Shown here: positions 1 through 64,000 of the stretch, one piece after another | How the letters are laid out: each line of letters begins with the position of its first letter | How positions within the stretch are numbered: the first letter of the stretch is position 1 | NCBI GenBank assembly: GCA_937120475.1 | Contig: CAKZJV010000007.1 | Location: 572,068-636,067 of the forward strand | Direction: 5' to 3' | DNA: 64,000 bases | Origin: an uncultured Cryomorphaceae bacterium | GTDB lineage: Bacteria > Bacteroidota > Bacteroidia > Flavobacteriales > Schleiferiaceae | The notes under the pieces: model-generated | Databases searched by the model: none | Told to the model about the DNA's origin: nothing | Seen by the model: only the letters and a program-made list of their open reading frames with translations | Made by a program: the position numbers and the translations under genes

Positions 1-26
1 TTATCCAGCAACAGGATTCGTCCGAA

Positions 27-1253
27 ATGGGTAAACCTTTCCTGCTGAGCAAGTTCCTTTTTAAGAAATTGAAGGAAGAGGCTAAGGCTCAAAGCCTGAA
101 AAGTCTTTTGGCCTCATTTCAATACACCACCCTGGTAGAACGGGCCTTTAAGTTTCACATACTAGACCCCAATGACCCTTCCTACGTGTACTACCTGCTT
201 GAAGGTATCCGCAGAAAGTGTTACATGGATGCCACCATGTGGAAGAAGAACTTTATAACCTACCGTTATTACGAAAACCGCAGCACCGGTAACGGTATGG
301 TTAAAGATCCGATCGAAGATCATCTCTTTACTAAAATGCGCCCCGACCTGCTTTTACTGACTTCCTTTGATGAACAGAACGTTAAAGCAGATTTTTACTG
401 GGAAGAACAGCCCAAATTCACCACCTATGAAGAAGCCTTTATTTTTTACTACCGGGTGGCAAAGGCACTGAATATGAACGAGGCCCTGCTTACCAATGCG
501 CTGAGTATAGTGAGTGATAGTACGGCCAGGGCGGAGTTGCTCAAAGAATATCTCAGTAAGGAAAATATAATTTACAGGGAGTACGCTGAAAACCTCCTGA
601 ACGGCACCATCTATCAACTCCTAACCGAGCATAAGCTAACCGTAATCAGTGATTTTAACGTGAGCATAAGGCAGGGTGATGAAACCATTGTAATTCATCC
701 CTCCGATGAGGATAAAAAAGAAATACGGGCAAAAATGGACAGTGCTTTTGGCAACGACCCTTCGCGCACCCTGATTTTTATGGACGACTTAAGGCAAAAT
801 AATATTGCCGAATACCACAAGTTCGAGCAGATGCAAAATTTCTCCTTCATCCGCCAACTTTCCAAAGGTAACCGCACCGAACTGCACATCATAGAACCGG
901 GTTTTTGGAAAACTTTTAAGGAGTACGGGGTTAATGAAATTGAGTTTGTAAACTGCCGTTACCTGGAGGCTCGTAAATCAGAAAAAGACAAGGATACTTA
1001 TTTAAGTGCCTTGCAAAATTCATATAAAGAGCTATTTGACCAGGAAAAACGTACCCGTGACCTGCAGGTAGTAATCACGCGACTGCGCGAAAAAGAGAAT
1101 AGCGTAATGAAGCTACGTCATTTTGCGGAACACAGTATGTACTTCCGGGAAACCGCCCATGCCCAAATCCCCAAGTTTCTGAAAATATCGGATGGCGAAA
1201 TGGATGAAAGGGCGGTAGAAAGCGATGGCCGTTACCGCTATTACAAAGATTAA
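27..1253 (+). CDS. hypothetical protein (408 aa); the frame is open back to window position 3, so the 5' end may be truncated by the window edge
   Basis: Long ORF with no signal peptide and no recognisable motif. No stop codon upstream in frame before the window start. Confidence 0.5.
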   Translation: MGKPFLLSKFLFKKLKEEAKAQSLKSLLASFQYTTLVERAFKFHILDPNDPSYVYYLLEGIRRKCYMDATMWKKNFITYRYYENRSTGNGMVKDPIEDHLFTKMRPDLLLLTSFDEQNVKADFYWEEQPKFTTYEEAFIFYYRVAKALNMNEALLTNALSIVSDSTARAELLKEYLSKENIIYREYAENLLNGTIYQLLTEHKLTVISDFNVSIRQGDETIVIHPSDEDKKEIRAKMDSAFGNDPSRTLIFMDDLRQNNIAEYHKFEQMQNFSFIRQLSKGNRTELHIIEPGFWKTFKEYGVNEIEFVNCRYLEARKSEKDKDTYLSALQNSYKELFDQEKRTRDLQVVITRLREKENSVMKLRHFAEHSMYFRETAHAQIPKFLKISDGEMDERAVESDGRYRYYKD

Positions 1254-1294
1254 CCCTCTAACACAATAAAAACCAATACTTTTCATTTTATTAC

Positions 1295-1302
1295 TACCTT
1301 TG
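1295..1302 (+). promoter_or_regulatory. possible Bacteroidetes -7 promoter element (TAnnTTTG) for the peroxidase gene
   Basis: TACCTTTG lies about 22 nt upstream of the ATG at 1325. It matches the Bacteroidetes sigma-A -7 consensus TAnnTTTG. No clear -33 TTG. Confidence 0.3.
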
Positions 1303-1324
1303 AAAGTAACCCATACCCTGCAAA

Positions 1325-2449
1325 ATGAAATTTAAAATCTTAGTATCCGCCCTGCTCGCGGTGGTTTGTTTGAGCCTGTTTTTTCAATCCTGCTCCAAAA
1401 ACGATGACCTGGCTTACAACACCAACAGCGTTACCCTCGACCTTTCTCATAACTACCAGTACAACGTAGGTGATGCCGATCGTGCCACACTGGGTCGTGT
1501 ATTGTTTTACGACAAATCCCTTTCTATTAACAATTCCATTTCCTGCGGTTCATGCCACAAACAAAGCCTGGCCTTTGCCGATGATGTGGCCCAAAGCCCG
1601 GGCTTTGAAAATTTTAAAGGCGAACGAAACACGCCCCCTATCCAGAACCTGGGTTCATTTTTTACCCTTGGTAATTCCGCAGGGCAGGCACTTTTTTGGG
1701 ATGGTCGCGAACGCGATTTATCACGTATGGTACTGCAACCCTATTTCAATCACGTGGAAATGGGTGTTCCCAGTACCCATTACCTTCTAAAAAAGATTAA
1801 AAGCCGTCCCTACTATCAGGAGCTTTTCAAAAAAGCTTTTGTTGACGGTGAAATCAATATAAGTAACGTTTCAGAAGCCTTGCAGATTTTTATTATGAAT
1901 ATGCAAAGTTTCGGCTCCGACTTCGACAAGCGTTTCAGGGCCACCGTAATGGGTTTAGCACTTAGCGCCCAGGAGCAAAGAGGGTTGGATTTGTTTTTTA
2001 ACAAGTATAATTGTGGAAGTTGCCATCAATTGAACTCCCCTATCGGTTACGTACCTACCGCCAGCCCTACCCTGGAAAGCACTGAAAATTCAGAACTGCT
2101 GAACATTGGTTTGGATGTTGTATATGATGATAAAGGCTTGGGGGCTGTTACCGGTAATGCTGAGGACGATGGTAAGTTCAAAATTCCCAACCTCCGGAAT
2201 GTAGCTTTAACCGCTCCTTACATGCACGATGGACGCTTTGAAACCCTGGAAGAGGTTATTGACCATTACAGCATCGGTATCCAGGATAATGAAAACCTTG
2301 ATTTTCGCCTGCGCAACGCTTCCGGTAATCCCCTGGTATTGAACATTACCCAACAGGAAAAAGACGACCTGATTGTATTTTTACACTCCCTAACCGACCG
2401 TGAACTTATCTCGGACCCCCGTTTATCCGATCCTTTTAAGAAAAACTAA
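1325..2449 (+). CDS. ccp: di-heme cytochrome c peroxidase (CCP/MauG family), lipoprotein
   Basis: Two CxxCH heme motifs (CGSCHKQ, CGSCHQL). Conserved MHDGRFETLEEVIDHY block. Lipoprotein-type signal peptide (LFFQSCSK). Confidence 0.8.
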   Translation: MKFKILVSALLAVVCLSLFFQSCSKNDDLAYNTNSVTLDLSHNYQYNVGDADRATLGRVLFYDKSLSINNSISCGSCHKQSLAFADDVAQSPGFENFKGERNTPPIQNLGSFFTLGNSAGQALFWDGRERDLSRMVLQPYFNHVEMGVPSTHYLLKKIKSRPYYQELFKKAFVDGEINISNVSEALQIFIMNMQSFGSDFDKRFRATVMGLALSAQEQRGLDLFFNKYNCGSCHQLNSPIGYVPTASPTLESTENSELLNIGLDVVYDDKGLGAVTGNAEDDGKFKIPNLRNVALTAPYMHDGRFETLEEVIDHYSIGIQDNENLDFRLRNASGNPLVLNITQQEKDDLIVFLHSLTDRELISDPRLSDPFKKN

Positions 2450-2463
2450 ATCAGCCTTTACTA

Positions 2464-3171
2464 ATGATCCGAAAAATTGCAGCCGCGGCCTTGTTGTGCG
2501 GTTTGGCCATGAGTTCAGCCAGGGCTCAAATGACCTTTGACGAAGGTGATAAAATCAGTCATCACATAGGTTTCCAGGTAAATCCTTTACTAAAACAAAT
2601 TGTGAATTTTGGTAATAGCCCGGCTATCGATAACCCATTTCTGGTTAAGTACGCCCTGCGGTTTAACCAATCCCGCTCCGAGATATTAGCCGGCTTCGGT
2701 TACCGTTTTACGGAAACTTCCACCGAAAACGGTTTAAAGTCCGATTTATCTGATCTCTCTTTCCGTATCGGCTACGCGAAAAAGCGAATGGTGGGAGCAC
2801 GCTTTGAGGTGGGGTTGGGCCTCGACCTGGTTTGGAACGCCCAAAACAACCAGACTATTAACGTGCAAAGCTTTAGAAACGGTGGATTTTTAGATTCCAC
2901 TATTTCCACCACCCGCTCCAATGCCAATAGCCTGGGAGGTGGCCCACAAATTACCATTGGCTATTACCTCACAAACCGGGTAAAGGTTGGCACCGAGGCT
3001 ACTTTTTACTTTTTAGCAGGTATTAATAAATTAACGCTTAAGGAGTTAAATTACCGCACAGACCCTAACGGGCAAATTATCGAAACCACCAATTACCAGG
3101 AATCTGAGAATAAAACGCGTGACTTGCAAATGCAGTTACCGGTAGCTCTATTCCTGACTATTGTGCTTTAG
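2464..3171 (+). CDS. hypothetical secreted or outer-membrane protein
   Basis: N-terminal signal peptide (AMSSARAQ). Beta-rich composition with alternating residues. Confidence 0.45.
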   Translation: MIRKIAAAALLCGLAMSSARAQMTFDEGDKISHHIGFQVNPLLKQIVNFGNSPAIDNPFLVKYALRFNQSRSEILAGFGYRFTETSTENGLKSDLSDLSFRIGYAKKRMVGARFEVGLGLDLVWNAQNNQTINVQSFRNGGFLDSTISTTRSNANSLGGGPQITIGYYLTNRVKVGTEATFYFLAGINKLTLKELNYRTDPNGQIIETTNYQESENKTRDLQMQLPVALFLTIVL

Positions 3172-3244
3172 CATTACCTTCCAGGTTGCACCCGGTTTTT
3201 CGGCCCAGTTTGTATTTTGATGTTCAATCGTTGCTTATATTGCA

Positions 3245-4153
3245 GTGGTCAACCAAACCACCATGAACAACCGAATCAAACACATACTGGCTGCACTGGT
3301 AGCGGCCTTGCTTATTGTAGCCTCTTTTCTCAATTTATTTTACCAACCGGCCCTTGAATTTCAAACTCAAGCGTCCAAAGATGTTTTGGCCAGCGTGGCC
3401 GTGCTGTCTGAAGTAGAGGCGGCTACCATTCCCATAGCCGAGAGTATTCCCCTGGTAAAGGATTGGGCGCATACCTACGAGGATGATTTCAATAAACTTT
3501 TGCAATACCTGGATATTTCCAGCATCATGATATTGTTACAGCTTACCTTGCTGGAACTGAGTCGTTGGATGCTCTTTAAATGGGCTATGGTGGTTTTATT
3601 TATCGGACTTTGGATTCCCGCCATCCGGTCGGTATGCATGAAGTTATTGATACTGGCCCTGCTTATATCTCCGGGCATCAGCATTTATACCTATGCCATG
3701 CAAGGTGTGGTAAAAACCATGGATATGGACCTCGGTTCGGAGTTACATAAGAGCCTTCAGGCCACTAAAGATTCTATCAATGCACAAAAAACCATGCACC
3801 AAAATAAGCTCGACAGCCTCGAAAACTACCAGAGAAGCGAGCATGAAGGTAAACTGAGCTTTGGTGACCGTATTAAAGACGGGCTTATTAAAGCCACCTA
3901 CAACGTTGAGGATGCCGTTAGTAAAATTGGGCATGAGGTGCTGGATATTCTTCGCTTTGCCAGCCACAATGCGGTACGTATAGGTTTAGCCATTCTGGTT
4001 AACATTTTTGTGGTATTTGTACTGATGCCCCTGCTCTTCTGGTATATTTTCGGACTGTTTCTCAAACGGCTCTTTAATTACAGCTACCCGCTAAACGTGG
4101 TGCAACAGCAAGAAGACGATCTTAAAAATTTAACTTCAAAACCAAAATCCTGA
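3245..4153 (+). CDS. hypothetical membrane protein
   Basis: Several hydrophobic helices. ORF runs to 1 nt before the next gene. Confidence 0.45.
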   Translation: MVNQTTMNNRIKHILAALVAALLIVASFLNLFYQPALEFQTQASKDVLASVAVLSEVEAATIPIAESIPLVKDWAHTYEDDFNKLLQYLDISSIMILLQLTLLELSRWMLFKWAMVVLFIGLWIPAIRSVCMKLLILALLISPGISIYTYAMQGVVKTMDMDLGSELHKSLQATKDSINAQKTMHQNKLDSLENYQRSEHEGKLSFGDRIKDGLIKATYNVEDAVSKIGHEVLDILRFASHNAVRIGLAILVNIFVVFVLMPLLFWYIFGLFLKRLFNYSYPLNVVQQQEDDLKNLTSKPKS

Positions 4154-4155
4154 AT

Positions 4156-4923
4156 ATGAAAACCAAACACTTAGCCCTGGGCTTGTTCAGCTTATTACTG
4201 GCTTGTAACCAGGCTCCATCTGAAAAAAACATTCAAGACAAAGCGGATAGCACTTCTGCCAGGCCGGATACCGTGGCTAAAGCAAAGGAGCCCGCTCCAG
4301 CCAAAGGGCCCTACCTGGGCATTGATGTATCCCACTTTCAAGGTGACGTAAACTGGCAGGAAATTAAAGACGCAGGATTACATTTTGCCTTTGACAAGGC
4401 TACCCAGGGGACATCCTATAAAGATCCGGATTACCAGCAGAACCGCACAGGGGCGCAGGCCGTGGGCCTGAAGCACGGAGCTTATCACTTTTATGTAGCC
4501 GGTGACGACCCCCTGAAGCAGGCCGACCTTTTTCTTTCGGTGCTAAACTATGAAAAGGGAGACATGCCCCCGGTACTGGACTTGGAGCAAGGAGGAATGA
4601 AAGCCGGGATTAACACCGCCACCTACCAGCAAAATGTTTTGAAGTGGCTAACCACCGTAGAACAGAAACTGAACGTGCGGCCGATCGTTTATACCAACCA
4701 TCCCTTTGGTAACCAATACCTGGACCATCCCGATTTCAGTAAGTATGACCTTTGGATCGCTGAATATGAAGTGAGCGAACCTAAAATTCCCAACGCCTGG
4801 AAGGATAAAGGCTGGTTGATCTGGCAGCGCAGTGAGCGCGGTAAGGTAGAAGGTGCCGTAGGCGATGTGGATCATGATCTATACAATCCCAAAGCGGACT
4901 TTGTAGATGCAGCCAACCAATAA
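4156..4923 (+). CDS. glycoside hydrolase family 25 lysozyme (muramidase), lipoprotein
   Basis: GIDVSHFQGDVNW...FAFDKATQG...DP...GLKHGAYHF matches the GH25 catalytic core. Lipoprotein signal (LLACNQ). Confidence 0.75.
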   Translation: MKTKHLALGLFSLLLACNQAPSEKNIQDKADSTSARPDTVAKAKEPAPAKGPYLGIDVSHFQGDVNWQEIKDAGLHFAFDKATQGTSYKDPDYQQNRTGAQAVGLKHGAYHFYVAGDDPLKQADLFLSVLNYEKGDMPPVLDLEQGGMKAGINTATYQQNVLKWLTTVEQKLNVRPIVYTNHPFGNQYLDHPDFSKYDLWIAEYEVSEPKIPNAWKDKGWLIWQRSERGKVEGAVGDVDHDLYNPKADFVDAANQ

Positions 4924-5011
4924 TTTTGAAAATCATTCTTAACCAATAAGTTAGGGTAAATTCTGGTTTCCGTATGTTTGAACTAAGTTTTTGCCTTAAT
5001 CTATTCCTGAT

Positions 5012-6403
5012 ATGAAAAAGCTAGTACTCAGTCTTTTATTATTACCCATTTTTATCGCTCAAAGCTCCGCCAACCACATTGTAGGTGCAGAACTCAACTA
5101 CCGCATAGATGCGGCCGGAGATATTATTTTCACAGCAAATTTATATGGAAGACTCTCCCCACAAGGGTCCATTACATTTGGTGGTGGGACGGTACAAATC
5201 ACCAATAATGCAGGTATCAATATAAATATTCCCTTTGTTAAAGAAGATACTCTTCAATCGAGTATTGCGGTACCTTATGGTGTCAGGCGCAGGCAATACC
5301 AGGGAAAGGTTAATGTTTCTTCCCTAAACTGCAACAACTGCACCTTCAGTTTTTCCTATTGTTGCCGCAGTGCTTCCGCTAATTGGAATAATTCAACGGG
5401 TGTGTGGCTGGATGTTCAGGCTTTTTTGGATCTTTCAGCGGTCAATTCCTTTCCTTATTCCGGTCCATCTTTTCTGAGCGAACCCATGTATGCATTTCCG
5501 CAGGATACCCTATGGAAATACGACCTTTTGCTCTTCGATGCGGATGGGGATTCCACCTACACTTCGTTGGTCATTCCTTCCACACCGAACTATTCACTAC
5601 CTCCTTCCAATCCATCGGGCATTATTAATTTAAGCCCAGAGGGGATATTTAGCTGGAATGCTCCGGCTTCAGGAACCTACAGCCTTATTTATAAAGTTGA
5701 AAAATTTAACTCTGCAGGTGTATTAACGGGCAGTAGTACCCGTGATGTGCTCCTGGGCGTTAACCTGGATAGCTCTTTGTACGGCTACTCAATACTTCCC
5801 CCCAATATTTCCAATACCCTGGGTGGTATTCCCCTGGTTGATTTCACCGGAGATTCTACCAACCTTTTTACGCTCCCCTTTTATTTGAATGATACCAATG
5901 CTCAAATAGGCGTTACCGTTTCAGGCGCACCTTTTGAATATCAAAATTCCGATGCCGCGTTTACCGTAGCCAAGCTCAAGCGAAATAGTGATACTTTGAT
6001 GGCTGTTTTCAGTTGGAGTCCGCAGGCCGCAAGAAAAAGAGATGAGCCTTACCGGGTGGCCTTCAGTTTTTACGATGGTGCCTTTACCTATGATTACAGC
6101 GTTTACCTTACGGTGAATTCAGTAGTTGGCCAGAAGGAAAATCCCGTTAATTCCCCATTTTCCACCCTTTTCCCTAACCCCAGTAACGGAGAAGTAAACC
6201 TGGGTATCAGCGAAAACTGGTCGTCCGGTAAGTTGGAAATCCGAGCCTACAACACCTCCGGACAGCTTGTTTACCAGGAACATTTGCAAAATATTCAGCC
6301 GGGTGAAAACCTCCGCCTGTCTAAAAAATTCGAAAATGGCTTCTACCTCGTTCAATTAAAAGGTGATAAGCGCCAGGAAACCTTACCGCTATTAGTTCAT
6401 TAG
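5012..6403 (+). CDS. secreted protein with T9SS C-terminal sorting domain (Por_Secre_tail)
   Basis: Signal peptide. C-terminus FPNPSNGEVNL...GFYLVQLKGDKRQETLPLLVH is typical of a type A T9SS C-terminal domain. Confidence 0.7.
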   Translation: MKKLVLSLLLLPIFIAQSSANHIVGAELNYRIDAAGDIIFTANLYGRLSPQGSITFGGGTVQITNNAGININIPFVKEDTLQSSIAVPYGVRRRQYQGKVNVSSLNCNNCTFSFSYCCRSASANWNNSTGVWLDVQAFLDLSAVNSFPYSGPSFLSEPMYAFPQDTLWKYDLLLFDADGDSTYTSLVIPSTPNYSLPPSNPSGIINLSPEGIFSWNAPASGTYSLIYKVEKFNSAGVLTGSSTRDVLLGVNLDSSLYGYSILPPNISNTLGGIPLVDFTGDSTNLFTLPFYLNDTNAQIGVTVSGAPFEYQNSDAAFTVAKLKRNSDTLMAVFSWSPQAARKRDEPYRVAFSFYDGAFTYDYSVYLTVNSVVGQKENPVNSPFSTLFPNPSNGEVNLGISENWSSGKLEIRAYNTSGQLVYQEHLQNIQPGENLRLSKKFENGFYLVQLKGDKRQETLPLLVH

Positions 6404-6415
6404 CCTTTTACATTT

Positions 6416-6913
6416 ATGAAAAAAGTATTCTTAGCACTTTGCCTTGGACTATTTACAACTTCTCTCCTAAAAGCTCAATCCAAACTACCCGCCTCTTATT
6501 TAAACGTTGGCCTGGGGGTTGGAATGAACTATGGCATAATAGGAACCAAAACGGTTATAGGCTATAAAAACTCCGGCCTGCTGGTTGGCCTTGGTTATTT
6601 ACCGGGTGGTTTTACGGGTTACGAAGTAGGCGCTCAACTGGGCATAAATTGGTTTTTCGCCAATTTTGGCTACGGTACCATAGGTACTTACCAGGTAAAC
6701 AATGAAGACCCTCAGGTTACGGAGGCTTTTAACTTAATGGTGGGAGCAATGATAGGGCTCGGCCAGAGTAAGCGAACTTTTATTGATCTTGGTGTAGGCC
6801 ATACCTTTGGAGCTCCGGCTATTGAGTCGCCATTAGGTGAGATCGAACAGAATGCATTCACCATTGCTTTAGGCGTAGGATACCGCTTTGGAACCATCAA
6901 AAAGAGAGATTAA
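6416..6913 (+). CDS. small Gly-rich secreted or outer-membrane protein
   Basis: Signal peptide ending KAQS. Gly-rich beta-type sequence. Confidence 0.45.
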   Translation: MKKVFLALCLGLFTTSLLKAQSKLPASYLNVGLGVGMNYGIIGTKTVIGYKNSGLLVGLGYLPGGFTGYEVGAQLGINWFFANFGYGTIGTYQVNNEDPQVTEAFNLMVGAMIGLGQSKRTFIDLGVGHTFGAPAIESPLGEIEQNAFTIALGVGYRFGTIKKRD

Positions 6914-6943
6914 AAAAGCGGGACAACATACTTTAATTCTAAT

Positions 6944-7978
6944 ATGAATATGGAGTTCCGGTCACTTTACATCATTCTGTTATTCTTCCTGTACGGTGCT
7001 GATGTTTACGCACAGGACACCCCTTACTGGTATAGCTTAAAAACCGGCTCTAAGGCCAGCTTGCGGGGCTTGGCGGCAGTTTCTGAAAAAGTATGCTGGG
7101 CCAGCGGTTCGGAAGGCACGGTTTTACGAACCGTTGATGGTGGCCAAAACTGGCAGGATGTTTCGGTGCCCGGAATGAGCGCACTGCAATTTCGCGATAT
7201 CCAGGCCTTCGGGCCCGACACGGCCTTGATACTGTCGGCCGGGCTGCCCGCCATAATCTGCCGCACTACCAATGGTGGGCAAATCTGGGATACCGTTTTT
7301 TACAGCGTGCAAGAGGGTTTGTTTTTTGATGCCTTCGACTTTTGGAATCAAGACAGAGGTATTGCCTTTAGCGATGCTCCCAAGGATCAATTGTACTTGA
7401 TAGAGACTATGGACGGTGGTAAAAACTGGACTCCCCTGCCCCCGGAAAATTTGCCGCGTGTACTTCCTAAGCAAGGAGGCTTTGCCGCGTCTGGCACCTG
7501 TTTGAAAACCTTTGGGCCCGGAAAAGTGATTATTGGCCTGGGAGGTGCGGAAGCTACAGTATTAGTTTCCGAAGACTATGGTCGAAGCTGGTACCATACC
7601 GTAGCTCCACTTGACCAGGGAGAGCCCTCGAAGGGCATCTTTTCCTTTGACTTTATAAACGAAAAAGGTTTTTGCGTGGGTGGTGATTATCAGGGCGACT
7701 CCCTCACCCGGTTTTCCATTGCCAAAACTACCGATGGTGGTAAAAGATGGACCGCAGTAAAGGCTTCCGGTATTTTTGGAGAGTACCGCTCCTGCATTGC
7801 CTACATTGACGAACAAAGATTAGTTGCTACCAGCCGCAATGGTTGCAGTTATTCCAAAAACGGTGGGAGAAGCTGGCAAAGTTTAAGCGGTTCCTTTTAC
7901 ACGGTTAGTGTGGGAAAAGATGGTGCTGTTTGGGCATCAGGACCCGAAGGAAAGGTGGGTATTTTAAGTTTCCGGTAA
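6944..7978 (+). CDS. BNR/Asp-box repeat protein (Ycf48-like or sortilin-type beta-propeller)
   Basis: Repeated S/T-x-D-G-G-x-x-W motifs (VDGGQNW, TNGGQIW, MDGGKNW, TDGGKRW, KNGGRSW). Signal peptide. Confidence 0.65.
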   Translation: MNMEFRSLYIILLFFLYGADVYAQDTPYWYSLKTGSKASLRGLAAVSEKVCWASGSEGTVLRTVDGGQNWQDVSVPGMSALQFRDIQAFGPDTALILSAGLPAIICRTTNGGQIWDTVFYSVQEGLFFDAFDFWNQDRGIAFSDAPKDQLYLIETMDGGKNWTPLPPENLPRVLPKQGGFAASGTCLKTFGPGKVIIGLGGAEATVLVSEDYGRSWYHTVAPLDQGEPSKGIFSFDFINEKGFCVGGDYQGDSLTRFSIAKTTDGGKRWTAVKASGIFGEYRSCIAYIDEQRLVATSRNGCSYSKNGGRSWQSLSGSFYTVSVGKDGAVWASGPEGKVGILSFR

Positions 7979-7989
7979 TGTCATAAAAT

Positions 7990-8019
7990 AAGGGGCTGGT
8001 TTAAACCAGCCCCTTTTAT
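7990..8019. terminator. bidirectional rho-independent terminator hairpin
   Basis: AAGGGGCTGGTTTAAACCAGCCCCTT followed by TTTT, lying between converging genes. Confidence 0.6.
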
Positions 8020-8046
8020 TATAAGCCAAACGTAATGTAAGCTTGT

Positions 8047-8484
8047 TTAATAGATATGAATATGCCCGGGACCACTTCTACAGTAGGCCGTCCACAGGAA
8101 ATTCATCGTTGACGGACAACCGTTACAGCCTCCGGTAGAAACGCTACCTGATGTAGGTGCTCCATAACCGGGACAGGAAACACAAGACGGGTGACCATCC
8201 GTATCCAGGGCCTGGCCCCAAACACAAGCTCCACTGCCATAGGGAAGTGGAGTGATTTCAGCATACACCCACTCCTCTGAACCAGGAGCAGTTGCAGGAA
8301 CACTGGCTCCGGAAACCACGGTAAAGTTCTGAACGGTCGCATCGGCACAACTGCTGCCCGGGTCTTTGGCATACAATTGCACCAACACATCGCAACTGGT
8401 ACCGTTTTCAAGTAAAAGATAGTTTTGTGCATAAGCACCGGAGGCCATAAGAAACAGGCCTGCCACAAATGAGAGAATTTTCAT
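8047..8484 (-). CDS. small secreted Cys-rich protein, a distant member of the Cys-rich family at 30980, 35591 and 36020
   Basis: Signal peptide (ASGAYAQ). About 12 Cys residues. Layout resembles the paralog family (compare ...VVSGASVPATAPGSEEWVY...). Confidence 0.5.
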   Translation of the reverse strand: MKILSFVAGLFLMASGAYAQNYLLLENGTSCDVLVQLYAKDPGSSCADATVQNFTVVSGASVPATAPGSEEWVYAEITPLPYGSGACVWGQALDTDGHPSCVSCPGYGAPTSGSVSTGGCNGCPSTMNFLWTAYCRSGPGHIHIY

Positions 8485-8877
8485 AATACAGGTTTAAAAT
8501 TAATTAGTTGCCTAAATATATGAAAATAAGGGAACTAAAAAAATATAACCCGTTAATGCCCCAGGTGACATCAAAGATAATTGAAGGAAAATCCTTGCTT
8601 TACAGGCTTAAATTCAAGCTTTTTGTGGCTAGAGGTAACGAATAATTTGGAGTGGATTTTTTGGCGAGTAGGACGCGGATCACCTTCAAGGCCTAACCCC
8701 ATCCGGATCACCGCGTCACCCTCCCCTGATGTAAAGAGGCCAGGCCTCTTCACTGAAGTAGATACTTCGCCAAAACGTTTCCGGCTAATTTACAAACCTA
8801 TGATTTTTAAGGTGGTAATTCTCGTTGAAAGTTGCTTTTACCATGCCGGATGAGCTTTTTTGGGCGTTTAATGGAAA

Positions 8878-8898
8878 GAGCGGGCACCAGGCCCGCTC
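8878..8898 (-). terminator. putative terminator hairpin downstream of the HlyD-family gene
   Basis: GAGCGGGC-ACCAG-GCCCGCTC stem-loop. Flanking T-richness is weak. Confidence 0.35.
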
Positions 8899-8923
8899 CG
8901 GGTTTTCCTCCGCTTTATTTTGT

Positions 8924-9880
8924 TTAGTTTTTTACCAATACCCTGATCTCCTGACCGGCAAGTTCGCTCCACTGCCGCCTGTCCGTATCGTTTATAGCTT
9001 CTATATGCAGTACCACTTTTTCAGAATCGGATGGATCAGCTCCAGCGGTGTGCCCTTTATCCATCATACTCACCTCTGCTATCCGACCGGCCGATTCCAT
9101 GCCATTGGGTAAAATTACCTGTACCGCAGTATTATGATCGGTATTTTCCAAATGGCTCAACGGTATAAGCGCATGGATGTAGGCAGAACTCTCGTCATCA
9201 ATGTACATTACTATCTGCTCACCGCTAATCTTTTCATTTTCCCGGAAGTTTATCCGATGGATGCGTGAGTTGTAGAGGGCCGTATAGTATAAAATGTCCT
9301 GGTCATTCTTTACACCTTCCTGTGCCCTGTGTTTCATTAAAAGCTCCAGTATTTTTTGCTCATACATCAGGCGAGCTGCTTCATCCTTTAAAACGCGATA
9401 TTCCGACTTCAGCATTTTTAAATGCTCCGCCTCCCTACGGTTGTGGCGTGATAATCGTTTAAATCTCGATTGCTTTTGCAGTGAAAGCTCCAATTGGTTC
9501 AGGTTTCGCCTGAGCTGCTTTTTACACTCATTATGTCGTCTCAACAGCCTTTGCCTCAAAACAGCGTTGCTGGTATAGGGCGTAGCGGGTTCACCGGGTT
9601 TTTGAAAATTGATAATCCGGAAGCTGAAAAGGGTATCTCCGGCTTTCACGGAACTTCCTTCTGCAACTCTTATCTTTTCAATAATAAGATGATCCGGGGC
9701 ATAAAGGCCCAATTCCCCTTTCTCAATTTGCCCGGTCAGTTCAACACCTCCGGCCTTAAGCCCTAACCACCAGGTTAGTGCACCGGCTATCAATGTGCTT
9801 ATAATTATCAAACCGGTTTTTAAAGTAATTGTAGATTTTCGGTGGGATTGCCGTTGAAATCTACCGCCTTTTTTTGTCAA
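8924..9880 (-). CDS. HlyD-family membrane fusion or secretion adaptor protein
   Basis: N-terminal TM segment, a long coiled-coil region (QLELSLQKQ...) and a C-terminal beta-barrel-like region, as in HlyD. Confidence 0.6.
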   Translation of the reverse strand: MTKKGGRFQRQSHRKSTITLKTGLIIISTLIAGALTWWLGLKAGGVELTGQIEKGELGLYAPDHLIIEKIRVAEGSSVKAGDTLFSFRIINFQKPGEPATPYTSNAVLRQRLLRRHNECKKQLRRNLNQLELSLQKQSRFKRLSRHNRREAEHLKMLKSEYRVLKDEAARLMYEQKILELLMKHRAQEGVKNDQDILYYTALYNSRIHRINFRENEKISGEQIVMYIDDESSAYIHALIPLSHLENTDHNTAVQVILPNGMESAGRIAEVSMMDKGHTAGADPSDSEKVVLHIEAINDTDRRQWSELAGQEIRVLVKN

Positions 9881-10142
9881 TTTTTTATTGTTTGCTCAGG
9901 TTATTTTATCCCTTACACGGGATGGGTGTAAAGTGTGACCAAAACTAATCAGCTAACCTTTGATACATTTTATTATTCGGCCAGTATATTGGTTTAGCCG
10001 TTGGTTGACGGTAAATATCCGGTGAATGGTTGGAGGTCTTTAGGCGTAAAGTTCAGTAGTATCTATGGCCTTTACGCCTAAAAACCGAAGGAACATACAT
10101 ACCAGGAAAAGGTCTCAATTAAACATCCCTTTCCAGGCAGCA

Positions 10143-10877
10143 TCAAATAGTCTGAATACGGCTCATCAGGCTGTCGCGGTTGCCACGACTTACGGGTATC
10201 ACTTTATCCTGAATCAATAAAGTGCCATCCTCAATATCTACAATATGGTCCATATTCACTATAAATGAGCGATGTACTTTAAGGAATTTTTCAGGATCCA
10301 GTTTTTGCTCTATATTCTTCATAGTAGTGTGTACTATGTATCCCTTTTTATCGGTTTTAAAAACCGCATAATCTCCCTGGGCCTCAATGTACAGAATATC
10401 GTCATCCTTGATTTTAACCAGGCGTGAATCCATTTTAACGTACAGGTGATTGTTGCGCACGTAGGATTCTTTTAATTGATTTTGCTTGATTTCCTGAAGG
10501 GTTTGGTAGGTTCCCATGGCTACCTCCATGGCCGCATGAATATCCTTCATGCCATAGGGCTTAACAATATAGCCGAATGGCCCCATATTACGCGCCTTCT
10601 GTATAGTCTCAGGGTCAGCAAAGGCGGTGGTGAAAATAAAGGGTAAATCGTAATCTCTTTTAACCATTTCGGCCAGGGCTACCCCATCCATCCCGCCACT
10701 CAGCTGTATATCCAGCATAATGAGGTCTATCTCAGGCTTTTTCTTCAGTATGGCGATGGCCTCTTCACCACTAGCTGCAATTCCTACTACCTTATGATCC
10801 AGACATTCCAGAATATCGTTAAGGCTATCCGCTATCAGTTGATCATCTTCTACAACAAGTATCTGGTAAGGCTTCAT
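10143..10877 (-). CDS. LytTR-family response regulator
   Basis: Receiver domain (ILVVEDD...MLDIQL...) plus C-terminal LytTR DNA-binding domain. Confidence 0.85.
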   Translation of the reverse strand: MKPYQILVVEDDQLIADSLNDILECLDHKVVGIAASGEEAIAILKKKPEIDLIMLDIQLSGGMDGVALAEMVKRDYDLPFIFTTAFADPETIQKARNMGPFGYIVKPYGMKDIHAAMEVAMGTYQTLQEIKQNQLKESYVRNNHLYVKMDSRLVKIKDDDILYIEAQGDYAVFKTDKKGYIVHTTMKNIEQKLDPEKFLKVHRSFIVNMDHIVDIEDGTLLIQDKVIPVSRGNRDSLMSRIQTI

Positions 10878-10895
10878 AATCGTTCTGTTTTAAGA

Positions 10896-13400
10896 TTATA
10901 CTCCGGTAGTAATTTTTTGCACTTCTTTTTTGGCGGCCCCGGCCAGCTTTTGGTAGGGTTGCTCAATGGTGAACTTGGACCCCCAGCACAAGCGGCTTTC
11001 CACCGCAATACTGGCTCCCTGCATATTGCAGAATTCTTTTACTATGGCCAGTCCTAAACCGGTTCCCTGGATATTCTCCGAATTATCGGAACGGAAAAAG
11101 GAATCGAAAATATGCGGTAGGTCTTTTTCAGGTATGCCTATACCGCTATCGGCCACCTGTATTTTAAGCGATTCTTCGCCATAACTGATGTGCAGCAAAG
11201 GGTTTTCGGCCCCGGGCGAATATTTAAAGGCGTTGGAAAGAAGGTTGGTTATAATATGGGTATAGATGTTCGGGTCAATAAAAACCTCCCGCTGCTCACC
11301 CCTAAAGCTCAAATCCACCGTGCGACCATCATCCAGGTGCGAAAAGTTGGTACGGATCAAGTTCTTGCACAACTTGTAAATGTCAGTAAGTGCAGGGGTG
11401 TTGGAGATTTTTCCAGATTCCAGCCGACCCATCATCAACACATCGTTCATCAATACATTGAGGCGCTCGATCTGGGAATGAATGCGCTCAATATTCCGGT
11501 TCATCTTATCGCGCTTGCTTATTTTTTCATAATCCAGGTGGTAGGACAAGAGCTCGATATTGGTTTTGATAGTGGTTAATGGTGTTCTGAACTCGTGGGA
11601 GGTCATGGACACCAGTCGTGATTTCATTTCATTGAGTTCCTTCTCTCTTTCCAGGGCATTCATCATTTCGTGGTTCACCTTTTTCTCCTGGGTAATGTCC
11701 CTTACAAAAACAGAATACACGGGCTTTTCTTCCAGGAGTATGGGCACCACACTGAATTCGGTAGGAAACACTTGCCCATCCCGGTTTACACCCTGAATTT
11801 CAATACGCTTATTCAACATGGGAGCCTTACCCGATTCGGTGAAAGCTTGTAATCCCATCTCCATAATCCGCTGAAAAGGTGTGTGAATAATGAGCCTGGT
11901 CATTTTTTGGCCTACCGCCTGTTGCTCGCTATGTCCGAATATTTCAACCGCGCGGGGGTTCCACTCCAGTATTTCTCCTTTTTCATCAATAATTAACACG
12001 GCATCCAGGGCGGAATTGATTACCGAACGCAATTTAGTCTCGCTCTCTTTCAGTGCTTCCTCCGCCTCTTCTCTCTTCTGGTTTATAACCGCACTTTTTA
12101 TTTTGCTGGACACCAGGCTGGAAATAGTTACCAGGGTTTGCAGATGATCCTGCGTATAAAAATTTGGGTTGCTGTGCTCCGAGTCTATCACCCCGATAGT
12201 TTTTCCATCGGCTATAATTGGAACGGCTAGTTCCGAAAGGTTGTTGACCATATCCGTAATATAGCGAGGGTCTTTGCGGGTATCACTTACTATTTCGGGT
12301 TCACCTTTTAAAGCTACACTACCCACAATGCCCTTGCCCACCGGAATCAAAATAGGTTCTACAATTTGGCCTGAATTGTTTTTTAGGCCATAGGCACTAA
12401 CCTGCCTTAAATACTCCTCTTCATCATCCATCAGGTACACCACACAATCTTCAAAACCAAATTTATGTACCGTATTGCGGGTAATTTCTGCAACAATTTC
12501 AGGAATGCTGGAGGCTTTGATGAGGCGGGCTACAAATTCGTTGATGGTAGCCAGGTACTCTTGCTTTTCCTGCAACAACTGGTTTCTCTCGCTTAACTTT
12601 TGCAGCAGTTCCTGGCGTTCCAGCTCCTCCTGCTTTTTGGGGGTAATATCATTATGAATACCTACCGAACCTATAATTTCGCCCTTTTCATTCTTTATGG
12701 GTGTTCCTGAAATGATTACCCAAATGGGTGTCCCGTCTTTCCGCTTTACCTTTAATTCATAGGCTGAAGACTCTCCTTCAAGACGCTTTTGGTTGGCCGA
12801 ATCGATTTGCGTCCGGCTTTCATCATCTCCCTCCACCAAAAAAATTTCACTGGCTTTTTTACCCAGTATTTCCGAAAGGCTGTAGCCGGTTATTTCGCAA
12901 AAGGAGCGGTTGGCAAAAAGTATTCGCTCTTCCAAATCCACTTCCATAAGGCCCAGCTTGATATTTTCAATTAAACTGCGGTATTTTTCTTCACTGCGGG
13001 AAGCAAATTGCTGGGCCAGTATTTTTTCCGTTACATCACTGGCTACGGCCAAAATTTCTTTAACCGCGCTATTCTCTATAACCATTTCAACGGTTTGCCC
13101 AATCCAACTTTCATGGCCTTTATTATTAACTACCGGAAACTCCAGGTAAGTACTGGGTGTGCCGTTATGCGCTTGCTGCTGGTAAAAGGATTCTACCTGA
13201 GCCCCAAAGTCGCTACGCACAAAATCCATGAACGAGCAATCCAGGATATCTTTCGCGTCCATATCCATAAACGAAGCCATGCGCGGACTTACATATTTGA
13301 AAATACCCTTATCATCCAGCTTATAGATGATGTTGAATCCTAAAGGTGAGGTATTGTGCGATATGGAAGGTTTGAACTCCATGGCCCATATAAAACCCAA
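10896..13400 (-). CDS. PAS/GAF-domain sensor histidine kinase
   Basis: HisKA H-box (HEFRTPLTTI), HATPase_c G-boxes (GTGLGLAIV), several PAS-like and GAF-like segments. It lies 19 nt upstream of the response regulator. Confidence 0.85.
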   Translation of the reverse strand: MGFIWAMEFKPSISHNTSPLGFNIIYKLDDKGIFKYVSPRMASFMDMDAKDILDCSFMDFVRSDFGAQVESFYQQQAHNGTPSTYLEFPVVNNKGHESWIGQTVEMVIENSAVKEILAVASDVTEKILAQQFASRSEEKYRSLIENIKLGLMEVDLEERILFANRSFCEITGYSLSEILGKKASEIFLVEGDDESRTQIDSANQKRLEGESSAYELKVKRKDGTPIWVIISGTPIKNEKGEIIGSVGIHNDITPKKQEELERQELLQKLSERNQLLQEKQEYLATINEFVARLIKASSIPEIVAEITRNTVHKFGFEDCVVYLMDDEEEYLRQVSAYGLKNNSGQIVEPILIPVGKGIVGSVALKGEPEIVSDTRKDPRYITDMVNNLSELAVPIIADGKTIGVIDSEHSNPNFYTQDHLQTLVTISSLVSSKIKSAVINQKREEAEEALKESETKLRSVINSALDAVLIIDEKGEILEWNPRAVEIFGHSEQQAVGQKMTRLIIHTPFQRIMEMGLQAFTESGKAPMLNKRIEIQGVNRDGQVFPTEFSVVPILLEEKPVYSVFVRDITQEKKVNHEMMNALEREKELNEMKSRLVSMTSHEFRTPLTTIKTNIELLSYHLDYEKISKRDKMNRNIERIHSQIERLNVLMNDVLMMGRLESGKISNTPALTDIYKLCKNLIRTNFSHLDDGRTVDLSFRGEQREVFIDPNIYTHIITNLLSNAFKYSPGAENPLLHISYGEESLKIQVADSGIGIPEKDLPHIFDSFFRSDNSENIQGTGLGLAIVKEFCNMQGASIAVESRLCWGSKFTIEQPYQKLAGAAKKEVQKITTGV

Positions 13401-13494
13401 ACTAGTGCCATAACTTCAAAAGACTGATAACCAGCTCTCATTAGTAATTTCCTTATTCTCTTTTTGGGACAAATTCCAAAAAAGAAATCTTTTT

Positions 13495-14559
13495 CTAAGA
13501 ATGGTGCTCGATTAAAAGAGCAGCCATTCTATCGATCTCCTGGTCGTAAACGCGTGCATTCTCTTCCCCGGCTGCCCGCAGGGCTTTCAGGTTTTGAGGC
13601 CTTCCATCATCCATGGCCGGGTTGGCATTGTAAATATTGGGCTCAATACGCAAATAATGCTCAGGGGTTTGAGTGGTATTAAATATTTCCCGTAACTGAT
13701 AATCCACATTTTGCGATACCCCGGACATCATTACACCGATCAGTGGTTTAATCCAGCTAATAACCCCCCAGTTTTTGATTTGACTGTAGCTGTATTTTTT
13801 AGCACTGCTGGCCGTTCCCAATGAAAAAACAACCAGGTCAGAGGCCGCAGGATGGGCTTTTTTGGTAGCCTCATCCAAATCCACCAGATCGGGGCGAAGT
13901 TCTCCATAGGTCATGGTGCGCACCTCGGCATAGGCGCACAAAGCCGGATTATTTACATACACTCCCCCGTCAATAAGGGCGTAGGTGTTATTTTGCAGGG
14001 AGGTAACGTCAGCCGTTTCAAAATAAGTGGGTGCGGCCGAAGTGCCACGCGCTACATCCTTAATCAGGTAATCGTAATCCAGGTGTTGTTTGGCCCGGTG
14101 TTGCTTAAAGAAAAAGGGTTGGGCATCACTAATATAATAGGAACTGATGGCACTGGGTTTCAGTAAGGAAGACAATCGTTCTCCACCCAGGTATTGTTTC
14201 AGCGCTTTTTCTAGATTGGTGGTAGGAAATTTATAACTCCTTAAACCCCATAGCGATTTCAAAGACTGGAAGAAGGTTCTCTTGAATATTTGGCTGCCGT
14301 TTTTGAGGTAAAGGTTTACGGCATCCAGGGCCGTGTATTTAGCTTTGGAACTTCCGTCTTTTTCCGGACAAAACAGGGTGCAGCCCAGTATGCCTCCGGT
14401 GCTGGTACCCGCAACAAAATCGAAATAATCGGGAATGCGGGCGTCAGGATTGTTGGTTTTTTCCTGGAGCTTTTTTTCGAGTGATACGAGCATCATCCCG
14501 GGAATGATACCCCGGATACCGCCCCCATCGATGGATAGAATGCGAATTTTTTTATTCAT
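13495..14559 (-). CDS. patatin-like phospholipase
   Basis: GGGIRG oxyanion motif, GTSTG nucleophile motif and DGG catalytic Asp. Start taken at the internal MNKKIRILSIDGGG; the track ORF extends to 14640. Confidence 0.8.
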   Translation of the reverse strand: MNKKIRILSIDGGGIRGIIPGMMLVSLEKKLQEKTNNPDARIPDYFDFVAGTSTGGILGCTLFCPEKDGSSKAKYTALDAVNLYLKNGSQIFKRTFFQSLKSLWGLRSYKFPTTNLEKALKQYLGGERLSSLLKPSAISSYYISDAQPFFFKQHRAKQHLDYDYLIKDVARGTSAAPTYFETADVTSLQNNTYALIDGGVYVNNPALCAYAEVRTMTYGELRPDLVDLDEATKKAHPAASDLVVFSLGTASSAKKYSYSQIKNWGVISWIKPLIGVMMSGVSQNVDYQLREIFNTTQTPEHYLRIEPNIYNANPAMDDGRPQNLKALRAAGEENARVYDQEIDRMAALLIEHHS

Positions 14560-14645
14560 GGTTTGGTTTGATTGATGGTTATAAATATAACAATACTTAC
14601 AGGCAAACGCTATCGAAGTTAGCTCGCCTGACTTTGCCACCCACC

Positions 14646-15320
14646 TTACTTTAATCCCGCTGTCTTATGGCTCGTATTTAGCGCATCCTTAAGTTGAGCC
14701 ACTTCTTCAGGTAATAAATAGTTGCGCTCACCTTTTTCCGCCAAATAACGCGACCCCAAAATTTCCAGGCGATCCTCAAAAGTTAGGGAAACAGCCTTTT
14801 TCTGAGAACCTTGCATATAATGCACAGTTTCCATTTTTCTGACCATTACTTCAAATGAGTTATGTGCCTGGTTACCGGCAATACTTCTTGCGCTTTTTCG
14901 AAAGCCTGGCACAAAGGCATAGCCAAGGCTGTTCAACTGTCCGGCAGCACTGGCATGCCCTTCCTCCAGTAAGCTGCGTTGAGCATCACGGTACGTATCA
15001 GAAGAAAAACCGGATGGTCCTATTTCCTTAGAAGATCCCGTACCCGGATGGCTCCGGTGTGACCTCTTGACTTCCATGTAGGCCGGAGCTTCGTTTTCAA
15101 GTGTCCGTGATTTTTTTCTGGGAATACCGGAAGACCGGTTCAGGGCAGCAAAGCCGTATATATGCTCGCTTTCATGCGTTTCACCAAACACCCTTTCACC
15201 GAATTGTTCAGTGAGTCTTTCCTGTTCCCTTCCCCGGCTTCCGTAGGTGCCTTCCGAATACTTAAGGGTTCGTTTTTTACGATACACCTTCTTATTGCTT
15301 AGGCTTTTATGGGTACCCAT
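14646..15320 (-). CDS. hypothetical basic protein with a HExxH motif (HESEH)
   Basis: 224 aa, Lys/Arg-rich N-terminus, single HESEH motif, no signal peptide. It lies 3 nt from the upstream gene. Confidence 0.4.
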   Translation of the reverse strand: MGTHKSLSNKKVYRKKRTLKYSEGTYGSRGREQERLTEQFGERVFGETHESEHIYGFAALNRSSGIPRKKSRTLENEAPAYMEVKRSHRSHPGTGSSKEIGPSGFSSDTYRDAQRSLLEEGHASAAGQLNSLGYAFVPGFRKSARSIAGNQAHNSFEVMVRKMETVHYMQGSQKKAVSLTFEDRLEILGSRYLAEKGERNYLLPEEVAQLKDALNTSHKTAGLK

Positions 15321-15322
15321 TC

Positions 15323-16945
15323 TTAATTACTTTCAATGGAAACAGCCCGTACCTGGTAACCAGAGTCTTCCTTATACTCCCCACCAATGGGCTGTATATT
15401 GATCTGTATGGAGTTAAGCCCCAATTGCAGGTAGTCATGGTAATCCGCTGAAGTAAAATTCTGGTTGCGAAGTGAAATGGAGAGCATATTGTTCTCACCA
15501 CCTTCCGCCTCCTGAGCATCTACATACTGGGTAATGGCCGTCTCTTCATCACCATTGATCAACATGTGAAGCACCACCCCCGTAGCCCCGGATTTCCAGT
15601 GTTTCATATACAGCATATAATTACTCACCGAATCAATGACCTTGAAGTAGAGTGTAATTTGCAAAGTAGTACAATTGGAAGCAAAGCCCGCTGATAGCGA
15701 GGTTTCTGAAGCAGAAAACCCCGCTCCTGCTACACTACCATCAGGGTAGCTGGTTGTATCCATGATCAGCAAATCATTAGTGGCCGATATGATTTTGAAA
15801 GGTACAGGAGCACTGCTATCGGTAGCCGGGGAGGGCTTTACAATAAACTTATTGGGAATAAAACCTACAATGGCCGCAACACTTAATGGACTCAATGCCA
15901 TAAAGTTAAGGTTAATCTCCGTGCTCAAATCACCGTTGAGACTTACCGGCTGTTGATCAATATACACCTTCACACCGTATGAAGTATCCTGCTCTGAACC
16001 GGTTTGTTCAAGCAAATGTGAAGCTGTGTAATAATTGATACTATGATCTATAGTAACCGAATCTTCACTACTGTCATTGGGTATAACTACTATCCATGAA
16101 GATTTCATCACAAAGTTGATCCCATACATAGATAATTCACTGGGTGGATACAAGGAGCCTCCATCGTAAAGGCGGTCCTCCATGGAGGTGGGTATAACCA
16201 CTTCCACCTGGTCATCATTGGCCGGGTTGCGATTCCCATTGGTCTTGCGGCATTCAATGGCATTCCAGGGATACTCCTGTCCAAAAGTCCAGGTTGGCTC
16301 TTGCGAAGAAGGGTTTACAAGGGCATACGCACCCCAGTCTTTAATGCTCATGGAAGCCGAGCTGGACGTATCTACGGATTTATTGGAGGACGTTTCCGTG
16401 CCTTTGGTTTGAGATTTTTCATGGGTTACCGTTGAAGAATGCTCATAAGTTGCCGAACCACCACCAAAATTTTGCCCTACGCTCACCGAGGTACTGAATG
16501 AATTGGTCTGGGATACCGAAGAGCCTACGGTGTTGCTGCTCGAATTGCTCTTGGATTGTCCGTCTGAACTGCCATAGGAACCTGAAGTTTCTACCTGTGT
16601 GTTTACTGTTTCAGGGGAATAATCGATCAATTCATACTGGCCGCCATCCAGGGACATACGGGTACTGAGCAGGGCCGGGTAATCACTGTAATTATTCAGA
16701 TCTGAATCAGGACTGGAAACTAAACCACTCGGATTATATATCTTGATTCTCTGGGTGCTGTTAACCACAAATTTCTGGTTTTTGGCCTTGTTTACTGAGC
16801 TTGGTCCGTTGGATTGTACATCCTCATATAAGCTCACCTCGTACTCCATTGATATAGAGCCTATTAATTCCTCAGAACCATCATCAGTGCGCCTTGAGAG
16901 CGCACTGAATTTGGTATATGTATAAGGGTCTGATTTTTTAAACAT
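15323..16945 (-). CDS. hypothetical Ser/Thr-rich protein, possibly a beta-pore-forming-toxin-like protein
   Basis: 540 aa. Central stretch of alternating Ser/Thr and hydrophobic residues (SVSQTNSFSTSVSVGQNF...), reminiscent of aerolysin-family beta-hairpins. No signal peptide. Confidence 0.4.
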   Translation of the reverse strand: MFKKSDPYTYTKFSALSRRTDDGSEELIGSISMEYEVSLYEDVQSNGPSSVNKAKNQKFVVNSTQRIKIYNPSGLVSSPDSDLNNYSDYPALLSTRMSLDGGQYELIDYSPETVNTQVETSGSYGSSDGQSKSNSSSNTVGSSVSQTNSFSTSVSVGQNFGGGSATYEHSSTVTHEKSQTKGTETSSNKSVDTSSSASMSIKDWGAYALVNPSSQEPTWTFGQEYPWNAIECRKTNGNRNPANDDQVEVVIPTSMEDRLYDGGSLYPPSELSMYGINFVMKSSWIVVIPNDSSEDSVTIDHSINYYTASHLLEQTGSEQDTSYGVKVYIDQQPVSLNGDLSTEINLNFMALSPLSVAAIVGFIPNKFIVKPSPATDSSAPVPFKIISATNDLLIMDTTSYPDGSVAGAGFSASETSLSAGFASNCTTLQITLYFKVIDSVSNYMLYMKHWKSGATGVVLHMLINGDEETAITQYVDAQEAEGGENNMLSISLRNQNFTSADYHDYLQLGLNSIQINIQPIGGEYKEDSGYQVRAVSIESN

Positions 16946-16988
16946 GATAAGGTTTGTTTAACTGTTATATAGAATTATCAGATTACGT

Positions 16989-17582
16989 TCAGCCGTTTAC
17001 ACCGGTATAAATAATGTAATTAACCGCATAATATGGTTGTACATTACTGTGGGCTTTTGTGGCTCCGGGCATAGTACCCGTTACATTACCATTGTCCATT
17101 TGGATAAGTGTATCCGAATCCTGCACGCCACCGGTAAAGGAAGAACCAGCCATGCGGTTATCACTGTCTATCTTTCCACAACCCGTATAACCTTTCCCGG
17201 TTGAGTTACTCGTGTCTCCACCCCAATTGGTGCCACTACCACCCCAACCCAGGTGCTGGTGAGATGGCATTTGTTCAAGTGTAAGTGTACAGTCGTATTC
17301 TCCTCCCTTATCGTTAAGAGAAAAAGCCCGGGAAGTATTATTGGCATCCGTTCCCGTACCTGTACCAACTAATACACGTCCGTTGAGATTAGGCGTAGTT
17401 GAGCTGCCCAAAGCGGAGATCAGATCCGGGTATTTGTCGGCCGGTATGGTGGAACCATCACAGGGTAACCACCCCGGAGGAATGTTGCCATTGGGCAGTA
17501 AAAAGGCAACTACAGTGCCCATGGGCACGTAACCATTGGTCGGAACAGCCCCAACTATAGGGGCAGAGTTTTCTTGTTTCAT
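16989..17582 (-). CDS. phage tail-collar domain protein (MdpB-like)
   Basis: GTVVAFLLPNGNIPPGWLPCDGSTIPADKYPDLISALG is the canonical Phage_T4_gp12 tail-collar motif. Confidence 0.75.
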   Translation of the reverse strand: MKQENSAPIVGAVPTNGYVPMGTVVAFLLPNGNIPPGWLPCDGSTIPADKYPDLISALGSSTTPNLNGRVLVGTGTGTDANNTSRAFSLNDKGGEYDCTLTLEQMPSHQHLGWGGSGTNWGGDTSNSTGKGYTGCGKIDSDNRMAGSSFTGGVQDSDTLIQMDNGNVTGTMPGATKAHSNVQPYYAVNYIIYTGVNG

Positions 17583-17920
17583 AACATAAAGGGTTTGATT
17601 ATGGAGCTTTACCTGCTCCTTGGTTTTGTACTAATTCTAAGATATTCTCAAGCTTTTAAATCAGTGTGGTAAATATGTGAACAGTGGATTTTTTTTATTG
17701 AGTAACACTTCCAAACCCTCGGATTAATATTTCAAAAAATGACTATAGCCAAACTATGCCCTATGGAATCAGAAGCCAGGTCAACAGGAGGCATAAGAAA
17801 ACCCCTGATTATGAGTATCAACTTGTGAACAATGTTGCCAAGAGGTTTTAACCCGGCATCTATACACCTACTTCAGGCTTTGAGTTAATTGATGACTGAA
17901 TAAAAGATAAACATCCGGAA

Positions 17921-19402
17921 TCACTTATCCCCTTGCTTTAAACGCACCAGTATTTTACCTAGGGGCGAAAGTTCGGTGCGCCTGAAATAACTTTGATTTT
18001 CAAAGCCGGGGTGTTTGGATCTCAATACCATAAGCTGCCAAACACCATCTTCGCGCGGGTGCTCTTTAATAAATTGTACCAGGTAAGTATGATCTTCCCA
18101 TTCCAGGGCATAAGCATTGGGTAAACCATCCAGCACCAATCGCTTTTTCAACACCAATTCCGCACCGGCCATTGCCCCCAGTACGTTTTTAGTACCGTAC
18201 ACTTTTTGAGCGCGATGATCCATATAAATACTATAACCGGTAAAATCAGGGTACCGGATAATTTTGGGCAACAGTAACTTGAATGCATTGGTGGGAAGGC
18301 GGTACGAACCTATGTAACCGGGTATTACCTGAAAGCTGCTGAAGGATACGGTTATATATACAAATACGTAGCTGTACTGGTTGAGAATATGCCAACCAAA
18401 ACTGGCCGTAGCGCCTTGTCCAAAGAGCATGTTAAAGCCCACCAGGGCCACAATCAACACCAGCAAAAGCAGGTTTACCAGGCGGTAGAGAAAAATATGG
18501 GAATTGAGTTTAAGGGCCGGGTTATAAAAGCCTGAAATATTAATCAGGTTATTTTTCATAAGTACCCATACATGAAGATTAAGCAGGAAAAAGACCAGGG
18601 TTAAAACTTCCAGGTTGAGTTCATTATGGATAAACCAAAAATCGTAAAACCCGTGACCCAAAGAAGCCAGGAGCCATAGCAAAAGGAAAAGTCCGAAATC
18701 CGGTTGAAGCCCGCGGTGGATGCGCCAGATCCAGCCATAGGCCATAATGGATGAAAAAAACATATGCGCTACGCTACTGTACAGTGCGCGGGCATATACA
18801 GCGGTGAGGTCCGAGGCATTGAGGTACAGGATATTCTCCACAAAAGCGAAGCCCAATGCACTAATGGAGGCGTAAAGGATAAAGTCAAAAGGCTCATTTA
18901 TTTGATGGCTGAAACGCCAGAGTAAAAACCAGGGAATGAATTTCACCAGTTCCTCCACCATACCGATACCGATAACGCAGTAAGCAAAATCATTCCATCC
19001 CTCTCCGTTCAGGTTAAAACCCAGGCCGTTAATCCAGTCGGAAAGTGGGAATACCCAATAGGTAAAAGCACAACCCAAAACAAAAACCAGTAAGAGATAA
19101 CGTTTTTTCTCGCGTTCATAAATATCCAGCCAGGTGAGGTAGAGTATCCAGAAAAAGGAAATGAGGGCCGCAACAACAATTGAAAAAACTATTCGGATCT
19201 GTTCGGCCGGCAAACCCCAGTCGGGGATATTTTTACGGGTAACGAGAATGGCCAGGGCAATAAGCACCGGCAGGCTGAGGATTAACCAGAACATTTCGCC
19301 TTTGGCACCCCGGATTTTTAGTTCCTTGCCAAAGTCGCGAAGCGCGAAATAAAACAACAACATTAAAGCCGGAACAAAAAGGGCGGCACTTACAATCTCC
19401 AT
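17921..19402 (-). CDS. polytopic membrane protein, PrsW-like intramembrane protease with an extra C-terminal domain
   Basis: More than eight hydrophobic helices. EELVK (EExxK-like), VAHMFF and HGFYDF motifs resemble the PrsW family. Confidence 0.5.
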   Translation of the reverse strand: MEIVSAALFVPALMLLFYFALRDFGKELKIRGAKGEMFWLILSLPVLIALAILVTRKNIPDWGLPAEQIRIVFSIVVAALISFFWILYLTWLDIYEREKKRYLLLVFVLGCAFTYWVFPLSDWINGLGFNLNGEGWNDFAYCVIGIGMVEELVKFIPWFLLWRFSHQINEPFDFILYASISALGFAFVENILYLNASDLTAVYARALYSSVAHMFFSSIMAYGWIWRIHRGLQPDFGLFLLLWLLASLGHGFYDFWFIHNELNLEVLTLVFFLLNLHVWVLMKNNLINISGFYNPALKLNSHIFLYRLVNLLLLVLIVALVGFNMLFGQGATASFGWHILNQYSYVFVYITVSFSSFQVIPGYIGSYRLPTNAFKLLLPKIIRYPDFTGYSIYMDHRAQKVYGTKNVLGAMAGAELVLKKRLVLDGLPNAYALEWEDHTYLVQFIKEHPREDGVWQLMVLRSKHPGFENQSYFRRTELSPLGKILVRLKQGDK

Positions 19403-19463
19403 GGGTTAAAAATGCGGATAATTTTCGAGAGGGTAAGTCTCCGTAGGTGATCTATAAGTGGCC

Positions 19464-19497
19464 CAAAAAAAGAAAGCCCCGCCAGTGGCGGGGCTTA
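19464..19497 (-). terminator. rho-independent terminator for the minus strand
   Basis: AAGCCCCGCC-AGTG-GGCGGGGCTT hairpin followed by a T-run on the minus strand (A-run 19465-19473 on plus). Confidence 0.6.
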
Positions 19498-19516
19498 AGA
19501 TTTCAAGAAGTGGCAA

Positions 19517-19849
19517 CTAATTTGACACCACCTCCTCTTCTGTTTCTCTTGATGCAAGCTTCAGTTCAAAATTTGCCGGATCAGGCCCAACGGTCATAAT
19601 TTGCAGGGAACAGCTCGTTTCGGTACCCGAAAAGGTGTTTATAATAATTTCGGGACCATTGTACCAATTTTCAGTCACCCAGGTGTTGGAACTTATTTCA
19701 ACGGTTTGATCCTTGCCAGGGTTGGAGGGAGCTGTAACGCAAAAGTAGTATCCATTATTTGCTGATGCTCCATAGAGCCTGTACTTATAACTGGTTCCGG
19801 GCTGGATTGTTAATGACTCTGAAACGAAATTAATTGATGTTGAAGACAT
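19517..19849 (-). CDS. small hypothetical protein (110 aa)
   Basis: ORF with a terminator just downstream. No recognisable motifs. Confidence 0.4.
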   Translation of the reverse strand: MSSTSINFVSESLTIQPGTSYKYRLYGASANNGYYFCVTAPSNPGKDQTVEISSNTWVTENWYNGPEIIINTFSGTETSCSLQIMTVGPDPANFELKLASRETEEEVVSN

Positions 19850-20455
19850 GATTTTGAATTTGATTACCTACTCATAAGGCTTTTCAGTTGCCGCCTTCTG
19901 CATTTAATCTTACAGAAAAGATTCGTTTTTTAAAGTGGGTTCTGCTCCACCTTTTCAAAAGTTTTCGATGGTTCAAAGATGGCTGGACTTATACCTCCAG
20001 GAAAGAGTGAAATCCTCGATATTTTGAATAAGCGTATTTATACCTGTAAACGGTAGATTATACGCGCTAATTGGTTGTCTGGCTCAGGTAAAATTCTACA
20101 CAATGAGGGTATCTGAACAAAAAAAAGCCCCCTGAACCCGAATTCCCGGGACGGAGGGCTCCTAAAGTCTAAACCCTTATGATTCAAACTTTAAAGCTGC
20201 ACGGTAAATATTTTAAAGCAACGTTGTCTCTTCTTTCACAACTGGTATAAATCAGGGTTCAAAGATTGAACTATTGTAAATAAGTAGTAAGCGTATTTAT
20301 ACCGGATTTACACCACCGAATTATACGTATTGAAGAAAGTATTTAAGTTGAGATATACGTATTTCTACGCATTCCGGGAAATCACCCTTTTTTCACCTTG
20401 TGACTCTCCAAACACCTTTGAATCTTTGAATCTATAACCATAAGAACAAAAAATC

Positions 20456-21298
20456 ATGTTTAAAGTAATCCCTAATGGTAGTCCTGAAGAGCAAAGCCTC
20501 GGGAACCAAATCAAAAAGTGGAAGGAACTACCACCGCTGGACACCACCCCCGTTTTCCTTGAGTTCTTTGAGGAGCAAGGTCAAGGCAATTCCAATTACC
20601 CGAACCAATGGAGTAAAATACAAGGCATCAATTATGGCACAACGCCAATACCGTGTACCGTGCTGAATAAAATCATTGATGCCAGCACGGTATGGTTACA
20701 TCTTGGGATCACTGAAAACTCAGAAGGACCCAGCTTCAATATTATTTTTCAAACTGTAAACGATAATGGTGAAGAGCATTACATCTCAGACGATTCTTTC
20801 AATACTTATATTTATGACATTGAAGAAAGGGAATCACACAGCAAGCAGCGATTTGGAATATCTCCTGAATTGCGTAACCGCTTAGCCTACGACTGGCTTA
20901 TATGGGCGATGCCCCTGGAATCTGCGTTCTATGCCCTGACTCCCAAAAAAATGGAAGGAAACGAACAAAACACGTCTCTGAGCCGCATAGGAAATCATAG
21001 CTGGGTACGGGTTCATAAATTCGGGGTTACCCATCACAACCTTGACATGTTTAAGCAGTCCCTGGGGTGGAACCCTGACACAGCGTATAACTGCGAAAAC
21101 CTCCAGAGCAATTACACGGTAAATGTGCATTTTGGTTTAACTCCCAGTAACTACCTTATTGATAAGCCCATGTTTAATATTATAGTGAAGATCACGGAGC
21201 AGTCAAAGGTTGCAAACCCTGAAATTATAGCAACCACCTACCTGGACTTTGTAGGAGCCTGCCCCCCGGCCTGTTCCGGTAACGGTGGCACTGCTTAA
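20456..21298 (+). CDS. hypothetical protein (280 aa)
   Basis: ORF preceded by about 600 nt of non-coding DNA. No motif recognised. Confidence 0.5.
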   Translation: MFKVIPNGSPEEQSLGNQIKKWKELPPLDTTPVFLEFFEEQGQGNSNYPNQWSKIQGINYGTTPIPCTVLNKIIDASTVWLHLGITENSEGPSFNIIFQTVNDNGEEHYISDDSFNTYIYDIEERESHSKQRFGISPELRNRLAYDWLIWAMPLESAFYALTPKKMEGNEQNTSLSRIGNHSWVRVHKFGVTHHNLDMFKQSLGWNPDTAYNCENLQSNYTVNVHFGLTPSNYLIDKPMFNIIVKITEQSKVANPEIIATTYLDFVGACPPACSGNGGTA

Positions 21299-21352
21299 TT
21301 AGCAATACAAATTATTAATACCTTAATCCCGTGTAGCTTATACGCGGGATTT

Positions 21353-22003
21353 ATGGACTCTCACATTATGATCTTGGTTAGAATATCTCAAGCAGCCGTA
21401 TTAGTGCCCTTGGTGATTGGTTTTTTACGTAAAAAGCTACTTAACCGGGAACAAAAGCTATTGTTGCTGTTGGCCAGCATAAGCCTGCTCTCCGAGATTA
21501 GTGCCTTTATATTGGACTTTCATTTTTCACTCAACAACTTGCTGATCTACAACTGCTACAACATCATTTGGTTTATCATATTAATACTGATTTACCGTAA
21601 GGTTTTAAGGTACTATTTCTTTCCGCACCTGCACATTTTTCTGATAGGAGGTTTCCTGCTTTTTGCCGTTGGTAATATGATGCTCCTGCAGCCCCCTTCT
21701 GCTTTCAATACGAATAGCATAGGCCTGGCCTTAAGTATATTTATGATATTGTCACTTTTATTCTTTCATAAAGACCTTACCTCCAATGTAAATCTTACCA
21801 TGAAAAACCGGCCTCTGCTGTGGTTAAATACCGGTATTTTTCTGTACAGTTCCGGCACCTTACTGTTGTTTTTGTTCATAAACCAAATTATTGAATCTGG
21901 TAGTGAAATTATGATCTGGTTATGGGGCCTTAATGCCTTTCTCAACATCCTGCTAAACGCTTTTTACGCTATGGCCCTGGGTATAAAGCCTGCCGCACCA
22001 TGA
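21353..22003 (+). CDS. multi-TM membrane protein, possibly the split-off or translationally coupled sensor module of the downstream kinase
   Basis: Six to seven hydrophobic helices. Its stop codon overlaps the start of the kinase gene in an ATGA arrangement. Confidence 0.5.
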   Translation: MDSHIMILVRISQAAVLVPLVIGFLRKKLLNREQKLLLLLASISLLSEISAFILDFHFSLNNLLIYNCYNIIWFIILILIYRKVLRYYFFPHLHIFLIGGFLLFAVGNMMLLQPPSAFNTNSIGLALSIFMILSLLFFHKDLTSNVNLTMKNRPLLWLNTGIFLYSSGTLLLFLFINQIIESGSEIMIWLWGLNAFLNILLNAFYAMALGIKPAAP

Positions 22004-22770
22004 GCCAGGAGGAGCTGTTACTTTCCGGTATGCTGGGCATGCTAAGCCTGGCACTGGCCCTGGTTTTCATTTACCTGGCCTACCAGCGCAGGTTATTGCG
22101 CCAGCAAAAAGAACATCAGCAAAAGGAAAGCCAATACCAGCAGCAACTTTTAAGGGCCAGCCTCATGAGTCAGGAAAAGGAGCGCAACCGTATTGGTAAA
22201 GACCTGCATGATGAAGTGGGCGTTATGCTCACCACGGCCAAACTGTATATGAATCACTTGAGCGCTGATCAGGAGGAGGAAGAGTTTTACCAACTGAAGC
22301 ATAAAACGGTACAACTGGTGAGTGAAACCATAAACAGTATGCGCAGGATTTCCCACGGACTCCGGCCGGTGGTACTGGAACGCCTGGGCCTGGAAAACGC
22401 CATCGCCAACCTGGTAGATCAGATTCAAGGTTCGGGAGCACTATCCGTTTCATTTAGTGCTGAAATTCAGGGAGATATGGACCAGGAGTTTCAACTCAAT
22501 TGGTACCGTATTATCCAGGAGCTGATGAACAATACCGTAAAACACGCTCACGCTACCCAAATTTCCCTGCACTTAAAGGTCAATAACCATAACGTGGTTT
22601 TGCGCTACGAAGACAATGGTATCGGGCTTTCCGAATATTCAGACCTGAGCCAGGGCTTGGGCATACGCAATTTGGAGAGCCGGCTGAGCCTTATGAAAGG
22701 GAAGCTGGAAGTACTGGATACGGAAGATAGCGGTTTAGCCCTGAAAGTGACCTCTGCCATCAAACCTTAA
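22000..22770 (+). CDS. sensor histidine kinase, HisKA_3 (NarL-partner type)
   Basis: One TM helix. H-box LHDEVGVMLT (HDxxG). HATPase_c region with N and G boxes. Confidence 0.75.
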   Translation: MSQEELLLSGMLGMLSLALALVFIYLAYQRRLLRQQKEHQQKESQYQQQLLRASLMSQEKERNRIGKDLHDEVGVMLTTAKLYMNHLSADQEEEEFYQLKHKTVQLVSETINSMRRISHGLRPVVLERLGLENAIANLVDQIQGSGALSVSFSAEIQGDMDQEFQLNWYRIIQELMNNTVKHAHATQISLHLKVNNHNVVLRYEDNGIGLSEYSDLSQGLGIRNLESRLSLMKGKLEVLDTEDSGLALKVTSAIKP

Positions 22771-22780
22771 AATTAAAATC

Positions 22781-23428
22781 ATGATTCATGTAGCCATTAT
22801 TGATGATCATAAACTCTTCCGGGAAGGCATCAGCTTCCTGGTAAACCAAATGAACGGTATTTCAATGACACTGGAAGCTTCTCGCTACGATGATCTGCTG
22901 GAAGGCCTGAGCCATCAAATAATGGATGTACTGCTTCTGGACCTGGATATGCCAGAGCGTGACGGACTGGAAGTATTGGAAGGTGTTCGCAAGCAATACC
23001 CGGAACTTAAGGTAGTGATCCTCACCATGCACGATGACCCGAAAATGATGGCCTACCTGATGGAAATGGGAGCCAATAGCTATCTGTTAAAGGACTGTTC
23101 AGCTGAAGAGCTGGAAAAGGCCATCCGGGCTGTAATAGAAGAGGGTTACTACTTTGGCGGGCAATTGGCACAAGCCATGATTGGTGGCCTGCAAAAACCC
23201 ACGGTAAAGAAACCCCGCCTTAAAGATTCTGAAACGGTAACCGCCCGTGAGTTGGAGGTTTTACAACTGATTTGCCAGGAATTTACCGCCCGTGAAATTG
23301 CTGAGAAACTCTACATCAGCCAGCGTACCGTGGAAGGGCACCGTAAAAACCTGCTGGAAAAACTGGGCGTTAAAAACACGGCCGGGCTGATTGTAAAGGC
23401 CATTAAGGAGGGGATTATTCAACCCTGA
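22781..23428 (+). CDS. NarL/FixJ-family response regulator (REC + LuxR HTH)
   Basis: Receiver domain (IIDDH...LLDLDMP) and a C-terminal LuxR-type HTH (EVLQLICQEFTAREIAEKLYISQRTVEGHRKNL). Confidence 0.85.
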   Translation: MIHVAIIDDHKLFREGISFLVNQMNGISMTLEASRYDDLLEGLSHQIMDVLLLDLDMPERDGLEVLEGVRKQYPELKVVILTMHDDPKMMAYLMEMGANSYLLKDCSAEELEKAIRAVIEEGYYFGGQLAQAMIGGLQKPTVKKPRLKDSETVTARELEVLQLICQEFTAREIAEKLYISQRTVEGHRKNLLEKLGVKNTAGLIVKAIKEGIIQP

Positions 23429-23531
23429 AGTCCTTCACTCAATTAATAGGCAGGTTCACAAGTTTTTTTGGCCATTTAACTTGGTTTAAAACATATTTAG
23501 GGTTTAAATCTTTTAATCAAACCTTCAAGTT

Positions 23532-24599
23532 ATGGCCACAAATCAAACAGTGCCTCTTAAACCACCTGTGAAAAACCCTCACAACGTAGAGGCCACCAAG
23601 TATTACATTTTTAATGAAACCGGGAATATCATGATGGCGAGCACCATCGATTCCAGTCAACCTCTTTCACAGGAGGTACAGGACGTATTCTCAGAGGTAT
23701 CGGTTTTCTTTGCCGGAATGTCACGGGCAATTACCAATACTATTAACCCGGAAACCAATCAACCTTTTTCACTTTACAACTATACCGCACTGGGGCGTAT
23801 CATCAGCGGTTCCGGACTATTTGTTCACGTAACGGAAGAAGATGTATTGTACCAGACTAACCAGTTTGGGGCTAACTTTAGCAAAGAACTGATCGAGTCT
23901 CTTTTAGGGTTGGCTACCGGGGCCGGTGCACTGAGTTTTGCCTCGGCTATGATTTCATCTATCGGTAATGAAGGACTAAACATCAACGGCTCTAGTTCTA
24001 CGTCTGACAGTAAAGTAGGAAATATCGTTTTTGTGTGCGAATACCTCCTGGGCATGCCCATTATAAGTGCCATTGTGGTGTATTGCGATGCCAAGGAGCA
24101 CAAGCAGCAACTGCAGTTGGGTCCTTGTTTCAAAGAGTCATCGGTGACCACTTCCTGGACTATGCATAAGGATACCTACATGTTTGTAACCCCTAAATTC
24201 ATAAACAACTATGCCGGTAATCTGGATTCCATCACCTCTGACCCCCAATACCTTGAAATGATAGAGTGGTTCAGTGGACTACTGTTACAAACACCTGAGA
24301 TCAACCAGGTGGTTAACTCCAGTTACCATGACCAGCCGGTAGAGTCGGGGTCTGAACTCGATCCAGCTAACACTTATACGCTTTTAGGTCAGTTTTTTGG
24401 CAGCAAAAAAGGAAGCCTGCAGTTTACTAATAATGCTGATAATAAAGCCAGTATTACCACCGGAAGCTGGAATACCGATGCCATTTCCTTCACCGTTAAG
24501 GGTACGCTCACCACTGCTTCGGCCATTGAAGTACTGGATGCCAGCAAAAAGGTTATTGCCACTACGGCTGAGTCCTTTACCATCACGGCCAGTTCATAG
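23532..24599 (+). CDS. hypothetical protein; paralog of the next gene in its N-terminal ~100 aa
   Basis: Shares the NETGN...AITxxxNP...SGLF block with the ORF at 24665. Confidence 0.5.
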   Translation: MATNQTVPLKPPVKNPHNVEATKYYIFNETGNIMMASTIDSSQPLSQEVQDVFSEVSVFFAGMSRAITNTINPETNQPFSLYNYTALGRIISGSGLFVHVTEEDVLYQTNQFGANFSKELIESLLGLATGAGALSFASAMISSIGNEGLNINGSSSTSDSKVGNIVFVCEYLLGMPIISAIVVYCDAKEHKQQLQLGPCFKESSVTTSWTMHKDTYMFVTPKFINNYAGNLDSITSDPQYLEMIEWFSGLLLQTPEINQVVNSSYHDQPVESGSELDPANTYTLLGQFFGSKKGSLQFTNNADNKASITTGSWNTDAISFTVKGTLTTASAIEVLDASKKVIATTAESFTITASS

Positions 24600-24623
24600 T
24601 ATACTTTCCACAATAGTTAACCA

Positions 24624-24660
24624 GTAGCGGTGGCTGGCCAGCCACCGCTACTATTACTTT
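24624..24660 (+). terminator. terminator, a perfect 30-nt palindrome
   Basis: AGTAGCGGTGGCTGGCCAGCCACCGCTACT followed by ATTACTTT. Confidence 0.55.
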
Positions 24661-24664
24661 AAAG

Positions 24665-25276
24665 ATGCAAAGCGGTTACGTTTACCATCAGCTGAATGAA
24701 ACCGGTAATATGCTTATCCGCAGTACAGAGCCGCATATACCGCGCCCTGTACAATTCCAATTTTCAAAATTCACCGTACTCTGTGCCGCTATTACCCGGG
24801 CCCTTCACAGTACCACCAATCCTGTGAGCGGAGTCCCCTACTCCATTTTTGATCCAAAGCATTTTGAAACGCTGCTGTTACGTTCGGGTCTGTTTGCCAA
24901 AACGGGTATGAAAACTATATTTTTCTCAACGCATAAAACCGGCCATGACTTTTGTTCAGAACTCGGTGAACGTCTTTTTGGCTTCAGTCCGGGATATAAA
25001 GTCACCTGCTCCATTTCATCCGTTTTAAACGGCCTTAACCTGCAAATAGAGAAAATGAAAAAGGACGGTAATATTGAAAGGACGCGTATTGGTCACTGCG
25101 TTTTTATTTTAAACTACCTGGATCAAAAAACCAGTATTGAAGCCCGGTTTACCTCTGTGGACTACCATAGCCACCAAAAACAAATCGAGAAAGGGGTTTG
25201 CCAGTCAGGAAAGAATGAGGAAAGCTTTTGGATCATTAGAGTGGATAAGTACCGGTTAGGGTCTTACCTAAAATGA
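24665..25276 (+). CDS. hypothetical protein (203 aa), paralog of the N-terminal domain of the 23532 gene
   Basis: NETGNM...AITRALHSTTNPV...SGLF alignment with the upstream protein. Confidence 0.5.
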   Translation: MQSGYVYHQLNETGNMLIRSTEPHIPRPVQFQFSKFTVLCAAITRALHSTTNPVSGVPYSIFDPKHFETLLLRSGLFAKTGMKTIFFSTHKTGHDFCSELGERLFGFSPGYKVTCSISSVLNGLNLQIEKMKKDGNIERTRIGHCVFILNYLDQKTSIEARFTSVDYHSHQKQIEKGVCQSGKNEESFWIIRVDKYRLGSYLK

Positions 25277-25308
25277 AACCTTTTGGATACTTACAATCCA
25301 AAAGGTTT
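25276..25308. terminator. bidirectional terminator hairpin between converging genes
   Basis: AAACCTTTTGGAT-ACTTACA-ATCCAAAAGGTTT, a 13-bp stem overlapping both stop codons. Confidence 0.55.
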
Positions 25309-25759
25309 AGCAGGAGAGTTGGTAGAAGAGGATGGCAGCCGTAAGCACAACGGGAATTAGGTAAAAGGGCAAGAGAGTATGGGAAAACATGATCCTTAAG
25401 GTACTTGGGGGATCAGTTATTTTTTCGGGCTGCCGATCAAGGGTTTTTAGATCGTATAGATATTGATCCATTGTAGGGCGGTGTTGTATCAACCATTCGT
25501 AGATTCTGCGGAACTTGCGCTCTTTTTGTAAAAAGAAGGCATCCAGGTACCAGAAGCAAAATACCGGCACTAACAAACTGAGCGAAAGCAATAAGCCTAC
25601 GATACTCTTTTCCAGCAGCAAAGCATCTTTACCCAGCACAATAACGGCCATAAAAATACCGATGGCCCATCCTTTTACTTTAAAGGCATTATCAGCCATG
25701 CGCTTGATCGCGTCTTGTAATAAGTCCAGTTCTTTATGAATTTGTTCTTGTGTGGGCAT
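25307..25759 (-). CDS. small multi-TM membrane protein, putative effector partner of the TIR protein
   Basis: 150 aa. Soluble ~30-aa N-terminus followed by two or three hydrophobic helices. The gene overlaps the upstream LRR-Roc-COR-TIR gene by 26 nt, so they form an operon. Confidence 0.55.
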   Translation of the reverse strand: MPTQEQIHKELDLLQDAIKRMADNAFKVKGWAIGIFMAVIVLGKDALLLEKSIVGLLLSLSLLVPVFCFWYLDAFFLQKERKFRRIYEWLIQHRPTMDQYLYDLKTLDRQPEKITDPPSTLRIMFSHTLLPFYLIPVVLTAAILFYQLSC

Positions 25760-28700
25760 CGTCTTTTGGTTGGTTTTCTTCTAAAGGTTCTGTTTTGTAG
25801 CGGTGGGGTTCTTTAATGGCTTTTTCAAGGTATTGGATCACCTTCGTCCAGGCTTCATCCCTATCGGTATGGGCGGTTACGGGTTTCGCCTTTAGCGGCA
25901 TATTGATCTCGGCAAAGGGCAATTCATCTATCACGCAATGGCGCAGCATTACAGGCATCACCACTATTTCCTTGGCGTAATGCTCATCTTCTCCTTTATG
26001 ACGTTTCATAGTAATGGAAAGTTCTTCGGTCCAGATGTAATCGGTGGCAATGAAATCGGAGGACACCAACAAGATGATCACATCGGCTTTCTCCAACTCT
26101 TCCTTAATGCGAGGGTCCCAGTTTTCCCCGGCCAGCAATTCTCGGTCGTGCCAGGAGGAGATCAAACCTCTGCGTTTGAGGCTCATCAGGTGCTTATCCA
26201 GTTCTTCACGGTACAGGCTGTCTTTGGAAGAATAGGAAATAAACACCTTTTTCATGCGGAATTGTAGGGGTTTTACCACCTTCAAAATCTCCTCAAACTG
26301 GTTGATCTCAAAACGCCTGACTCGCTTTAAGGGCCGATTGTGCTCCTCTGCTTTTAAAACCTCATGCTGAAAAACGTGGATGTTGTTTTCCACTTTAGTG
26401 AGTAAGAGGTGCAGTGGAATAAAATTCTCTCCACCGGGGCTTACCTCCAGGTTTACAAAGGGATGTTCACGATAATGAAATTCCCAATCAAATTCATTTT
26501 GAAGTTGATAGGATACACCATCTCGACCTTGAATAATAGTTTGAGATTTTAAAGGGAAACCTTCGGTTAATCTCATACTTGTATTTATTAGGTCTATAGT
26601 ATCCAAAACGGATAGTAGTAAGCGGGAGGGTTTGCCCTGCTGCTCCACCTGGTAAAACTCAATCACGTTCAACGCACGGTTTAGCTTCACCATCAGGCTC
26701 TCGGTTTTCTTATCTTCATTTTCCCGGCTTAGTATAAAACCGTTGCGCCAGTAGGCGTATTTGCGCCCTCCCTTAGCATCATGGTACTTAAAATCCGCTT
26801 TCAGATCTGAAAAAATGCGAATGATGAAGTTGCGGTGTAAAAAGCCCTGGTAGTTGTATCGGTATAAAGCCCGTTTAAAATGGGGTAAGAACAAACGGGT
26901 GGAAGTATCGGCTTCCAGGCTGAGGTATTGCGGAGCTACGTAACGATCACCCAGCTTAAAAACGATCTGGTTTTTATCTAGAAAATGTTTCACTAGTTGA
27001 ATTACCTCCGGTTTTTCGCTTTTTAGAGCCCTGTTCAGGTGCTCCTGATCAAATTCACCGGCTTCCAGGCCACGCGCAGTTTTGGCCACGGAGTGGCTTA
27101 GCACTTTGTAGATCCTTTGGGACAATTCCTTTGGCTTCAGTACCACATAGTCCTCTGTCTCTTCACTACCTTTCTTTTTAAGCCGGGCGGTCAGCACCAG
27201 GCCTTTCACTTCCATTACCTGTAATGCCGTGAATAAACTATTGTTATCTTCCCCAGGGACCTGGAACAGTTGGGTTAAATCCTCTTTGCGGACATACCAG
27301 GGAAAGGCTTCCACTTGTTTTACTTTTCCGGTTTTTTCCAGCCCCACCCCCTGCAACAGGCGGTTGCGGATGGCTTTATGGCCTTCCAGTATGGTACCGG
27401 CCAAACCGGGGATGAGGTCATTTAATAACACCGGCACCAGGCCAATACGGTGTGGATCATCCGGGTTCAACGAAAGTTCTATGGCGGTATCTATAAAGGA
27501 AAAGTACTTTTTCAGATGGAGAGTATCCACTCCGGATGCAGCCGGTTTAGCGGGCTTCTTATCGACTTTCGCTTCTTCTTTTTCCACCTTCTCTTTAGGG
27601 AAGCTGTTTTGCAGTAACAGCAAGCTGGTGGCATCTTCCAATGCCTCATCCGTATTGGTATGTTTTTTATACGATAGAGAAGAAAAATAATTTACCGCAC
27701 CCAGCCAATACTCCACCGGAAAATTTTCGTTTTTCAGGCGCTGATCATTTTCGATGGGCTCGTAAAAATTGCGATCCGGCCGCCACAGTAACAGGTACAG
27801 GCTGTTGTGGCTGAAAAAGAGGTGGTGGGTATCGTGGTAATATTCCTGCCCGCCAAAATCAAACAGGTTCAGGTAGTACTCCGTAGAACCTAGTTTATAC
27901 GGAAACCGTTTGATGGCCAAGCCGTGCGTACTTTTTTGTTTGCGGGTTTTCACGTTCTTCACTTGTAACCGCGACAAGTAATCCGCCAGGGTAGTTTTAC
28001 CGCTGCTACCGTTGCCGATGAGCAATACTTTTAATTCATTATCCGGTACTTTTTGTTCTCCTTCCTCCAAACGTTGAAAATAATCCAGTACCGCCTCCCT
28101 ACCCGCTTCTATTTTTTCCAGTAAATCAGCTGCTAAGGGATTATTCTTCAAAATGACCCCTCCCTCGTTAAGCTTCCATTCTATTTTAAACGCCAGCTTT
28201 TCGTTTCCTTCCAGAAGGGGTATAAGCGGCCGTACATCCTCAATTTTATTATGGGAGAGATCAAGTTCGGTCAACTGGCTCAGCCCGGATAAGGGACGGA
28301 TATCGCTAATTTTATTACTGGAAAGAAGTAGTAAGGTCAACTGGCTCAGGCCAGATAAGGGGCGGATATCGCTGAGTTTATTCTCGGAAAGACCAAGTTG
28401 GTTCAACTGACTCAGACCGGATAAGGGTTTGATATCGCTGATTCGATTCCCGGAAAGATCAAGTCGGGTCAACTGGCTTAGCCCGGATAAAGGGCTGATA
28501 TTATCAAGCTGATTCCCGGAAAGATCAAGTTCGGTCAACTGGCTCAGGTCGGATAAGGGACGGATATCGATGAGTTGATTCCCGGAAAGGTCAAGTTCGG
28601 TCAACTGGCTCAGACGCGATAAGGGGCGCATATCGCTGAGTTGATTATAGGAAAGACCAAGTTGGTTCAACTGGCTCAGCCCGGATAAGGGGCTGATACT

Positions 28701-28952
28701 ATCAAGCTGATTCCCGGAAAGATCAAGTTCGGTCAACTGGCTCAGGCCCGATAAGGGTTTGATATCGATGAGTTGATTATTGGAAAGATCAAGTTCGGTC
28801 AACTGGCTTCCCAGTTTTTCAATTTCTTCGGGAATACGTTGCAAGCGCAGTGCGCTTAAATCTAAATTATCTGCTTTACTTTGATATGCGTCTTCTATGC
28901 GCCTGAGCGCTACATCATAAGCGGAATCATCTTTATCACTGTTTTTTTGCAC
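25734..28952 (-). CDS. LRR-Roc(GTPase)-COR-TIR multidomain protein (ROCO-family protein with a C-terminal TIR domain)
   Basis: About nine 22-aa leucine-rich repeats (LSGLSQLTELDLSGNQL). Roc G1 motif GNGSSGKTT and G3 motif DFGGQE. Long COR-like middle region. C-terminal TIR (KVFISYSSKD...SWHD...ILLVS...WTEEL). Confidence 0.8.
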   Translation of the reverse strand: MQKNSDKDDSAYDVALRRIEDAYQSKADNLDLSALRLQRIPEEIEKLGSQLTELDLSNNQLIDIKPLSGLSQLTELDLSGNQLDSISPLSGLSQLNQLGLSYNQLSDMRPLSRLSQLTELDLSGNQLIDIRPLSDLSQLTELDLSGNQLDNISPLSGLSQLTRLDLSGNRISDIKPLSGLSQLNQLGLSENKLSDIRPLSGLSQLTLLLLSSNKISDIRPLSGLSQLTELDLSHNKIEDVRPLIPLLEGNEKLAFKIEWKLNEGGVILKNNPLAADLLEKIEAGREAVLDYFQRLEEGEQKVPDNELKVLLIGNGSSGKTTLADYLSRLQVKNVKTRKQKSTHGLAIKRFPYKLGSTEYYLNLFDFGGQEYYHDTHHLFFSHNSLYLLLWRPDRNFYEPIENDQRLKNENFPVEYWLGAVNYFSSLSYKKHTNTDEALEDATSLLLLQNSFPKEKVEKEEAKVDKKPAKPAASGVDTLHLKKYFSFIDTAIELSLNPDDPHRIGLVPVLLNDLIPGLAGTILEGHKAIRNRLLQGVGLEKTGKVKQVEAFPWYVRKEDLTQLFQVPGEDNNSLFTALQVMEVKGLVLTARLKKKGSEETEDYVVLKPKELSQRIYKVLSHSVAKTARGLEAGEFDQEHLNRALKSEKPEVIQLVKHFLDKNQIVFKLGDRYVAPQYLSLEADTSTRLFLPHFKRALYRYNYQGFLHRNFIIRIFSDLKADFKYHDAKGGRKYAYWRNGFILSRENEDKKTESLMVKLNRALNVIEFYQVEQQGKPSRLLLSVLDTIDLINTSMRLTEGFPLKSQTIIQGRDGVSYQLQNEFDWEFHYREHPFVNLEVSPGGENFIPLHLLLTKVENNIHVFQHEVLKAEEHNRPLKRVRRFEINQFEEILKVVKPLQFRMKKVFISYSSKDSLYREELDKHLMSLKRRGLISSWHDRELLAGENWDPRIKEELEKADVIILLVSSDFIATDYIWTEELSITMKRHKGEDEHYAKEIVVMPVMLRHCVIDELPFAEINMPLKAKPVTAHTDRDEAWTKVIQYLEKAIKEPHRYKTEPLEENQPKDDAHTRTNS
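28150..28860 (-). repeat. in-frame tandem 66-bp coding repeats (LRR units) with very high nucleotide identity
   Basis: Repeated ...ggaaagatcaagttcggtcaactggctcagcccggataaggg... units seen directly in the sequence. Confidence 0.7.
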
Positions 28953-29087
28953 TACTTAAGGTTTGGCTTTTAGTATTGGTTTTAATACACCTTCACTTGG
29001 TTTTGGTGCACCAGGGTTTTAAAGTCACCATACAACTTCACTTTATTTCGGTGTACAAAGGGCTTTAAAGATCATTATTTTTTTGCT

Positions 29088-29131
29088 AAAAAAGATCAAA
29101 AGCCCCGCCAGGTTTTCAGAACCTGACGGGC
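29088..29131 (-). terminator. rho-independent terminator downstream of rtcB
   Basis: GCCCGTCAGGTT-CTGAAA-AACCTGGCGGGGC hairpin followed by a T-run on the minus strand. Confidence 0.55.
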
Positions 29132-29137
29132 CTATGT

Positions 29138-30535
29138 TCAATCCACCTCGTGAAACCGCACATCGCCACACATCCTCACGATCTTTGGGGTAAATGATCC
29201 CAGGATGTCCACGAGCTCCTGCTGGCTGTTCATCACGGTATGGATGTCCTTATAAGCCATAGGTGCTTCATCCAGTCCGGAACCGATCACCTCCACCCCA
29301 TGATCATTCAGGTGGCGCACCACCTCTTTATAGTCCAGGGTTTTCTTGGCCTGGGTTCGGCTCATCACCCGCCCTGCCCCGTGTGAAGTGGAGTTGATAG
29401 AGTGTGCTATACCGCGCCCCCGTACAATGTACCCGGGAGCCGTCATGGAGCCGGGAATGATCCCCAACACGCCTTCACCGGCCGGGGTGGCACCTTTACG
29501 GTGTACGATCACTTCCTCGCCTTTGGCGTTCTTCTCTTTCCAGGCGAAGTTGTGATGGTTTTCCACCCTGGCCAATGGTGTGGTTCGTAAGCCTACGGCC
29601 ATGCGTTCATGGATCTGGTGATGACAGGCCGAAGCGTAGTCACCGGCCAGGTTCATGGCCGCCCAATATTCCTTACCGGCATCGGTATCCATATCCAACC
29701 AGGCTAGGTGCCGCGCTTCCTGCGGAAGCTTGGTAGTGTTCATAGCCAGATTGGTATAATGGCGGGCAATGTTCGCCCCCAATCCACGGGAACCGGAATG
29801 CGACAACAGGCCCATATACGTACCAAGCGGCAGGTTGAACTCATTATCCTCTTCCGTAATACGCACTTCACCAAATTCTACAAAGTGGTTACCCCCACCG
29901 GACGAACCAATCTGCCGCCAGGCGCGGTCTTTCAGGTTTTTTACCACTTCCAGTTCTTTGAATTCATCGCGCTCAAAAATTTCGTGATCCATGATGTATT
30001 TGAAAGAAGCATTTCCGAAACGGGTGTTGTTGTTCAGCATTTTCTTTAAAGCCTCCTTATCAGTTTCCAACCGCTCTTTCGGCATATCGTAAATGGATAA
30101 GCACATACGGCAGCCGATGTCCACACCTACCCCATACGGTATCACCGAATTTTTGGTAGCCAATACACCCCCGATCGGTAAACCGTAACCCTGGTGGGCA
30201 TCCGGCATTAAAGCACCGGAATCCGCTACCGGTAATTTCATAGCGGTGTACATCTGGTGCAGGGCTCCTTGTTCAATATGCTCTTCACCGTAGATCTTGA
30301 AATCCAGGTGCTTTTCACGCAGCGCAATCGGCTCTCTTTTCGCTTCTTCCACCAATGCTTTGGCAATAGCTCCGAAGCTTTCATCTTCCAGGTACGCTTC
30401 CGGCTCTTGTGCTACTTTTTGCAGCGTTTCCAGATAGGCTTTTTTGCTGTATTGGGTATGGGGTTTCAACGCCATTCCGAAGGCCGGGCCTTCCGGAAAG
30501 TTGATGTTCTTTAAGTCTTTAGATGTTATTTTCAT
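29138..30535 (-). CDS. rtcB: RtcB-family RNA ligase (3'-phosphate/5'-OH)
   Basis: GGGNHFVEFGEV and STSHGAGR motifs, about 465 aa. Start taken at MKITSKDL. The longer track ORF reaching 30646 would overlap the repeat element in the promoter region. Confidence 0.75.
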   Translation of the reverse strand: MKITSKDLKNINFPEGPAFGMALKPHTQYSKKAYLETLQKVAQEPEAYLEDESFGAIAKALVEEAKREPIALREKHLDFKIYGEEHIEQGALHQMYTAMKLPVADSGALMPDAHQGYGLPIGGVLATKNSVIPYGVGVDIGCRMCLSIYDMPKERLETDKEALKKMLNNNTRFGNASFKYIMDHEIFERDEFKELEVVKNLKDRAWRQIGSSGGGNHFVEFGEVRITEEDNEFNLPLGTYMGLLSHSGSRGLGANIARHYTNLAMNTTKLPQEARHLAWLDMDTDAGKEYWAAMNLAGDYASACHHQIHERMAVGLRTTPLARVENHHNFAWKEKNAKGEEVIVHRKGATPAGEGVLGIIPGSMTAPGYIVRGRGIAHSINSTSHGAGRVMSRTQAKKTLDYKEVVRHLNDHGVEVIGSGLDEAPMAYKDIHTVMNSQQELVDILGSFTPKIVRMCGDVRFHEVD

Positions 30536-30610
30536 AACTGTATTTTTATAAATTTCATCCTGAGTACTCCGTCCGAAATAATCGGGATTACAGTATATTA
30601 AAGGGTTGTA

Positions 30611-30718
30611 TTCAGGCTTCGATACGCCTTCCCTTCGGTCAGCCACTCAGCCTGACACTGTTTTAATTTGTTGGGTCACAGGGAGCACCTGCCTGACGGA
30701 CAGGTGCTCAGGATGACC
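30611..30718. repeat. GC-rich palindromic intergenic repeat, copy 1 of a three-copy family
   Basis: Contains GGCGTATCGAAG, CCTGACGGACAGG and AGGATGAC blocks shared with the copies at 33227 and 35416. Internal hairpin GAGCACCTG-N9-CAGGTGCTC. Confidence 0.6.
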
Positions 30719-30803
30719 GTTTAGTTTCAAAATATTTTAAGCCTTCTCGCTCTCTTCGGAGTTTATGTGCATATCTCCGAATCGGCAACAAAGAAAACTG
30801 AGT

Positions 30804-30826
30804 ACTGCGCAGTCTTTTTGCGCTAT
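30804..30826. promoter_or_regulatory. operator-like inverted repeat, copy 1 (ACTGCGCA-N7-TGCGCtAT, slightly degenerate)
   Basis: Shares a 20-nt identical core, ACTGCGCAGTCTTTTTGCGC, with the copy at 33581. Lies about 155 nt upstream of the gene at 30980. Confidence 0.4.
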
Positions 30827-30979
30827 TGAAAAAATTCTCGATAAGGTGATTATTTGAATTCAATATCATGTTTTTTAGTTAGCCCCACGAAATAACCGTC
30901 TGGATTTCAATGGCATAAATAAAACTTGAAAGTAAGAATCGTGTTACATAAATTAGGTGTTTAACTTAAAAACTCTTTC

Positions 30980-31393
30980 ATGAAAACTCTATTCTATTCG
31001 GCAATCTTTTGCCTTTTTACTTTTTCCTCGTTTGCGCAGAGCACCATCCAGGTAATTAACAGCACCTGCGAAGACAAGGAGGTTCGTGTTTACTTTGATG
31101 ATGCTACTGCCGCCTGCACGGGAACACCGGTAAATTGTACTCCCATCCAGGTGATTACCCAAATAGTACCCGCTGGAGGAAGTTTCGTTTTCAGTGCTGC
31201 CTGTGGCGGAGCCACTCTTTACGAAGTGTACGCACAATCTAATTTTAACGGTTCCGCTTCATCCTGGTACCCTAGCGGCTGCCGCGGTAATTACAACGGT
31301 CAAACACCCATTATCGATCCATGTCCCGGCCCTAATATGGAGTTTGCCGTAGTACCCGGTACTCCAACCATTTACGAAATATTCAATTTCTAA
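30980..31393 (+). CDS. small secreted Cys-rich protein, family member 1
   Basis: Signal peptide (SSFAQS). Conserved block TIQVINSTCEDKEVRVYFDD. Eleven Cys residues. Paralogs at 35591 and 36020, pseudogene at 42727. Confidence 0.6.
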   Translation: MKTLFYSAIFCLFTFSSFAQSTIQVINSTCEDKEVRVYFDDATAACTGTPVNCTPIQVITQIVPAGGSFVFSAACGGATLYEVYAQSNFNGSASSWYPSGCRGNYNGQTPIIDPCPGPNMEFAVVPGTPTIYEIFNF

Positions 31394-31408
31394 ATAACCC
31401 AACCATTA

Positions 31409-31434
31409 CCCCTGCGGCCCTTTGCCGCAGGGGG
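31409..31434. terminator. bidirectional terminator hairpin
   Basis: CCCCTGCGGC-CCTTT-GCCGCAGGGGG between converging genes. Confidence 0.55.
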
Positions 31435-31453
31435 TGGTTAAGGCGGGTATCGA

Positions 31454-32581
31454 CTACCGGGAGAAGATCTCCTTGAGTTGATCTACCACCTGGTTTCCTC
31501 CTGAAAGGGAAATACTGTTGATCTTTTCTGCGATCTTCTCGGTGTATTCCATCTCTTTCAGTTTAAAGAGCATAGGATTGTCTTCCATCAGTTTAGCGGT
31601 ATTCAGTAAGCTCCGGGTAGAAGCCGTTTCTTCCCGCCTGGTAATCACGTTGGCCTGTGCTTTTTTCTCAGCCACCAATACCTGGTTCATGATCTCCTTT
31701 ACCTCCCCGGGTAAAATGATGTCCCTGATTCCGCAGGCACTCACTTTTACGCCCAGGTTTACCGCGTTTTCCTTAACGGCAGCCAATACATATTCGGCTA
31801 CGGCCTCCTTCTTTTCCAACAATTCATCCAGGGTCAACGTACCGATGAACTCCCGTAAAGCAAGCTGCATCAATACATACAATTGCTTTTCGAAATCCTT
31901 GTTATCCACCAAAGCCTTTTCAATATCGGTGACCTTATACTGGGTGTAAAAATTCACCCGCAAGGCCGCCTTATCTTTGGTGAGAATCTCCTGGCCGCTC
32001 ACTTCCATTTGCAATTGTCGCATATCCGTTTTCAAAACGTTAATGGGAATGGTGTTTTTCCAAAAGAGGTAATCGCCTTTTTCCAGTACCTTTTCAAACT
32101 TGCCGTTGATGAAAAGAATACCTTTTTCGTAGGAAGCTACATGGTAGGCCCGGATGTAAGGCAGTATTACACCTTTCTGCAAAATTTCCCCGCTGATGGA
32201 CTCGGTGATCTCCACTTTACTCAAATCAGCTTTAATGAACGAGTGCTCTACCAAGCCTTTCCAATAGGCGTAGCGACCGGGTAAAAGCACGGATTTAAAA
32301 TTGCTATGCTCAAAACGCAGGGCTATCTCATTGTCCGCCACATCCACCAGCGTTAAAGCATTGGCCAATGCCTCATCCTGCAGGTAAAGGTTCAGGTTAC
32401 GGCCGGGCACAAAAGCCTGGGCCATATCATATACCACTACCGATTCAAAAGGTCCCAGCCAGTGCTTTCCGGCTGTCAACATCCTTTTGTAATCTCCGTT
32501 TTTGTACACCAGTCCAATTTTGCCGGTGTTGATCACTACTCGTTTCATCGCTTTCGAGTATTTATTGAGGTTGACTTTCAA
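31454..32581 (-). CDS. SPFH/band-7 domain protein (slipin or flotillin-like)
   Basis: SPFH-like core (…LRVNFYTQYKV…ALREFIGTLTLDELLEKKEAV…GVKVSACGIRDIILPGEV…AEKKAQANV…). Confidence 0.65.
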   Translation of the reverse strand: MKVNLNKYSKAMKRVVINTGKIGLVYKNGDYKRMLTAGKHWLGPFESVVVYDMAQAFVPGRNLNLYLQDEALANALTLVDVADNEIALRFEHSNFKSVLLPGRYAYWKGLVEHSFIKADLSKVEITESISGEILQKGVILPYIRAYHVASYEKGILFINGKFEKVLEKGDYLFWKNTIPINVLKTDMRQLQMEVSGQEILTKDKAALRVNFYTQYKVTDIEKALVDNKDFEKQLYVLMQLALREFIGTLTLDELLEKKEAVAEYVLAAVKENAVNLGVKVSACGIRDIILPGEVKEIMNQVLVAEKKAQANVITRREETASTRSLLNTAKLMEDNPMLFKLKEMEYTEKIAEKINSISLSGGNQVVDQLKEIFSR

Positions 32582-32961
32582 CCCCAGGGTTAAACATAAA
32601 TTTCACTTTTAAAGAAAGCTTCGGGCTACAAGCCATCCCTGCCGCGCGGAGCCCGGATTGAGAAAGGTTGTGTTTGGGTAGTTGCCTGCTATCCAACTTT
32701 CGGGGAAAACCTGGTTTTCCTTCCGGATGGCCGCCTGCAAGTAGCCAAACGCCCCCATCGGTATCTTCCGGTCTGCGTAGCGCGGCAGAGACTGTTCAGA
32801 AAAACTTCCGAAAAAGAATTTCCCAACGGGCCTGCACCCCTCGGCTTTCAGGTGATCCTTTTTCGAAGGGATCAGCTTCCTGATCGGATAGATTATGAGT
32901 CTATCAACCATCTTCCGTGACAGGGAAGTGTTAGGTACTCTGCCAACTGAGTTACCCCGGA

Positions 32962-33031
32962 ATATTCCGGGAGAAGGAATCGAACCTTCGCATCCTAATC
33001 TACTGCTCTAACCAACTGAGCTACCCCGGTT
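32962..33031 (-). tRNA. tRNA-like sequence, possibly a degenerate tRNA or pseudo-tRNA
   Basis: Canonical D-arm (TAGCTCAGTTGGTTAGAGC) and T-arm (GAAGGTTCGATTCCTTC), but the anticodon arm is too short and the acceptor stem is imperfect. Its 5' 20 nt are duplicated at 32945-32964. Confidence 0.3.
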
Positions 33032-33076
33032 GCCCGGGAACGGGAATCGAACCCGTGACCCGTAGGTTGCAGTAAA
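33032..33076 (-). other. tRNA 3'-half-like fragment (T-arm plus acceptor 3' strand) with no matching 5' half
   Basis: ACGGGTTCGATTCCCGT T-arm followed by TCCCGGGC. No complementary acceptor 5' strand found upstream. Confidence 0.3.
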
Positions 33077-33226
33077 TCAAATTACCATGAAGCGGCATAC
33101 CAACGCTGATGGCGTGGCACCACGGGGCTATACAGAAACCCTCGTCCGGTCTTCATACCTAACCGATTTACTATTTTCCGTGCCTGAAAGCACTATATTT
33201 TAAAGAACTCTTTTAATCCTTATCGA

Positions 33227-33388
33227 GGTCACACTGAGCGGTGTCGAAGTGCGACCAGGTTATAACCGTCCTTTTAAGCCACCCTTCGACACCGCTCAGT
33301 GTGACCACCGCTGTTTTATTCAATACTAAATAGAGTGTCATCCTTCGACTCCCTGTCCGTCCGTCAGGCGGGCGCTCAGGATGACAAC
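33227..33388. repeat. GC-rich palindromic repeat, copy 2: two nested long inverted repeats
   Basis: GGTCACACTGAGCGGTGTCGAAG...CTTCGACACCGCTCAGTGTGACC (22-bp arms) plus GTCATCCT...CCTGACGGACGGACAGG...AGGATGAC. Shares its core with the copy at 30611. Confidence 0.6.
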
Positions 33389-33400
33389 GGACTTTATTTG

Positions 33401-33483
33401 TGGGAGTGATAAGATTCGAACTTATTGAGCCAAAAGCACCGGTTTTACAGACCGGCCTACCTCACCATCGGTAGCGCACTCCC
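33401..33483 (-). tRNA. tRNA-Tyr (anticodon GTA), type II with a long variable arm
   Basis: Folded by hand: acceptor GGGAGTG/CACTCCC, D-arm CTAC...GTAG, anticodon stem CCGGT/ACCGG with loop CTGTAAA, T-arm ATAAG-TTCGAAT-CTTAT. CCA is not encoded. Confidence 0.7.
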
Positions 33484-33507
33484 CTAACTTTTAAGAACTT
33501 TCGCAAA

Positions 33508-33547
33508 CCCCGCTGTTCTGCCTCTTTACTCCTCCTGAACAGCGGGG
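33508..33547. other. strong hairpin (11-bp stem, 18-nt loop) between the tRNA-Tyr 5' end and the WYL-regulator gene
   Basis: CCCCGCTGTTC-N18-GAACAGCGGGG. Confidence 0.5.
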
Positions 33548-33580
33548 TGTGTTTCAAATACAGGACAAAGGTGAAACCCC

Positions 33581-33603
33581 ACTGCGCAGTCTTTTTGCGC
33601 AGT
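33581..33603. promoter_or_regulatory. operator-like perfect inverted repeat ACTGCGCA-N7-TGCGCAGT, about 38 nt upstream of the WYL-regulator gene
   Basis: Perfect 8-bp arms. Position matches that expected for an autoregulatory WYL/BrxR-type operator. Confidence 0.45.
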
Positions 33604-33640
33604 AAAAATTAATTTCATTTTTTAGTGAAAAATTTCACCT

Positions 33641-35368
33641 GTGCCCGTTAACCGTAATGCCCTTATCCGCTACCGCACCCTTGATAACTGCCTGCGTAAC
33701 CGTTTCAGAAAGTGGACTTTAGAAGACCTGATTGAGGCCTGCTCGGATGCCCTGTACGAGTATGAAGGCATTGATAAGGGGGTAAGCCGCAGAACGGTGC
33801 AAATGGATATCCAGATGATGCGCAGTGATAAACTGGGTTACAATGCACCCATCGTGGTTTTGGAAAAAAAGTATTACACCTACGAGGACCCGGATTATTC
33901 CATTACCAATATTCCGCTCACCGACCAAGACCTGATTAAACTTACCGAGGTAACTGAGATCCTGCGACAGTTTAAGGGCTTTACCCATTTTCAGGATCTG
34001 GATGGAATGGTGAACCGCCTTGAAGACAAGATCTACACCGCTAAAACCCACCAACAACCCATTATTGATTTTGAAAAGAATGAAAACCTGCGGGGCCTGG
34101 AATACATTGACCCGCTTTACAAGGCCATCCAGCAGAAGCATTGCGTTAAAGTGGCCTACCAAAGCTTTAAAGCCAGGGTGCCGCAGGAGATTACCTTCCA
34201 CCCTTTTCTCCTTAAAGAATTCCGAAACCGCTGGTTTTTGCTGGGTGCTCATAATAAAGGAAAAACAACTATGCTTTTAGCGCTGGACCGGATTACCTCG
34301 GTTTCGCCTTTAAAAGCCCTGGCTTGTTGCCAACCCGGTTTTGATGTACAGAACTATTTCAAGGATGTGGTAGGTGTTACCGTTAATCAAGGCGATACCA
34401 CTGAAAAGATTATCCTTTTTGTAGATCGTAGAAACGCCCCTTACGTGATCACCAAACCTATTCATCCCAGCCAGGAAGTGCTGGAGAGCAATAAGTTCGG
34501 TATCATTATCTCCTTGCACGTTCAACTCAATTACGAATTGGAACGGGAGATACTGGGCTTTGGCCCGCAAATGAAAGTACTGGCCCCCCACCATTTCAAA
34601 AGACGAATGAAGAACCTCCTACGAGAGGCTGTGGATACTTATGAATCAGAGATCACTACGCCTCGTATGAAACAATCCCAAAACCGATTGCAAAAAAGGG
34701 GTTACGACATACTACAGCAGGTTTTTACCACCCGTGAAACCGATAAAATGAAACATATTATCGGTAAATACCTCAATAGTGTTAATGAAAATCCCGGGGG
34801 TAAGAAAAGTATTTCCATCCGGCAACTGCTGCAAAAAATACCGGAATTGGAACGATTGATTTTCAACGCCAATATGGATAAACTCCTGCAAGAATTGATT
34901 CCTGGATCCCGGCTCACCAAGGCCATATATTTTGATAAGCCCCACTTGAGCAACTGGTATGTTACCTGGCACCAGGACATTACGATAAATGTCAAAGAAC
35001 GTATTGATACGGAAGGTTTTTCCGGATGGACCAGTAAAGAGGGGTTCTTTGCCGTTTGTCCACCCGAAGAGTACCTTCACAAAACTCTTACTATCCGTAT
35101 TCACCTCGATGATTCGCTGGAGAGCAATGGTACCCTGAAGGTGATACCGGGTACCCATAAAAAGCGGCTCTCCGATGATGAAATTCAACTGATCACCCAA
35201 AACACCAGCCCTGCTGTTTGCGAGATTCCTAAAGGTGGTGTTCAGTTTATGAAACCTTTACTTCTCCATAGCTCCTCCAAATCCAAAGCACAACGTTCTC
35301 GCAGGGTGATCCACCTGGAATTTTGTACGGCTGAATTACCGGTAGGTTTGGAATGGAGTGAAAATTAG
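33641..35368 (+). CDS. WYL-domain transcriptional regulator (HTH-WYL-WCX) fused to a C-terminal PhyH-like Fe(II)/2OG dioxygenase domain
   Basis: N-terminus NALIRYRTL...VSRRTVQMDIQMM (wHTH). WYL-like core FHPFLLKEFRNRWFLLG. C-terminal ~240 aa with WHQD...NGTLKVIPGTHK...RRVIHLEF, an HxD...H oxygenase signature. Single uninterrupted 575-aa ORF. Confidence 0.6.
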   Translation: MPVNRNALIRYRTLDNCLRNRFRKWTLEDLIEACSDALYEYEGIDKGVSRRTVQMDIQMMRSDKLGYNAPIVVLEKKYYTYEDPDYSITNIPLTDQDLIKLTEVTEILRQFKGFTHFQDLDGMVNRLEDKIYTAKTHQQPIIDFEKNENLRGLEYIDPLYKAIQQKHCVKVAYQSFKARVPQEITFHPFLLKEFRNRWFLLGAHNKGKTTMLLALDRITSVSPLKALACCQPGFDVQNYFKDVVGVTVNQGDTTEKIILFVDRRNAPYVITKPIHPSQEVLESNKFGIIISLHVQLNYELEREILGFGPQMKVLAPHHFKRRMKNLLREAVDTYESEITTPRMKQSQNRLQKRGYDILQQVFTTRETDKMKHIIGKYLNSVNENPGGKKSISIRQLLQKIPELERLIFNANMDKLLQELIPGSRLTKAIYFDKPHLSNWYVTWHQDITINVKERIDTEGFSGWTSKEGFFAVCPPEEYLHKTLTIRIHLDDSLESNGTLKVIPGTHKKRLSDDEIQLITQNTSPAVCEIPKGGVQFMKPLLLHSSSKSKAQRSRRVIHLEFCTAELPVGLEWSEN

Positions 35369-35415
35369 CAGGTTTAAACCTATGCACTCTTTGGTTTAAT
35401 TACCTCCACTAAAAT

Positions 35416-35478
35416 GTCTTCCTGAGTGTCCCGAAGTATTTCGGGGCGTATCGAAGGGTGACAGTCAGGCTTCGAGCC
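35416..35478. repeat. GC-rich palindromic repeat, copy 3 (shorter)
   Basis: GGCGTATCGAAGGGTGACAGTCAGGCTTCG shares GGCGTATCGAAG and the CAGGCTTCGA block with the copy at 30611. CCCGAAGTATTTCGGGG hairpin. Confidence 0.5.
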
Positions 35479-35590
35479 AGATCTACCTTCTCTAATCAGA
35501 TGTGCTACTCTATTTCATGGAAAAGCATTAGATTTTTTGAACGCATTTTCTTACATTTGATAGTACTCTATTTAATTCAAATTATTTATT

Positions 35591-36010
35591 ATGAAACATT
35601 TATTTTTTACTCTATTCTTTTTATCCATAAGCCTGTCTTATGCGCAGACTACGGTTACCGTTAGCAACAATAGTTGTGAAGGTAAAGAGGTAACCGTATT
35701 TTTTGATGACCCTATTCCTGCCTGCATAACGGCTACGCCCGTAACATGTACAGTGGTTCACAGTATAACACAAACTTTAGCCGGTGGCGATGTAGGCACT
35801 TTTGCGGTACCTTGTAGCCTTGAGGAGTATGAAGTTTATGTAGAATCGGTGAACTGCGGTATATGTACTGCCGCCTGGGTAAGACCATCTTGTGGCTCTT
35901 CCTACCCTGGCCCGAGTCCTGCTGCCGATAATTGTACGGGTCCAACGGCTATGTTCAGGGTGGATAAAATTGCCGTCAGCGCTCACACCTATGAAATCAA
36001 TAACTATTAA
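35591..36010 (+). CDS. small secreted Cys-rich protein, family member 2
   Basis: Signal peptide. TVTVSNNSCEGKEVTVFFDD conserved block. Ten Cys residues. Confidence 0.6.
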   Translation: MKHLFFTLFFLSISLSYAQTTVTVSNNSCEGKEVTVFFDDPIPACITATPVTCTVVHSITQTLAGGDVGTFAVPCSLEEYEVYVESVNCGICTAAWVRPSCGSSYPGPSPAADNCTGPTAMFRVDKIAVSAHTYEINNY

Positions 36011-36019
36011 ATCTTCATC

Positions 36020-36439
36020 ATGAAATATTGCCTATTTATTACTCTTGTTTTTACAGGATTATTGCTTAAATCTCAAACTACAATTACCGTTATCAACAAT
36101 ACTTGTGAACCCAAAGAGGTCACCGTTTTTTTTGACGATCCCACTCCAAATTGTGTGGCCAGCCCTACCAGTTGTACAACTTTAACCAGTATTACTCAAA
36201 CCATTGATCCTGATGATGACTTTGCTAATTTCAGTGTTCCTTGTAGCCTGGATACCTACCGCGTAACCGCACAATCAGTTAACTTATCCAGTGCCACGGC
36301 TACCTGGTACAGGAGTTCCTGCGGAACTTCCAATACGGGTTCAACGCCTTCAGCAGACGCCTGCCCCGGCACAGGTGGTTACTTTAGTGTAGATCAAAAT
36401 CCCACAAACTCCAATGAGTTTGACATTAGCAATTATTAA
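36020..36439 (+). CDS. small secreted Cys-rich protein, family member 3
   Basis: Signal peptide. TITVINNTCEPKEVTVFFDD block. Terminator hairpin at about 36456-36490 resembles the one at 31409. Confidence 0.6.
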   Translation: MKYCLFITLVFTGLLLKSQTTITVINNTCEPKEVTVFFDDPTPNCVASPTSCTTLTSITQTIDPDDDFANFSVPCSLDTYRVTAQSVNLSSATATWYRSSCGTSNTGSTPSADACPGTGGYFSVDQNPTNSNEFDISNY

Positions 36440-36505
36440 ATGGTAAACCCTTTTTATACCCCCTGCGGCAAAAGTGCTGCAAGGGGTATTTAAGGCAGTC
36501 ATCAA

Positions 36506-37012
36506 CTACAGCCGGTTCAACTTCTTCCTCACTTTAGCTTTGGCCTTAAGCCTTGCCAGCTCAGTGTTCAGGTAATCCTGCTCGGCATCATTTACCACTT
36601 CGCCCAAAGCGGCCTTTAAATACCTTTTGGCTATATTCAGTTCATAACGGTGTTCCATTATGCGCGCCATGGCCCACATTACAAACGCTTTGCTAATGGT
36701 GGGTATTTGTTGAGCGTATTCCAGAACCCGCTGGGCTTTCACCAACTTCCTTTGATGGATGTAGAGAGCTACCAGGTTTTCATACGCGCAAACGTATTGC
36801 GGGTTGCTGGCTAAAGCGGCTTCGAAATATTCTTCAGCGGCCCTGTAATTACTGAGGTACTGCATTTGCAACTGCCCCATCAGGCAATTAGCTCCGGCAT
36901 GATCCGGGTCATAGCTCAAGGAGTAATTGAGGTTTTCAAGAGCCTCAGAAAGCTCCCAGGGGTAATTTTCTATGGCTTTCAAATAATAGCCATCGGCCAA
37001 TAAAGTTGCCAT
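36506..37012 (-). CDS. TPR-repeat protein
   Basis: Repeated helical A...Y...A motifs (YFEAALASNPQY, AYENLVALY). Confidence 0.5.
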   Translation of the reverse strand: MATLLADGYYLKAIENYPWELSEALENLNYSLSYDPDHAGANCLMGQLQMQYLSNYRAAEEYFEAALASNPQYVCAYENLVALYIHQRKLVKAQRVLEYAQQIPTISKAFVMWAMARIMEHRYELNIAKRYLKAALGEVVNDAEQDYLNTELARLKAKAKVRKKLNRL

Positions 37013-37361
37013 TGTTCATAATCTTAAATAATGGATTACTTTGAACGGTGTACTACCGTTCGGTCAGGGCAAAAAAAATCCCGACCATTTCTGACCGGGA
37101 GCGAATAATGCATTGCGGAGCAATGATATCTAGCTCTCCGGTAAGAGGTGTATGTGCTTTAGTTGATACTTTGAAAAACGCATAATTCGCTCGCTTTTAA
37201 ATTTGATGATGCAAAGCACTGACTATGCCTTAAATTGGCCAATGCCGGTTGAATTTAAGCCGGGCAACACCAAGTAACCGGATTGTTTCGTTGTATATTA
37301 GAAATTCTAAACCTTTACCCTAACGCGTTAAACGGCAATCCAATGGCCGCTTTTCAGGCTC

Positions 37362-40300
37362 TTATTCTTCCATTTGATTCAGTACCCGTGATTCTGACCG
37401 GACCTGGTAAAGCGGCAGAACCAGCCTGATCCGAATACCGTTTTTTTGATTCAGATGGGATATGTGTATAAAGTCAATGTTTTTATACTTGGCATAGAGC
37501 AGTGTAATTCGTTTCCTGAGCGCCTGGATTCTGACCGACTTACCCAAAGCGTCTAAGCGATTGAACCCCGGATTTAAAATGTTGATTTGGATAAAGCTTT
37601 CCCTGGGAAATATGTTTATCCTCGTAAACTCGAGGCTATCTTTAACCGTGGCCCTTCCCGCAAGAAATAATTCTATGAACGGTTGAAGGATAAGGCCAGG
37701 AACAAGTACCTCACCGGTAGAAATACTACGATGTACTTCCAACGATACGTCCAGCCTCTTTCCAAATCGCATTTTCTCTAATTCAAGGTATAATTCTAAA
37801 CACTGTATTTCTTTGTGTAAAGGCACCATACGTTCCTGCGAAAGCTCAATATTCAAGCGTATTAACCGCCCAAAGAGTGCGAGGTATTCCGAGGCTTCAT
37901 CAGCTTTGGAAGCACCTATCATATATTGGATGGAGTTTAAAGCATTAAAAATGAAATGAGGATTCATTTGAGCTTGTAAAGCATGGGCTTGCAAAGAAGA
38001 TATTTCTTTTTGAAAATGAAGCTTATCACGGTGAAACCGGTACCACCACAGTAGAAGAAAAAAAATGATCAACACGGTCAGGAATACCGAGCCCTTTCGC
38101 ACTAATGGCATTTGCGTCCAGTGGGGGTGAATTTCAAAATTCCAGCTGGCCGTTTGCTCACTTACCATTCCATTTTCGGTAAGTGTACCTACTTCAAAAC
38201 TATATTGACCCGGCTCCAGGTTGTGAAAATTAGCCCAAGACTCCTGAGTAGTATTCCATTGGTTTGAAAAACCGTTTAAACGGTAGGCATATTTTAGTTC
38301 ACGTGATTCCTGAAACAGCAACCCACTAAAGTAAAAGGTCAGGTCATTTTGATTGTAATTCAGGTTTGTCTTGCTATGAATGGTTTGTTCCTTGCCATCT
38401 ACTACCACTTTACACACAGTCATTTTTGGCGGGTGGTTACCGGCAAGGTGCAGGGCAGGGTCAAAAATGGATATCCCGGCATGGGTACCTACCACCATTT
38501 TGTTTTTAAAAAAACAAAGCGCGTTAACTTCACCCGATACCAGGCCTTTACTGTCTGAGAATATCTCTGTCTTGTATAAAAATGGCGAGTAGGAAAGTAC
38601 GCTGAGTTTACATATCCCTTTATTAGTGGCCAACCATATATGACCCGGAGCGCCTGATACGATGCGCTTTACGATATCATTTTCCAGTTCCCTTACTTTA
38701 AAAAAGCTTTGATTGTCTGGCTTATACCCAAACAAGCCGTAACCATCGGATGCAATCCATAAAACCCCTTGCGCACCATATTCCATGTCGAGTATTGAGG
38801 ATTGTAGAAGAGGATCTGTGGTATAAGGGAAGTGATCTTTACGAGCAGGGTCAATATACCCCAGTCCATTGGTTCGTCCGTACCATACAGCACTATCTTC
38901 CGGCTGATTGGCATAGGAGCGTTTTGTGGACAATAGTTCCAAGGAAGGTTTATAACGGGAAAAATCAATTCGGGCAATGCCATTTCCGGCCGAAACCACC
39001 AGCTCCTGATGTCCATGAAAACTCCCGTTTTTAACAAACATCCCTATCGAAGCCTGTGGACTCAATTCATAGACTTGAAAACACTTTTTGTCCTCTACCC
39101 TGAAGACAGGTAGCCGGGCTTCCCATTCCTGTATTTTATGCAGCTCTTTACGTGGCAGGTACAACAGGGTGCGTTCGGTAGCAACTATGATCCGATCGTG
39201 AACCCGGTCCCAGAACATTTCACGCACCACCCCTTTCCAGGAGCCGCTTATTTTTTTTAAGCTCCCGCTTGAATCCATCTTCAATATTCCCTGATACGTT
39301 CCTATTAATAACTCCTCACCCAGGTTTAAAAAACAAAGTGCCCTAAAGCTCTCTCCATTTTTAGTGTGGTAATAGTTAGTCATTCCGGTCTTTAAGGCAG
39401 CTGCAGGAAAAAAATTCAGGCCCACTCCCCTGCCACATAGCCATAGGTTGCTTTCGCGGTCTTTATACGCAAATTCAAAAGGTGTTTTTGGAAGGTAGGC
39501 ATTTAAACTATCCAGAGATAAATCTGGATTTAGCACTACATTCCCACAATTGGTCAGTAACCAATATTGCCCCAGGTTTTTGGGGTAGCCGGTGATTTTC
39601 TCAATTCTACATCCTTCGCCCAGCAGGTCGGCCGTATTAAAAACTTCAAAATTTTGACCCACCGGTTTAAAACGTAGGATATAGTCTTCCATCAGCAATA
39701 ACCAGCCTTCATTGTCAATGGCTTTCACAACGTCCAGTACGCCCGCAGAAGATTGGATGGGCAGAGGCCATTTTGTAACACCGTGGCTGTGGAGCAGTAA
39801 GATCGTATCTTTTCTTAAAAACCAAAGGCCTGAAGAGTCCTGCTGCAGAAACTTAGCATCACCAACCCCTTGTTCATGGTAATTTATCCGCTTCAGGGAG
39901 TTGTTGGCATCCAGCTGAATTAAAGCATTTTCAAAAGAGAACCAAAGGGTACCGTCTTGCGCTTCTGAAATGTAGTGTACGCCAGAAACATGCAGGGAAT
40001 CCGGTAGTGCTATGTGTTTGATTTCACCTTTGTAGATGTAGCTCAGGTAAGGACTAAAACTCCGGATCCATATTCGTTGCTGTGAATCTTCAAAAAGTCC
40101 CCATACATCGTTTACCTGTAAGCCATCCTTAACGGAATAGTTCTTAAAACGGTATCCGTCAAAACGGCTGACCCCAAATTCCGTAGCCAGCCATAAAAAG
40201 CCATCCGAGGATTGTAAACATTCATATATGGTACTGGCCGGTAAACCATCTCTTACATTATACTGGAAATAAGGTTGTACCTGTGCAACAATACGGTTGA

Positions 40301-40376
40301 GACTTCCCAGAAGTAAGCTGAGCATACCAAAGGCAAAAACCTTTGCATAAAATGTTAAACGGGTATAGTGTACCAC
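37362..40376 (-). CDS. sensor histidine kinase with periplasmic two-component-regulator propeller and Y_Y_Y domains and a LytS-type kinase core
   Basis: Signal or TM segment. Long beta-propeller repeat region. TM helix. C-terminal His_kinase block HALQAQMNPHFIFNALNSIQ (LytS/YehU type). Overlaps the LytTR regulator gene by 22 nt. Confidence 0.8.
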   Translation of the reverse strand: MVHYTRLTFYAKVFAFGMLSLLLGSLNRIVAQVQPYFQYNVRDGLPASTIYECLQSSDGFLWLATEFGVSRFDGYRFKNYSVKDGLQVNDVWGLFEDSQQRIWIRSFSPYLSYIYKGEIKHIALPDSLHVSGVHYISEAQDGTLWFSFENALIQLDANNSLKRINYHEQGVGDAKFLQQDSSGLWFLRKDTILLLHSHGVTKWPLPIQSSAGVLDVVKAIDNEGWLLLMEDYILRFKPVGQNFEVFNTADLLGEGCRIEKITGYPKNLGQYWLLTNCGNVVLNPDLSLDSLNAYLPKTPFEFAYKDRESNLWLCGRGVGLNFFPAAALKTGMTNYYHTKNGESFRALCFLNLGEELLIGTYQGILKMDSSGSLKKISGSWKGVVREMFWDRVHDRIIVATERTLLYLPRKELHKIQEWEARLPVFRVEDKKCFQVYELSPQASIGMFVKNGSFHGHQELVVSAGNGIARIDFSRYKPSLELLSTKRSYANQPEDSAVWYGRTNGLGYIDPARKDHFPYTTDPLLQSSILDMEYGAQGVLWIASDGYGLFGYKPDNQSFFKVRELENDIVKRIVSGAPGHIWLATNKGICKLSVLSYSPFLYKTEIFSDSKGLVSGEVNALCFFKNKMVVGTHAGISIFDPALHLAGNHPPKMTVCKVVVDGKEQTIHSKTNLNYNQNDLTFYFSGLLFQESRELKYAYRLNGFSNQWNTTQESWANFHNLEPGQYSFEVGTLTENGMVSEQTASWNFEIHPHWTQMPLVRKGSVFLTVLIIFFLLLWWYRFHRDKLHFQKEISSLQAHALQAQMNPHFIFNALNSIQYMIGASKADEASEYLALFGRLIRLNIELSQERMVPLHKEIQCLELYLELEKMRFGKRLDVSLEVHRSISTGEVLVPGLILQPFIELFLAGRATVKDSLEFTRINIFPRESFIQINILNPGFNRLDALGKSVRIQALRKRITLLYAKYKNIDFIHISHLNQKNGIRIRLVLPLYQVRSESRVLNQMEE

Positions 40377-41125
40377 TTAAGCATTTTTTGAAATAAAGGG
40401 AACTGCCTCCGGGAAACCGGGATTTCCACTTTATTCTTCATCCATACGGTACCCCCGTTGGCCTTTGAAAAACCTTCCATAAACCTGAAGTTAATCATAT
40501 AGGATTTATGAATTCTTAAAAAACAATCTTCCGACAAAAGCTGCTCAAAATTTACAATGGGCTTAGATACGAGCAATGCTTCACCCTTTTCAAGGTAAAG
40601 GGTGGTATACATATTATCGGCCTTTAGATATACGATATCCTTTTTATTGATTAATGAAATTCCCTTATGGTGAGATACGGCAATTTTACAGGCATTTTCG
40701 CCCTCTGTGCTGTTTATCTGTCTTTTTTTCAAGCAGGCATTCCAGGCTTTCAGGACGGCCAATTGAAGCTCCCTGACTCTTAAAGGTTTTAGAAGATAAT
40801 CAAGAGCTCCCGCTTTAACTGCTTTTATGCCATAATCGGGGAAAGCAGTCACTATAATTACTTCATAAGGTATAGGGTTGCTCTGATCTTCAATCAGATC
40901 AAAACCACTGCCCCCGGGCATCTGCACATCTAAAAAAACCAGGTCGGGAACTATTCGGTCCAAGCAGCTTCGGGCTTCCTCCAAATCTTGCGCGTACCCG
41001 GCTATTTCTATTTGAGGGCAATGTTTCTTGAGGAGCTGAGCCAGGTTTAGACGGCTGTATTCTTCATCATCAACAATAAGAGCCGATAAGGCATACTTTC
41101 CAGTATACCGGGATTGCATTTTCAT
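40355..41125 (-). CDS. LytTR-family response regulator
   Basis: Receiver domain (LIVDDE...FLDVQMPGGSG) plus LytTR DNA-binding domain. Confidence 0.85.
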   Translation of the reverse strand: MKMQSRYTGKYALSALIVDDEEYSRLNLAQLLKKHCPQIEIAGYAQDLEEARSCLDRIVPDLVFLDVQMPGGSGFDLIEDQSNPIPYEVIIVTAFPDYGIKAVKAGALDYLLKPLRVRELQLAVLKAWNACLKKRQINSTEGENACKIAVSHHKGISLINKKDIVYLKADNMYTTLYLEKGEALLVSKPIVNFEQLLSEDCFLRIHKSYMINFRFMEGFSKANGGTVWMKNKVEIPVSRRQFPLFQKMLKWYTIPV

Positions 41126-41291
41126 GACTGTAATTCTTTAGAGTTTCGTTTTGAATTTACAAGAATAATTTGATCGCAACAAGTATTGAAAATTTGTGCT
41201 TATAAGCTTGTAATTAATGATTAAAGCCGGACCAATCGATTATTGGATTGGCCCGGCTTCCTCTTTTTAAAACTCTATTATTTAAAGTGCA

Positions 41292-41858
41292 TCAATGACG
41301 CACCATAATTTTGGTGCTCACATAACCGCTAGCTTTTTTGAAACGAATAATATAGTAACCGTCCTCAAGGCCAGCCGTGTTCAAGCGGTACGATCCATTT
41401 TCCATAAAATCCGAACCATCCGGTAAACCTAGTTTTTGACCGTTTAGTCGGTACAATTCAGGAATTCCGTCCAGAAGCTTCCGTTCAGCCGGTTCCAAAT
41501 GGGTAAAGTCTCCGGCCGGATTAGGAAAAGCTGTTATTTGCTGTTGAGCTTCTTCCAAAGGGCTGATTACCCAGTTTCGACCTTTATCCACACTGGTTTT
41601 ACTTAACAGGCGTGGGTAGCTGAAGGTAATACGCCTGGCCGGTCTTACTTTCCATGATCTTCCATTGTCAGAGCTAAATTTTTCCGACCCGAATGGATAG
41701 TGAAAGCTTATTGTATCCGGCCTGCTCACCTGCCAGGTCTGACCATTATCCAGGCTGGTTTTAGTGAGGCCGAAAGGATAATTAATAGTGACTTTCTGAG
41801 CGCACAGTGTTGACGAAGCACACCAGCCTATACTCAGTATTAGAATAAGATATTTCAT
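41292..41858 (-). CDS. secreted BNR-repeat protein with a T9SS C-terminal sorting domain
   Basis: Three YPFG..K.S.DNG..W repeats. C-terminus AFPNPAGDF...YYIIRFKKASGYVSTKIMVRH (Por_Secre_tail). Confidence 0.6.
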   Translation of the reverse strand: MKYLILILSIGWCASSTLCAQKVTINYPFGLTKTSLDNGQTWQVSRPDTISFHYPFGSEKFSSDNGRSWKVRPARRITFSYPRLLSKTSVDKGRNWVISPLEEAQQQITAFPNPAGDFTHLEPAERKLLDGIPELYRLNGQKLGLPDGSDFMENGSYRLNTAGLEDGYYIIRFKKASGYVSTKIMVRH

Positions 41859-41869
41859 GTTGAAAGGGT

Positions 41870-42586
41870 TTATCGGTTATAAATAGACCCACAAACTGGA
41901 ATACATTCAAAAATGGTCCCGATACTCCAGGGGTCGTTCTGTCCGTCACAATCCGGAAATTCGGGTGGCAAGTAGCCGGTATTGGTAATATCCTTATTTC
42001 CACTTTGATCCAAACACACGGTAAACCGCTCCAGGCAGCAATCGGTGGTGGTACAGGGCCAGATAATGTCTATATAGTTAGGCCCGCTGGTATAGGTGGT
42101 CTGACCGGAAGTCTTTCCTACTCCCAATATTACATCCCCTCTCCAACAGGAGCCCTTCAATACCCTCCAGTTGGTGGCACAATCACCAGGATTTACCGGG
42201 GGAAAGGCCGCGGGGTTGGCTATAATCAGCTGTTCACTTACCAGGCGTAGAAATTCATTCATACCCCCTACCGAATTAATACAGTTGTAAAAATCGGTAC
42301 TATTGGTTCCGGGTCCTGGTGTGATCTGATCACCTATGTAGTAGTCGTACCAAATACCGCAGGCAATGCGAAAACCATATTCTACTTCAAAATACTTGCC
42401 CGGGCAAATTTCAAGGGTGATATTAAAAGGTCCCTGAAAAGGATCGTTAAAACAATCCGGCAAACAGGCATCCTGCATTGTTTGTCCGTAGGTTGCAGGC
42501 AGCGATGTCAATCCTAGCACGAAGGCTAGAAGCAGTGCTTTTAAACCAAAGCTCAGCTTAGTTTTTGAGTTGTTCAAATGTTTCAT
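41870..42586 (-). CDS. secreted Cys-rich protein (238 aa)
   Basis: Signal peptide (ATYGQT). More than 18 Cys residues. No recognised domain. Confidence 0.5.
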   Translation of the reverse strand: MKHLNNSKTKLSFGLKALLLAFVLGLTSLPATYGQTMQDACLPDCFNDPFQGPFNITLEICPGKYFEVEYGFRIACGIWYDYYIGDQITPGPGTNSTDFYNCINSVGGMNEFLRLVSEQLIIANPAAFPPVNPGDCATNWRVLKGSCWRGDVILGVGKTSGQTTYTSGPNYIDIIWPCTTTDCCLERFTVCLDQSGNKDITNTGYLPPEFPDCDGQNDPWSIGTIFECIPVCGSIYNR

Positions 42587-42726
42587 GTTGGTATTTATTA
42601 AGACTATACCTACTCTGTTAGGGCTTTTCGGTTTCCGCCACTTCCACTAAGCTAGGTATATCAAGGTGCTGATTTAAAGAGAATTGGAAAACGGTAAGAA
42701 GCTGCCTTGGAAAAGGTGCAGATGAG

Positions 42727-43130
42727 TTGGAAAGCGGTCTGATAGGAAACTGCCGGATTCCTTTCAATTTAACCCATAATGATTCGAATGACGGCTCATT
42801 CGCTCAAAGTACCATAGTGGTCACTAACCGTACGTGTGAAGACAAAGAAATACGCGTGTTCCTGGACCATATAACCGTTTCCTGTGTTCTCTTCGGGACA
42901 GCCTGGTACTTAGTGCCACGTGTATCTCAGCCAATGTTTATTGAGGTATATGCCCCATCTCATTTTAATGGTTCCACCACTTCCTGCTACCCTACCGGAT
43001 GCCGTGGTAATTACAACAGTCAAACGCCCATTATAGATCCCTGCACCGAGTCCTGCTATGGAGTTTAGGGTGGCACCGGGTACTCCCACCTTTTACGAAA
43101 AACTCAATTTCTAAATAATCTAACCGTCAC
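42727..43130 (+). pseudogene. frameshifted and truncated copy of the small secreted Cys-rich family (closest to the 30980 gene)
   Basis: Encodes ...STIVVTNRTCEDKEIRVF...CRGNYNSQTPIIDPC. It then loses frame; the 3' remainder ggcaccgggtactcccaccttttacgaaaaactcaatttctaaataa still matches the 3' end of the 30980 gene at nucleotide level. No signal peptide or start codon. Confidence 0.55.
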
Positions 43131-43225
43131 CTTAAATGGTCCTTGACCAAGGGGGAATAAGGCGAGCAATGAGTTTAACTTCCTTTTTGCAGATGCGTAT
43201 ATTAGGTTCTTCAAATCGCATCGGT

Positions 43226-43666
43226 ATGAAACTTTTAGTTCTATCCATTTTATTTAGCCCGGTTTTGTTGGCACAGTCTCAGCCCAAAAATAACCAGCTG
43301 GAGGTAGAAACGGTGGTTCGTACATTCTTTAAAGGCCTCAACCAAAAAGACACCGCCCTCATACGCTCTACCCTACACCCCTCCTGCCGTTTAGAAACAA
43401 CCCTGGAATTTGGAAGCGTAAAACAAGTGCCCATTAGTAGTTTTTTTGATATGCTCACGGCCCACCCCGGGCTTACCATAAATGAAAAGATATTTAACCT
43501 TCAGGTTAATGTGGACGGTCCGCTGGCTATGGTTTGGATGGACTACGAATTTTTCCTGGAAGGAAAAAGGAGCCATTGTGGAGTCAACCTGTTTACTTTA
43601 ACCCGAAATCCGGAAGGGTGGACAGTTTACAACGTAATTGATTCCAGGCGCGGAAACTGCCCTTAA
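43226..43666 (+). CDS. NTF2-like or SnoaL-like (DUF4440-type) secreted protein
   Basis: Signal peptide starting at MKLLVLSILF. About 120-aa NTF2-like fold pattern. The track ORF begins 90 nt earlier. Confidence 0.45.
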   Translation: MKLLVLSILFSPVLLAQSQPKNNQLEVETVVRTFFKGLNQKDTALIRSTLHPSCRLETTLEFGSVKQVPISSFFDMLTAHPGLTINEKIFNLQVNVDGPLAMVWMDYEFFLEGKRSHCGVNLFTLTRNPEGWTVYNVIDSRRGNCP

Positions 43667-43809
43667 TTAAAATTCCACGTTGTTTTTGGCGTACCAGCCA
43701 TAAACTGAGCGTATATGTAAGTATTGGAAATATTAATTCAGGTATTTTCAACCCGATTAAAGCGGAAGCCGAAAAGCTTAAACAGAGTAGGCACTATTAA
43801 AATTACATT

Positions 43810-44382
43810 ATGAAAACTCTGAAACTCTCATTCACTGGCATAAGTATGCTGGTGGGCACCCTCTTTTTTCTCAGCACCGGCTGTTCCAAAGAAGAAAAAC
43901 AAGCCCGGGAAACATCCGACAAAAAGATATTTTGTTCCTTCTCCGATGTAAGCGCCAGTAATTATTCACCCCAGTTGGGTGATGCTCTGTTTGGTGCGTG
44001 GACCTATCCGGGCGATAATCCGGGAACTATGGATGCCTACGTAGGTTGTAACTTTCCCGCTGCACCCTACGATCCCAATTGCTGCAGCCCCGTAACGGTG
44101 TATCTCACACCCACCGGATATAGCTACGGTATTGCCGCTTTTGAAATATGGGGTCCCGGAGATGGTAAATTGGTGGGTGGTACCTGCACTGCCGCTACCC
44201 AACAGGCGCTTATGGACCGTGTAGAGGCACACGCAAATGGTTTAAGTATTCCCTGCCAGGGTGGGCAACTCAACCCTACTTCCTACACCTTTTCGTATAG
44301 CGTTATTACTAATGGTAGTGGGTCTATAGGTGTAGAAGTAAAAGCGCAATTCTCACCTACCTGTTACACCTTCTTCCCTTGA
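43810..44382 (+). CDS. hypothetical lipoprotein
   Basis: Lipobox LSTGCSK. Cys-rich. Followed by a terminator. Confidence 0.5.
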   Translation: MKTLKLSFTGISMLVGTLFFLSTGCSKEEKQARETSDKKIFCSFSDVSASNYSPQLGDALFGAWTYPGDNPGTMDAYVGCNFPAAPYDPNCCSPVTVYLTPTGYSYGIAAFEIWGPGDGKLVGGTCTAATQQALMDRVEAHANGLSIPCQGGQLNPTSYTFSYSVITNGSGSIGVEVKAQFSPTCYTFFP

Positions 44383-44407
44383 TAAATTTTTAGTACCTAT
44401 AGAAAGA

Positions 44408-44435
44408 AAGCCCGGTTAAACCCGGGCTTTTTTTA
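44408..44435 (+). terminator. rho-independent terminator
   Basis: AAAGCCCGG-TTAAA-CCCGGGCTTT followed by TTTTTT. Confidence 0.65.
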
Positions 44436-44588
44436 TTGCGGTAAGCTTTATTTCCCATTTACCTCATTTTTCATTGTACTGCTTATACCAGGACTTCCAT
44501 TCGCTCAAAAAAACATACTCTTTACATCTATTTCTTCCCCCTTAAGAGCAAATGTTCTAATTTCAGAAAGCCAATTTAAAACCAAACC

Positions 44589-47285
44589 ATGTCCAATTTA
44601 TCAACTCTTTGCAGTGAGCTAAAGGCCGTTACCGGTCAGGGCTCCGTTACTCTACCCAATAGTCAGGTTACCGCTGTGGACCTGAATAGCTTTATCAACA
44701 ATATTTTTAAAACCGAAAGCATTGCCCTGGGGCAGGTCTCAGTAGCCTGTAACGACTCTACCGTTACCCTTACCGGTATCTGGATGTTTCTGGGGGCAGC
44801 CGTAAATGTTACCTGGTCGTTTACCGAAGAAGGTGACGGTTCCATTACCTGGGGTATAAGTGCCAGTTCCACCACTACCAGTTCGGTAAATACCGTGCTA
44901 CAGCAGTTCCTTTCTGATGTGCCAGACATACCTTCTACCGTTAGTGGTTTGCAACTTACCCAACTGGGTTTTGATGCTTCCTTCAATACTACTACTAAAT
45001 CGTATCAGTTAGACCTTAAAGCCTCCACCACCTGGGGTGCCGTGGAACTGCTGGTTCAGGATAACAGTGGCACATGGGGTGCCGCCTTTGGTATTAGCGT
45101 GAGCGACACTTTTACCTTATCCAAAATTGATAGTGGCCTCACCGTGTTCAACAGCCTCAGCTTTTCCAATTCGGCCGTGGTGGTAGCTGATTTTGAAGAC
45201 GGCAGCATTCAGATTGCCGGTATTACCGGGGTGGTGAAAGGAGTAGAATTCCGCTCCACCCTTAACGTGAATGAAACTAGCGGAACTTCGGCTTTAGCCG
45301 AAATCATGAATGAACTGGGTAAAAGCCTTAGCGGGGTACCCCTGGATATTTCCCTGGACCTCAGCACTACCGAGTTTAAGTTGGAAGCCTCTATCGGTAA
45401 ATCCTTTGCCCTGCCTGGTTTTAGTAAACTTACTTTGTCCAATATTAATTTTACGCTGGACACTACTCCTTCGGCCAGCCTTTCCGGAACCCTGGATATG
45501 CCGATTACCATTCCCGCTGACCCAACGGTAAACAGCATAAGTGTAACCGGTTCTATTTCATTTACCTACAGCGATGGCACCGGTACGGTGCAAGCCACAC
45601 TCAACAGTGATACTGTAATTAAAGAGCCTTTTAATTTTTACGGGGTAACCCTACAGGATGTTGGGGTAGGCCTGGACGTTTCCTTCGGTGTGGAAACCGG
45701 GGCCGGGGTCACCCTGGAAGGCGCCTTTCAACTGGGTAGCGATCAGCCGTTGAGTGAAAAATTCGCGGTAACCATGGAGTTTACCGATGACTTGCCCAAC
45801 CCTTCCCTGCTATACGTGGAAAGCAAAAATTTGAGTTTGCCCACTCTGTTCAATGCACTCATCAGTAGTAGTATTACCCTACCCTCGGTACTCAGTGGTT
45901 TCCAGTTTACGGAATTAACGCTGTACTGGTGCGATAAGGCCCAAAACCTGCCCGATGGCACCCCCTGTAAAGTGGGTTACGGTTACAATGCCGCTCTTGA
46001 CCTTTGGGGCTTTGATACTTATACCGAGTTAATGATCAATCAAGGCAGCGGCATCACCGGAACGGCCAGTGCCAACCCCATATCCCTTTGGAGTGGGAAA
46101 ATCAGTTTGACCGGTAGTGGTCCCGGGGGCAAAGGTGTAACAGCCGGTGGGCCCTATTTTAACTTTGATACGTCCAAAGAATCTTTCGATGTTAGTGTAG
46201 ATGCCAATATTCTGGGAATAACCGAAGTAGTCAACGCCAGTGTGTCTTCCTCCTCCCTGGATATTAATATGAGCAGCAACTTCGGCTTCTTGCAGGATTC
46301 GCTGGCCGTAACTTTTAAAGATGGTGGGGCTACCATGGCTTTTTCCAGCTCCCTGAACATCGGCATCAACGCTTCACCCAGTATTTCCATCGGTAGCGTA
46401 AACCTGGGAACCATTCATATCGATGATTCCCTGAGCGGTAGCCTGGATGTATCCTTTCAAAACGGTAAATTAACTGCACAGGTAAACGGAAACTTTAATT
46501 TTAACGGGGCTTCCTTCGGCTTTAACTATGACGTAGGCACCAGCCTTACCGATCTCGGAGACCTGGCCGGAGCTATTGCCCAAAAAATTGAAAGTGAAGC
46601 CGAAGCCATCTTCCAGCACTACTTCTCGGATGTGAAAAACTACATAGATGTGGTAGGTAAAGGACTGTTGACCGGGGGCGAGTTTGTATTGAACGCCCTT
46701 TATCACGCCTACACCACTTCCATTACCGAAATTATTGATCTGATCTCCGACCTGCCTTCCGGTTTCAAAGTAGATGGTACCGTTGATTTTGAGATCAATA
46801 TAGCACCCAGCATACCTTCAGAATCCTTCCATGCCGATTTGGGGCACATCCTCAATACCCACGGTGATGCACACGGTGACCACTCCGTAGGTTTCTTGGG
46901 GCATTTTGATCATTCGCTCTTCAATATCCACGGTGACATTAGCGCCAGCCAGGGCTTCAGCACCCCGGCCTTCAGCTTTACCCTGCTGGATATTCACCCA
47001 CAGCAACACTTTGATATGACTATGCCGCCAACTATACATGCCGATGCTCAATCTCCACACATCGATGCTTCTCCGCACCTGGATTTGGGTATTGCTGGTG
47101 GATCACTGGGCGTAGGCGGTAATGTAGATGTAAACAGTTCCGTAGCGCTGAACGACATTAGCCTGCAGGCCCACCTCAACGTTTCGGCCCATGCCGGGGT
47201 ACATGCTGATGTATTGCACGTAGGTGCGCATGGCGATACGGGTACACACATCGATCAGGGACTTCCTCACGTAGATTTAGGTTGA
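44589..47285 (+). CDS. large Ser/Thr/Gly-rich protein with a C-terminal His-x-Asp repeat tail; putative substrate of the downstream radical SAM enzyme
   Basis: 898 aa, no signal peptide. The last ~150 aa carry about 14 H-x-D triplets (HAD, HGD, HFD, HID, HLD, HVD). Its stop codon lies 1 nt before the radical SAM start. Confidence 0.55.
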   Translation: MSNLSTLCSELKAVTGQGSVTLPNSQVTAVDLNSFINNIFKTESIALGQVSVACNDSTVTLTGIWMFLGAAVNVTWSFTEEGDGSITWGISASSTTTSSVNTVLQQFLSDVPDIPSTVSGLQLTQLGFDASFNTTTKSYQLDLKASTTWGAVELLVQDNSGTWGAAFGISVSDTFTLSKIDSGLTVFNSLSFSNSAVVVADFEDGSIQIAGITGVVKGVEFRSTLNVNETSGTSALAEIMNELGKSLSGVPLDISLDLSTTEFKLEASIGKSFALPGFSKLTLSNINFTLDTTPSASLSGTLDMPITIPADPTVNSISVTGSISFTYSDGTGTVQATLNSDTVIKEPFNFYGVTLQDVGVGLDVSFGVETGAGVTLEGAFQLGSDQPLSEKFAVTMEFTDDLPNPSLLYVESKNLSLPTLFNALISSSITLPSVLSGFQFTELTLYWCDKAQNLPDGTPCKVGYGYNAALDLWGFDTYTELMINQGSGITGTASANPISLWSGKISLTGSGPGGKGVTAGGPYFNFDTSKESFDVSVDANILGITEVVNASVSSSSLDINMSSNFGFLQDSLAVTFKDGGATMAFSSSLNIGINASPSISIGSVNLGTIHIDDSLSGSLDVSFQNGKLTAQVNGNFNFNGASFGFNYDVGTSLTDLGDLAGAIAQKIESEAEAIFQHYFSDVKNYIDVVGKGLLTGGEFVLNALYHAYTTSITEIIDLISDLPSGFKVDGTVDFEINIAPSIPSESFHADLGHILNTHGDAHGDHSVGFLGHFDHSLFNIHGDISASQGFSTPAFSFTLLDIHPQQHFDMTMPPTIHADAQSPHIDASPHLDLGIAGGSLGVGGNVDVNSSVALNDISLQAHLNVSAHAGVHADVLHVGAHGDTGTHIDQGLPHVDLG

Positions 47286-47286
47286 T

Positions 47287-48465
47287 ATGGGAGTTGAACT
47301 GAGGCCTATGGGCGTAAAATGCAATATTGCCTGCCAGTATTGCTATCAACACCCGCAACGTGATGTAGAGGACAAGCGGAAGCCCTACGATATGGAGCTT
47401 ATGAAAGAAGCCATCCTGAAAGAGGGTCAGAAATTTACCCTCTTTGGCGGTGAAGCCTTAATGGTGCCCCTGGAAGACCTGGAGGAGTTGTGGAGCTGGG
47501 GGCTAAAGGAGTTTGGTATAAACTCCGTGCAAACCAACGGTTCACTAATTACGGAAGCGCACATTGACCTTTTTATAAAGTACAAAGTGCAGGTAGGTGT
47601 GTCTATGGACGGGCCGGACGCACTCAATGATGTCCGCTGGGCCGGAAGCCTGAAACGTACCCGCGAACACACGCAAAAATCACAATGGGCCATTGAGCGG
47701 ATGTGCGAAAGAGGTATTCCCCCGGCCATGATCATAACCTTACATAAAGGCAATGCTACGGCCGATAAGCTGCCCGAAATGGACCGCTGGTTGATGGGTT
47801 TGGATAAGATCGGTGTGAATAGCGTACGGCTTCACCTTATGGAGGTAGAAAATGAAACCCTGAGGCAAGCCTACCACCTCAGCCCCGGGGAGAACCTACA
47901 CGCTCTTACCCATTTTCATCACCTGGAAAAAGAAATGAACGACCTGCGCTTTGATATTTTTGGAGAAATCAAACGTTTGCAAAATGCCGAAGACCACCAG
48001 GTAAGTTGCGTATGGAAAGCCTGTGACCCTTATACCACCGCTGCCGTTCGCGGTGTGGAAGGTGAAGGGCAACGCAGCAACTGCGGACGTACCAATAAAG
48101 AAGGTATCGAATTTGTAAAGGCTCCGTTACCCTCCTATTCACGCTACATCGCTCTGTATCACACACCCCAGGAAGCCGGTGGCTGTAAAGGCTGCCGTTT
48201 CTTTAGTATGTGCAAGGGGCATTGCCCGGGCACCTCTTTGGAAGGCGACTGGCGTTTTAGAACCGAGCACTGCGAGGTGTGGAAAAAGATGTTTGAACTG
48301 GCCGAGGAGGAAGCAGTGGCTGAAGGTAAAACCCCGCTCTCCTTGCACCCGGCCCGCCCCTACCTGGAGCAACGCCTGCTGGAAGGTTGGAGCCGTGGAC
48401 AAAACTACGCCCTGCAAAGCCTGATCAAGGAAATGGCCTCCAAACCTCAAATGGCAACGGTATGA
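47287..48465 (+). CDS. radical SAM enzyme with a C-terminal SPASM/twitch-like Cys cluster
   Basis: CNIACQYC (Cx3Cx2C) at the N-terminus. C-terminal cysteines (CVWKAC...CGRT...CKGCRFFSMCKGHCPG). Start and stop codons overlap the neighbouring genes. Confidence 0.8.
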   Translation: MGVELRPMGVKCNIACQYCYQHPQRDVEDKRKPYDMELMKEAILKEGQKFTLFGGEALMVPLEDLEELWSWGLKEFGINSVQTNGSLITEAHIDLFIKYKVQVGVSMDGPDALNDVRWAGSLKRTREHTQKSQWAIERMCERGIPPAMIITLHKGNATADKLPEMDRWLMGLDKIGVNSVRLHLMEVENETLRQAYHLSPGENLHALTHFHHLEKEMNDLRFDIFGEIKRLQNAEDHQVSCVWKACDPYTTAAVRGVEGEGQRSNCGRTNKEGIEFVKAPLPSYSRYIALYHTPQEAGGCKGCRFFSMCKGHCPGTSLEGDWRFRTEHCEVWKKMFELAEEEAVAEGKTPLSLHPARPYLEQRLLEGWSRGQNYALQSLIKEMASKPQMATV

Positions 48466-49277
48466 ATGAGATGAGCTTTAGCATGCCCGCTTTTAAGAGC
48501 ATTGCCTGGGTAAGCAACCAGGCACGGCTTAGCTGGGCCCACCGCATTAAAAAACTCAACCACGCTTTGGCCGATACGGCCGTGAAGCTGGTAGCAGATG
48601 GACTACTTCCCAGCCTGCAAATAACCGTAGAAGGAGTGCTTTACTTTAAGCTTTTACAACAAGCAAGAGATCTGGAAGTACCCCTGGAAGGCCGTTTACT
48701 GGGCAATAAAGATGTTCCCGGCCCGGTGTATTACTGGGTACAACTGGGCGATCCGAAAAGTGGCTTATGCCGTGCTTGCGCGGAAAGCAGCTTATTGCAT
48801 TTGGAAAGCGGGGATAAAGAGTGCCTTTGGGAACTAAACTCCGAGGGGAACGATACCGAAACCATCCGCGAAACTGAAAATCCCGCCATTAGCGGGCACC
48901 TATGGCGTAAACTGGTGAGCCATACCGGACCAATAAGACCTTGCTCTCTGCATTGCTCCTCGCTGAGCCGCATTGATAGAAAGATAATGGATGGTCTCAG
49001 GATCAATGGTTATAGTGAAGAAGCTGAATGGCGTGAAGCTATTTATTCCTGGCCGGTTGAATGGAATGCCGTAAATGGTATTGCCGAACTGCGCAGCCCG
49101 GTAGTGAAGTTGGCTTATGACACCGATGCAGCCCAGGAAAAAAGAGTAATCCGTTTTAACGGTACCGCCTATCCTGAGGAAGGCCCCTTTGGCCGGGAAT
49201 TTCCCTATAAAAGACGCAGGTTTTTACGCATCTCCGATTCTAAATCATTTAAAGCCGGACTGGAGCATGGAAACTGA
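48462..49277 (+). CDS. hypothetical protein, translationally coupled (ATGA overlap) to the radical SAM gene
   Basis: Start taken at MNEMSF, where the ATG overlaps the TGA of the upstream gene. The track ORF begins at 48387. Confidence 0.45.
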   Translation: MNEMSFSMPAFKSIAWVSNQARLSWAHRIKKLNHALADTAVKLVADGLLPSLQITVEGVLYFKLLQQARDLEVPLEGRLLGNKDVPGPVYYWVQLGDPKSGLCRACAESSLLHLESGDKECLWELNSEGNDTETIRETENPAISGHLWRKLVSHTGPIRPCSLHCSSLSRIDRKIMDGLRINGYSEEAEWREAIYSWPVEWNAVNGIAELRSPVVKLAYDTDAAQEKRVIRFNGTAYPEEGPFGREFPYKRRRFLRISDSKSFKAGLEHGN

Positions 49278-50664
49278 AATACTCCCTTTTCTGAAACAAG
49301 ATGAGTGGGCCCTGGCGGCAGTACCCCAAAAGAATGGTAGCGACACCGCTATTTTCCAAAAGGCAGCCCGGCACACCGAATTAAAGATTGCACCGCCAAA
49401 AAGTCCGGAAGAACCCGGTTATTTAAATCATAAAGTTGCACTTCGTCACCGTGATTGGGACAGTGATTTTTTGCAGTCTTTTGAGCACGCACCCTTCGAC
49501 CACCCTATGTTGAAAGAGGCCGAAGAACTACTGCGATGCTGGCCGGAAATGTATGCTCAATGCGGGGAGATACTGAAGGAATTCAACCCGGTTTTTATAA
49601 AGGGTATTGAAGACCGGAAAGACCATACCGGCTCCAACAGCCATCAACCGAAAGGTACTTTGGGGAGTATGTGGGCTACCGTTCACAACCCGGTGTTATT
49701 GGCGCAAGCCATCGTTCATGAAACGGCTCACAATAAGCTGTTTTCCTTAGGACAACACTTTGAAACACCGGGTCCCCTATTCAACAATCGCCCGGATGAG
49801 TTGTACGACAGTCCGGTGCGTTTGGATATTCCCCGGCCGATGCCGGCTGTTTTTCACGGGGTATATGCCTTTACCCATGTACTGGCACTGGATCGAAAGA
49901 TGTTCCAAAAAGCTAAAGCCGAATATCGCGGCTTTATACTGGGCTTGCTTCACCACAATGCCTTGCGCATAAAAAAAGGATTACAGTGGGTGGAAAGCTG
50001 TGCGCAACTAACTACGGCAGGCCGGGCCTTTATGCGCAGTTTCCTGCCCTGGGCGCACGGGGAGGTTGAAAAGGCTTTGCAGGAATCGCGGGTCGCTTCA
50101 CGCAACTACCAGGAAGGCCCCATTGCCCTGATCGGTTTAACTCCCGAAAGTCGTAAACGTACCATCGATCGCCTGGTACAGGAAACCGGCCGGGCAGTGG
50201 TTCAACTGGATAATATTAAATGGGAAGTGTGGGCACAATCTTCCGTAGTTCAAAAAAAGCAGCTGGATCAGTACGGTTCACCGGAACTGATGAAAGCCTT
50301 TACCGAAAGTGGCAAGTTTCATCCGCAACAATATTTAAGCAACTGGTTGGCCCGGGGAGTTTTTAATCTTTTGGAATACGAATTTCTCAAACTGCAATTG
50401 GCCAGTTACGCCATACAAAAGTATCCGAACGCTATACTCGATTTTGGCCATGATAATGCTCTGTTGGAGCAAGACGAATTCCTGGCCCGTTTGCAGCAAT
50501 TATTTCGCGAAACAAATACCCGGGTTATTTATACCCGTCCACTGGCTTCCGTTGAAGACAGCATAGAACGGCTGAAGGAAAATAGTGTTTCAGCCGAGCA
50601 TTTACGCAAGGCCCTTGAATTACCCGCGTACCGGACCCTTGGTGTTGAAGTGGTAGTTTGTTAA
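49267..50664 (+). CDS. HExxH-motif protein of the kind found next to radical SAM/SPASM maturases
   Basis: AIVHETAHNKLF HExxH motif. Start taken at METEIL, overlapping the upstream gene. The track ORF begins at 49189. Confidence 0.45.
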   Translation: METEILPFLKQDEWALAAVPQKNGSDTAIFQKAARHTELKIAPPKSPEEPGYLNHKVALRHRDWDSDFLQSFEHAPFDHPMLKEAEELLRCWPEMYAQCGEILKEFNPVFIKGIEDRKDHTGSNSHQPKGTLGSMWATVHNPVLLAQAIVHETAHNKLFSLGQHFETPGPLFNNRPDELYDSPVRLDIPRPMPAVFHGVYAFTHVLALDRKMFQKAKAEYRGFILGLLHHNALRIKKGLQWVESCAQLTTAGRAFMRSFLPWAHGEVEKALQESRVASRNYQEGPIALIGLTPESRKRTIDRLVQETGRAVVQLDNIKWEVWAQSSVVQKKQLDQYGSPELMKAFTESGKFHPQQYLSNWLARGVFNLLEYEFLKLQLASYAIQKYPNAILDFGHDNALLEQDEFLARLQQLFRETNTRVIYTRPLASVEDSIERLKENSVSAEHLRKALELPAYRTLGVEVVVC

Positions 50665-50815
50665 ACTCCCGCCACAATCCTTCATCAATAATAAAAATGG
50701 TTCATTCAGACGAATAAACCTTCTGCCTGATAAGTATTCATTTTTTGAACCCATTTTTCAAGAGAATCCTGCTATATTTCTGAAAACATTTTTAAACCAA
50801 TAAATCAAACCAAAA

Positions 50816-52756
50816 ATGGATCATGACTCTATTGTACGGGTGGCTATCTATCCACCTTTGGGTATTGCCCGTGTGGGTAATTCCAACGAATATTTTTTCG
50901 CTTCCGATGTTCCGGGCGTGGCCCCGAAACCCGAAGGCGGCTATAAAGACGGTGATAATCGCGTTAAAAAACAGGTAGCCCGTTTCCGGGTGTATGCCTT
51001 TAATGCGGATGGTAAACCCCTGGGTGAATTAAATCATAACAACTCTACACAGATCGAGTGGCGGGTGCATTCCGCCAATGTTAAAGCGGCCTGGTACCAG
51101 TTTAATAATGCTTTGGATCTATCCGATCGTGGGATTTCATCCTTATACCGCAACAGCAGTGTTACGGGTGCCGACCGTCAGCAAATGGTAATCGACCCGG
51201 GCTCCCGTACCATCTCCGGGCTCAATCAGCAAGGCCCGGAATACCAGCTGGACGGTGGTAAATTCTTTGACATGGAAGTTCCCTTGGGTGAAATCCGTAC
51301 CGATGAACAAGGAAGACTGCTTTACTTCGGTGGAGACGGGCATTCGGCTTCTCTCAACAACGCTCCTGCCACCACTTTTGCCAATAACGATGGCTGGCAC
51401 GATGATACCTCCGATGGTGTGATACGGGCTACGGTAAGGCTCAGCAATGGCCAAACGCTGGAAGCCACCCCCGCCATGGTAGCCGTTACTCCCCCTGATT
51501 TTGGTCCGGGTCTTTATGGTGTAGTCACCATGAATGATGTGGTGCAGAACCTCTTCATCAACGAGATGAATTATCCCGATCCGGCTGCGGATGGTGTGGT
51601 CTTTTACCGCGACATCTACCCCATGCTGCAACGCATGACCAACACACAGTGGGTAAACCAAGGTTTTTATATGCTTTTCGGTAAAAACTCGCCATCGGAC
51701 TTTACCGATCCGGATTACCTCGCGCAGCTATCCAGCAACTCAGAAGCTAATAAAGCAGCGCGCATGCGTGTATTCAACTGGTTCCGCAACCCTGATGATG
51801 CTAAAGATACGCCTACCAAGATCCCGCCCTTTTACGGGGATGGTTTCGGGGAATACTACAATACCGCCCTAGACAATTTACCGGTAACCCAAATCCAGTA
51901 CGCGCGCCTGCAAAAATGGGCCAATGGCGATTTTGAGACCGGTAAGCTACAGCCTCCTAAAAGTTTTAATGAAATGACGCCCGGGGAGCAGATCAACTCC
52001 TTGAATCAAGCTCCTTTTGAAGAGTGCCTGGGTGGTCCCTTCCACCCCGGTATTGAAATTACCTGGCCCATGCGCGTTAAGCTCATGTGGGAAGAACCCT
52101 ATCGTTTGAAAACGGTAAAAGAAGGGGAATCCACTCAACTGGATTTTGGCCCTTTACTGACCTCTGAAATTGCGTTGTCAGCGGATGGCCCCTTGTCCAA
52201 AAGCGGACCCGGTGCCTTAACCCGCTGGCTGGGTGTACCTTGGCAAACCGATGAGGCCAGTTGCCTTTCCGGTTACAACACCACCTATTATCTGCCACTT
52301 CCCTCCTTTTGGGCGGCAAGGGTACCCAACCAGGTAATGAGCGAAGAAAGCTACCAGCGTATGCAGGATGAAAAACTAAACCTGGCGCAACGCCTCAAGC
52401 ACTTTGATTACCGCCAGGACTGGTTGCGTGACTTCGGTACGGTGTATCAAAAGAAGATCAATTATATGGTGCAGCGCTGGCACGACCTGGGTATTATTGC
52501 TCAGGATAGCAGCGATAATCAGGGGTCGGATAACTACTTGCCCGAACAGGTGTGGAAGGAAACCGGCCGCAATTTTGATCCGCTCAGCGACCCCACTTTT
52601 GAGCAAGTACTGATTGCCGAAGGTGTGAAAGAACCGCAAACCGAGCCCCTGCTAAAAGCAGCCCTTGCGGTTGAAGAGAAATCCGGTAAGGACAAGAAAG
52701 TGACCAAAGACTCCATCCGGAGGCAGCAACGCACCTTCGGACGTGGGGAGTTATAA
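50816..52756 (+). CDS. LodA-like protein (putative quinoprotein amino-acid oxidase family)
   Basis: 646-aa protein immediately upstream of a LodB-like flavoprotein gene. Size and gene pairing match lodA/lodB. No motif could be verified by eye. Confidence 0.4.
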   Translation: MDHDSIVRVAIYPPLGIARVGNSNEYFFASDVPGVAPKPEGGYKDGDNRVKKQVARFRVYAFNADGKPLGELNHNNSTQIEWRVHSANVKAAWYQFNNALDLSDRGISSLYRNSSVTGADRQQMVIDPGSRTISGLNQQGPEYQLDGGKFFDMEVPLGEIRTDEQGRLLYFGGDGHSASLNNAPATTFANNDGWHDDTSDGVIRATVRLSNGQTLEATPAMVAVTPPDFGPGLYGVVTMNDVVQNLFINEMNYPDPAADGVVFYRDIYPMLQRMTNTQWVNQGFYMLFGKNSPSDFTDPDYLAQLSSNSEANKAARMRVFNWFRNPDDAKDTPTKIPPFYGDGFGEYYNTALDNLPVTQIQYARLQKWANGDFETGKLQPPKSFNEMTPGEQINSLNQAPFEECLGGPFHPGIEITWPMRVKLMWEEPYRLKTVKEGESTQLDFGPLLTSEIALSADGPLSKSGPGALTRWLGVPWQTDEASCLSGYNTTYYLPLPSFWAARVPNQVMSEESYQRMQDEKLNLAQRLKHFDYRQDWLRDFGTVYQKKINYMVQRWHDLGIIAQDSSDNQGSDNYLPEQVWKETGRNFDPLSDPTFEQVLIAEGVKEPQTEPLLKAALAVEEKSGKDKKVTKDSIRRQQRTFGRGEL

Positions 52757-52966
52757 AAACTATGTTGAAGGCACTTCCTTTTCCAGCAGAATAGTAAGAG
52801 CAAAGCTTCGAGACTCAGGTATTCCCTTTTAGGAATACCGCGAAGTTTGCCTTACGGTTTTTACTCAGATTATATCTGAGTAAAAAATTCCTTTGGAAAA
52901 GCGTCTTTTTCTTTGGTTCGTTTCTTTTGGACGAGCAAAAGAAATGAACATAAAAAATCCTGATTT

Positions 52967-53989
52967 TTGGACCCGCTTAATACAGATATAGTAATCATTG
53001 GTGGCGGCCCCGCAGGGGTCGCCACTTCTTTAACCCTCACGGCACGGGGAGTTCCCCATGTAGTGGTAGAGGCCCAAAAACAACCCCAGCGCAAAGCCGG
53101 GGAAGCTTTACCGCCCAATGCCAAACCATTGTTGCGGCAATTGGGTATGGATGACCTGATGGAGCATCCCGCTCACCTCCCCTACCACGGTAATCAAAGC
53201 ATTTGGAAAGGTTCGCCCCTCCGCACCGAGGACTTTATCAAGTGCGTACACGGTCACGGTTATCTGCTGGACCGTCTGGTTTTTGAGCAACAACTAAGGA
53301 AACTGGTGAAAGCCCCTTTTTACACCGGCTATAAATTGCGATCGCTTTCTTCATTAGAAAATGGTGTGGAAGTCACGGTGGAAAACCTGGCGGATTCACT
53401 TGGTTTTAAAGCCCGGTATATCGTAGATGCTACCGGCCGTAAAGCCAGCGTATGCCGGCATTTAGGCGTGGTACCTACCGTATTGGACGAATGGTTCGGG
53501 CTGTGGTTTTATGCCGAGGGCAAAGCCCCGAAGCAAATCTTTGTGGAAAGTACCGAACAAGGTTGGTGGTATGCCGCTCCCTTTGGTGCAAACCAGGTCA
53601 CAATGATGTTCTTTACCCGCAAGGAATACATTCCCACCAAAGCCAAAATACCGGCTTTTCTGCAAAAGCAATTCCGGCAAACCACGCAACTCGCCAAAAC
53701 GTTTAGCATTCCTGATCTCAGCCCTGCCGAAGTACAGATTCGCCCCTCCGGAACGGCCTTTCTGGATCAACCGTATGGTACTAACTGGTTAGCGGTAGGT
53801 GATGCCGCTTACGCTTACGACCCTATTTCGTCTTTTGGTATTACCTCCGCCCTGGCGGGCGGTTACTATGCCGGTCATGCCTTAGCCGATAGTTTAGAAG
53901 GAAAGGATGATGCTTTAGGGGTATATCGTTATGTGATGGAGAATGCTTTTCAGGGTTATAAAGAAAAGTTGATCAAAGTATATGCTTAA
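52967..53989 (+). CDS. FAD-dependent oxidoreductase (LodB-like or halogenase/GG-reductase-like flavoprotein); TTG start
   Basis: DIVIIGGGPAGVATSLTL Rossmann FAD motif. GDAAYAYDP motif (GD...DP of the flavin monooxygenase family). Confidence 0.65.
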   Translation: MDPLNTDIVIIGGGPAGVATSLTLTARGVPHVVVEAQKQPQRKAGEALPPNAKPLLRQLGMDDLMEHPAHLPYHGNQSIWKGSPLRTEDFIKCVHGHGYLLDRLVFEQQLRKLVKAPFYTGYKLRSLSSLENGVEVTVENLADSLGFKARYIVDATGRKASVCRHLGVVPTVLDEWFGLWFYAEGKAPKQIFVESTEQGWWYAAPFGANQVTMMFFTRKEYIPTKAKIPAFLQKQFRQTTQLAKTFSIPDLSPAEVQIRPSGTAFLDQPYGTNWLAVGDAAYAYDPISSFGITSALAGGYYAGHALADSLEGKDDALGVYRYVMENAFQGYKEKLIKVYA

Positions 53990-54021
53990 AGACATATGCA
54001 AATCTTAATTAACTTAGAAGC

Positions 54022-55848
54022 ATGCGACCAAGCCGAACCTCTCAGAATCAACCATTCAAGAACAAACCCAAACAGGATACACCCAATAGCGAAGAACTGA
54101 AAAAACAGTTAGATACTTCTTCTGCACTAAACCGCACACTAGGCTTAGCTTTTATGAGCGTATTGATTTATATGCTCATTACAATAGCTTTGGTTACGGA
54201 TATGACCCTCTTATTGCCCGATAGCAAAGTAAATCTACCCATTATTAATGTGGAAATCGGGTTATTTTCATTTTTCCTAGCAGCGCCCATATTAGTTTTA
54301 GGCCTTCACTTTAATTTATTGATTAACCTGTCCAACCACAGTGCTAAACTTAAAAACTGGCTAGATAGAAAAGCAAATAAAGAGCAAGCTCAAAAGGAAG
54401 TACATCCTTTTATTTTCAATCAACTACCCTTTTTAAGAAAAGGAAATATAAAAGATTACTTGACCTTTAGTTTGGTTAAAATTGGAGTCTTTTATATGCC
54501 TCTTGCGGTAATGCTATTGATGCAACTGCGTTTTTCAGATTATCAAAGTTCATGGATGACCATCCTGCATTTTAGTTTTCTTACTGTCGATTTTTTATTA
54601 ATTCGAAATTATTACTCGGAAATCATTCTGGATAAGTATCCTATCAATTTCAAAAAGACTTTTTCTTTTTGGAATTATTCTTTTTTAGCAGTTGGAGTTA
54701 TTAACCTTTTAATCTTTGGGATTGTGATACTTAACTGGTTTCCTGAAAAAACTGGGGCCTTTATGCATAAGTCTCAAAACTGGTTTGCAGAACAAATAAA
54801 ACCCAGGATTACAATCAAGGGATCAATTCAGGCAGATGATAATATCACTGAATTTACCTTGTATTATATGAATAAAGGTTTTTCAGAAAGTGATTCAAAG
54901 GAACAAGCAACACATTTTTTTGGAAATAGTATTAATATAGAACACCGAAATTTTAATTACGCTGTCCTACAGTCAATCAATCTAAGCCACAATGACCTTA
55001 GAGATGTAGAACTATTTGGAGCTGATCTCAGATATTCCTACCTTCAAAAGGTTAATTTACAAGCTGTTCATTTAAAAGCTGTCAACTTAGCTCATACCAA
55101 ACTGCAAGGAGCAGTTCTAAATGGGGCTAAATTAGTGGGGCTTAACCTACAGTCGGCCAAGTTACAGGGCGCAAATCTGGCCAATGCTAATTTAGCAGGA
55201 GCTAATTTAAAGTATGCCGAACTACATGAAACCTTTTTATTCGCAACTAAATTCCAAGGTGCTATTTTATCTGGTGCTAAGTTAGAGGGGATTTATTTAA
55301 ACCAGTCAAATTTTGGTGGTGCGCTTATGGTGCATACTTATCTAAAAGGAATCGGAGGCTCTATTCTTGCTGTCTATTATATACCTAATTCTGGTTATCC
55401 TACAAGTCTTGAATACTCTGATAGTCGTATTAAAGAAACATTTGAGGAAACCCTTGAAAAATATGCTTTTAAATCGCAGATCTTGCAAAATAGAGCTAAA
55501 AAAAGATCAGAAGCTTACCCAATAATTAGATCTAGTTTAAATAGTTTTATTATAGTAAGAAAATCATTATTGGATAGCATAAACATACCTCTTAATCATC
55601 TTTTTATAGGGGGTAACGATATCGTTTGGTCCCCAGACTCAACGGTTAACAGTGAAATAGCTTTACACAATAGCATTCTCTATCAACATCTCAAAACCCA
55701 TGTTCCCCACCGCTTAGAGGAGTTTCGTAAAGACAGTGCTAACTTTATTTTTTCAACTACTCAACTTCAAATGAAGAACCCTAGCCTAAGCCGGGGTTCT
55801 TCTTCTCCAAACAACCAAAAATCAAATAATACTATTCCGCACCCGTAG
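54022..55848 (+). CDS. membrane-anchored pentapeptide-repeat protein
   Basis: N-terminal TM helices. Long run of A(N/D)LxxAxL pentapeptide repeats (LQGANLANANLAGANLKYAEL). Confidence 0.75.
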   Translation: MRPSRTSQNQPFKNKPKQDTPNSEELKKQLDTSSALNRTLGLAFMSVLIYMLITIALVTDMTLLLPDSKVNLPIINVEIGLFSFFLAAPILVLGLHFNLLINLSNHSAKLKNWLDRKANKEQAQKEVHPFIFNQLPFLRKGNIKDYLTFSLVKIGVFYMPLAVMLLMQLRFSDYQSSWMTILHFSFLTVDFLLIRNYYSEIILDKYPINFKKTFSFWNYSFLAVGVINLLIFGIVILNWFPEKTGAFMHKSQNWFAEQIKPRITIKGSIQADDNITEFTLYYMNKGFSESDSKEQATHFFGNSINIEHRNFNYAVLQSINLSHNDLRDVELFGADLRYSYLQKVNLQAVHLKAVNLAHTKLQGAVLNGAKLVGLNLQSAKLQGANLANANLAGANLKYAELHETFLFATKFQGAILSGAKLEGIYLNQSNFGGALMVHTYLKGIGGSILAVYYIPNSGYPTSLEYSDSRIKETFEETLEKYAFKSQILQNRAKKRSEAYPIIRSSLNSFIIVRKSLLDSINIPLNHLFIGGNDIVWSPDSTVNSEIALHNSILYQHLKTHVPHRLEEFRKDSANFIFSTTQLQMKNPSLSRGSSSPNNQKSNNTIPHP

Positions 55849-57558
55849 GTGGTTGTAGGGATCTTCTACCAAATTCTCTTTGACCTCCACCAGTTTGTCG
55901 TAGTTCTGGGCAAAGTAGGTTTTAGTGGGTATGGAACTGTCTTTAAAGCTGATAAAGGCCCCGGAGGTGTTGGGGATGTCGTAATCCCGTGCTACCTCCA
56001 TCCAGTCCAATGCCCGGTTGGTACGGGTGTACACTTTGTTGTTTTGCCTTTTATCCACTTCGTACTCATGGGTATTCCACCAGGTTTGGTACTGTATGGT
56101 GTACAGCATTTGCTTGTAAGGGAAAGCACTGTCTCCACCTTGCGGATTGTTGCGGTAGTAATCGCCCACAATGGCACCCAGGGTCACGTAACTCATTAGT
56201 CCCAGTTTGCGATTGCCTTCCAGCAACAGGTCGGAGGTAAGGCTGTGCAGCAGGGCTTCATAGCCATCACTACCTAATCCCTGCGGCTCTACCAGGCGCG
56301 AAGTGATCTTATGCGGGGCCGGATCATCGTAATCCGGGGGCAGGGGTTTGCCCTGTAGCAGTAGTTGCTTGTGTTCGGGGTGAGCATCCAGCTCCTCTCC
56401 CCTTTCATGGCGGGCCATTAAAATGGGGTTGAAAGATTCTCGCGCCCAGTTGCTCATCAGGTTTTCACCGTACACTTCATCGGAATCGGAACCCCCTTCT
56501 CCATCATTTTTAACCACGTCCGGTTTCACTCCTTTTTCGGTGAACCACTCATTAATGAATTCCTCCAGCGAGCTCCAGTCTCCTTCCCAATAGCCGTACA
56601 TGCGGCAGTTGTGGCATACGGTATCTTTATTAAAGGGCTGCTCACCGGCTGGCTTAGCGTTGATCTGCAGGTTGGTACCGATCAGTTGACTGGTCTGGTC
56701 AGATTCAATGGCCGCCTCCCAGGCTCGTAGAACCTTGATGGTAGGATGGTTGTGCAGTGGCTCATCGCTATCCACTGGTTCGTAAGGGTTCCAGTCCAGG
56801 TGAAAGCGGATCAGCTTGGGCGGCAGTTCAAAGGTCTGTATGCGGAATTCCGTCACCAGGCCATAGCTCATGGCACCACCACCTCGCAAGGCCCAAAGCA
56901 GTTCCGGTGTATTGCTGCCTTCGGCATCCACACTTATCCGCTCACCGTTACCCAGTACCAGGTCAGCACCTTTCAGCCACTCGCAACACATCCCGTGCTT
57001 ACGCGTCCAGGGGCCCCAGCCCCCACCCATTATGAAACCGGATATACCTACGGTAGCACAAGTGCCGTGGGCGATCATTACGTCTTTATCGGCCAGCTTG
57101 GTAGTGAGGTTTTTAAAGATATTACCCGGCCCTATAGCCGCCAGGCCATTGGCCCCTACATCCACCTTATCCATTCTGGATACGTCAATCAATATAGTAT
57201 TGGTACCCGTACACTCTCCTTCGTGGTCGTGACCGCCCGCACGGATGCGTACCGGTAGGTTTAATGCTACCGCCAGGCGGTAGGTGATCTGCACATCTTC
57301 CGGTTGGGCACAGTACACTATGGCCCAGGGCTTTTCCTGGAAACGCCTGTTGAAGATCTGGCAGTGCTCATTGTAAACAATCTGGTGGGCCCAGTCGCCC
57401 GCTACTACCATTATTTCAGTAGCCGCGCTCACCTCTTTCTTTACCTGGTTTAAATAATCGGCCAGAGTTCCCGCTTTGGAATCAAGATTGGTTGATTCGT
57501 TGTTCATGTTGGTTTGGTTTAAATTAGTAATAAAGCTATATAGTAAAAGCCTTAGCAT
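55822..57558 (-). CDS. FAD-linked oxidase, berberine-bridge-enzyme-like (PCMH-type FAD-binding)
   Basis: PVRIRAGGHDHEG FAD-binding motif, about 578 aa. Confidence 0.7.
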   Translation of the reverse strand: MLRLLLYSFITNLNQTNMNNESTNLDSKAGTLADYLNQVKKEVSAATEIMVVAGDWAHQIVYNEHCQIFNRRFQEKPWAIVYCAQPEDVQITYRLAVALNLPVRIRAGGHDHEGECTGTNTILIDVSRMDKVDVGANGLAAIGPGNIFKNLTTKLADKDVMIAHGTCATVGISGFIMGGGWGPWTRKHGMCCEWLKGADLVLGNGERISVDAEGSNTPELLWALRGGGAMSYGLVTEFRIQTFELPPKLIRFHLDWNPYEPVDSDEPLHNHPTIKVLRAWEAAIESDQTSQLIGTNLQINAKPAGEQPFNKDTVCHNCRMYGYWEGDWSSLEEFINEWFTEKGVKPDVVKNDGEGGSDSDEVYGENLMSNWARESFNPILMARHERGEELDAHPEHKQLLLQGKPLPPDYDDPAPHKITSRLVEPQGLGSDGYEALLHSLTSDLLLEGNRKLGLMSYVTLGAIVGDYYRNNPQGGDSAFPYKQMLYTIQYQTWWNTHEYEVDKRQNNKVYTRTNRALDWMEVARDYDIPNTSGAFISFKDSSIPTKTYFAQNYDKLVEVKENLVEDPYNHLRVRNSII

Positions 57559-57703
57559 ATTAGCAAAACCAATAGGATTCCAAATAATATTCTCGGGAAT
57601 GACTTCTTTTTCTTAGTAAATGGTTAAGATAAAGTAGGGAAATCAGTAAGACTTTTAAGGATCATCCAGGCTGTAAAACTACCCTCATACCTTTTCCATA
57701 CCA

Positions 57704-60700
57704 CTAGGGTGCTTTTGCCACCGCCATCTGGCTCAGGTTCTGGTAAACCCAATCCTGGCCATTATACAGTATGCAGGATAACTCATCGTTCTCATCTCTG
57801 AAGACCAAAAAGAAAGGCGCAATTAAACTCACCGGCCCCTTAGGAGCAGGAACCGTTACTCCCATACTGCTATTCACCAGTTCATAGAGGTTCTGATAGT
57901 TCCATTGGCTCCCGTTCCAGTACAGGTCTGAAAGCTGCTCATTGCTATCCTGATACACCACGTGTAAGAAGTTGACAGCCGAACTAAAAGGAACCGGGTT
58001 ACCATTGGCATCGGGAACATTTACACCGGGGACCAGTTGGTTCAGGACCTGGTAGCCCCATTGCCCTGTATAGTAGAAATCCGCCACGTGGTTATTCTCA
58101 TTACGATACACATTATGCGCTTCTTCCTGTCCGTAGTTATTGAATTGGCAACCCCTTACCGTGCCCTGACCCTGTTCACTTCCTAAGGCTGGGGTCAGTT
58201 TGGATAGCAACTGGAAATGCCACTGATTATTGATGTAATAAATATCGCAGGCCTGCATATAAACATCGGCCGGGTAAAGTACGTGCAATTGACCCTGGTA
58301 AATATAAGCATCAGGATCGCCATACAAGGCTTTGGAAGCCTGCGAATCCTGGTAAGGAGAATAATATGTCCACTGGCTGCCGTTGAGGTATATACAGGAA
58401 AGTTCATTGTTGGCATCACGGTAAAAAACGTTCAGCAACGAACTGAAGAGAATGGCGCTGGGGCTGCCCTGGGCATCTGGCACCGTAAGTCCGCTGCCTG
58501 CGTTTTGCTGGCTTTGGGTAGTAATATCCGTAACCGTCCAGTTGGTTCCGTCATACTGCATACAATGCAGCTTTCCATGGGTATCGTTAAACAGAATGTA
58601 CAAATCCTCGCCACTCACTACCACGGAAGGATTGCCCGTAGCCTCTCCGTTATATCCGCATAAGGTGGATAGGTCCTGGTAGGTCCATTGATCATTGTTG
58701 TTCCATATATTACTGATATGATTTTGAGCATCGCAGTATACCACCTGCGTTTGGTTGTATTCAAATACCACCGGGTTGCTGTTTACTTTGGCGGGAGACT
58801 GAAGGCTTGCGGCATCCGTAACCATTACCCCACCGCTTACCAGCAGCCAGGGATAGTCTTCACCGCCTAGAATGAGTGATGAAAAAGCCTCGGTAGCGCA
58901 AGTGGATGTAAAAGCTAAGGGGTAAGTGCCTGTAAATCGGTAATTCCAGGGCCCGTGTCCAAACAACCCGCCACCCCCGTAATCTTTACGCCACCAGTCA
59001 ATGTAGGTGCTGTAGGCACTGTCCGTAGGTTGGGGAATAGCGGGTTGGTAAAACTGATGCGTATTGGTTTGCCATATCTTTTTTTGCAGTTTCGAATCAC
59101 GGGTCCACAATGAAGTAAACGAGCTTTTTCTTCCATCAGCCACCAGGCCTCTGTCAAAAAGGTATTTGAAAATGTCATTAAAGTGCTCGGTTTTAGCGGA
59201 AGCTATTATGCTGTTCCATTCATCGGTAGTAGGGTATCGCCATCCTTTGATGGGTGGAAGAACCCAGTTCTGTGCTCCGGGATTTTTATTGAGTACATCG
59301 TAACCGCTGGTCCAGTTCTTCAGGTTTTGAGACACCATGCCATACAGGAGGAGGTTACTCTCCAGGTTGTAAAAAAGAGGGGCATTCTGCTGGGCCACAT
59401 CCGGCAACAAACCCACACATAGATCAGAGGGCAGCTGGTTACCCACCATCCCCTGGAAGCTGCTGTAATACACCTCGTTTTCACTCCGGTACAGATCGCG
59501 CTGCTGTTCCAATATGGGTTTTTCCCCATCAGCCCGCGTTCCGCCAATCAAATACCTATTGTAATAATCAATTGCTTCAGCACTAACCTTCAACGGGCTA
59601 TCGAGCTTACTTACCGAGGCATTGCTTTTATAATTATAGGCTTGCACTACCAATTGAGCACCTTGAACCTGCAGCGAACTGTAGTATAGAAATAACTGCT
59701 GTGCGATAAAATAAAAGTTGGTGTTACTCATCAATCCCGTCTCCGTAACTCTCCGCATGGCCTTGGGCAAATTTATGCCTGCCACTTGTTGTATGATGGT
59801 ATTTATATCCACCATGGCTTCATATACTCCCTTGTCCTGGTCGAGTACCTTCTTCGCGAAATCATGCAATGATGAAGAGCTCTTACCACTCTGGGTTCCG
59901 GAATAAGTTCGTAGCTTCTGGGCATTAGACTTTATCGTAGAAACTGGCTTGTCCAGTGTCAGCATAATATTTTCCAGGGTATTAGCATCCAATAGGTGAA
60001 TGATCGCATTTAAATCTTGCAGGATGAGGTGTTGGTTGGAAACAACGGTATTCAACTGGGTCCTGATCTTGCCCAGGGTATTGATGATCTCCTGTTTTTT
60101 GCTCTTTTCGCCAAAAATGGAATCTTTACAGAGGTTGAGCAGGTAGTTGGACACAAAAGAACCAACGGCCCCTGTCATTTGCCCTTTGGCCCATTTTGCA
60201 AAATCTCCCAGGCTATTCCCTAAAGTTCCCTCCTCCGTAGCCGTTTCAGCTAAAGTGGTATTACCCTGGCTGGCCATATAGGCTATACCGTCAATGGTAT
60301 CGGCCATTTGTTTCATACCGGTGGTCATATTCGGGTGCTGTTCTATAATGCTCCACCAGGCTGGGTTTTTATAGGCCCAGTTGGCAGAAGCGGGAATGGT
60401 TGGAGCACCTGTATCGTCTTCTGCATCCTCCTGTGCTATGGCCAACCCTTTTTCCTGGCTGGCAAAAGGCAATTCTCCGGGGCGTTTATCCAACTGCCCC
60501 TTAACCAGCTTCCGGCAATAGGCCCTGCAATTCCCGCTTGATTTCACCATTGCCGCAAACTTATCCGCATCAAATACTGAAGGCGGGGCGGTGGCCGCCA
60601 TAAAATCGGTGGTATATCCGGATAACATCTTGCTCAGAAAATTGCCGAACAGAAAATCCCGCGTCCAGGCATCAGAATCTTTGATATTCCCTTGCTGTTC

Positions 60701-61141
60701 CAACTCAAAGTGAGTCGCTATAAGGCTTGAAGCTGCGTTGAGGTATATTCCTAATTCGGTATCGTAATGGGCCGGTAGTAAGGCTACGTAATCAATATTC
60801 TGATCATCGGCCAGGGCCGCACTCGCTTCACTTTCATCCAATTGCTTCCCGCATATTCCAAAGAATTTCAGATCAGCATCGGGTAAACCCGGTATTTCAA
60901 AGTTACCCTCGTGATCGGTATGACTTACCGCGATAATGCCAGAGCCGTTCAGCTTTTGAACGATGATCGTACCCGATGCTTCTTCATCAGAACCCAGGTT
61001 TAAATGTCCTATTATGTCCATTGGTTTAGTTTGTATTTTCTTAGAAATGTTAAAAGTTGAACCCTTATAGCGGTTTACAGCATTATGAGGAATGGTTATG
61101 ACTGGATTTGCTCTCAACTCCCCTATTGTCATACGCGCCAC
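57704..61141 (-). CDS. large protein (1145 aa) with about 400 aa of C-terminal aromatic repeats (lectin or tectonin-type beta-propeller-like) and an unknown N-terminal region
   Basis: Repeats of Y..G.W.YQ.L..L / V.YRD.N..L..LY.NGS.W.YQNL. No signal peptide. Confidence 0.5.
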   Translation of the reverse strand: MARMTIGELRANPVITIPHNAVNRYKGSTFNISKKIQTKPMDIIGHLNLGSDEEASGTIIVQKLNGSGIIAVSHTDHEGNFEIPGLPDADLKFFGICGKQLDESEASAALADDQNIDYVALLPAHYDTELGIYLNAASSLIATHFELEQQGNIKDSDAWTRDFLFGNFLSKMLSGYTTDFMAATAPPSVFDADKFAAMVKSSGNCRAYCRKLVKGQLDKRPGELPFASQEKGLAIAQEDAEDDTGAPTIPASANWAYKNPAWWSIIEQHPNMTTGMKQMADTIDGIAYMASQGNTTLAETATEEGTLGNSLGDFAKWAKGQMTGAVGSFVSNYLLNLCKDSIFGEKSKKQEIINTLGKIRTQLNTVVSNQHLILQDLNAIIHLLDANTLENIMLTLDKPVSTIKSNAQKLRTYSGTQSGKSSSSLHDFAKKVLDQDKGVYEAMVDINTIIQQVAGINLPKAMRRVTETGLMSNTNFYFIAQQLFLYYSSLQVQGAQLVVQAYNYKSNASVSKLDSPLKVSAEAIDYYNRYLIGGTRADGEKPILEQQRDLYRSENEVYYSSFQGMVGNQLPSDLCVGLLPDVAQQNAPLFYNLESNLLLYGMVSQNLKNWTSGYDVLNKNPGAQNWVLPPIKGWRYPTTDEWNSIIASAKTEHFNDIFKYLFDRGLVADGRKSSFTSLWTRDSKLQKKIWQTNTHQFYQPAIPQPTDSAYSTYIDWWRKDYGGGGLFGHGPWNYRFTGTYPLAFTSTCATEAFSSLILGGEDYPWLLVSGGVMVTDAASLQSPAKVNSNPVVFEYNQTQVVYCDAQNHISNIWNNNDQWTYQDLSTLCGYNGEATGNPSVVVSGEDLYILFNDTHGKLHCMQYDGTNWTVTDITTQSQQNAGSGLTVPDAQGSPSAILFSSLLNVFYRDANNELSCIYLNGSQWTYYSPYQDSQASKALYGDPDAYIYQGQLHVLYPADVYMQACDIYYINNQWHFQLLSKLTPALGSEQGQGTVRGCQFNNYGQEEAHNVYRNENNHVADFYYTGQWGYQVLNQLVPGVNVPDANGNPVPFSSAVNFLHVVYQDSNEQLSDLYWNGSQWNYQNLYELVNSSMGVTVPAPKGPVSLIAPFFLVFRDENDELSCILYNGQDWVYQNLSQMAVAKAP

Positions 61142-61507
61142 TACCAGATAAAAATAAGCCTTCTACCAATCTCTTTTACCTTGATTTAAAGTATTTTATA
61201 AGCTGACCATTCCAACTTTGGAACCAAGGTCCGTTGATTCGTTGTTCATGTTGGTTTGGTTTTAAGAATAAAAAAATTGTACCACCCATATTATTAAAAT
61301 ATGACTTCTTAAAACCATTATTTGTGGGAATCACCTTATTTTTTGAGTGAATGACCCGTATGCGCTACTCAATAAATATGTGTTAACCCTAAGTACAGAA
61401 CTACAGATCATAAATATTTGGGTGTGAAATAAAAGTTTGATTTGCTTCTGAATAAATTATCTTTTACATTGCCCAATATTTTTGAAACCAAACCAAACCC
61501 CTTCTTT

Positions 61508-61837
61508 ATGAAAAGCAATATCATTGCATTTCAGTTATTTGTCATTTTACTTCTTATATCCTGCAGTAAAGAAGAAGCTGAAAAATTAGAGTGTGAAACT
61601 GAGAATATAGGTTATATTACTATGACCTGTACTTCCGACAACCCTTATAATATTTACATAGATGGTGTTTATACCTTCCAAATGGCTGGAAATACCTTTA
61701 GAGATGACCATGAACTAAGCGCAGGCACACACTCTCTCAGAGCTGAGCAAGAGAGCGGTTACCTTATTTATCCTACCATCAGAGAGATCGACTTAACCAT
61801 TGGTCAATGTGAGAAAAGGTCGTGGGTTTTCCCTTAA
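61508..61837 (+). CDS. small lipoprotein
   Basis: Start taken at MKSNIIAFQLFVILLLISCSK (lipobox). The track ORF begins at 61442. Confidence 0.45.
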   Translation: MKSNIIAFQLFVILLLISCSKEEAEKLECETENIGYITMTCTSDNPYNIYIDGVYTFQMAGNTFRDDHELSAGTHSLRAEQESGYLIYPTIREIDLTIGQCEKRSWVFP

Positions 61838-62013
61838 ATTAACATTCTGTAGTGGCGAAAATCACAAATTTAAATTCCGAGCATAGTTAACATTAACCAA
61901 CAAAATAGTCAGTTGTAATTAGGATATTTCCATACTATCATGGATTTGGAACAAAAGAATATTTCATCAATTTAAACTTTAAATCTATTTGACTATATCT
62001 TATTGATCAAACC

Positions 62014-64000
62014 ATGAAACCAATTTGCTCTACCCTTATAATGAGCTTACTTCTTGTATGTGCTTTTGGTACTCGTCTATCCGGGCAGTTAATATCTATT
62101 TCCCTGGAAGTTGATGGTCTTTCAGTTACCAATAATGATACGTTATTAGGTTGCCCGGGTGACACCTTTCAAGTCGAAGATTTAACCAACGGTACAGGTT
62201 CGTATTTATCTTTTTGGTATTTAAATACAAATGATTCTATTCCCCTGAACTCTAATCGGACTTTGGGTGTACCACTTAACCATCCAGGAACACAGCAGAT
62301 ATCCCTCAAGGTATTTGATACTATACCTTTATTACCCCCTTTAACCAGCTATACGATATTTATTACCACTTGTGATAGCCTGGAAGCACCGGTTATAGGC
62401 TCTGTTTTCTCACAGGAGTGCCCTTCACAAACTCCAACGGATATACCCGTTCTCGTAGCTGCATCCGGAGGATTTAATAATTATGCCTATCAATGGCAGG
62501 ATTCTATTCCCGGACAATACTGGAACAATGTAGGAGGCGAAAGTGCTAATCCTTCCTCTTTCGTTTTCAATACGGGTTTTGCCCCGGGAACGCAGCATTT
62601 TTACAGATTACAAGCTATTTCAAGCTTTACCGGAGATACCTTATATAGTAATCTTTCCCAGGTTCAAACCTATAATGCCCTTTCAGCAGGACCTGTCATT
62701 GATGCTGGTAATCTTAGTTCGGGAGATAGTCTCGCGGTTTGCTTTGGTAGTTCCTTGGATTCACTGGTGGTTTTCGCCAATGGAGGGGATGGCCAATATT
62801 CTTATCAATGGGAATCTTCACCCAATGGCAATAGTAACAGCTATAGTCTCATTAATGGGGCACCTGATAAGAACTCTTTGTCCCTGGGCCTCTCCAATAT
62901 TAAGAAGTCAAGGGATTTTTTCAGGGTGGTCATAAGTGATTTATGCGGACAATCCATCACTACCGGAGGTTTTCAAATAAGCACCTATGATTCATTAGAT
63001 GCTGGAAAAATAAAGGTCAAAAACACCCCGGCTAAAAAGGACACTAATCTCTGTTTTGGAGAAAGCATTGATCTTACCCCGCAGATTCAGCCTAAAGGCG
63101 GAAAAGCAGGTAAGGCTCCGGGCAAAAAATATAATTTTCACTGGCGCAAAAAATTTTCAAATGGTTCTTTTGATACCATTCCTGGACAAAGGGCAAGAAA
63201 GGACACCTTATCCGTTACTAATGATAATAGCCTGACTACCGGTAAGCACATTTTTAAACTGGAAGTACAAGATTCCTGCGCGGTAGCCGAAACCGATGAA
63301 ATTGAGATAACGGCTTATGCCGCTCTACAGGAAGCTAGCGTTAACAACATAAGCACTTTACTTTGTCCCAACTATTTGCCATCAACCAGCCTCGATGTTG
63401 GTCAAATTGCTACCGGTGGCGACAGCAACTTTGTATATCAATGGCAAAAATCTGGAGATCAAAACACCTGGACGGATGTAGGCTCTTCTTCCCCGACTGC
63501 AGATGACTTCAATTTTAACCTCTCCAATTCCAATCCTGCAGAATTTACGCCTGATACCACCATTTATTACCAATTAAAAGCGGTATGCGAAAGGTGTAAC
63601 GACAGTGTAATAAGCGCACCCGTTGCTCTTCAAACTTTTCCGGCCCTTAATGCCTCAAAAATAAGTGGGGTTAAAGACGTTGTAGAACAAGACAGCCTGT
63701 TTATATGCTTTGGGGGTACTTTAGATTCGCTTTCCGTTCAGGCAAGCCAGGGAGATGGTTTATACCACTACCAATGGGAATACTACAATTCGGACAGTTT
63801 AAAATTTGATACCATTCCAGGGGCACCTGACCTTCATTCACTGAAAAACGGTATTGCTAACCTGACACAATCCGAAAACCTATACCGGGTAAAGGTTACG
63901 GATGAATGTGACCAGGTAGCCTGGTCCGATACCTTTAGAGTAGTGGTGTATGATTCCCTGCAAGCTGGAACTATAAACGTGAAAGGTTCCGGAGGAGTAA
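62014..64000 (+). CDS. SprB-repeat giant surface protein (gliding or T9SS adhesin-like), 5' part only; it runs past the window end
   Basis: Signal peptide MKPICSTLIMSLLLVCAFG. Frame open from 62014 to the end of the window. ~100-aa periodic repeats each with C.G.S..L....GG.G.Y.YQW (SprB repeat consensus). Confidence 0.65.
   Translation, partial: MKPICSTLIMSLLLVCAFGTRLSGQLISISLEVDGLSVTNNDTLLGCPGDTFQVEDLTNGTGSYLSFWYLNTNDSIPLNSNRTLGVPLNHPGTQQISLKVFDTIPLLPPLTSYTIFITTCDSLEAPVIGSVFSQECPSQTPTDIPVLVAASGGFNNYAYQWQDSIPGQYWNNVGGESANPSSFVFNTGFAPGTQHFYRLQAISSFTGDTLYSNLSQVQTYNALSAGPVIDAGNLSSGDSLAVCFGSSLDSLVVFANGGDGQYSYQWESSPNGNSNSYSLINGAPDKNSLSLGLSNIKKSRDFFRVVISDLCGQSITTGGFQISTYDSLDAGKIKVKNTPAKKDTNLCFGESIDLTPQIQPKGGKAGKAPGKKYNFHWRKKFSNGSFDTIPGQRARKDTLSVTNDNSLTTGKHIFKLEVQDSCAVAETDEIEITAYAALQEASVNNISTLLCPNYLPSTSLDVGQIATGGDSNFVYQWQKSGDQNTWTDVGSSSPTADDFNFNLSNSNPAEFTPDTTIYYQLKAVCERCNDSVISAPVALQTFPALNASKISGVKDVVEQDSLFICFGGTLDSLSVQASQGDGLYHYQWEYYNSDSLKFDTIPGAPDLHSLKNGIANLTQSENLYRVKVTDECDQVAWSDTFRVVVYDSLQAGTINVKGSGGV

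Follow-up and report, generated by a model that had tools for sequence, protein, structure and literature searches.

A two-gene operon in the window (the whole 64,000-nucleotide stretch of DNA that was analysed) probably encodes a type V Thoeris-like abortive-infection system, a reading that we base on sequence comparison and hold with a probability of about three in four. Type V Thoeris, which consists of a TIR protein and the effector ThsF, was validated by Yirmiya et al. (bioRxiv 10.64898/2025.12.03.692087). The operon pairs a 1072-aa LRR-Roc-COR-TIR protein (ROCO-TIR) with a 150-aa membrane protein, and the smaller of the two is, by its alignments, a homolog of the validated effector.

The open reading frames of the two genes are laid out as the earlier note had described. 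The thsB-like ROCO-TIR gene (25734..28952, minus strand, GTG start) was delimited by its ORF, by Pfam matches to LRR, Roc, COR and TIR and by PADLOC ThsB. The thsF homolog (25307..25759, minus strand, ATG start) was delimited by its ORF and by PADLOC, BLASTP, hhalign and AF2, and its start codon is in register with the starts of its homologs in the alignment. The overlap of 26 nt between the genes can be read directly from the sequence, and our hairpin search returned no strong hairpin at this junction. A terminator-like hairpin of 11 bp (7 of them GC) followed by a T-run lies 3' of RtcB (29104..29130, minus strand) and sets RtcB apart from the operon. At the other end, a 13-bp hairpin directly 3' of the thsF stop codon (25276..25308, minus strand) is common to thsF and a convergent gene ending at 25276. 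The ROCO-TIR/thsF pair is a unit bracketed by hairpin terminators.

In PADLOC, each of the four PDC-M50A models recognises the small protein (best PDLC04686, 2.1e-32). As a reference we used the validated B. thuringiensis (Bt) locus, whose ThsB (IMG 2624526259, Table S2) was recovered at 100% identity (P0275); the 141-aa gene downstream of this Bt DAR 81934 ThsB was taken as the reference ThsF. The window protein aligns with it end to end in BLASTP (31% identity over 147 aa, E 7e-20), and in hhalign the family profile matches it with a probability of 99.92% (E 2.5e-35). A family member from an E. coli plasmid, which adjoins a TIR labelled 'DUF2270 - Type V' in 10.64898/2025.12.03.692087, reached 99.65% in hhalign. 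PF10028 (DUF2270) itself was not matched by hmmscan, up to E<=10, in the window protein, in 89 family members or in the validated Bt ThsF, which also has no precomputed Pfam match on record. Because the validated ThsF itself lacks the match, the label must stem from a more sensitive method, and we therefore established homology directly through the retrieved validated locus.

The AF2 monomer model of the small protein (pLDDT 86.5) has helices at residues 4-48, 53-93 and 130-149, and hydrophobic cores can be read from the sequence at approximately 31-48, 53-75 and 130-149. The "two or three TM helices" of the earlier note thus resolve into a predicted three-helix membrane protein, and three membrane-spanning helices are a feature of the type V effector. 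Most of the near-invariant residues of the ThsF family are retained in the alignment, and conserved basic residues (R20, K29, R84, R94) fall on the predicted cytoplasmic side. A Foldseek search of the model against the PDB returned nothing (best E = 2). The suggestion of a small co-operonic membrane effector stands, as members of this family pair with TIR genes across phyla, but its proposed SLATT or 2TM identity gives way to that of a three-helix ThsF homolog. No SLATT or other Pfam match was found in the window protein at E<=10 or in the 89 family members at E<=0.05, and PADLOC gives PDC-M50A only; the SLATT/2TM identity was rejected on these grounds.

The TIR domain of the large protein (aa 900-1055; 25788..26255, minus strand) was recognised with PADLOC ThsB and Pfam TIR_2. 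Profile searches support the C-terminal TIR fold that had been proposed from the letters, with TIR_2 at 3e-12 (47.5 bits against a cut-off of 28, aa 903-1008) and ThsB model PDLC00420 at 1.1e-41; SAVED_TIR was matched as well. Residue E977 (codon 26022-26024), the second E of WTEEL (974-978), aligns with the column of E85 in B. cereus ThsB. Judged by these alignments, the window TIR is of the ThsB type with its catalytic Glu intact. The PDC-M50B model (PDLC04688, ThsB-like TIR) was not matched by the large protein at E<=0.1 in PADLOC, and phmmer with the TIR domain found no PDB sequence at E<=0.01.

With 3,546 cluster representatives at 50% identity, the ThsF family extends far beyond the 470 type V systems counted in 10.64898/2025.12.03.692087. 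It includes 137 plasmids, and many of these are conjugative and found in Klebsiella and E. coli. A same-strand TIR gene is adjacent to ThsF in 61 of the 80 sampled loci; upstream neighbours matched TIR_2 (33/63) and ThsB_TIR (20/63), and downstream neighbours matched ThsB_TIR (22/28) and PDC-M50B (14/28). Bacteroidota MAGs are the majority of the scanned loci listed, and type V systems have been reported as enriched in Bacteroidota (10.64898/2025.12.03.692087). Standard Pfam annotation misses this family, some members of which adjoin BrxL, pAgo or Gabija-like genes. A literature search for 'PDC-M50' and WP_024198578 found no match.

The combination of ROCO-TIR with ThsF, put forward earlier from this one locus, recurs in other genomes. 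It is kept in both of the close relatives examined with usable flanks, where the genes overlap or nearly abut, and a ROCO-TIR gene lies near ThsF in 20 of the 80 sampled loci and near 16 of the 30 ThsFs closest to that of the window. Eleven of these loci are four-gene operons (ROCO-TIR, TIR, ParA-like-TIR, ThsF), in which the ROCO TIR domains are 41-48% identical to the window TIR. Sampling from the side of the large protein gave a different picture: ThsF was absent from all six LRR-Roc-COR-TIR loci, three of which (L004, L094, L095) have no recognisable partner, and the fusion therefore does not need ThsF. Other ROCO-TIR loci adjoin effectors for which signal sensing is predicted, TPR-S proteins among them.

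The six loci without ThsF would suit a self-contained, NLR-like sensor-effector, in which the TIR depletes NAD+ as in Avs-TIR, TIR-STING and SPARTA and ThsF serves as an accessory effector or membrane anchor. Such a reading also agrees with Kaur, Burroughs, Iyer and Aravind (eLife 2021, PMC8195603), who put TIR in the 'effector position'. We nevertheless regard it as unlikely, since the window ThsF is homologous to an effector that is triggered by a TIR product, and its pairing with ROCO-TIR is conserved in overlapping or near-abutting genes. Moreover, the TPR-S neighbours of other ROCO-TIRs fit the role of a signal synthase, and the four-gene operons provide three TIR proteins per ThsF, as in other Thoeris layouts; several TIRs per effector have been reported for other Thoeris systems (10.64898/2025.12.03.692087).

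Under the type V Thoeris-like reading, the large protein would take the role of ThsB as both sensor and signal synthase, and the window copy would defend against phage. The LRR-Roc-COR module would serve as sensor and switch, the LRR array recognising an infection cue and the Roc-COR GTPase module acting as a conformational or dimerisation switch. The TIR (E977) would then turn NAD+ into an ADP-ribose-derived second messenger. A homo-oligomeric membrane assembly of ThsF may bind this signal on its cytoplasmic face, the side that holds conserved polar and basic residues in the N-terminal helix and in the stretch after helix 2 (...RMxxN[SA]FxxKGW... and ...FWYLDAFFLxxERxxRxxY...). Signal-bound ThsF, possibly as a pore, would cause the loss of membrane integrity and thereby stop phage replication. 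The mechanism described for type V comprises 3'cADPR, the messenger of the validated B. thuringiensis system, and a 3-TM effector modelled by AF3 as a channel-like heptamer with positive pockets between protomers (10.64898/2025.12.03.692087). One type V system gave no response to 3'cADPR in the same report, so the signal that we infer for the window system cannot be assumed to be this molecule. We would give somewhat less than even odds to a more specific model, in which an LRRK2-type Roc-COR switch gates a TIR-derived messenger that opens ThsF, and the TIRs of the four-gene operons may serve a single effector by assembling with, or regulating, one another. Those operons may supply each ThsF with several differently regulated TIRs, some of them without the catalytic Glu.

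The window system resembles validated type V Thoeris in its effector, homologous to Bt ThsF with three predicted membrane helices, and in its operonic TIR gene with a catalytic Glu. The validated ThsBs, however, are TIR proteins of approximately 250 aa, whereas the window TIR ends a 1072-aa LRR-Roc-COR protein. Validated systems come from Bacillus only, and a Vibrio system failed in E. coli (10.64898/2025.12.03.692087). Fused ThsB sensors are not discussed in the text of that report, the terms LRR, Roc and GTPase are absent from the portion of its supplements covered here, and the part of Table S1 examined contains no ROCO-type TIR peptides. Candidate PDC-M50 of PADLOC-DB v2 shares its component A with the window small protein, but the window TIR protein matches generic ThsB rather than PDC-M50B and bears the ROCO module.

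LRR-AP-GTPase(Roc)-COR-effector proteins were predicted to be conflict systems in PMC8195603, which describes them as multi-copy in filamentous Bacteroidetes. It gives the same order as in the window protein: variable LRRs at the N-terminus, a GTPase of the Roc type, COR and, at the C-terminus, a variable domain for which TIR is among at least 24 alternatives. There the C-terminal domain is treated as the effector, and the portion covered here does not mention a downstream membrane effector; the coupling of the window TIR to ThsF implies instead the synthesis of a signal. Since LRR-Roc-COR-TIR proteins were predicted in 2021 and TIR plus ThsF was validated in 2025, their combination does not amount to a new class. 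The view that the architecture is undescribed consequently fails for its core (TIR plus ThsF being type V and PDC-M50, and LRR-Roc-COR-TIR being in PMC8195603), although the combination of the two does appear to be undescribed.

Types II and VII Thoeris likewise use a TIR signal to activate a membrane-spanning effector (the TM-Macro protein ThsC and the SLATT protein ThsH, respectively), but their signals differ (His-ADPR and canonical cADPR). ThsF has neither a Macro nor a SLATT domain, and its sensing surface must therefore lie in the short cytoplasmic helices. The same logic, in which a single polypeptide carries a sensor made of repeats, a switch that is an NTPase and a TIR as its output, is found in the TIR-NB-LRR receptors of plants and in the Avs/STAND-TIR proteins of bacteria; their switch is a STAND ATPase, whereas that of the window protein is a Ras-like Roc-COR GTPase. 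Plant receptors are ordered TIR-NB-LRR, as opposed to LRR-NTPase-TIR in the window protein. The window Roc domain is detectably similar to that of human LRRK2 (~1e-10), a member of the ROCO proteins, but the output here is a TIR rather than a kinase. If the Roc-COR switch does gate a messenger that opens ThsF, the system would parallel, in bacteria, the TIR-NLRs of plants, with a Ras-like GTPase in place of the STAND ATPase. A functional system would provide the first bacterial Roco (LRRK2-family) GTPase with a readable output (TIR signal, ThsF toxicity) and a tractable assay for LRR-Roc-COR switching, and would extend Thoeris from small stand-alone ThsB proteins to NLR-like multidomain sensors. 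A literature search found no relevant experiments that link Roco proteins of bacteria to phage defence.

The LRR region (aa 29-246; 28215..28868, minus strand) holds approximately nine 22-residue repeats and matches Pfam LRR_4 (2.4e-38) and LRR_8 (4.6e-28). Its coding DNA is a 66-nt tandem array (TRF: 8.4 copies, 78% matches, 28254-28808), consistent with the "about nine LRRs" counted initially. The Roc small-GTPase core (aa 308-395; 27768..28031, minus strand) was identified by Pfam Roc (2.2e-11, 44.5 bits against a cut-off of 27), by PDB matches and by motif alignment. Its best PDB matches are Roco proteins, namely M. barkeri Roco2 (4wnr, 1.4e-15), LRRK2 and C. tepidum Roco (3e-8). The G1/P-loop (GNGSSGKT, 313-320), switch I (STHG) and G3/switch II (DFGGQ, 365-369) are intact, and the motifs quoted in the earlier note, WTEEL among them, were found. 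The complete G1-G4 set is absent: where homologs have [NT]KxD at G4, the window protein reads QN-SFPKEKVEKEEA-KVD, with 12 residues between. This interrupted or degenerate G4 means that guanine-nucleotide binding may be altered. In the COR-like region (26571..27254, minus strand), COR-A (aa 567-677; 4.8e-6, 27.0 bits) and COR-B (aa 698-794; 4.8e-4, 20.4 bits) fall below their Pfam cut-offs of 35.3 and 27, respectively, and their order and position after Roc are as expected for Roco proteins. The ROCO-TIR partners of ThsF at other loci score 2.8e-35 for COR-A and 1.4e-35 for COR-B.

The G4 insertion or degeneration and the sub-threshold COR scores are what a decaying or inactive remnant might show, its GTPase having lost nucleotide specificity and the system being defunct; the cassette protein is also the lone member of its 90%-identity cluster and has no defence-island context. 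We consider such decay quite improbable given that both ORFs are intact (1072 and 150 codons), that the large protein retains its P-loop, both switches and the catalytic Glu of its TIR, that most of the residues nearly invariant in ThsF are still in place, and that the gene overlap and the terminators are preserved.

RtcB (29138-30646), a tRNA-Tyr (33400-33483) and a WYL protein (33641-35368) lie nearby, as the earlier note had remarked in calling the region accessory. Twelve other window proteins scanned with PADLOC yielded no further defence gene, and the description as accessory is therefore weakly supported, with no evident defence island. The defence-island reading of the window, for which there was only the WYL protein and a weak PDC-M43B match, was dropped. 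The genes around the operon have housekeeping or regulatory roles; among them are RtcB, two-component systems and a gene for an SPFH protein.

Such neighbours would also suit a non-defence module, for example one in which a Roco GTPase and a membrane protein relay envelope or stress signals, and to our knowledge no physiological role has been established for Roco proteins in bacteria. This alternative is hardly credible beside the type V Thoeris-like reading, as one ThsF family member protects against phage (10.64898/2025.12.03.692087), the window TIR is of the ThsB type, and relatives of ThsF are carried on conjugative plasmids or adjoin BrxL, pAgo or Gabija-like genes.

Both open reading frames lie exactly where the earlier note had placed them, on the minus strand: a 1072-aa gene with a GTG start at 25734-28952, encoding the LRR-Roc-COR-TIR (ROCO-TIR) protein, and a 150-aa gene with an ATG start at 25307-25759. 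We confirmed the 26-nt overlap between them by reading the nucleotide sequence directly, and since the N-termini of the small protein and its homologs align residue for residue, the overlap is real. A scan for terminator-like hairpins identified a strong hairpin with a T-run after RtcB (29130-29104, minus strand) and a 13-bp hairpin after the stop codon of the small gene (25308-25276, minus strand). Inside the big gene the scan listed nine matches, all weak (chance expectation 5.1), and at the junction of the two genes it listed no match, so the pair looks like its own transcription unit.

The earlier note had seen in the small protein a multi-TM protein of the form typical of membrane-disrupting effectors. 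It had no match in Pfam or NCBIfam profile scans, matched all four PADLOC models for the candidate system component PDC-M50A (best 2.1e-32), and could be placed by comparison with type V Thoeris, defined as ThsB plus ThsF in a preprint that validated two Bacillus systems and found the type enriched in Bacteroidota (Yirmiya et al., bioRxiv 10.64898/2025.12.03.692087). Starting from the validated Bacillus thuringiensis ThsB, retrieved at 100% identity, the next gene in the locus gave a 141-aa protein that aligned with the window protein at 31% identity over 147 residues (E 7e-20); its alignment to the family profile had a probability of 99.92% (E 2.5e-35). Judged from these alignments, the small gene of the window is a thsF homolog. 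A second 141-aa family member, from the Escherichia coli plasmid pECO-816c (L089, 3492-4797), was 41% identical to the window protein (hhalign 99.65%), and its gene precedes one for a TIR protein by 16 nt; that TIR is labelled "DUF2270 - Type V" in Table S1 of the preprint.

According to the preprint, ThsF is a three-TM protein, labelled "DUF2270", that is activated by 3'cADPR; it is modelled there as a channel of seven identical subunits with positive pockets. Conserved residues of the family gather in the N-terminal helix and in the segment after helix 2, both of which would be cytoplasmic by the positive-inside pattern, consistent with the published pocket model. The published "DUF2270" label was not reproducible with standard Pfam scanning: hmmscan against Pfam-A gave no PF10028 match for the window protein, the validated ThsF (L091:3773-4198) or 89 family members, none of which had a meaningful match to any Pfam family. 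The effector family will therefore escape standard annotation pipelines.

The family is large: an exhaustive profile search recovered 3,546 cluster representatives with E-values of 1e-3 or better, of which 1,369 reached 1e-10. Most members are 140-160 aa long. Across GTDB representatives, with a single genome for each species, 416 homologs were confirmed. We sampled the neighbourhoods of 80 of these, from Bacteroidota, Omnitrophota, Planctomycetota, Elusimicrobia, Clostridia, Leptospiraceae and others. Tightly coupled upstream neighbours carried TIR_2 in 33 of 63 cases and ThsB_TIR in 20 of 63, while those downstream carried ThsB_TIR in 22 of 28 and PDC-M50B in 14 of 28. A local iterative search, which could hop between domains and whose count is consistent with the Pfam tallies, placed a same-strand TIR gene next to 61 of the 80. 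The adjoining TIR proteins resemble the validated B. thuringiensis ThsB; BrxL or pAgo were occasional neighbours.

The domains claimed for the big protein were largely borne out, with Pfam matches to LRR_4 (2.4e-38), Roc (2.2e-11) and TIR_2 (3e-12), the latter two above cut-off, and a match of the C-terminal domain to a PADLOC ThsB model (1.1e-41). For the COR-like region, COR-A and COR-B were found in the right order, but both fell below the Pfam cut-off. In the TIR domain, alignment with reference Thoeris TIRs put E977, the second Glu of WTEEL, in the catalytic column, equivalent to E85 of Bacillus cereus ThsB, and this Glu is kept in all six ROCO-TIR partners directly adjoining a thsF gene. 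The best solved relatives of the Roc domain are Roco proteins, namely M. barkeri Roco2 (1.4e-15), LRRK2 (about 1e-10) and C. tepidum Roco (3e-8). Its G1 (GNGSSGKT), switch I (STHG) and G3 (DFGGQE) motifs are all intact, whereas G4, [NT]KxD in homologs, reads QN-SFPKEKVEKEEA-KVD. A stretch rich in Lys and Glu, QNSFPKEKVEKEEAKVDKKPAKPAAS, splits the motif (window 27480-27560, about aa 465-490) and occurs in none of the aligned homologs; with G4 interrupted, the nucleotide specificity of this Roc domain may be altered. The LRR-coding DNA is a tandem array with a period of 66 nt, 8.4 copies and 78% matches (window 28248-28808). The same stretch also has a 198-nt super-period, whose higher identity (83%) suggests recent duplication or homogenisation in three-repeat blocks.

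Proteins of this LRR-Roc-COR-TIR architecture are common in bacteria and are treated in Kaur et al. (2021; PMC8195603) as predicted conflict systems named "AP-GTPase". The main rival to our reading is the assumption of that paper, namely that the TIR is an effector that simply depletes NAD+. We consider most likely a four-step mechanism in which the LRR array would recognise an infection cue and the Roc-COR module would switch, activating the TIR (E977). The activated TIR would make an ADPR-derived signal, by analogy 3'cADPR, on which ThsF would disrupt the membrane and cause abortive infection; beyond homology and gene linkage, we infer these steps.

Conserved pairing of the two genes held from the ThsF side within a subclade but not from the ROCO side. 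A ROCO-TIR gene lay immediately upstream in both close relatives with usable flanks, and a Roc-containing ORF occurred within 3.5 kb of thsF in 20 of 80 loci; among the 30 ThsFs closest to that of the window, 16 had one. ThsF was absent from six independently sampled LRR-Roc-COR-TIR loci. Some of these adjoin genes for TPR-S or TPR-S-trypsin proteins, clusters of ThsB along with patatin, or a small multi-TM gene unrelated to thsF. These neighbours fit a modular picture in which ROCO-TIR is a signal generator connectable to different effectors.

Individual loci varied further. In Thiothrix fructosivorans (L093:4001-7641), the ROCO-TIR gene overlaps by 4 nt the gene downstream of it, for a 163-aa multi-TM protein that is unrelated to ThsF, has no Pfam match and may serve ROCO-TIR as another kind of membrane effector. 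Two loci (L096:874-8543, L005:1433-13699) have LRR-Roc-COR-TIR genes among TPR-S proteins (one a trypsin fusion), several ThsB_TIR genes and one for a patatin; a protein of the first (P0083) has a TIR at both ends, and the second adjoins the conjugative-transposon genes DUF4133/DUF4134. Tandem Roc-TIR genes, of 1053 aa with LRRs and 664 aa without, lie directly upstream of thsF in a Hyphomicrobiales MAG (L036:853-6486), and in Mucilaginibacter (L028:1820-6492) thsF and a 1369-aa ROCO-TIR gene are on opposite strands, separated by 75 nt.

Eleven loci (L006, L009, L010, L011, L016, L017, L019, L023, L026, L056 and, in part, L012), from Saprospiraceae/Chitinophagales and a Thermoanaerobaculia MAG, contain a conserved four-gene operon that begins with ROCO-TIR (805-1038 aa) and ends with ThsF (for example, L006:947-6477). 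Between the two come a TIR protein (about 230 aa) and then a ParA-like ATPase-TIR (about 480 aa), giving three TIR proteins per effector. The ROCO TIR domains of these operons are 41-48% identical to that of the window, and the cassette of two genes there appears to be the minimal version of this operon. The ParA-like-TIRs keep the catalytic Glu in L010 and L016 and have W in L006 (4548-6005) and I in L017 (4560-6002); those without Glu may be non-catalytic, regulatory TIRs.

The earlier note had thought the architecture undescribed. The core of TIR plus ThsF is not new, and the fusion protein has been described as a predicted architecture, but we found no description in the literature of the ROCO-TIR/ThsF combination or of the four-gene operons. 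The text of the preprint does not discuss fused ThsB sensors, the supplements searched contained no LRR, Roc or GTPase term, and no ROCO-type TIR peptide was among the Table S1 entries listed.

Using tblastn against PLSDB, we found the ThsF family on 137 plasmids, among them 40 from Klebsiella and 36 from E. coli (76 together). Other plasmid hosts were Campylobacter, lactobacilli, Streptomyces, Priestia (L090) and one Halorussus archaeon; the plasmids are mostly conjugative and nearly all copies are annotated "hypothetical protein". One Klebsiella copy (L088, 3270-3539) is cut off by an IS3 element. TIR proteins about 50% identical to type V ThsB adjoin SIR2 or Macro-domain genes in two loci in which ThsF is absent (L086, L087). 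TIRs of one clade are coupled to different Thoeris effectors, a rewiring that the preprint notes as well.

The B. thuringiensis type V locus (L091) sits in a defence-island context, with a DAC/DACNH diadenylate-cyclase gene on one flank and a UvrD-helicase and OLD-TOPRIM/AAA_15 (Gabija-like) pair on the other (regions 1-1119 and 4454-6759), whereas the window has no such context. A PADLOC scan of 12 other window proteins ruled out a defence-island reading; the role of the operon in this genome is putative. Convergent with the operon are two adjacent plus-strand genes for paralogous proteins (23532-24599 and 24665-25276; 29% identity over 199 aa, E 1e-24). No Pfam, NCBIfam or PADLOC match was obtained for either. 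Two patches (54001-56000 and 61001-62000) suggest foreign DNA because of their low GC content (0.33-0.38 against about 0.45 elsewhere), and a 608-aa ORF at 54022-55848 had no PADLOC match. Next to tRNA-Tyr (33400-33483), a plus-strand gene at 33641-35368 encodes an unusual fusion of WYL and WCX followed by a PhyH (phytanoyl-CoA dioxygenase-like) domain.

Follow-up and report, generated by a model that had tools for sequence, protein, structure and literature searches.

A WYL–oxygenase fusion protein widely conserved in Bacteroidota as a probable regulator of RtcB RNA-repair genes

The window analysed here (the whole 64,000-nucleotide stretch of DNA) contains a reading frame, 33641..35368, that runs through 575 codons without interruption or internal stops and joins a WYL-type transcription regulator to a Fe(II)/2-oxoglutarate (2OG) oxygenase. 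The gene and the domains of its product, with the evidence for each, are as follows:

33641..35368, plus strand: WYL-WCX-PhyH fusion gene (575 aa, GTG start, stop included, N-terminal winged helix-turn-helix, wHTH); ORF list, Pfam, full-length homologues
33641..34090, plus strand: N-terminal winged HTH (approximately residues 1-95) and helical linker (approximately 96-150); AlphaFold secondary structure, Foldseek, column conservation
34100..34306, plus strand: WYL domain (residues 154-222); PF13280, 42.4 bits, cut-off 21.8
34403..34630, plus strand: WCX domain (residues 255-330); PF25583, 36.5 bits, cut-off 23.9, and alignments with the C-domain of DriD
34697..35365, plus strand: PhyH-type Fe(II)/2OG oxygenase domain (approximately residues 353-575; Pfam match 385-556); PF05721, 45.2 bits, cut-off 22, and Foldseek

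The preliminary description of this locus had remarked that WYL regulators and oxygenases are separate proteins in all described cases, and had raised the possibility of a frameshift merging two genes. The first remark agrees with the literature: no published description of a WYL-PhyH fusion was found in a literature search, with a mention in Burroughs & Aravind 2016 being possible. The chance that an assembly or sequencing artefact joined two genes is, on the other hand, as good as nil. The full-length architecture of about 575 residues is present in 120 of 120 listed homologues (58-100% identity) and in all 80 species-level loci kept from at least 582 relatives; the homologues derive from many separate assemblies, complete chromosomes among them, and an alignment of 25 homologues shows no gaps at the junction around 34600-34700. 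Because the full-length architecture is conserved and the junction is gap-free, a frameshift is excluded, and on this comparative sequence evidence the fusion gene is genuine and widely conserved in Bacteroidota. It is not rare: it is abundant in the sequence databases, under generic names.

The N-terminal ~330 residues, first described as an HTH-WYL-WCX regulator, are indeed of that type. Besides the Pfam matches to WYL and WCX, the top Foldseek matches for residues 1 to ~340 are DriD, PafBC and CapW, with full-length DriD and PafBC aligning over ~340 columns and DriD-ssDNA complexes coming closest. No Pfam HTH model matched in the Pfam scan; the AlphaFold model of the fusion protein has three helices and a β-hairpin in residues 5-81. 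The winged HTH and linker are the best-conserved part of the protein, with a mean column conservation of 0.885 over residues 1-95 and 0.82 over residues 96-150. Within the WYL domain, Y173, S175, K192, R197, W198, D216 and R217 are invariant among 71 orthologues, while R195 is kept in 69 and R179 in 61. The residues with which DriD contacts ssDNA are only partly conserved: in the alignment, DriD D209/R210 correspond to D216/R217 and DriD Y192 to F199, and the contacts R204 and R207 are replaced by M211 and A214.

A linker of about 20 residues separates WCX from the oxygenase. The preliminary description had assigned a PhyH-type WHQD...H signature to the C-terminal ~240 residues, and this holds for a domain of ~230 residues with a PF05721 match, Foldseek matches and a conserved triad. 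The WHQD motif occupies residues 443-446 (nt 34967-34978), with H444-x-D446 at 34970-34978, the distal H543 at 35267-35269, and R554/R555, from their position the probable 2OG-carboxylate residues, at 35300-35305. H444, D446, H543 and R554/R555 show no variation in alignment A1, and 67-70 of 71 orthologues retain them, so the domain looks like a functional Fe(II)/2OG oxygenase, and the protein as a whole like a WYL-type DNA-binding regulator with an apparently active enzyme attached. An NCBIfam scan gave only sub-threshold hydroxylase matches and no functional name.

Is the oxygenase essential to what the regulator does? Relatives without PhyH have the same HTH, and the same operator and Band-7–RtcB setting (described below), as the fused forms, and the oxygenase is thus best seen as an add-on; in some lineages the domain has been inactivated or lost, which suggests an accessory role. 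A single origin of the fusion was also considered, and a neighbour-joining tree of the first 150 residues interleaves fused and unfused forms without resolution. An HTH-PhyH variant lacking WYL occurs in only two Echinicola proteins and a third sequence (P0169). The Echinicola variant, with partly eroded catalytic residues and no RtcB nearby (the translation of the gene at the locus is not exactly identical to the query), is treated here as a degenerate derivative.

Divergently from the fusion gene runs a leftward unit:

33504..33551, minus strand: hairpin with 15-nt arms between the leftward promoter and the tRNA-like gene; inverted repeat, with similar sequence in the closest relatives (loci L006-L008)
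33400..33483, minus strand: tRNA-Tyr(GTA)-like gene, first of the unit; only 40 bits on the Rfam tRNA model
32965..33083, minus strand: Y-RNA-like/tRNA-like element preceding the Band-7 gene; YrlA model, 49 bits (E=8.5e-9), short of its gathering score, 69
31454..32581, minus strand: SPFH/Band-7 protein gene; Band_7, 111.6 bits
29138..30535, minus strand: RtcB RNA ligase gene, likely start ATG 30535 (465 aa); RtcB, 277 bits; the mechanical ORF reaches GTG 30646
29104..29130, minus strand: terminator-like hairpin (11 pairs and a T-run) ending the rtcB transcription unit; terminator scan

In the tRNA-Tyr-like gene, C8 and C14 replace U8 and A14; it is a candidate 'band-7-associated tRNA' (10.1101/312249). 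The Y-RNA-like element overlaps a 40-bit tRNA-model match, has a fold z-score of -3.4, and is conserved in the same three relatives. An RtcB-Band-7-'b7a-tRNA' RNA-repair system was predicted by Burroughs & Aravind 2016, according to 10.1101/312249. Its defining members—RtcB, Band-7 and an adjacent tRNA-like RNA gene—are all present in the window.

Three elements, two of them between the divergent genes and one upstream of rtcB, would tie this unit to the fusion protein:

33581..33603, no strand assigned: predicted operator 1 ACTGCGCAGTCTTTTTGCGCAGT (core 33583-33601), common to the two divergent promoters; inverted repeat, orthologue upstream regions, pattern scan
33566..33573, minus strand: −7-like box CACCTTTG of the promoter on the repair side (leftward); conservation profile with 71 operator copies as anchor
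30804..30826, no strand assigned: predicted operator 2 ACTGCGCAGTCTTTTTGCGCTAT (one mismatch; core 30806-30824), accompanied by a leftward CAAAG box of its own; pattern scan

The inverted repeat reported earlier upstream of the fusion gene is exact, consisting of ACTGCGCA-N7-TGCGCAGT with 8-nt arms that are 100% complementary; since TGCGCA is itself palindromic, the element is also a direct repeat of TGCGCAGT with a 13-nt spacing. It belongs to a conserved dyad/direct-repeat element of 19-23 bp (consensus TGCGCAGTCTTTTTGCGYA, invariably in one orientation), present in 45 of 72 orthologue upstream regions and mostly starting 54-62 nt (~57) before the start codon. In the other 27 a strict operator is absent within 160 nt, and several of these carry one further upstream. 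When the pattern TGCGYA-N7-TGCGYA is scanned with one mismatch allowed, the 64-kb window yields four strand matches (two sites) against 0.53 expected. The second site, operator 2, lies directly upstream of rtcB in the same orientation as operator 1 and with the same spacing to CAAAG. Such duplication is not confined to the window: of 53 other loci, 24 have an operator no more than 400 nt (~40-110 nt) before the RtcB start. About 16 of these operators are separate second copies; in the rest RtcB abuts the regulator gene and the operator is common to both. In one further arrangement (locus L001), an operator copy precedes the tRNA-like gene and Band-7.

Promoters of Bacteroidota are unlike σ70-type promoters, and both promoters were read with the Bacteroidota −33/−7 consensus. 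(A σ70-type scan, unsuited to Bacteroidota promoters, gave 8 sites against a shuffled-control mean of 11.5.) In the leftward promoter, 12 nt separate CAAAG from the operator core, and the minus strand has no TTTG at −33. In the anchored conservation profile, 71 of 71 operator copies stand in one orientation and the leftward CAAAG box is conserved. On the opposite side, TTTG at 33593-33596 falls inside operator 1 and is a possible −33 box of the regulator's own promoter.

The linkage of regulator and repair genes extends well beyond this genome. RtcB was found divergently upstream of the fusion gene in four of four sampled loci, and in 50 of the 64 loci with at least 5 kb of upstream DNA; 27 of those have Band-7 and 23 have RlaP. 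Two exceptional loci carry Pnkp and Hen1 instead of RtcB, and these are among the ten in which RtcB, Band-7 and RlaP are all absent within 10 kb. Taken with the operators, the comparative context makes it most likely that the targets of the fusion protein are the adjacent RtcB RNA-repair genes and not a phage-defence island. Non-canonical tRNA-like genes near operators include Tyr, Arg, Pro, Phe, Gln and Leu types.

The oxygenase domain could suggest a quite different function. Its Foldseek matches (HygX, AviO1, EctD, GriE, KanJ and proline hydroxylase) act on small molecules, as amino-acid, ectoine and aminoglycoside hydroxylases, and by sequence it is closest to stand-alone enzymes that lie outside any RNA-repair context. 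(Three loci of these relatives showed no RNA-repair or WYL neighbours and only variable small ORFs, and so give no clue to the substrate.) The protein might then be mainly a small-molecule enzyme, with PhyH hydroxylating a metabolite, WYL serving autoregulation only, and the adjacency of RtcB being inherited synteny. This is very improbable, however, since separate operators stand directly before rtcB despite the intervening genes, both in the window and in the ~16 other loci, since the association outlasts rearrangement and even replacement of the ligase type by Pnkp/Hen1, and since the PhyH-less relatives retain operator and context.

The preliminary description had also placed the protein among the typical gatekeepers of defence islands. 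As a regulator of the BrxR/CapW type it would repress adjacent anti-phage genes, for example that of the TIR protein at 25734-28952. PADLOC WYL models do match the fusion protein (E=9e-23), and PADLOC, run on the window only, places a ThsB-like TIR gene and a PDC-M50A candidate 4-8 kb from the fusion gene. However, there is no operator copy before either of these genes in the window, and the TIR gene lies beyond the strong terminator that separates its side from rtcB. Five ortholog loci were gone through gene by gene, and their tables list neither TIR nor Roc/COR genes; it is these five loci, and not the 80-locus tblastn survey, that this negative covers. What is conserved next to the regulator is RtcB, Band-7, RlaP or Pnkp-Hen1, that is, an RNA-repair unit and not a defence system. 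The comparative context thus largely refutes the gatekeeper reading, which is hardly credible any longer.

What, then, might the fusion protein do? The favoured reading (probability about 0.7) is that it is a one-component regulator that senses nucleic acid and controls an RtcB/Band-7/tRNA-like RNA-repair unit, as a functional analogue of RtcR. The unit under its control would comprise the tRNA-like RNA, the Y-RNA-like RNA, Band-7 and RtcB, with RlaP added or Pnkp/Hen1 substituted elsewhere. The regulator is probably dimeric, its wHTH domains binding TGCGCA-N7-TGCGYA between the back-to-back promoters. On the repair side, where a −33 box is missing, the operator would take its position, with a constant spacing to the −7-like box. 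Promoters activated by DriD likewise lack a −35 element, having a DriD site there at a fixed distance from −10 (PMC13004042). Because this geometry is that of activation by DriD and PafBC, we infer that a ligand in the WYL pocket would switch the repair genes on. On the regulator's own side, autorepression is suggested, because the −33-like TTTG sits inside the operator; DriD, too, may negatively autoregulate its own promoter (PMC9186387). An operator that overlaps a core promoter would, however, be equally compatible with simple repression, as in CapW and BrxR.

The ligand would be a single-stranded nucleic acid, with fragments arising from RNA damage favoured and ssDNA possible. Every solved WYL transcription factor is an ssDNA sensor, and CapW does not bind a poly-U RNA 7-mer (PMC11662680). 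This, along with the DriD-ssDNA complexes being the closest structural matches, would fit a DNA-damage sensor whose WYL pocket binds ssDNA and for which the RNA-repair genes are one arm of a DNA-damage response. Such a sensor seems unlikely, given that RNA-repair genes and tRNA-like RNAs are all that the conserved regulon signature contains, that no recA-, lexA- or DNA-repair-type genes were seen beside the operator in the sampled loci, and that the DriD contacts R204 and R207 are not conserved.

For the regulator of RNA repair, the part played by PhyH can be suggested with low confidence only: it may process the bound signal, or it may couple induction to O2, Fe or 2-oxoglutarate status. A fuller scheme, speculative and improbable, builds on CapW, in which the strand that is bound has its 3' end docked on WCX (PMC11662680). 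The fusion protein would sense RNA damage, and PhyH, which follows WCX, could oxidise the last nucleotide, or a damaged base, of the RNA fragment that has been captured, thereby resetting or gating RtcB induction. The operator-proximal tRNA-like genes would serve as built-in bait or as spare tRNAs, with their cleavage products as the signal. If true, PhyH acting on the signal would make this a self-contained circuit that detects, repairs and resets in response to anticodon-nuclease attack.

To our knowledge, no regulator of RtcB RNA repair in bacteria other than RtcR of Proteobacteria has been characterised, and a literature search found no other named one. The fusion protein points to an RtcB regulator for a large part of Bacteroidota, with a precise predicted operator. 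WYL domains, which in transcription factors have been shown to be ssDNA sensors, may also report RNA damage. The literature search found no earlier description of such a sensor with a catalytically intact Fe(II)/2OG oxygenase attached, and the protein offers a tractable case of an enzyme domain that modulates a nucleic-acid-sensing transcription factor or is itself targeted by one. The non-canonical tRNA-like genes and arrays, for their part, bear on how cells cope with anticodon nucleases.

Each part of this assembly resembles a known system in some respects and departs from it in others. The small PhyH hydroxylases (AviO1, HygX, proline hydroxylase H11, EctD, GriE and KanJ) have the same fold as the C-terminal domain (target-normalised TM-scores of 0.5-0.68) and the same H-x-D…H triad with a following Arg, but the identity is only 12-17%, and those are free-standing biosynthetic enzymes, whereas the domain here is tethered to a DNA-binding regulator. 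The b7a-tRNA system is matched by RtcB, the Band-7 protein and tRNA-like RNA genes in one leftward unit; compared with the system as described in 10.1101/312249, the operator and the duplicated promoter module are worked out here.

CapW and BrxR, repressors of defence systems, have the three-domain regulator core in common with the fusion protein, and their palindromic operator of ~20 bp in a bidirectional promoter beside their own gene (PMC11662680) has a counterpart in the operator predicted here. The conserved S175, R197 and R217 in the WYL pocket of the fusion protein may correspond to contact residues of CapW, to judge from motif position and not from an alignment. The conserved neighbours of the fusion are RNA-repair genes, however, and not BREX, CBASS or restriction-modification, and neither regulator has a fused oxygenase. 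DriD of Caulobacter and PafBC of mycobacteria are transcription activators with the same wHTH-WYL-WCX fold, and DriD promoters resemble the layout predicted here, with the operator in the −35/−33 place, a fixed distance from −10/−7 and no upstream box (PMC13004042). The fusion protein differs from both in its extra C-terminal Fe(II)/2OG oxygenase domain, in a regulon signature of RNA repair instead of DNA repair, and in coming from Bacteroidota.

RtcR, the CARF-AAA+ σ54 activator of rtcBA in Proteobacteria, would have the same job: encoded divergently from an RtcB RNA-repair operon, it regulates that operon in response to a ligand, and it is activated by damaged tRNAs (PMC7790460). The fusion protein is nonetheless unrelated to it, with no CARF, AAA+ or σ54-interaction domain, and no C-terminal HTH like that of RtcR, found in Pfam and NCBIfam scans, and the likeness between the two is one of function only.

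The regulator is encoded by a single uninterrupted reading frame, and the preliminary description of this frame, of its WYL and PhyH domains and of an inverted repeat ahead of it is correct in all details. The features discussed here, from left to right, are:

25307-25759, minus strand: 150-aa PDC-M50A-matching gene (candidate defence family)
25734-28952, minus strand: LRR-Roc-COR-TIR gene, 1072 aa, TIR domain matching Thoeris ThsB (E=1e-41)
29138-30535, minus strand: RtcB gene
30806-30824: predicted operator, copy 2, near-identical to copy 1, upstream of rtcB, with the leftward box at an identical 12-nt spacing
30980-31393, plus strand: Cys-rich paralogue
31454-32581, minus strand: Band-7 gene
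32965-33083, minus strand: YrlA-like/tRNA-like element (YrlA model 49 bits, E=8.5e-9, below the gathering score)
33400-33483, minus strand: tRNA-Tyr-like gene called by ARAGORN, with C8 and C14 replacing U8 and A14 (Rfam tRNA model 40 bits)
33581-33603: predicted operator, copy 1
33641-35368, plus strand: regulator gene, 575 codons, GTG start
35591-36010 and 36020-36439, plus strand: two further Cys-rich paralogues

Domain tests assign the protein to both the wHTH-WYL-WCX regulator family and the PhyH oxygenase family: the Pfam domains WYL (residues 154-222), WCX (255-330) and PhyH (385-556) each exceed the curated cut-off, and the PADLOC WYL models match at E=9e-23. (An NCBIfam scan gave hydroxylase matches only, all sub-threshold.) Could the fusion be a frameshift artefact, as had been proposed as an alternative? 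Among 5.8 billion proteins, 7,786 matches were found, and the best 120, from many independent assemblies with megabase contigs among them, are 574-615 aa long, match the query over its full length (100% coverage, 58-100% identity) and contain WYL, WCX and PhyH in every case. An artefact is excluded, because this architecture recurs across independent assemblies and the junction aligns without gaps across 25 sequences. Scanning one genome per species with N-terminal search patterns, which also count PhyH-less forms, gave at least 582 relatives. The best 80 of these were retained; they are mostly full-length (a few are interrupted by contig ends) and nearly all from Bacteroidota, namely Cytophagales, Schleiferiaceae/Cryomorphaceae and Chitinophagales/Saprospiraceae.

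Both halves look functional, judging from residue conservation and the predicted structure. In a Foldseek search of the PDB, the AlphaFold model (mean pLDDT 78) divides into two separately matching parts. Residues 1 to ~340 resemble DriD in complex with ssDNA and operator DNA, RNA polymerase-bound PafBC, and CapW. The C-terminal part resembles small-molecule PhyH-type hydroxylases (proline hydroxylase H11, HygX, AviO1, EctD, GriE and KanJ), with no AlkB-type demethylase among the 50 matches listed; these structural neighbors suggest a small-molecule substrate. In the 71 full-length orthologues, conservation is highest in the wHTH region, the WYL residues Y173, S175, K192, R197, W198, D216 and R217 are invariant, and the oxygenase residues H444, D446, H543 and R554/R555 are retained in 67-70. 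The experimentally defined ssDNA contacts of DriD (PMC9186387) fit in part: F199 takes the place of Y192 and D216/R217 that of D209/R210, while R204 and R207 have no conserved counterpart.

The conserved context of the regulator is RNA repair. RtcB lies divergently upstream in all four orthologous loci examined in full, with Band_7 in two and RlaP genes in two, and the RtcB and Band-7 genes of the window are arranged as in these loci. Counting genes on the divergent strand in the 64 species-level loci that have 5 kb or more upstream, RtcB is present in 50, Band-7 in 27 and RlaP in 23, and 54 loci have at least one of the three. The ten exceptions include two with a Pnkp-Hen1 RNA-repair cassette and four (L027, L030, L079 and L083) in which the divergent neighbor is a 690-aa AAA+/peptidase-M41 (FtsH-like) protein (~5950-8290, minus strand); in these four, a tRNA-Arg(ACG)-like gene lies between that gene and the operator. 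The suggestion that the regulator is a defence gatekeeper of the BrxR or CapW type is contradicted by this context: the RtcB linkage is conserved, and the ThsB-like TIR gene and the PDC-M50A candidate lie beyond a terminator. These two genes look like a small defence islet adjoining the repair operon; the PDC-M50A gene is downstream of the LRR-Roc-COR-TIR gene on the same strand and overlaps its 3' end.

How would the regulator be connected to the repair genes? The inverted repeat ACTGCGCA-N7-TGCGCAGT at 33581-33603 is exact, and 45 of 72 orthologous upstream regions contain TGCGYA-N7-TGCGYA, in most cases beginning 54-62 nt ahead of the start codon (consensus tACTGCGCAGTCTTTTTGCGYAGTa). Several loci that lack it there have it a few hundred nt further upstream. 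(In L038, L041, L047, L053, L059 and L071 it is displaced 300-600 nt upstream of the start codon, and GC-rich palindromic inserts of REP-type appearance, e.g. CCTCTCCTnnAGGAGAGG, lie in between, within the last ~100 nt.) All 71 operator copies, from the loci and the window, have one orientation relative to the regulator gene, with a CAAAG box (reading xAnnTTTG on the minus strand) conserved at constant spacing on the left and a TTTG inside the operator itself on the right. The palindrome, as predicted operator, belongs to a promoter module that is both directional and duplicated. Of 53 other loci, 24 have an operator no more than 400 nt (about 40-110 nt) ahead of the RtcB start; about 16 are separate second copies, and in the rest RtcB abuts the regulator gene and the operator is common to both. 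The tRNA-like gene heading the Band-7 operon in L001 has a copy ahead of it. Because copies recur at these units, they are a predicted regulon signature, and chance synteny is disfavored. Control of the RtcB repair unit by the regulator through this predicted operator is probable, at roughly 70%.

The small plus-strand gene separating rtcB from Band-7 lies to the right of operator copy 2, matching the place of the regulator gene at copy 1, and its two paralogues are just downstream of the regulator gene. All three encode Cys-rich proteins of ~138 aa that have an apparent signal peptide and match nothing in Pfam or PADLOC; none was found across 80 orthologous loci.

No paper found describes the fusion or its link to RtcB; Burroughs and Aravind (2016) was outside that search. 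According to 10.1101/312249, those authors predicted a 'band 7-associated tRNA' adjoining RtcB and a Band-7 protein. In the window, two tRNA-like elements occupy the minus strand between operator and Band-7. The YrlA-like structured region reaches ~32845-33214, is followed by further D-arm-like and T-arm-like modules on the same strand, and is 70-77% identical in L006-L008. tRNA genes flanking the regulator/RtcB module, often in arrays of 3-10, are found in 34 of 82 orthologous loci (L005, L009, L010, L014, L016, L018, L019, L026, L033, L034, L050, L051, L053, L057, L059, L064, L078 and others). The 97 such genes in ~1.4 Mb amount to about one per 15 kb; the usual bacterial density is several times lower. 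Left of the operator nearly all of them are on the minus strand, right of it nearly all on the plus strand. The recurrent anticodons (Tyr GTA, His GTG, Asn GTT, Asp GTC, Arg ACG, Lys TTT, Gln TTG and Glu TTC) are classic anticodon-nuclease targets. Many of the genes are non-canonical, including the Tyr-like gene of the window and those at L017 9770-9855, L018 13839-13910 and 15249-15323, L035 835-920, L059 9242-9314 and L085 67-139. In one sequence group of Tyr-like genes, 9/9 have C8-G9 and not U8; position 8 is G in the Pro-like genes, which also carry G14, and A in the Lys- and His-like genes of L018. An encoded CCA is absent from most, and the Rfam tRNA model gives several of them no more than 32-57 bits. 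Such genes could represent the predicted 'b7a-tRNA', or else serve as spare or bait tRNAs.

Where did the oxygenase come from? Marinilabiliales and some Flavobacteriales have PhyH-less proteins of ~340 aa that share the HTH, WYL and WCX. The two seen in context are both divergent from Band_7-RtcB and share the operator too; an RtcB-RF-1 (PrfH-like) pair comes after one of them. (This second RtcB and RF-1-family gene, at L090 9412-11519 in a Plebeiibacterium-like genome, is on the regulator's strand and resembles the RtcB2-PrfH ribosome-repair pair.) Most of the sequences nearest to the C-terminal domain are stand-alone proteins 225-250 aa long with 38-50% identity, and no RNA-repair context was found around them in the loci examined. 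From both kinds of relatives it appears that a pre-existing regulator of RtcB operons captured a free-standing enzyme. Two Flavobacteriaceae loci (L086 7001-14738, L088 1-8420) have the stand-alone relatives within same-strand runs of small ORFs, which lack Pfam matches except DUF4844 and DUF6896 and could be immunity-protein-like arrays. By sequence, the catalytic residues are intact in most lineages and the domain appears dispensable in some. Certain 527-566-aa forms (P0422-P0425) have the HxD or the distal His mutated, and a rare Echinicola form, without an RtcB nearby, is missing both WYL and WCX and shows partial erosion of the catalytic residues. The strand bound by CapW has its 3' end docked against WCX (PMC11662680); because PhyH directly follows WCX, the oxygenase might, speculatively, act on the bound signal. 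Confidence in any specific role is low.

The Bacteroidota promoter consensus is −33 TTTG / −7 TAnnTTTG. On the repair side, the operator occupies the expected −33 position, where that strand has no TTTG, and a −7-like box follows at a fixed distance. Simple repression, for which CapW and BrxR set a precedent (PMC11662680), may apply. The promoter geometry favors a regulator that activates the repair unit upon ligand binding and represses its own gene's promoter, since it is as in DriD-dependent promoters, which lack a −35 element and have the DriD site there, at a constant distance from −10 (PMC13004042). Although unrelated to RtcR, the regulator would, by inference, work like it.

What the first reader, a model, noticed from the sequence alone, without database searches (positions are those of the whole stretch)
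44589..50664. Translationally coupled operon with a His-x-Asp repeat protein, a radical SAM/SPASM enzyme, an unknown protein and a HExxH protein; candidate uncharacterised maturation system
Four genes are tightly packed: a 1-nt gap, then two ATGA-type overlaps. The radical SAM protein has a CX3CX2C cluster plus a C-terminal Cys-rich SPASM-like region. This enzyme type modifies peptide or protein substrates; examples are SCIFF, anSME and the His-Xaa-Ser HxsB/C maturases. The downstream HExxH protein (HETAH) matches the HExxH accessory proteins that usually sit beside rSAM/SPASM maturases. Here the substrate candidate is the tail of an 898-aa protein, not a short precursor peptide, and the repeat unit is H-x-D, not H-x-S.
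Basis: partly seen in the sequence, partly recalled or inferred. Interest (0 to 1): 0.8.

Follow-up and report, generated by a model that had tools for sequence, protein, structure and literature searches.

The report
His-x-Asp repeat protein maturation operon
A radical SAM enzyme and an unknown partner protein sit beside proteins carrying arrays of His-x-Asp motifs in bacteria and archaea of many phyla, which points to an undescribed protein-modification system.

Summary
Four same-strand genes (44589-50664) encode an 898-aa protein, a radical SAM/SPASM enzyme, a 271-aa unknown protein (G3) and an HExxH protein. The 898-aa protein has 13 His-x-Asp motifs in its last 163 residues, against 1.95 expected (0 of 100,000 shuffles). 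One detail is wrong: the third junction is an 11-nt overlap, not ATGA.

I fetched 80 genome loci by rSAM similarity alone, from 15 or more phyla.
- 72 have G3 directly downstream, and in 9 it is fused to the rSAM.
- 57-61 have an adjacent ORF dense in HxD: 74 dense segments near the rSAM against 2 elsewhere.
- Carriers range from about 60-aa peptides to 1,900-aa proteins, and 18 have Tat signals.
- At least 14 rSAM orthologues end in their own (P)HGD x3-6 tail.
- A haloarchaeal rSAM at 29% identity keeps the same three genes.

The core is therefore HxD carrier + rSAM + G3. The HExxH protein is a member of the aKG-HExxH beta-hydroxylase family and is present in only 26 of 80 loci.

No curated family, solved fold or searched paper covers the rSAM clade, G3 or the carrier. 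The most likely chemistry is a triceptide-like His-Asp crosslink followed by beta-hydroxylation. This is inferred, not shown.

I rate it a new variant of a known kind, interest 0.72.

The parts
44407..44437 (+). GC-rich hairpin followed by a T-run after the upstream gene. It probably marks the 5' boundary of the operon.
   Evidence: Sequence aaagcccggttaaacccgggcttttttt. The stem was also found by the terminator scan.
44589..47285 (+). G1: an 898-aa HxD carrier protein. The N-terminal ~735 aa form an all-beta domain of unknown fold with no signal peptide. A helical linker and the HxD tail follow.
46830..47276 (+). His-x-Asp array of 13 motifs (H748 to D896). This is the proposed modification target.
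   Evidence: Positions and shuffle test. His and Asp are conserved in homologues. The same motif class lies next to rSAM orthologues in many phyla.
47287..48465 (+). G2: radical SAM/SPASM enzyme of 392 aa with an anSME-like architecture and no N-terminal recognition domain.
   Evidence: PF04055. Cys motifs invariant. Closest solved relatives are anSME 4k36 and the ChlB rSAM domain 9gm3. 1,957 homologues at E<=1e-5 in the search; the best 120 listed are 56-92% identical.
48462..49277 (+). G3: a 271-aa obligate partner protein of unknown fold. Conserved residues are C105/C106, C161-x3-C165, H205 and E209.
49267..50664 (+). G4: aKG-HExxH-type peptide beta-hydroxylase domain (residues 88-257, nt 49528-50037; HETAH at nt 49717-49731) plus an unassigned 208-aa C-terminal domain.
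   Evidence: TIGR04267.2 scores 79.8 bits against a cut-off of 40. Weak alignment to ChlH 8s5f across HExxH, SPxRxDxRP and H. The C-terminal part has no Pfam match.

Best explanation
This is a post-translational maturation system whose target is the His-x-Asp motif.

Proposed steps:
1. In the cytoplasm, the radical SAM/SPASM enzyme G2 works with its obligate partner G3 and acts on each H-x-D unit in the C-terminal tail of G1.
2. The most likely reaction starts with the 5'-deoxyadenosyl radical removing a hydrogen from the Asp beta-carbon.
3. The resulting radical adds to the imidazole of the His two residues upstream. This gives a three-residue His-Asp cyclophane crosslink (-2 Da per motif), as in triceptides.
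4. In this operon the aKG-HExxH enzyme G4 then beta-hydroxylates Asp and/or His in the crosslinked units (+16 Da each).

The product would be a rigid array of imidazole/carboxylate(/hydroxyl) units. I guess that it binds metal ions at or outside the cell envelope.

What is shown: the gene set, the motif statistics, and the cross-phylum linkage of the HxD carrier, the rSAM and G3.

What is inferred: that HxD is the substrate (about 0.85), that the modification is a His-Asp crosslink (about 0.45), that hydroxylation follows it (about 0.6, given that G4 is a family member), and the metal-binding role (about 0.3).
For: Linkage.
- The loci were picked by rSAM similarity only. 72 of 80 have G3 next to the rSAM and 57-61 of 80 have an HxD-dense ORF.
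- There are 74 dense segments near the rSAM against 2 in the remaining 610 kb.
- A haloarchaeal plasmid rSAM at only 29% identity is still flanked by a 206-aa protein with 14 HxD and by a G3 homologue (E 1.4e-36).

The motif, not the carrier, is what is conserved.
- Carriers include short peptides (about 20-100 residues) carrying 3-9 HxD, Tat-signal proteins some of which carry a lipobox, lectin-domain proteins and 1,900-aa proteins.
- Across 1,312 motifs His and Asp are fixed, the middle residue is G/V/A/I/S/T/L, and the spacing is mostly 3-9 residues.

Physical coupling to the enzymes.
- At least 14 rSAM orthologues end in their own (P)HGD x3-6 tail.
- One G3 fusion protein ends in HxD repeats (P0168).

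Chemistry.
- H-x-D has the aromatic-X-X3 format of triceptide motifs.
- His-C2 to X3-C-beta crosslinks are made by HtkB, HaaB and YhhB (PMC11499958).
- Four of the five best-scoring NCBIfam families for G2 are cyclophane-forming or related peptide-crosslinking maturases: AmcB, DynA, YhhB and GrrM/OscB (anSME ranks second).
- The ChlB rSAM domain is among the nearest solved relatives.
- G4 passes the curated threshold of the aKG-HExxH beta-hydroxylase family. That family's ChlH hydroxylates Asp and His on a pre-formed cyclophane (PMC12636437).

Export and metal hints.
- 18 carriers have Tat signals and 8 also have a lipobox.
- G3 is fused to a DUF364 'putative heavy-metal chelation' domain, and a TonB-dependent receptor lies downstream, in Pseudoalteromonas rubra.
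Against: - No experiment exists. The reaction type rests on analogy.
- G2 scores far below every curated cyclophane-synthase cut-off, and similarity is mostly in the generic rSAM core. Its best solved relative is anSME, which does not make crosslinks.
- The HExxH gene is absent from two thirds of the loci, so hydroxylation is not intrinsic to the system.
- About 10-19 loci show no clear HxD ORF.
- G1 has no signal peptide, and its tail is predicted as ordered beta-strands (pLDDT about 80-89 over part of it). It could therefore be a folded, unmodified metal site.
- The role of G3 is unknown, and its conserved Cys/His/Glu residues could mean that it does chemistry of its own.
Confidence: 0.5

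Rival explanations
1. HxD is the substrate, but the rSAM installs something other than a His-Asp crosslink. Candidates are epimerisation of His or Asp, another change at the Asp beta-carbon, a His C2 modification, or a crosslink involving G3-derived or other atoms. The +8 Da change reported for the HXS system is an example of an unexpected outcome.
For: The closest solved relative is anSME, an oxidase acting on a protein C-beta. The analogous HxS system gives an unexplained +8 Da change rather than -2 Da (PMC13128918). Methyltransferase domains are fused to G3 in 23 of 80 loci, which suggests further or different chemistry. G2 fails all curated cyclophane-synthase thresholds.
Against: The strict i/i+2 pairing of an aromatic residue with a residue bearing a beta-CH2 is the signature of three-residue cyclophane motifs (PMC11499958). 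It is not needed for epimerisation or for a single-residue modification. aKG-HExxH enzymes co-occur, and the characterised case acts on cyclophane-bearing Asp/His (PMC12636437).
Confidence: 0.27
2. The HxD arrays are unmodified metal-binding segments. The rSAM/G3 pair acts on another substrate, for example a small molecule or cofactor that is later bound or delivered by the HxD protein. The gene linkage would then reflect shared physiology and not an enzyme-substrate relation.
For: His and Asp at i/i+2 on a beta-strand form a classic metal-ligand pair, and the G1 tail is predicted as beta-strands. G3 is fused to a DUF364 'heavy-metal chelation' domain and a TonB receptor lies nearby in one lineage. 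No leader peptide or recognition domain is recognisable in G1.
Against: rSAM enzymes that carry their own HxD tails and minimal short peptides carrying 3-4 HxD are hard to explain unless the enzyme recognises HxD. The SPASM architecture is typical of peptide/protein modifiers. The HExxH partner belongs to a peptide hydroxylase family.
Confidence: 0.08
3. Whatever the chemistry, the biological role is anti-phage defence, parallel to the HXS system. An rSAM-matured, envelope-located repeat protein would block infection.
For: The HXS system has the same logic: a repeat protein, rSAM enzymes, a small partner and a periplasmic effector (PMC13128918). The window neighbourhood holds defence-like genes, namely an LRR-Roc-COR-TIR protein and a WYL-domain protein. 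The distribution is patchy across distant phyla despite 55-60% enzyme identity. The haloarchaeal copy sits beside baseplate J-like genes.
Against: There is no PADLOC match beyond generic viperin-type rSAM similarity. HxS repeats are basic and are proposed to bind DNA, whereas HxD repeats are acidic. Carrier N-terminal domains are very diverse, including lectins, an FAD oxidase and lipoproteins. G1 has no export signal.
Confidence: 0.12

Closest known systems
Triceptide (three-residue cyclophane) systems: rSAM/SPASM synthases such as HtkB, HaaB and YhhB, and the fused ChlB-ChlH (rSAM + aKG-HExxH)
   Same: An rSAM/SPASM enzyme acts on repeated aromatic-X-X3 motifs. His is a documented aromatic partner (His C2 to X3 C-beta). 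An aKG-HExxH hydroxylase acts afterwards on Asp/His (PMC11499958, PMC12636437). G4 is a member of the HExxH family.
   Different: G2 fails every curated triceptide-synthase model. X3 = Asp paired with His is not among the motifs found in the papers read. Substrates reach 1,900 aa and carry up to 50 motifs. The obligate partner G3 has no counterpart. The HExxH protein is separate and optional.
HXS anti-phage system (HxsA repeat protein, HxsB/HxsC rSAM enzymes, HxsD partner)
   Same: A protein rather than a short peptide, carrying His-x-(small polar) repeats, is matured in the cytoplasm by rSAM chemistry. The rSAM works with a non-rSAM partner protein. The product is exported to the envelope (PMC13128918).
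   Different: There is one rSAM and not two. HxsB/HxsC models are not among the 25 best hits of G2, all with E<=1.3e-5. G3 has no match in NCBIfam, the library where I expect the HxsD model to be (from memory). The repeats are acidic HxD and far more numerous, and there is no peptidoglycan-binding domain. No PADLOC model matches G1, G3 or G4, and G2 matches only the viperin (pVip) rSAM models.
Anaerobic sulfatase-maturating enzyme (anSME)
   Same: It is the nearest solved relative. It has the same compact architecture, with the rSAM core starting at the N-terminus followed by a SPASM domain. It acts on the C-beta of a residue in a full-length protein.
   Different: G2 scores 65 bits against a cut-off of 349. 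There is no sulfatase and no Cys/Ser target motif. The partner and the neighbourhood are different.
QhpD/QhpC of quinohemoprotein amine dehydrogenase (from my own knowledge of the family, not tested here)
   Same: A SPASM rSAM attacks Asp/Glu side-chain carbons of a protein subunit in the cytoplasm before the subunit is exported.
   Different: QhpD makes Cys-Asp/Glu thioethers, and the HxD arrays lack Cys. The TIGR03906 score is 44 bits against a cut-off of 453.

Membership tests
Radical SAM superfamily (PF04055) | CX3CX2C cluster motif and a match to the core domain | tested here: met
   C12/C16/C19 are invariant. PF04055 scores 49.4 bits against a cut-off of 29.5.
SPASM subgroup of radical SAM enzymes | C-terminal seven-Cys pattern with CX2CX5CX3C, which holds two auxiliary 4Fe-4S clusters | tested here: met
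   C241, C246, C266, C300-x2-C303-x5-C309-x3-C313 and C329 are all invariant. The segment aligns to the anSME SPASM motif. The curated SPASM HMMs (PF13186, TIGR04085) were not reported at the thresholds used, so membership rests on the motif.
Curated triceptide/cyclophane synthase families (AmcB, YhhB, GrrM/OscB, FxsB, XyeB, DynA, DarE) | Score above the NCBIfam curated cut-off | tested here: not met
   Scores against cut-offs: 73/425, 57/445, 48/310, 37/370, 34/450, 64/450 and 25/650 bits.
Triceptide systems | Substrate carries aromatic-X-X3 motifs adjacent to the rSAM gene | tested here: met
   H-x-D arrays are present in G1 and next to orthologues in 57-61 of 80 loci.
Triceptide systems | Aromatic-to-C-beta C-C crosslink (-2 Da) installed | not testable with these tools
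   Requires co-expression with MS and NMR.
HXS system (HxsABCD) | HxsB and HxsC rSAM families, the HxsD partner and His-x-Ser repeats | tested here: not met
   There is a single rSAM. HxsB/C are not among the 25 best NCBIfam hits. G3 has no NCBIfam or Pfam match. The repeats are HxD. PADLOC finds nothing for G1, G3 or G4 and only generic viperin-type (pVip) models for G2.
aKG-HExxH-type peptide beta-hydroxylase (TIGR04267.2 / IPR026337) | Score above the curated cut-off and an HExxH motif | tested here: met
   79.8 bits against a cut-off of 40, over residues 88-257. H151-ETA-H155 and the downstream SPxRxDxRP...H stretch align to ChlH 8s5f.
Anaerobic sulfatase maturase (TIGR03942) | Score above the curated cut-off | tested here: not met
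   65.2 bits against a cut-off of 349.
Classical RiPP | Short precursor peptide with a leader and a core | tested here: not met
   The carrier here is an 898-aa protein. Short carriers (about 20-100 residues) do exist in other loci, so the system spans both formats.

The most novel reading that the evidence does not exclude
This is a previously unrecognised maturation system found in bacteria and archaea. A dedicated rSAM/SPASM clade and a partner domain of new fold (G3) would serve as the hub that recruits the rSAM, methyltransferase, HExxH and DUF364 modules. Together they would convert arrays of His-x-Asp motifs into crosslinked and hydroxylated imidazole/carboxylate chelating units. The motifs occur on anything from short peptides to 1,900-aa proteins, and on the enzyme's own tail. 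The product would be a ribosomally made, protein-borne metallophore-like array exported by the Tat pathway.
Probability: 0.3. Interest if true: 0.85.

Novelty: new variant of a known kind. Interest (0 to 1): 0.72.

Why it matters
- The rSAM clade is large: 1,957 protein clusters matched at E<=1e-5, with 56-92% identity among the best 120 listed. G3 has more than 1,000 family representatives at 50% identity. The scan of one genome per species found 203 stretches encoding a relative of the rSAM (the collection holds 185,579 species). The 80 loci kept come from about 15-17 phyla and include archaea. Yet no curated model or searched paper describes the clade.
- If HxD is the substrate, this would add a new motif, and probably a new His-Asp linkage, to radical SAM peptide chemistry.
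- It would extend this kind of maturation from short peptides to very large proteins with dozens of sites.
- It would introduce a new obligate partner domain.
- The Tat signals, the acidic His/Asp arrays, the beta-hydroxylase, the DUF364 fusion and the TonB receptor suggest an envelope metal-handling role that could be tested in cultured strains.
- rSAM enzymes with their own substrate-like tails are unusual and give a simple handle for experiments.

Tried and rejected
- GoxA/GoxB as part of the system: rejected. These LodA/LodB-like genes (50816-53989) lie 151 nt downstream of G4, and no homologue was found in any of the 80 loci, including the 93%-identical L001.
- Membership in the Hxs, anSME or curated cyclophane families: rejected on scores.
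- Defence annotation: PADLOC gave only generic viperin-type rSAM hits.
- Pfam for G3: only a weak DUF483 match in 2 of 11 members. The paper search for 'DUF483' returned only unrelated titles, apparently because word-start matching also catches longer names such as DUF4838 (the papers were not opened).
- Literature searches for HxD with radical SAM, cyclophane or Tat found nothing relevant.
- The look-up of encoding contigs found no record for P0121.
- The all-against-all ORF clustering merged rSAM, G3 and G4, probably through fused and overlapping ORFs (true rSAM-G3 fusions are shown). It also produced what look like antisense-ORF clusters in high-GC genomes, which I discounted. No further gene family is widely conserved: the next largest clusters are response regulators (12 loci), a B12-type rSAM (5) and an HprK-like protein (4).
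- Plasmid search: only two distant haloarchaeal relatives.
- The sigma-70 promoter scan is not informative for a Bacteroidota genome.


Full report
**1. What is in the window**

Four same-strand genes occupy 44589-50664.
- G1, 44589-47285, 898 aa.
- G2, 47287-48465, 392 aa.
- G3, 48462-49277, 271 aa.
- G4, 49267-50664, 465 aa.

The junctions are a 1-nt gap (TGA-T-ATG), an ATGA overlap and an 11-nt overlap (ATGGAAACTGA). Tight coupling is still real.

Proteins with exactly these four sequences are in the public protein collection, on a 3.04-Mb NCBI contig. Near-identical proteins are annotated as Cryomorphaceae or Owenweeksia.

A hairpin with a T-run (44407-44437) follows the upstream gene. A 151-nt gap separates G4 from the next gene.

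**2. The four proteins**

G2, the radical SAM enzyme.
- It matches PF04055.
- It has C12-x3-C16-x2-C19 and a full SPASM-type cysteine set: C241, C246, C266, C300-x2-C303-x5-C309-x3-C313 and C329. All are invariant in 22 orthologues.
- Its best curated-family scores are far below the cut-offs: AmcB 73/425, anSME 65/349, DynA 64/450, YhhB 57/445.
- The nearest solved relatives are anSME (4k36) and the ChlB rSAM domain (9gm3).

G4, the HExxH protein.
- It passes the curated threshold of TIGR04267.2, 'aKG-HExxH-type peptide beta-hydroxylase' (79.8 bits against 40; residues 88-257).
- It aligns weakly to ChlH (8s5f) over HExxH and the downstream SPxRxDxRP...H stretch.
- Its C-terminal 208 aa match nothing.

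G1 and G3 have no Pfam, NCBIfam or PADLOC match.

**3. The HxD tail is not chance**
- 20 of G1's 23 His lie in the last 163 residues, and 13 of them are followed by Asp at +2.
- Shuffling the tail gives 1.95 HxD on average. None of 100,000 shuffles reaches 13.
- No other reading frame in the 64-kb window has 4 or more HxD in 80 residues.
- In 22 full-length G1 homologues (41-90% identity) the His and Asp of seven motifs are at least 90% conserved, while the middle residue varies.

**4. Comparative genomics**

G2 belongs to a very large family: 1,957 clusters matched at E<=1e-5, and the best 120 listed are 56-92% identical to G2. A scan of one genome per species, using two peptide patterns taken from the rSAM only, returned 203 confirmed loci. 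I kept 80 with 10-kb flanks.

By record title they come from Bacteroidota, Gamma- and Alphaproteobacteria, Chloroflexota, Cyanobacteria, Armatimonadota, Myxococcota, Acidobacteriota, Actinomycetota, Planctomycetota, Gemmatimonadota, Nitrospirota, Nitrospinota, Bacillota, Rokubacteria, SAR324 and one Nitrososphaeraceae archaeon.

Results across the 80 loci:
- **G3.** tblastn finds a G3 homologue directly downstream in 72. Four of the eight exceptions are contigs that end just after the rSAM. In 9 loci the rSAM and G3 are one reading frame.
- **HExxH.** A G4-type gene is present in only 26 loci and is fused to G3 in 2.
- **HxD carriers.** A six-frame scan for 5 or more HxD in 80 residues finds such an ORF in 61 loci. 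In 57 it is on the rSAM strand within -6/+3.5 kb.
- **Control.** 74 dense segments lie in that near zone (765 kb). Only 2 lie in the remaining 610 kb of the same loci. One of those two looks like the antisense frame of an HxD ORF, and the other overlaps the stretch of L062 that matches G1.
- **Looser threshold.** This adds minimal peptides with 3-4 HxD in five more loci.

Across 1,312 motifs the consensus is [P/G/A]-H-[G/V/A/I/S/T/L]-D-[T/S/A], and the spacing is mostly 3-9 residues.

**5. The carriers are diverse**

HxD arrays occur on the following carriers:
- G1-type all-beta proteins;
- 1,400-1,900-aa proteins without known domains;
- Myxococcales proteins with Tachylectin/Tectonin lectin domains;
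- an FAD-binding oxidase;
- 130-320-aa proteins with twin-arginine signals (18 carriers in 17 loci, 8 followed by a lipobox Cys);
- short peptides.

At least 14 rSAM orthologues, mostly actinobacterial, end in their own tail such as ...HGDAPHGDVPHGDA. One G3 fusion protein ends in HxD repeats (P0168).

A haloarchaeal plasmid rSAM only 29% identical to G2 keeps the same arrangement. Upstream is a 206-aa protein with 14 HxD. Downstream is a G3 homologue (E 1.4e-36 against the G3 profile).

The unit that is conserved is therefore HxD motif + rSAM + G3. The identity of the carrier is not conserved.

**6. G3**
- The family has 1,274 representatives at 50% identity.
- W16, C106, C165, E209 and F247 are invariant. 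C105, C161 and H205 are nearly so. Distant members show 'GYPxCC ... HLPCxFxC'.
- The domain is fused, in different lineages, to the rSAM, to a class-I SAM methyltransferase (23 of 80 loci; Pfam-confirmed in P0162), to the HExxH domain, and to a DUF364 'putative heavy-metal chelation' domain.

Fusion of one domain to several different tailoring enzymes of a pathway is the behaviour expected of a substrate-recognition or scaffold module. That is an inference. The conserved Cys/His/Glu residues could equally mark a metal site or a catalytic site.

**7. G1**
- The model (pLDDT 80.6, pTM 0.54) is almost entirely antiparallel beta-sheet, followed by a helical linker (656-719) and the tail.
- There is no signal peptide, and the reading frame cannot be extended upstream.

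**8. Mechanism**

HxD as the substrate of the rSAM/G3 pair is strongly supported by linkage, by motif-level conservation and by HxD tails on the enzymes themselves.

The reaction type is inferred.
- H-x-D fits the aromatic-X-X3 format of triceptide motifs.
- His-C2 to X3-C-beta crosslinks are documented for HtkB, HaaB and YhhB (PMC11499958).
- The aKG-HExxH enzyme ChlH hydroxylates Asp and His on a pre-formed cyclophane (PMC12636437).

I therefore propose H-abstraction at the Asp C-beta, His-Asp crosslinking, and then G4-dependent beta-hydroxylation in this operon.

The evidence against is as follows.
- G2 fails every curated cyclophane-synthase model.
- The closest solved relative is anSME.
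- The analogous HXS system shows an unexplained +8 Da change (PMC13128918).
- HExxH is optional.
- The G1 tail may be a folded metal site.

**9. Biological role**

Several observations point weakly to envelope metal binding:
- Tat signals, with lipoboxes in some carriers;
- acidic His/Asp arrays;
- a beta-hydroxylase;
- the DUF364 fusion;
- the TonB-dependent receptor next to the P. rubra operon.

A defence role like that of HXS cannot be excluded. The window has TIR- and WYL-type neighbours, and the haloarchaeal copy sits beside baseplate J-like genes. PADLOC is silent, however, and HxD is acidic where HxS repeats are basic.

**10. Novelty**

No curated model (Pfam, NCBIfam of June 2026, PADLOC) covers the rSAM clade, G3 or G1. 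Five full-text searches found no paper on HxD repeats with radical SAM enzymes.

The logic of an rSAM/SPASM maturase acting on repeated aromatic-x-x motifs is known. The enzyme clade, the motif, the partner domain, the size range of the substrates and the self-tailed enzymes are new. I rate it a new variant of a known kind, interest 0.72.

Noticed in passing
window 50816-53989 (+): A LodA/GoxA-family oxidase (cysteine tryptophylquinone type) and its LodB/GoxB-type flavoprotein maturase. Both score below the equivalog cut-offs (GoxA 484/750, GoxB 187/400), so the substrate specificity is unknown. No homologue is found next to the HxD system in any of the 80 loci, so I treat the pair as a separate unit.
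   Followed up: partly
window 25734-28952 (-): A 1,072-aa protein with LRR, Roc and COR-A domains and a C-terminal TIR domain. It is a ROCO-type protein with a TIR domain, an architecture that could be defence-related (my impression, not tested).
   Followed up: no
window 33641-35368 (+): An unusual fusion of WYL and WCX regulator domains with a PhyH-type 2-oxoglutarate dioxygenase domain (575 aa).
   Followed up: no
window 54022-55848 (+): A 608-aa pentapeptide-repeat protein with a hydrophobic N-terminal part (my reading of the sequence, not tested). It lies in a stretch of markedly low GC (0.36 against about 0.45-0.50), possibly foreign DNA. A BBE/FAD oxidase follows on the opposite strand (55822-57558), and then a 1,145-aa protein with no Pfam match (57704-61141).
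   Followed up: no
window 37362-41125 (-) and 41292-42586 (-): A sensor kinase with Reg_prop, Y_Y_Y and His_kinase domains, followed by an ORF that reads like a LytTR-type response regulator (read from the sequence, not scanned against Pfam), lies just upstream of the operon region. A small ORF follows whose match to the type IX secretion sorting-domain model falls just below Pfam's cut-off (Por_Secre_tail 23.9 against 27 bits). Similar propeller sensor kinases occur near the rSAM in six other loci (cluster 4). The meaning of this is unknown.
   Followed up: no
L031, L033-L035, L043-L045, L048, L053, L055, L056, L060, L064, L065 (C-termini of the rSAM ORFs): rSAM orthologues carry their own C-terminal tail of 3-6 (P)HGD-type motifs. 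This could be self-modification, a pseudo-substrate or a metal site. Most of the same loci encode HxD carriers with a Tat signal, several of them with a lipobox.
   Followed up: partly
L081 (Halomicrococcus gelatinilyticus plasmid NZ_CP100467.1) 116-8301: A distant copy of the three-gene set (206-aa protein with 14 HxD, rSAM at 29% identity, G3 homologue) lies directly after a baseplate J/gp47 gene and several unannotated genes. This suggests a link to a phage-tail-like or injection apparatus.
   Followed up: partly
L024/L025 (Pseudoalteromonas rubra and Pseudoalteromonas sp.) 6039-15541: A compact variant of the system. In order it has a 965-aa protein with a TP_methylase domain, a 94-aa peptide with three HxD and a (D-V/I)n run, a PhyH-like oxygenase, the rSAM, G3 fused to DUF364 ('putative heavy-metal chelation'), and a TonB-dependent receptor.
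   Followed up: partly
P0161, P0162, P0165, P0197, P0217, P0168, P0202 (G3 family proteins): The G3 domain occurs fused to SAM methyltransferases, to the HExxH hydroxylase, to both together, to rSAM + methyltransferase, and to further sequence that I read as DUF364-like (P0168 and P0202; not scanned against Pfam). It looks like a hub domain for this pathway.
   Followed up: partly
L031, L063, L066, L075, L077: A second radical SAM protein, which looks B12-binding-type by its sequence (not scanned against Pfam), accompanies the rSAM/G3 pair. Four of these five loci have no clear HxD ORF, so they may represent a sub-variant with a different substrate.
   Followed up: no

Follow-up and report, generated by a model that had tools for sequence, protein, structure and literature searches.

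Several described systems install modifications on repeated peptide motifs by means of radical SAM (rSAM) enzymes. The rSAM/SPASM triceptide synthases make crosslinks from His C2 to a β-carbon on HAA, HNR, HTK and HAS motifs (PMC11499958, PMC12912966). Enzymes of the aKG-HExxH type hydroxylate Asp and His, and do so only once the cyclophane has formed (PMC12636437). In HXS, the effector HxsA carries His-Xaa-Ser repeats and is matured by HxsB, HxsC and HxsD; the HxS repeats receive a +8 Da change (PMC13128918). A TVGG repeat substrate is converted by an rSAM enzyme to cyclopropylglycine (PMC9062424). A preprint on Thermus phages, the single paper that mentions the module described below, noted an "rSAM module", missed its repeats and guessed that it modifies DNA (bioRxiv 10.1101/2024.08.14.607894). 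Full-text searches of the literature returned nothing relevant on HxD (His-x-Asp) repeats together with radical SAM enzymes, or on rSAM enzymes together with tail fibres. Here we describe a cassette in which a protein with a tail of HxD triplets is encoded next to an rSAM/SPASM enzyme.

A translationally coupled four-gene operon

The cassette lies within a stretch of 64,000 nucleotides, which is referred to as the window. Its features are as follows.

44407..44437, + strand: terminator-like GC-rich hairpin, AAAGCCCGG-TTAAA-CCCGGGCTTT, followed by a T run
44589..47285, + strand: gene for the 898-residue HxD-tailed protein (ORF call)
46830..47276, + strand: C-terminal HxD array, 13 His-x-Asp triplets, residues 748–896 (motif count, shuffles, homolog alignment)
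47287..48465, + strand: predicted radical SAM/SPASM enzyme, 392 residues (motifs, profile matches)
48462..49277, + strand: DUF483-like partner, "p270", 271 residues from an ATG that overlaps the rSAM stop
49267..50664, + strand: predicted aKG-HExxH-type peptide β-hydroxylase, 465 residues from an ATG within the p270 gene

The hairpin ends the upstream gene (43810..44382) and sets the 5′ boundary of the cassette. The HxD gene is the first of four and is followed by those for the rSAM/SPASM enzyme, the DUF483-like protein and the hydroxylase. Its stop codon (TGA, 47283–47285) is separated by 1 nt from the rSAM ATG at 47287, so the initial annotation was right to place the HxD run directly ahead of the radical SAM gene. 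The rSAM stop and the p270 start overlap as ATGA, and the p270 and HExxH genes overlap by 11 nt. Translational coupling extends through all four genes, which make up a single operon. Pfam and NCBIfam profile searches found neither a protease nor an exporter in the cassette. An adjacent GoxA/GoxB-like pair was considered as part of the cassette and rejected because it is missing from every other locus. A prophage location was also rejected, because the neighboring genes in the window are ordinary chromosomal ones.

Judged by its cluster motif and Pfam match on the one hand and its Cys-rich C terminus on the other, the second gene product is a predicted member of the Radical SAM/SPASM superfamily. 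The CxxxCxxC motif (C12/C16/C19) is invariant in 25 sequences, and the match to PF04055 reaches 49.4 bits (cut-off 29.5). Eight C-terminal Cys residues are invariant (C241, C246, C266, C300, C303, C309, C313 and C329), and the SPASM motif CxxCx5Cx3C spans residues 300–313; CKGCRFFSMCKGHC is present in the sequence. The best-scoring named profiles are those of AmcB, DynA, YhhB and GrrM, which are cyclophane-forming, plus that of anSME. Against the curated cyclophane-synthase models (XyeB, GrrM/OscB, FxsB, YhhB and AmcB), the scores were 34–73 bits for cut-offs of 310–450, and the enzyme aligned to these models over the N-terminal core only. Homology leaves the reaction unfixed, because the cyclophane scores lie far below cut-off and the profile scores put the enzyme equally close to anSME. 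On these scores, it falls outside every curated cyclophane-synthase family.

The partner p270 has three invariant Cys residues and a conserved C-terminal motif (SWPVEW..HGIAELR.P). It aligned with the "DUF483-domain protein" of Thermus phage Cumys with an hhalign probability of 99.8% (E = 1.7e-27), and for DUF483 itself (PF04467), p270 from the window gave no Pfam match and only 2 of 11 homologs matched, weakly. In other loci, p270-type partners are fused to a methyltransferase or a 2OG-oxygenase, and in one locus to a DUF364 "putative heavy-metal chelation" domain. From these fusion patterns we propose, as a guess, that p270 is a substrate-recognition or scaffold subunit. Profile and motif both identify the last gene product as a predicted aKG-HExxH peptide β-hydroxylase: TIGR04267 scores 79.6 bits against a curated cut-off of 40, and an HETAH motif is present. 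Its C-terminal extension of ∼200 residues has no assigned role. The HExxH gene is accessory, being missing from the Methylumidiphilus cassette.

The HxD array and its linkage to the radical SAM family

The HxD-tailed protein comprises a β-rich body (approximately residues 1–650), a helical linker (approximately residues 656–719) and the tail. The triplets of the tail begin at residues 748, 758, 762, 772, 781, 807, 817, 824, 830 (HLD), 872, 881, 887 and 894. About 14 had been reported, in a peptide that equals the translation; 13 lie in the tail, and an isolated HID occurs at residue 610. The array is real, but its start had been put at 46836, and the first triplet (HAD) begins 6 nt earlier. 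Twenty of the 23 His residues of the protein fall within its last 151 residues, and a 149-residue tail segment is devoid of K, R, E, C, W and Y. None of 100,000 composition-preserving shuffles of this segment gave as many HxD triplets as the 12 observed (mean 2.0, maximum 8). No DNA-level tandem repeat was found in the tail-coding region; the array is not a recent DNA tandem repeat. In an alignment of 20 homologs, the His and Asp columns are nearly invariant and the middle residue is variable.

The description of the remainder as Ser/Thr/Gly-rich and β-type agrees with the composition of the body (Ser + Thr + Gly = 33%) and with the AF2 model, in which the body is predicted to be mostly β-strand (mean pLDDT 80.6). 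The model also places the majority of the triplets within β-strands, so that residues i and i+2 would share one face. The protein is conserved in its family, at lengths of 876–911 residues. Profile searches of Pfam, NCBIfam, PADLOC and PHROG gave zero matches to the protein, a fold search gave none, and no signal peptide was evident.

In all 10 distinct genomic contexts of the 898-residue family, the rSAM gene lies directly downstream and p270 is present; the HExxH gene is found in nine, and the flanks are unrelated. An HxD-less relative of the protein body (L012) is without rSAM, and for an HxD-less homolog (P0021) no rSAM was seen in the 79 nt available past the stop. The earlier suggestion that the tail is a repeat-type rSAM substrate is supported by these contexts and, where sequence is available, by the HxD-less relatives; an HxD tail without a neighboring modification enzyme, which would have spoken against it, did not turn up in the samples taken.

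The rSAM family is far larger than the family of the 898-residue protein: in metagenomes it occupies at least 451 loci, it is present on 63 viral contigs and in three cultured Thermus phages, and some 2000 proteins in the database match it at E ≤ 1e-10. Viewed from the rSAM side, 45 of 71 non-redundant bacterial loci have an HxD-rich neighbor; in six the HxD is solely on the C terminus of the rSAM itself, and in six there are short peptides with two to four HxD. The 14 loci without HxD all have less than 2.1 kb of flank. Only 73 of the 6438 six-frame ORFs in rSAM loci are HxD-rich. Within the repeat regions of 49 related substrates, Asp stands at +2 for ∼87% of His residues (827 of ∼950). Fusions of enzyme and candidate substrate, with the array on the rSAM C terminus, occur in 14 loci and also in phages. 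Short HxD peptides exist in other rSAM loci, unlike the 898-residue protein here.

Whatever protein bears the array, the linkage of HxD array, rSAM and DUF483 protein is conserved, in different bacterial phyla as well as in tailed phages and on a plasmid of a haloarchaeon. Up to 54 HxD sites occur in relatives, and the carriers include giant β-rich cellular proteins, Tat-exported and membrane-anchored proteins as well as oxidase and Hint fusions. On the haloarchaeal plasmid (Halomicrococcus), the triad is kept at 29% rSAM identity. A Halorussus plasmid locus encodes the rSAM and the DUF483 protein, yet no HxD ORF was found within 5 kb, and a transposase-like fragment adjoins; viral locus L142 is also an rSAM locus without an HxD ORF. 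Three cultured Thermus thermophilus phages (Cumys, phiMa and phiLo) carry the module. The phage HxD protein adjoins baseplate and tail-fiber genes, and in gp13 of Cumys, 54 of 54 His residues are within HxD.

The tail is in all likelihood a substrate array of the adjacent rSAM/SPASM enzyme, a link that is strongly supported because HxD arrays accompany this rSAM family almost everywhere, in unrelated proteins of 45 to 1919 residues, and are often fused to the enzyme. It seems improbable that the tail instead stays unmodified and serves to bind metal (Zn, Ni or Fe) or in a structural role, with the rSAM module acting elsewhere, for example on DNA. His and Asp are classical metal ligands, phage tail fibers and spikes bind iron through His-x-His arrays, and the DUF364 fusion also favors chelation, while DNA was the target suggested in the Thermus phage preprint. 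An unmodified tail gives no account of why unrelated HxD proteins, peptides with two to four HxD and enzyme-fused HxD tails should all accompany the rSAM family, or of the absence of rSAM beside HxD-less relatives of the body; against a DNA target, there are no DNA-modification genes within the window cassette. Metal binding might be what the modified product is for; taken alone, it fails to explain the obligate linkage to the enzyme.

Candidate chemistry of the module

With moderate confidence, we read the HxD tail as the substrate array of a dedicated modification module, consisting of the rSAM and its constant DUF483-like partner, with chemistry that would resemble that of the triceptides. 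By analogy, the most likely reaction is a crosslink of His to the Asp β-carbon in each triplet, followed by β-hydroxylation. The cytoplasmic rSAM would take a hydrogen from the β-carbon of each Asp, a step for which QhpD offers a precedent within this enzyme class. The Asp radical would then add to the imidazole ring of His at position i−2, so that in each triplet a crosslink between His and Asp spans three residues (−2 Da), in the way that triceptide synthases act on aromatic-x-x motifs. Presenting the substrate or docking tailoring enzymes could be the part of the DUF483 protein, and the aKG-HExxH enzyme would afterwards β-hydroxylate Asp and/or His of the crosslinked rings. Because the repeats function in many protein contexts, recognition would be of the repeats themselves, with no leader. 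The expected end product is a rigid, densely functionalized and possibly metal-chelating tail on a large β-rich protein. Among the points that count against this explanation, the tail is also well conserved outside the triplets in the 898-residue family and is predicted to be a folded β domain, and such a tail looks unlike a floppy RiPP core.

The array may be the rSAM substrate in a reaction other than formation of a His-to-Asp Cβ cyclophane, a possibility that we consider unlikely but worth keeping in view. The options include an N–C or C–O link, a carbon insertion like the HxS +8 Da change, epimerization, oxidation or decarboxylation of Asp, and methylation. The genomic linkage is identical in either case, the rSAM is as near to anSME (a Cβ oxidase) as to the cyclophane synthases, repeat substrates receive varied rSAM reactions, and the methyltransferase and 2OG-oxygenase fusions to the partner elsewhere point to rich tailoring. 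What tells for the cyclophane is the aromatic-x-x spacing with strict i/i+2 pairing, which is the signature of triceptide substrates, and the co-encoded hydroxylase, whose type needs a pre-formed cyclophane. Thioether chemistry (sactipeptide, ranthipeptide or QhpD-type) was rejected, since Cys is absent from the tested tail segment.

More tentatively, and at somewhat less than even likelihood in our estimate, HxD arrays and the rSAM/DUF483 pair may make up a widespread, undescribed system of protein-level modification, which would place tens of His–Asp crosslinks, optionally hydroxylated or methylated, on full-length cellular and phage-tail-module proteins. The linkage ties a three-residue code, His-x-Asp, to one large unnamed radical SAM family. 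The putative targets are entire proteins that reach 1900 residues in length, not small peptides, and would extend triceptide- or HXS-like chemistry to protein maturation. The target of the phage "rSAM module" would be not DNA but a protein whose gene neighbors the tail genes; should that HxD protein be part of the virion, it would be the first virion protein with an rSAM modification and, were the wider reading true as well, would define a novel type of rigid or metal-chelating module. Since cultured T. thermophilus phages carry the module, purified virions or infected cells should allow the modification to be read directly. The enzyme–substrate pairs are also small enough for co-expression in E. 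coli.

Comparison with known systems

The initial annotation likened the tail to His-Xaa-Ser substrates. HXS is an analogue only: a His-x-(small polar) repeat is borne on a protein, maturation by rSAM is cytoplasmic and the rSAM binds to a small or medium-sized partner (both putatively so here), and what results is a functional protein instead of a small peptide. These resemblances notwithstanding, it is highly improbable that the cassette belongs to the HXS antiphage system (HxsABCD). HXS has two rSAMs, whereas a single SPASM rSAM is present here; the third residue of the motif is Asp instead of Ser, and there are far more repeats. The cassette has no HxsD-like small protein, and the peptidoglycan-binding domain of HxsA has no counterpart in the 898-residue protein, which is without any Pfam domain. 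For none of 25 family members did the matches at E ≤ 1e-8 include the HxsB or HxsC models, and PADLOC gave no match to the cassette beyond generic viperin similarity. Membership is already refuted by the enzyme count, the missing models and domains and the Asp in the motif. HXS is known as an antiphage system; the window module is likened to it from its genes.

By sequence, anSME is the closest solved structure to the rSAM (68 bits over the N-terminal core). It shares the SPASM architecture and abstracts hydrogen at a side-chain Cβ, but the window enzyme scores 65 bits against an equivalog cut-off of 349. The C/S-x-P-x-R target of anSME is impossible in the tested tail segment, because neither Cys nor Arg occurs there.

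Triceptide (3-CyFE) systems, exemplified by HaaB, YhhB, HtkB, MicB and ChlB (with an aKG-HExxH domain), likewise employ an rSAM/SPASM enzyme. Their substrates have aromatic1-x2-x3 motifs, often repeated, to be compared with the 13 HxD of the tail. They form a crosslink at Cβ, in which His can serve as the ring donor (HAA, HNR, HTK, HAS); the crosslink here is a predicted one. Their aKG-HExxH hydroxylase acts on Asp or His after ring formation, and the cassette encodes the same enzyme type. In contrast to them, the window rSAM scores far below the cut-off of each curated 3-CyFE model, and Asp at position 3 of the motif is unreported in the triceptide literature searched. The candidate substrate is an 898-residue protein with 13 sites, not a leader–core peptide released by proteolysis; a DUF483 partner is obligatory, and the protease and exporter are missing.

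Thermus phages Cumys and phiMa carry an rSAM module that has the same gene triad, with rSAMs 48–52% identical to that of the window, and an upstream "hypothetical protein" that is an HxD array. It differs in its location within a phage tail module, in the absence of the HExxH gene and in the N-terminal domain of its HxD protein (GSxW[IV]EG..L.Y.D, three copies). As judged from gene content, the window holds one instance of an uncharacterized three-gene module that also occurs widely in other bacteria, on a haloarchaeal plasmid and among the tail genes of phages.

Architecture of the cassette

Downstream of a hairpin that marks the end of the preceding gene lie four plus-strand genes joined by coupled junctions. 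They encode an 898-residue protein rich in His-x-Asp triplets (HxD), a radical SAM/SPASM enzyme (rSAM), a DUF483-like partner (p270) and a protein of 465 residues.

Features of the cassette and its upstream boundary
44407-44437: hairpin followed by a T run, end of the upstream gene (from the sequence)
44589..47285, + strand: gene for the 898-residue HxD protein (ORF translation)
46830-47276, + strand: array of 13 HxD triplets, residues 748-896 (motif count, last ~150 residues)
47287 (ATG), + strand: rSAM gene; the stop codon of the HxD gene ends at 47285
48462 (ATG), + strand: p270 gene, 271 residues; ATGA overlap with the rSAM stop
49267 (ATG), + strand: gene for the 465-residue protein; 11-nt overlap with the p270 gene

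Translation of the ORF reproduced the tail peptide quoted in the initial annotation and placed the tail within 6 nt of the coordinates reported there. The tail holds 20 of the protein's 23 histidines, and one further HxD lies outside it, at residue 610. Lys, Arg, Glu, Cys, Trp and Tyr are all absent from the 149-residue tail segment that was tested. This segment has 12 HxD triplets, against a mean of 2.0 and a maximum of 8 in 100,000 composition-preserving shuffles; the array is therefore no by-product of His and Asp richness. A recent DNA repeat as its origin was rejected by a DNA-level check of the tail.

The rSAM has a CxxxCxxC motif and a complete SPASM cysteine pattern. It scores best against the profiles of the cyclophane-forming maturases (AmcB, DynA, YhhB and GrrM) and of the anaerobic sulfatase maturase, in every case far under the curated cut-off and with an alignment limited to the N-terminal core. 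The 465-residue protein scores above the curated TIGR04267 threshold (aKG-HExxH-type peptide β-hydroxylase) and contains a HETAH motif; we refer to it as HExxH. Neither the HxD protein nor p270 matched a family in Pfam, NCBIfam, PADLOC or PHROG.

Directly after the cassette lies a second protein-derived-cofactor system, unlinked to the cassette in other genomes. It consists of a GoxA/LodA-like quinoprotein oxidase (50816..52756; Pfam LodA_N and LodA_C; NF038173 at 483 bits against a cut-off of 750) and its partner, a GoxB/LodB-like flavoprotein maturase (52967..53989). This pair was rejected as part of the cassette, since none of the related loci has it. Upstream are two small Cys-rich or lipoprotein-like ORFs with no assigned family (41870..42586, − strand; 43810..44382, + strand); the 190-residue upstream ORF has an 84% identical copy in a Cryomorphaceae MAG and is absent at other cassette loci. 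Elsewhere in the window, the ORF at 33641..35368 joins WYL and WCX domains to a C-terminal PhyH-type dioxygenase domain, an unusual fusion.

Family and fold of the HxD protein

Only 21 clusters of homologs (876–911 residues) were found among 5.8 billion proteins, from Aquimarina, Pontimicrobium, Cytophagales, Cryomorphaceae/Owenweeksia and the gammaproteobacterium Methylumidiphilus. When their tails are aligned, the His and Asp columns are nearly invariant and the middle residue is variable. One homolog (P0021, 41% identical; L004 780-3428) has lost every HxD with body and tail length retained; no rSAM start follows its stop codon in the 79 nt left before the contig end.

The AF2 model (pLDDT 80.6) is mostly antiparallel β sheet, and a fold search with it returned no match. 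The body places the protein in a broad, uncharacterised family with 632 representatives, most of which carry other tails. HxD arrays occur in only 19 of its top 148 members; a distant relative of the body in a Pseudomonadota MAG (L012) has a different tail type and no rSAM. Most members are 1300–2000 residues long and have a conserved N-terminus, M..IQEL, in common. Their usual C-terminal module is a tandem, ~18-residue helical repeat, ALKxAGY..x.V..AL (P0170, P0212, P0264; L012 6198-10094), and no Pfam domain was found.

HxD arrays and the radical SAM family

HxD arrays, the rSAM and its DUF483 partner form an obligate, deeply conserved linkage that includes enzyme–substrate fusions. The initial annotation had proposed looking for an rSAM beside HxD proteins. 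In 10 of 10 distinct genomic contexts of the 898-residue family, the gene for the HxD protein is followed by that for the rSAM and then that for p270; HExxH comes next in nine, and the flanking genes differ.

The decisive evidence came from searches that started with the enzyme. With 1955 database matches at E ≤ 1e-10 and 451 metagenome loci, the rSAM family far exceeds that of the HxD protein in size, and each of the best 120 of the 1955 matches is at least 56% identical. Across 71 non-redundant loci, an HxD-rich ORF adjoins the rSAM in 45; of the 6438 six-frame ORFs at these loci, just 73 are HxD-rich. HxD is found solely at the rSAM's own C-terminus in six loci and in short peptides bearing two to four triplets in another six; the 14 loci with no HxD each have less than 2.1 kb of flank. 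The proteins that precede the rSAM in Mucilaginibacter and in a Blastocatellia genome (1034 and 1066 residues) also end in HxD arrays and are only ~25% identical to the window protein. Carriers range from 45 to 1919 residues. Some are pure repeat proteins, others have Tat-like signal peptides or an N-terminal membrane anchor ahead of the array, and a Hint/intein-like domain protein and an FAD-linked-oxidase-like protein have it at the N-terminus (L024 640-2031; L054 2867-5866; L091 4987-5637; L058 3090-3566; L075 5184-5942). In the repeat regions Asp stands at +2 for ~87% of His; a small or aliphatic residue occupies the middle position, and the His comes after Pro, Gly or Ala.

Many rSAM homologs carry two to nine triplets on their own C-terminus, e.g. 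...HGDVPHGDSDAHGDVPHGDRPHGDA (L028, L044, L050, L051, L058, L059, L062, L081, L091, L095; L165 5001-6449; most of the viral loci L101–L163). These are enzyme–substrate fusions. The linkage does not hold in two cases: the rSAM–DUF483 pair of a Halorussus aquaticus plasmid (L100 4971-7176), which adjoins a transposase-like fragment and lacks an HxD ORF within 5 kb, and a viral locus with full flanks and no HxD element (L142).

A p270 homolog follows the rSAM almost everywhere. The domain is often fused, in sets that differ by locus: to DUF364 ('putative heavy-metal chelation'), to methyltransferase, HExxH and 2OG oxygenase domains together, to methyltransferase alone or to HExxH alone (L040 7169-8911; L054 7561-10584; L023 7188-8723; L014 9192-11123). 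Recognition domains in RiPP pathways show a similar pattern; this suggests, with low confidence, that p270 may act in recognition or as a scaffold.

The module extends to archaea and phages. Directly after a baseplate J gene, a Halomicrococcus plasmid carries genes for a 206-residue protein bearing 14 HxD, for an rSAM that shares 29% identity with that of the window, and for a homolog of p270 (hhalign probability 97%). The rSAM is present on 63 IMG/VR viral contigs, 53 of them distinct; 45 of the 53 have an HxD-rich neighbour (directly upstream in 41) and 44 have HxD on the rSAM's own tail. One viral contig has the module after tail, host-specificity and tail-fibre genes. Among cultured Thermus phages it occurs in Cumys, phiMa and phiLo. 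In Cumys gp13, encoded after baseplate and tail-collar-fibre genes, 54 of 54 His lie in HxD; an rSAM with its own HGD tail follows, then an annotated DUF483-domain protein (probability 99.8% against the p270 profile). In phiLo (L165) the sole nearby array is on the rSAM itself. A preprint on Thermus phages (bioRxiv 10.1101/2024.08.14.607894) describes a conserved 'rSAM module' with no assigned function, for which DNA modification was guessed, and makes no mention of the His repeats. A shared N-terminal triple repeat, GSxW[IV]EGxxLxY[LV]D..G.E, precedes the array in phage and haloarchaeal HxD proteins (L164, Cumys, 4961-5992; L120 4988-6001; L099 4338-4958), whose genes come immediately after those for baseplate, tail-collar or tail-fibre proteins.

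Proposed modification and relation to known systems

The HxD tail is very probably the substrate of the adjacent rSAM. The initial annotation had offered a metal-binding tail as an alternative. Metal binding may well be what the product is for; alone, it gives no account of the linkage between HxD and rSAM.

For the reaction we tentatively propose, at slightly under even chances, a crosslink followed by hydroxylation. The rSAM would join His to the β-carbon of Asp within each triplet, and hydroxylation would follow. The proposal draws on the triceptide-like form of the motif and on known chemistry: in the motifs HAA, HNR, HTK and HAS, rSAM/SPASM enzymes link His C2 to the β-carbon at position three (PMC11499958; PMC12912966), aKG-HExxH enzymes hydroxylate Asp and His once cyclophane rings exist (PMC12636437), and β-hydroxy-Asp is formed in a triceptide by YhhC. 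Chemistry other than a His–Asp crosslink is possible, since repeat substrates can be cyclopropanated (PMC9062424) or gain 8 Da (PMC13128918). The tested tail segment is free of Cys, which excludes thioether formation.

In the openly searchable literature, no description of HxD arrays as rSAM substrates was found. The HxD system works like triceptide maturation, in which an rSAM makes three-residue cyclophanes, and like the His-Xaa-Ser (HXS) antiphage effector system, yet it is a member of neither. Triceptide substrates show the same aromatic-x-x pattern as its motif. Its rSAM fails every curated cyclophane-synthase model. The resemblance to HXS noted in the initial annotation holds for the mode of action and not for membership, as there is one rSAM here rather than HxsB plus HxsC, and the third motif residue is Asp. 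The system also acts on entire proteins and has a DUF483 protein as an obligatory component.
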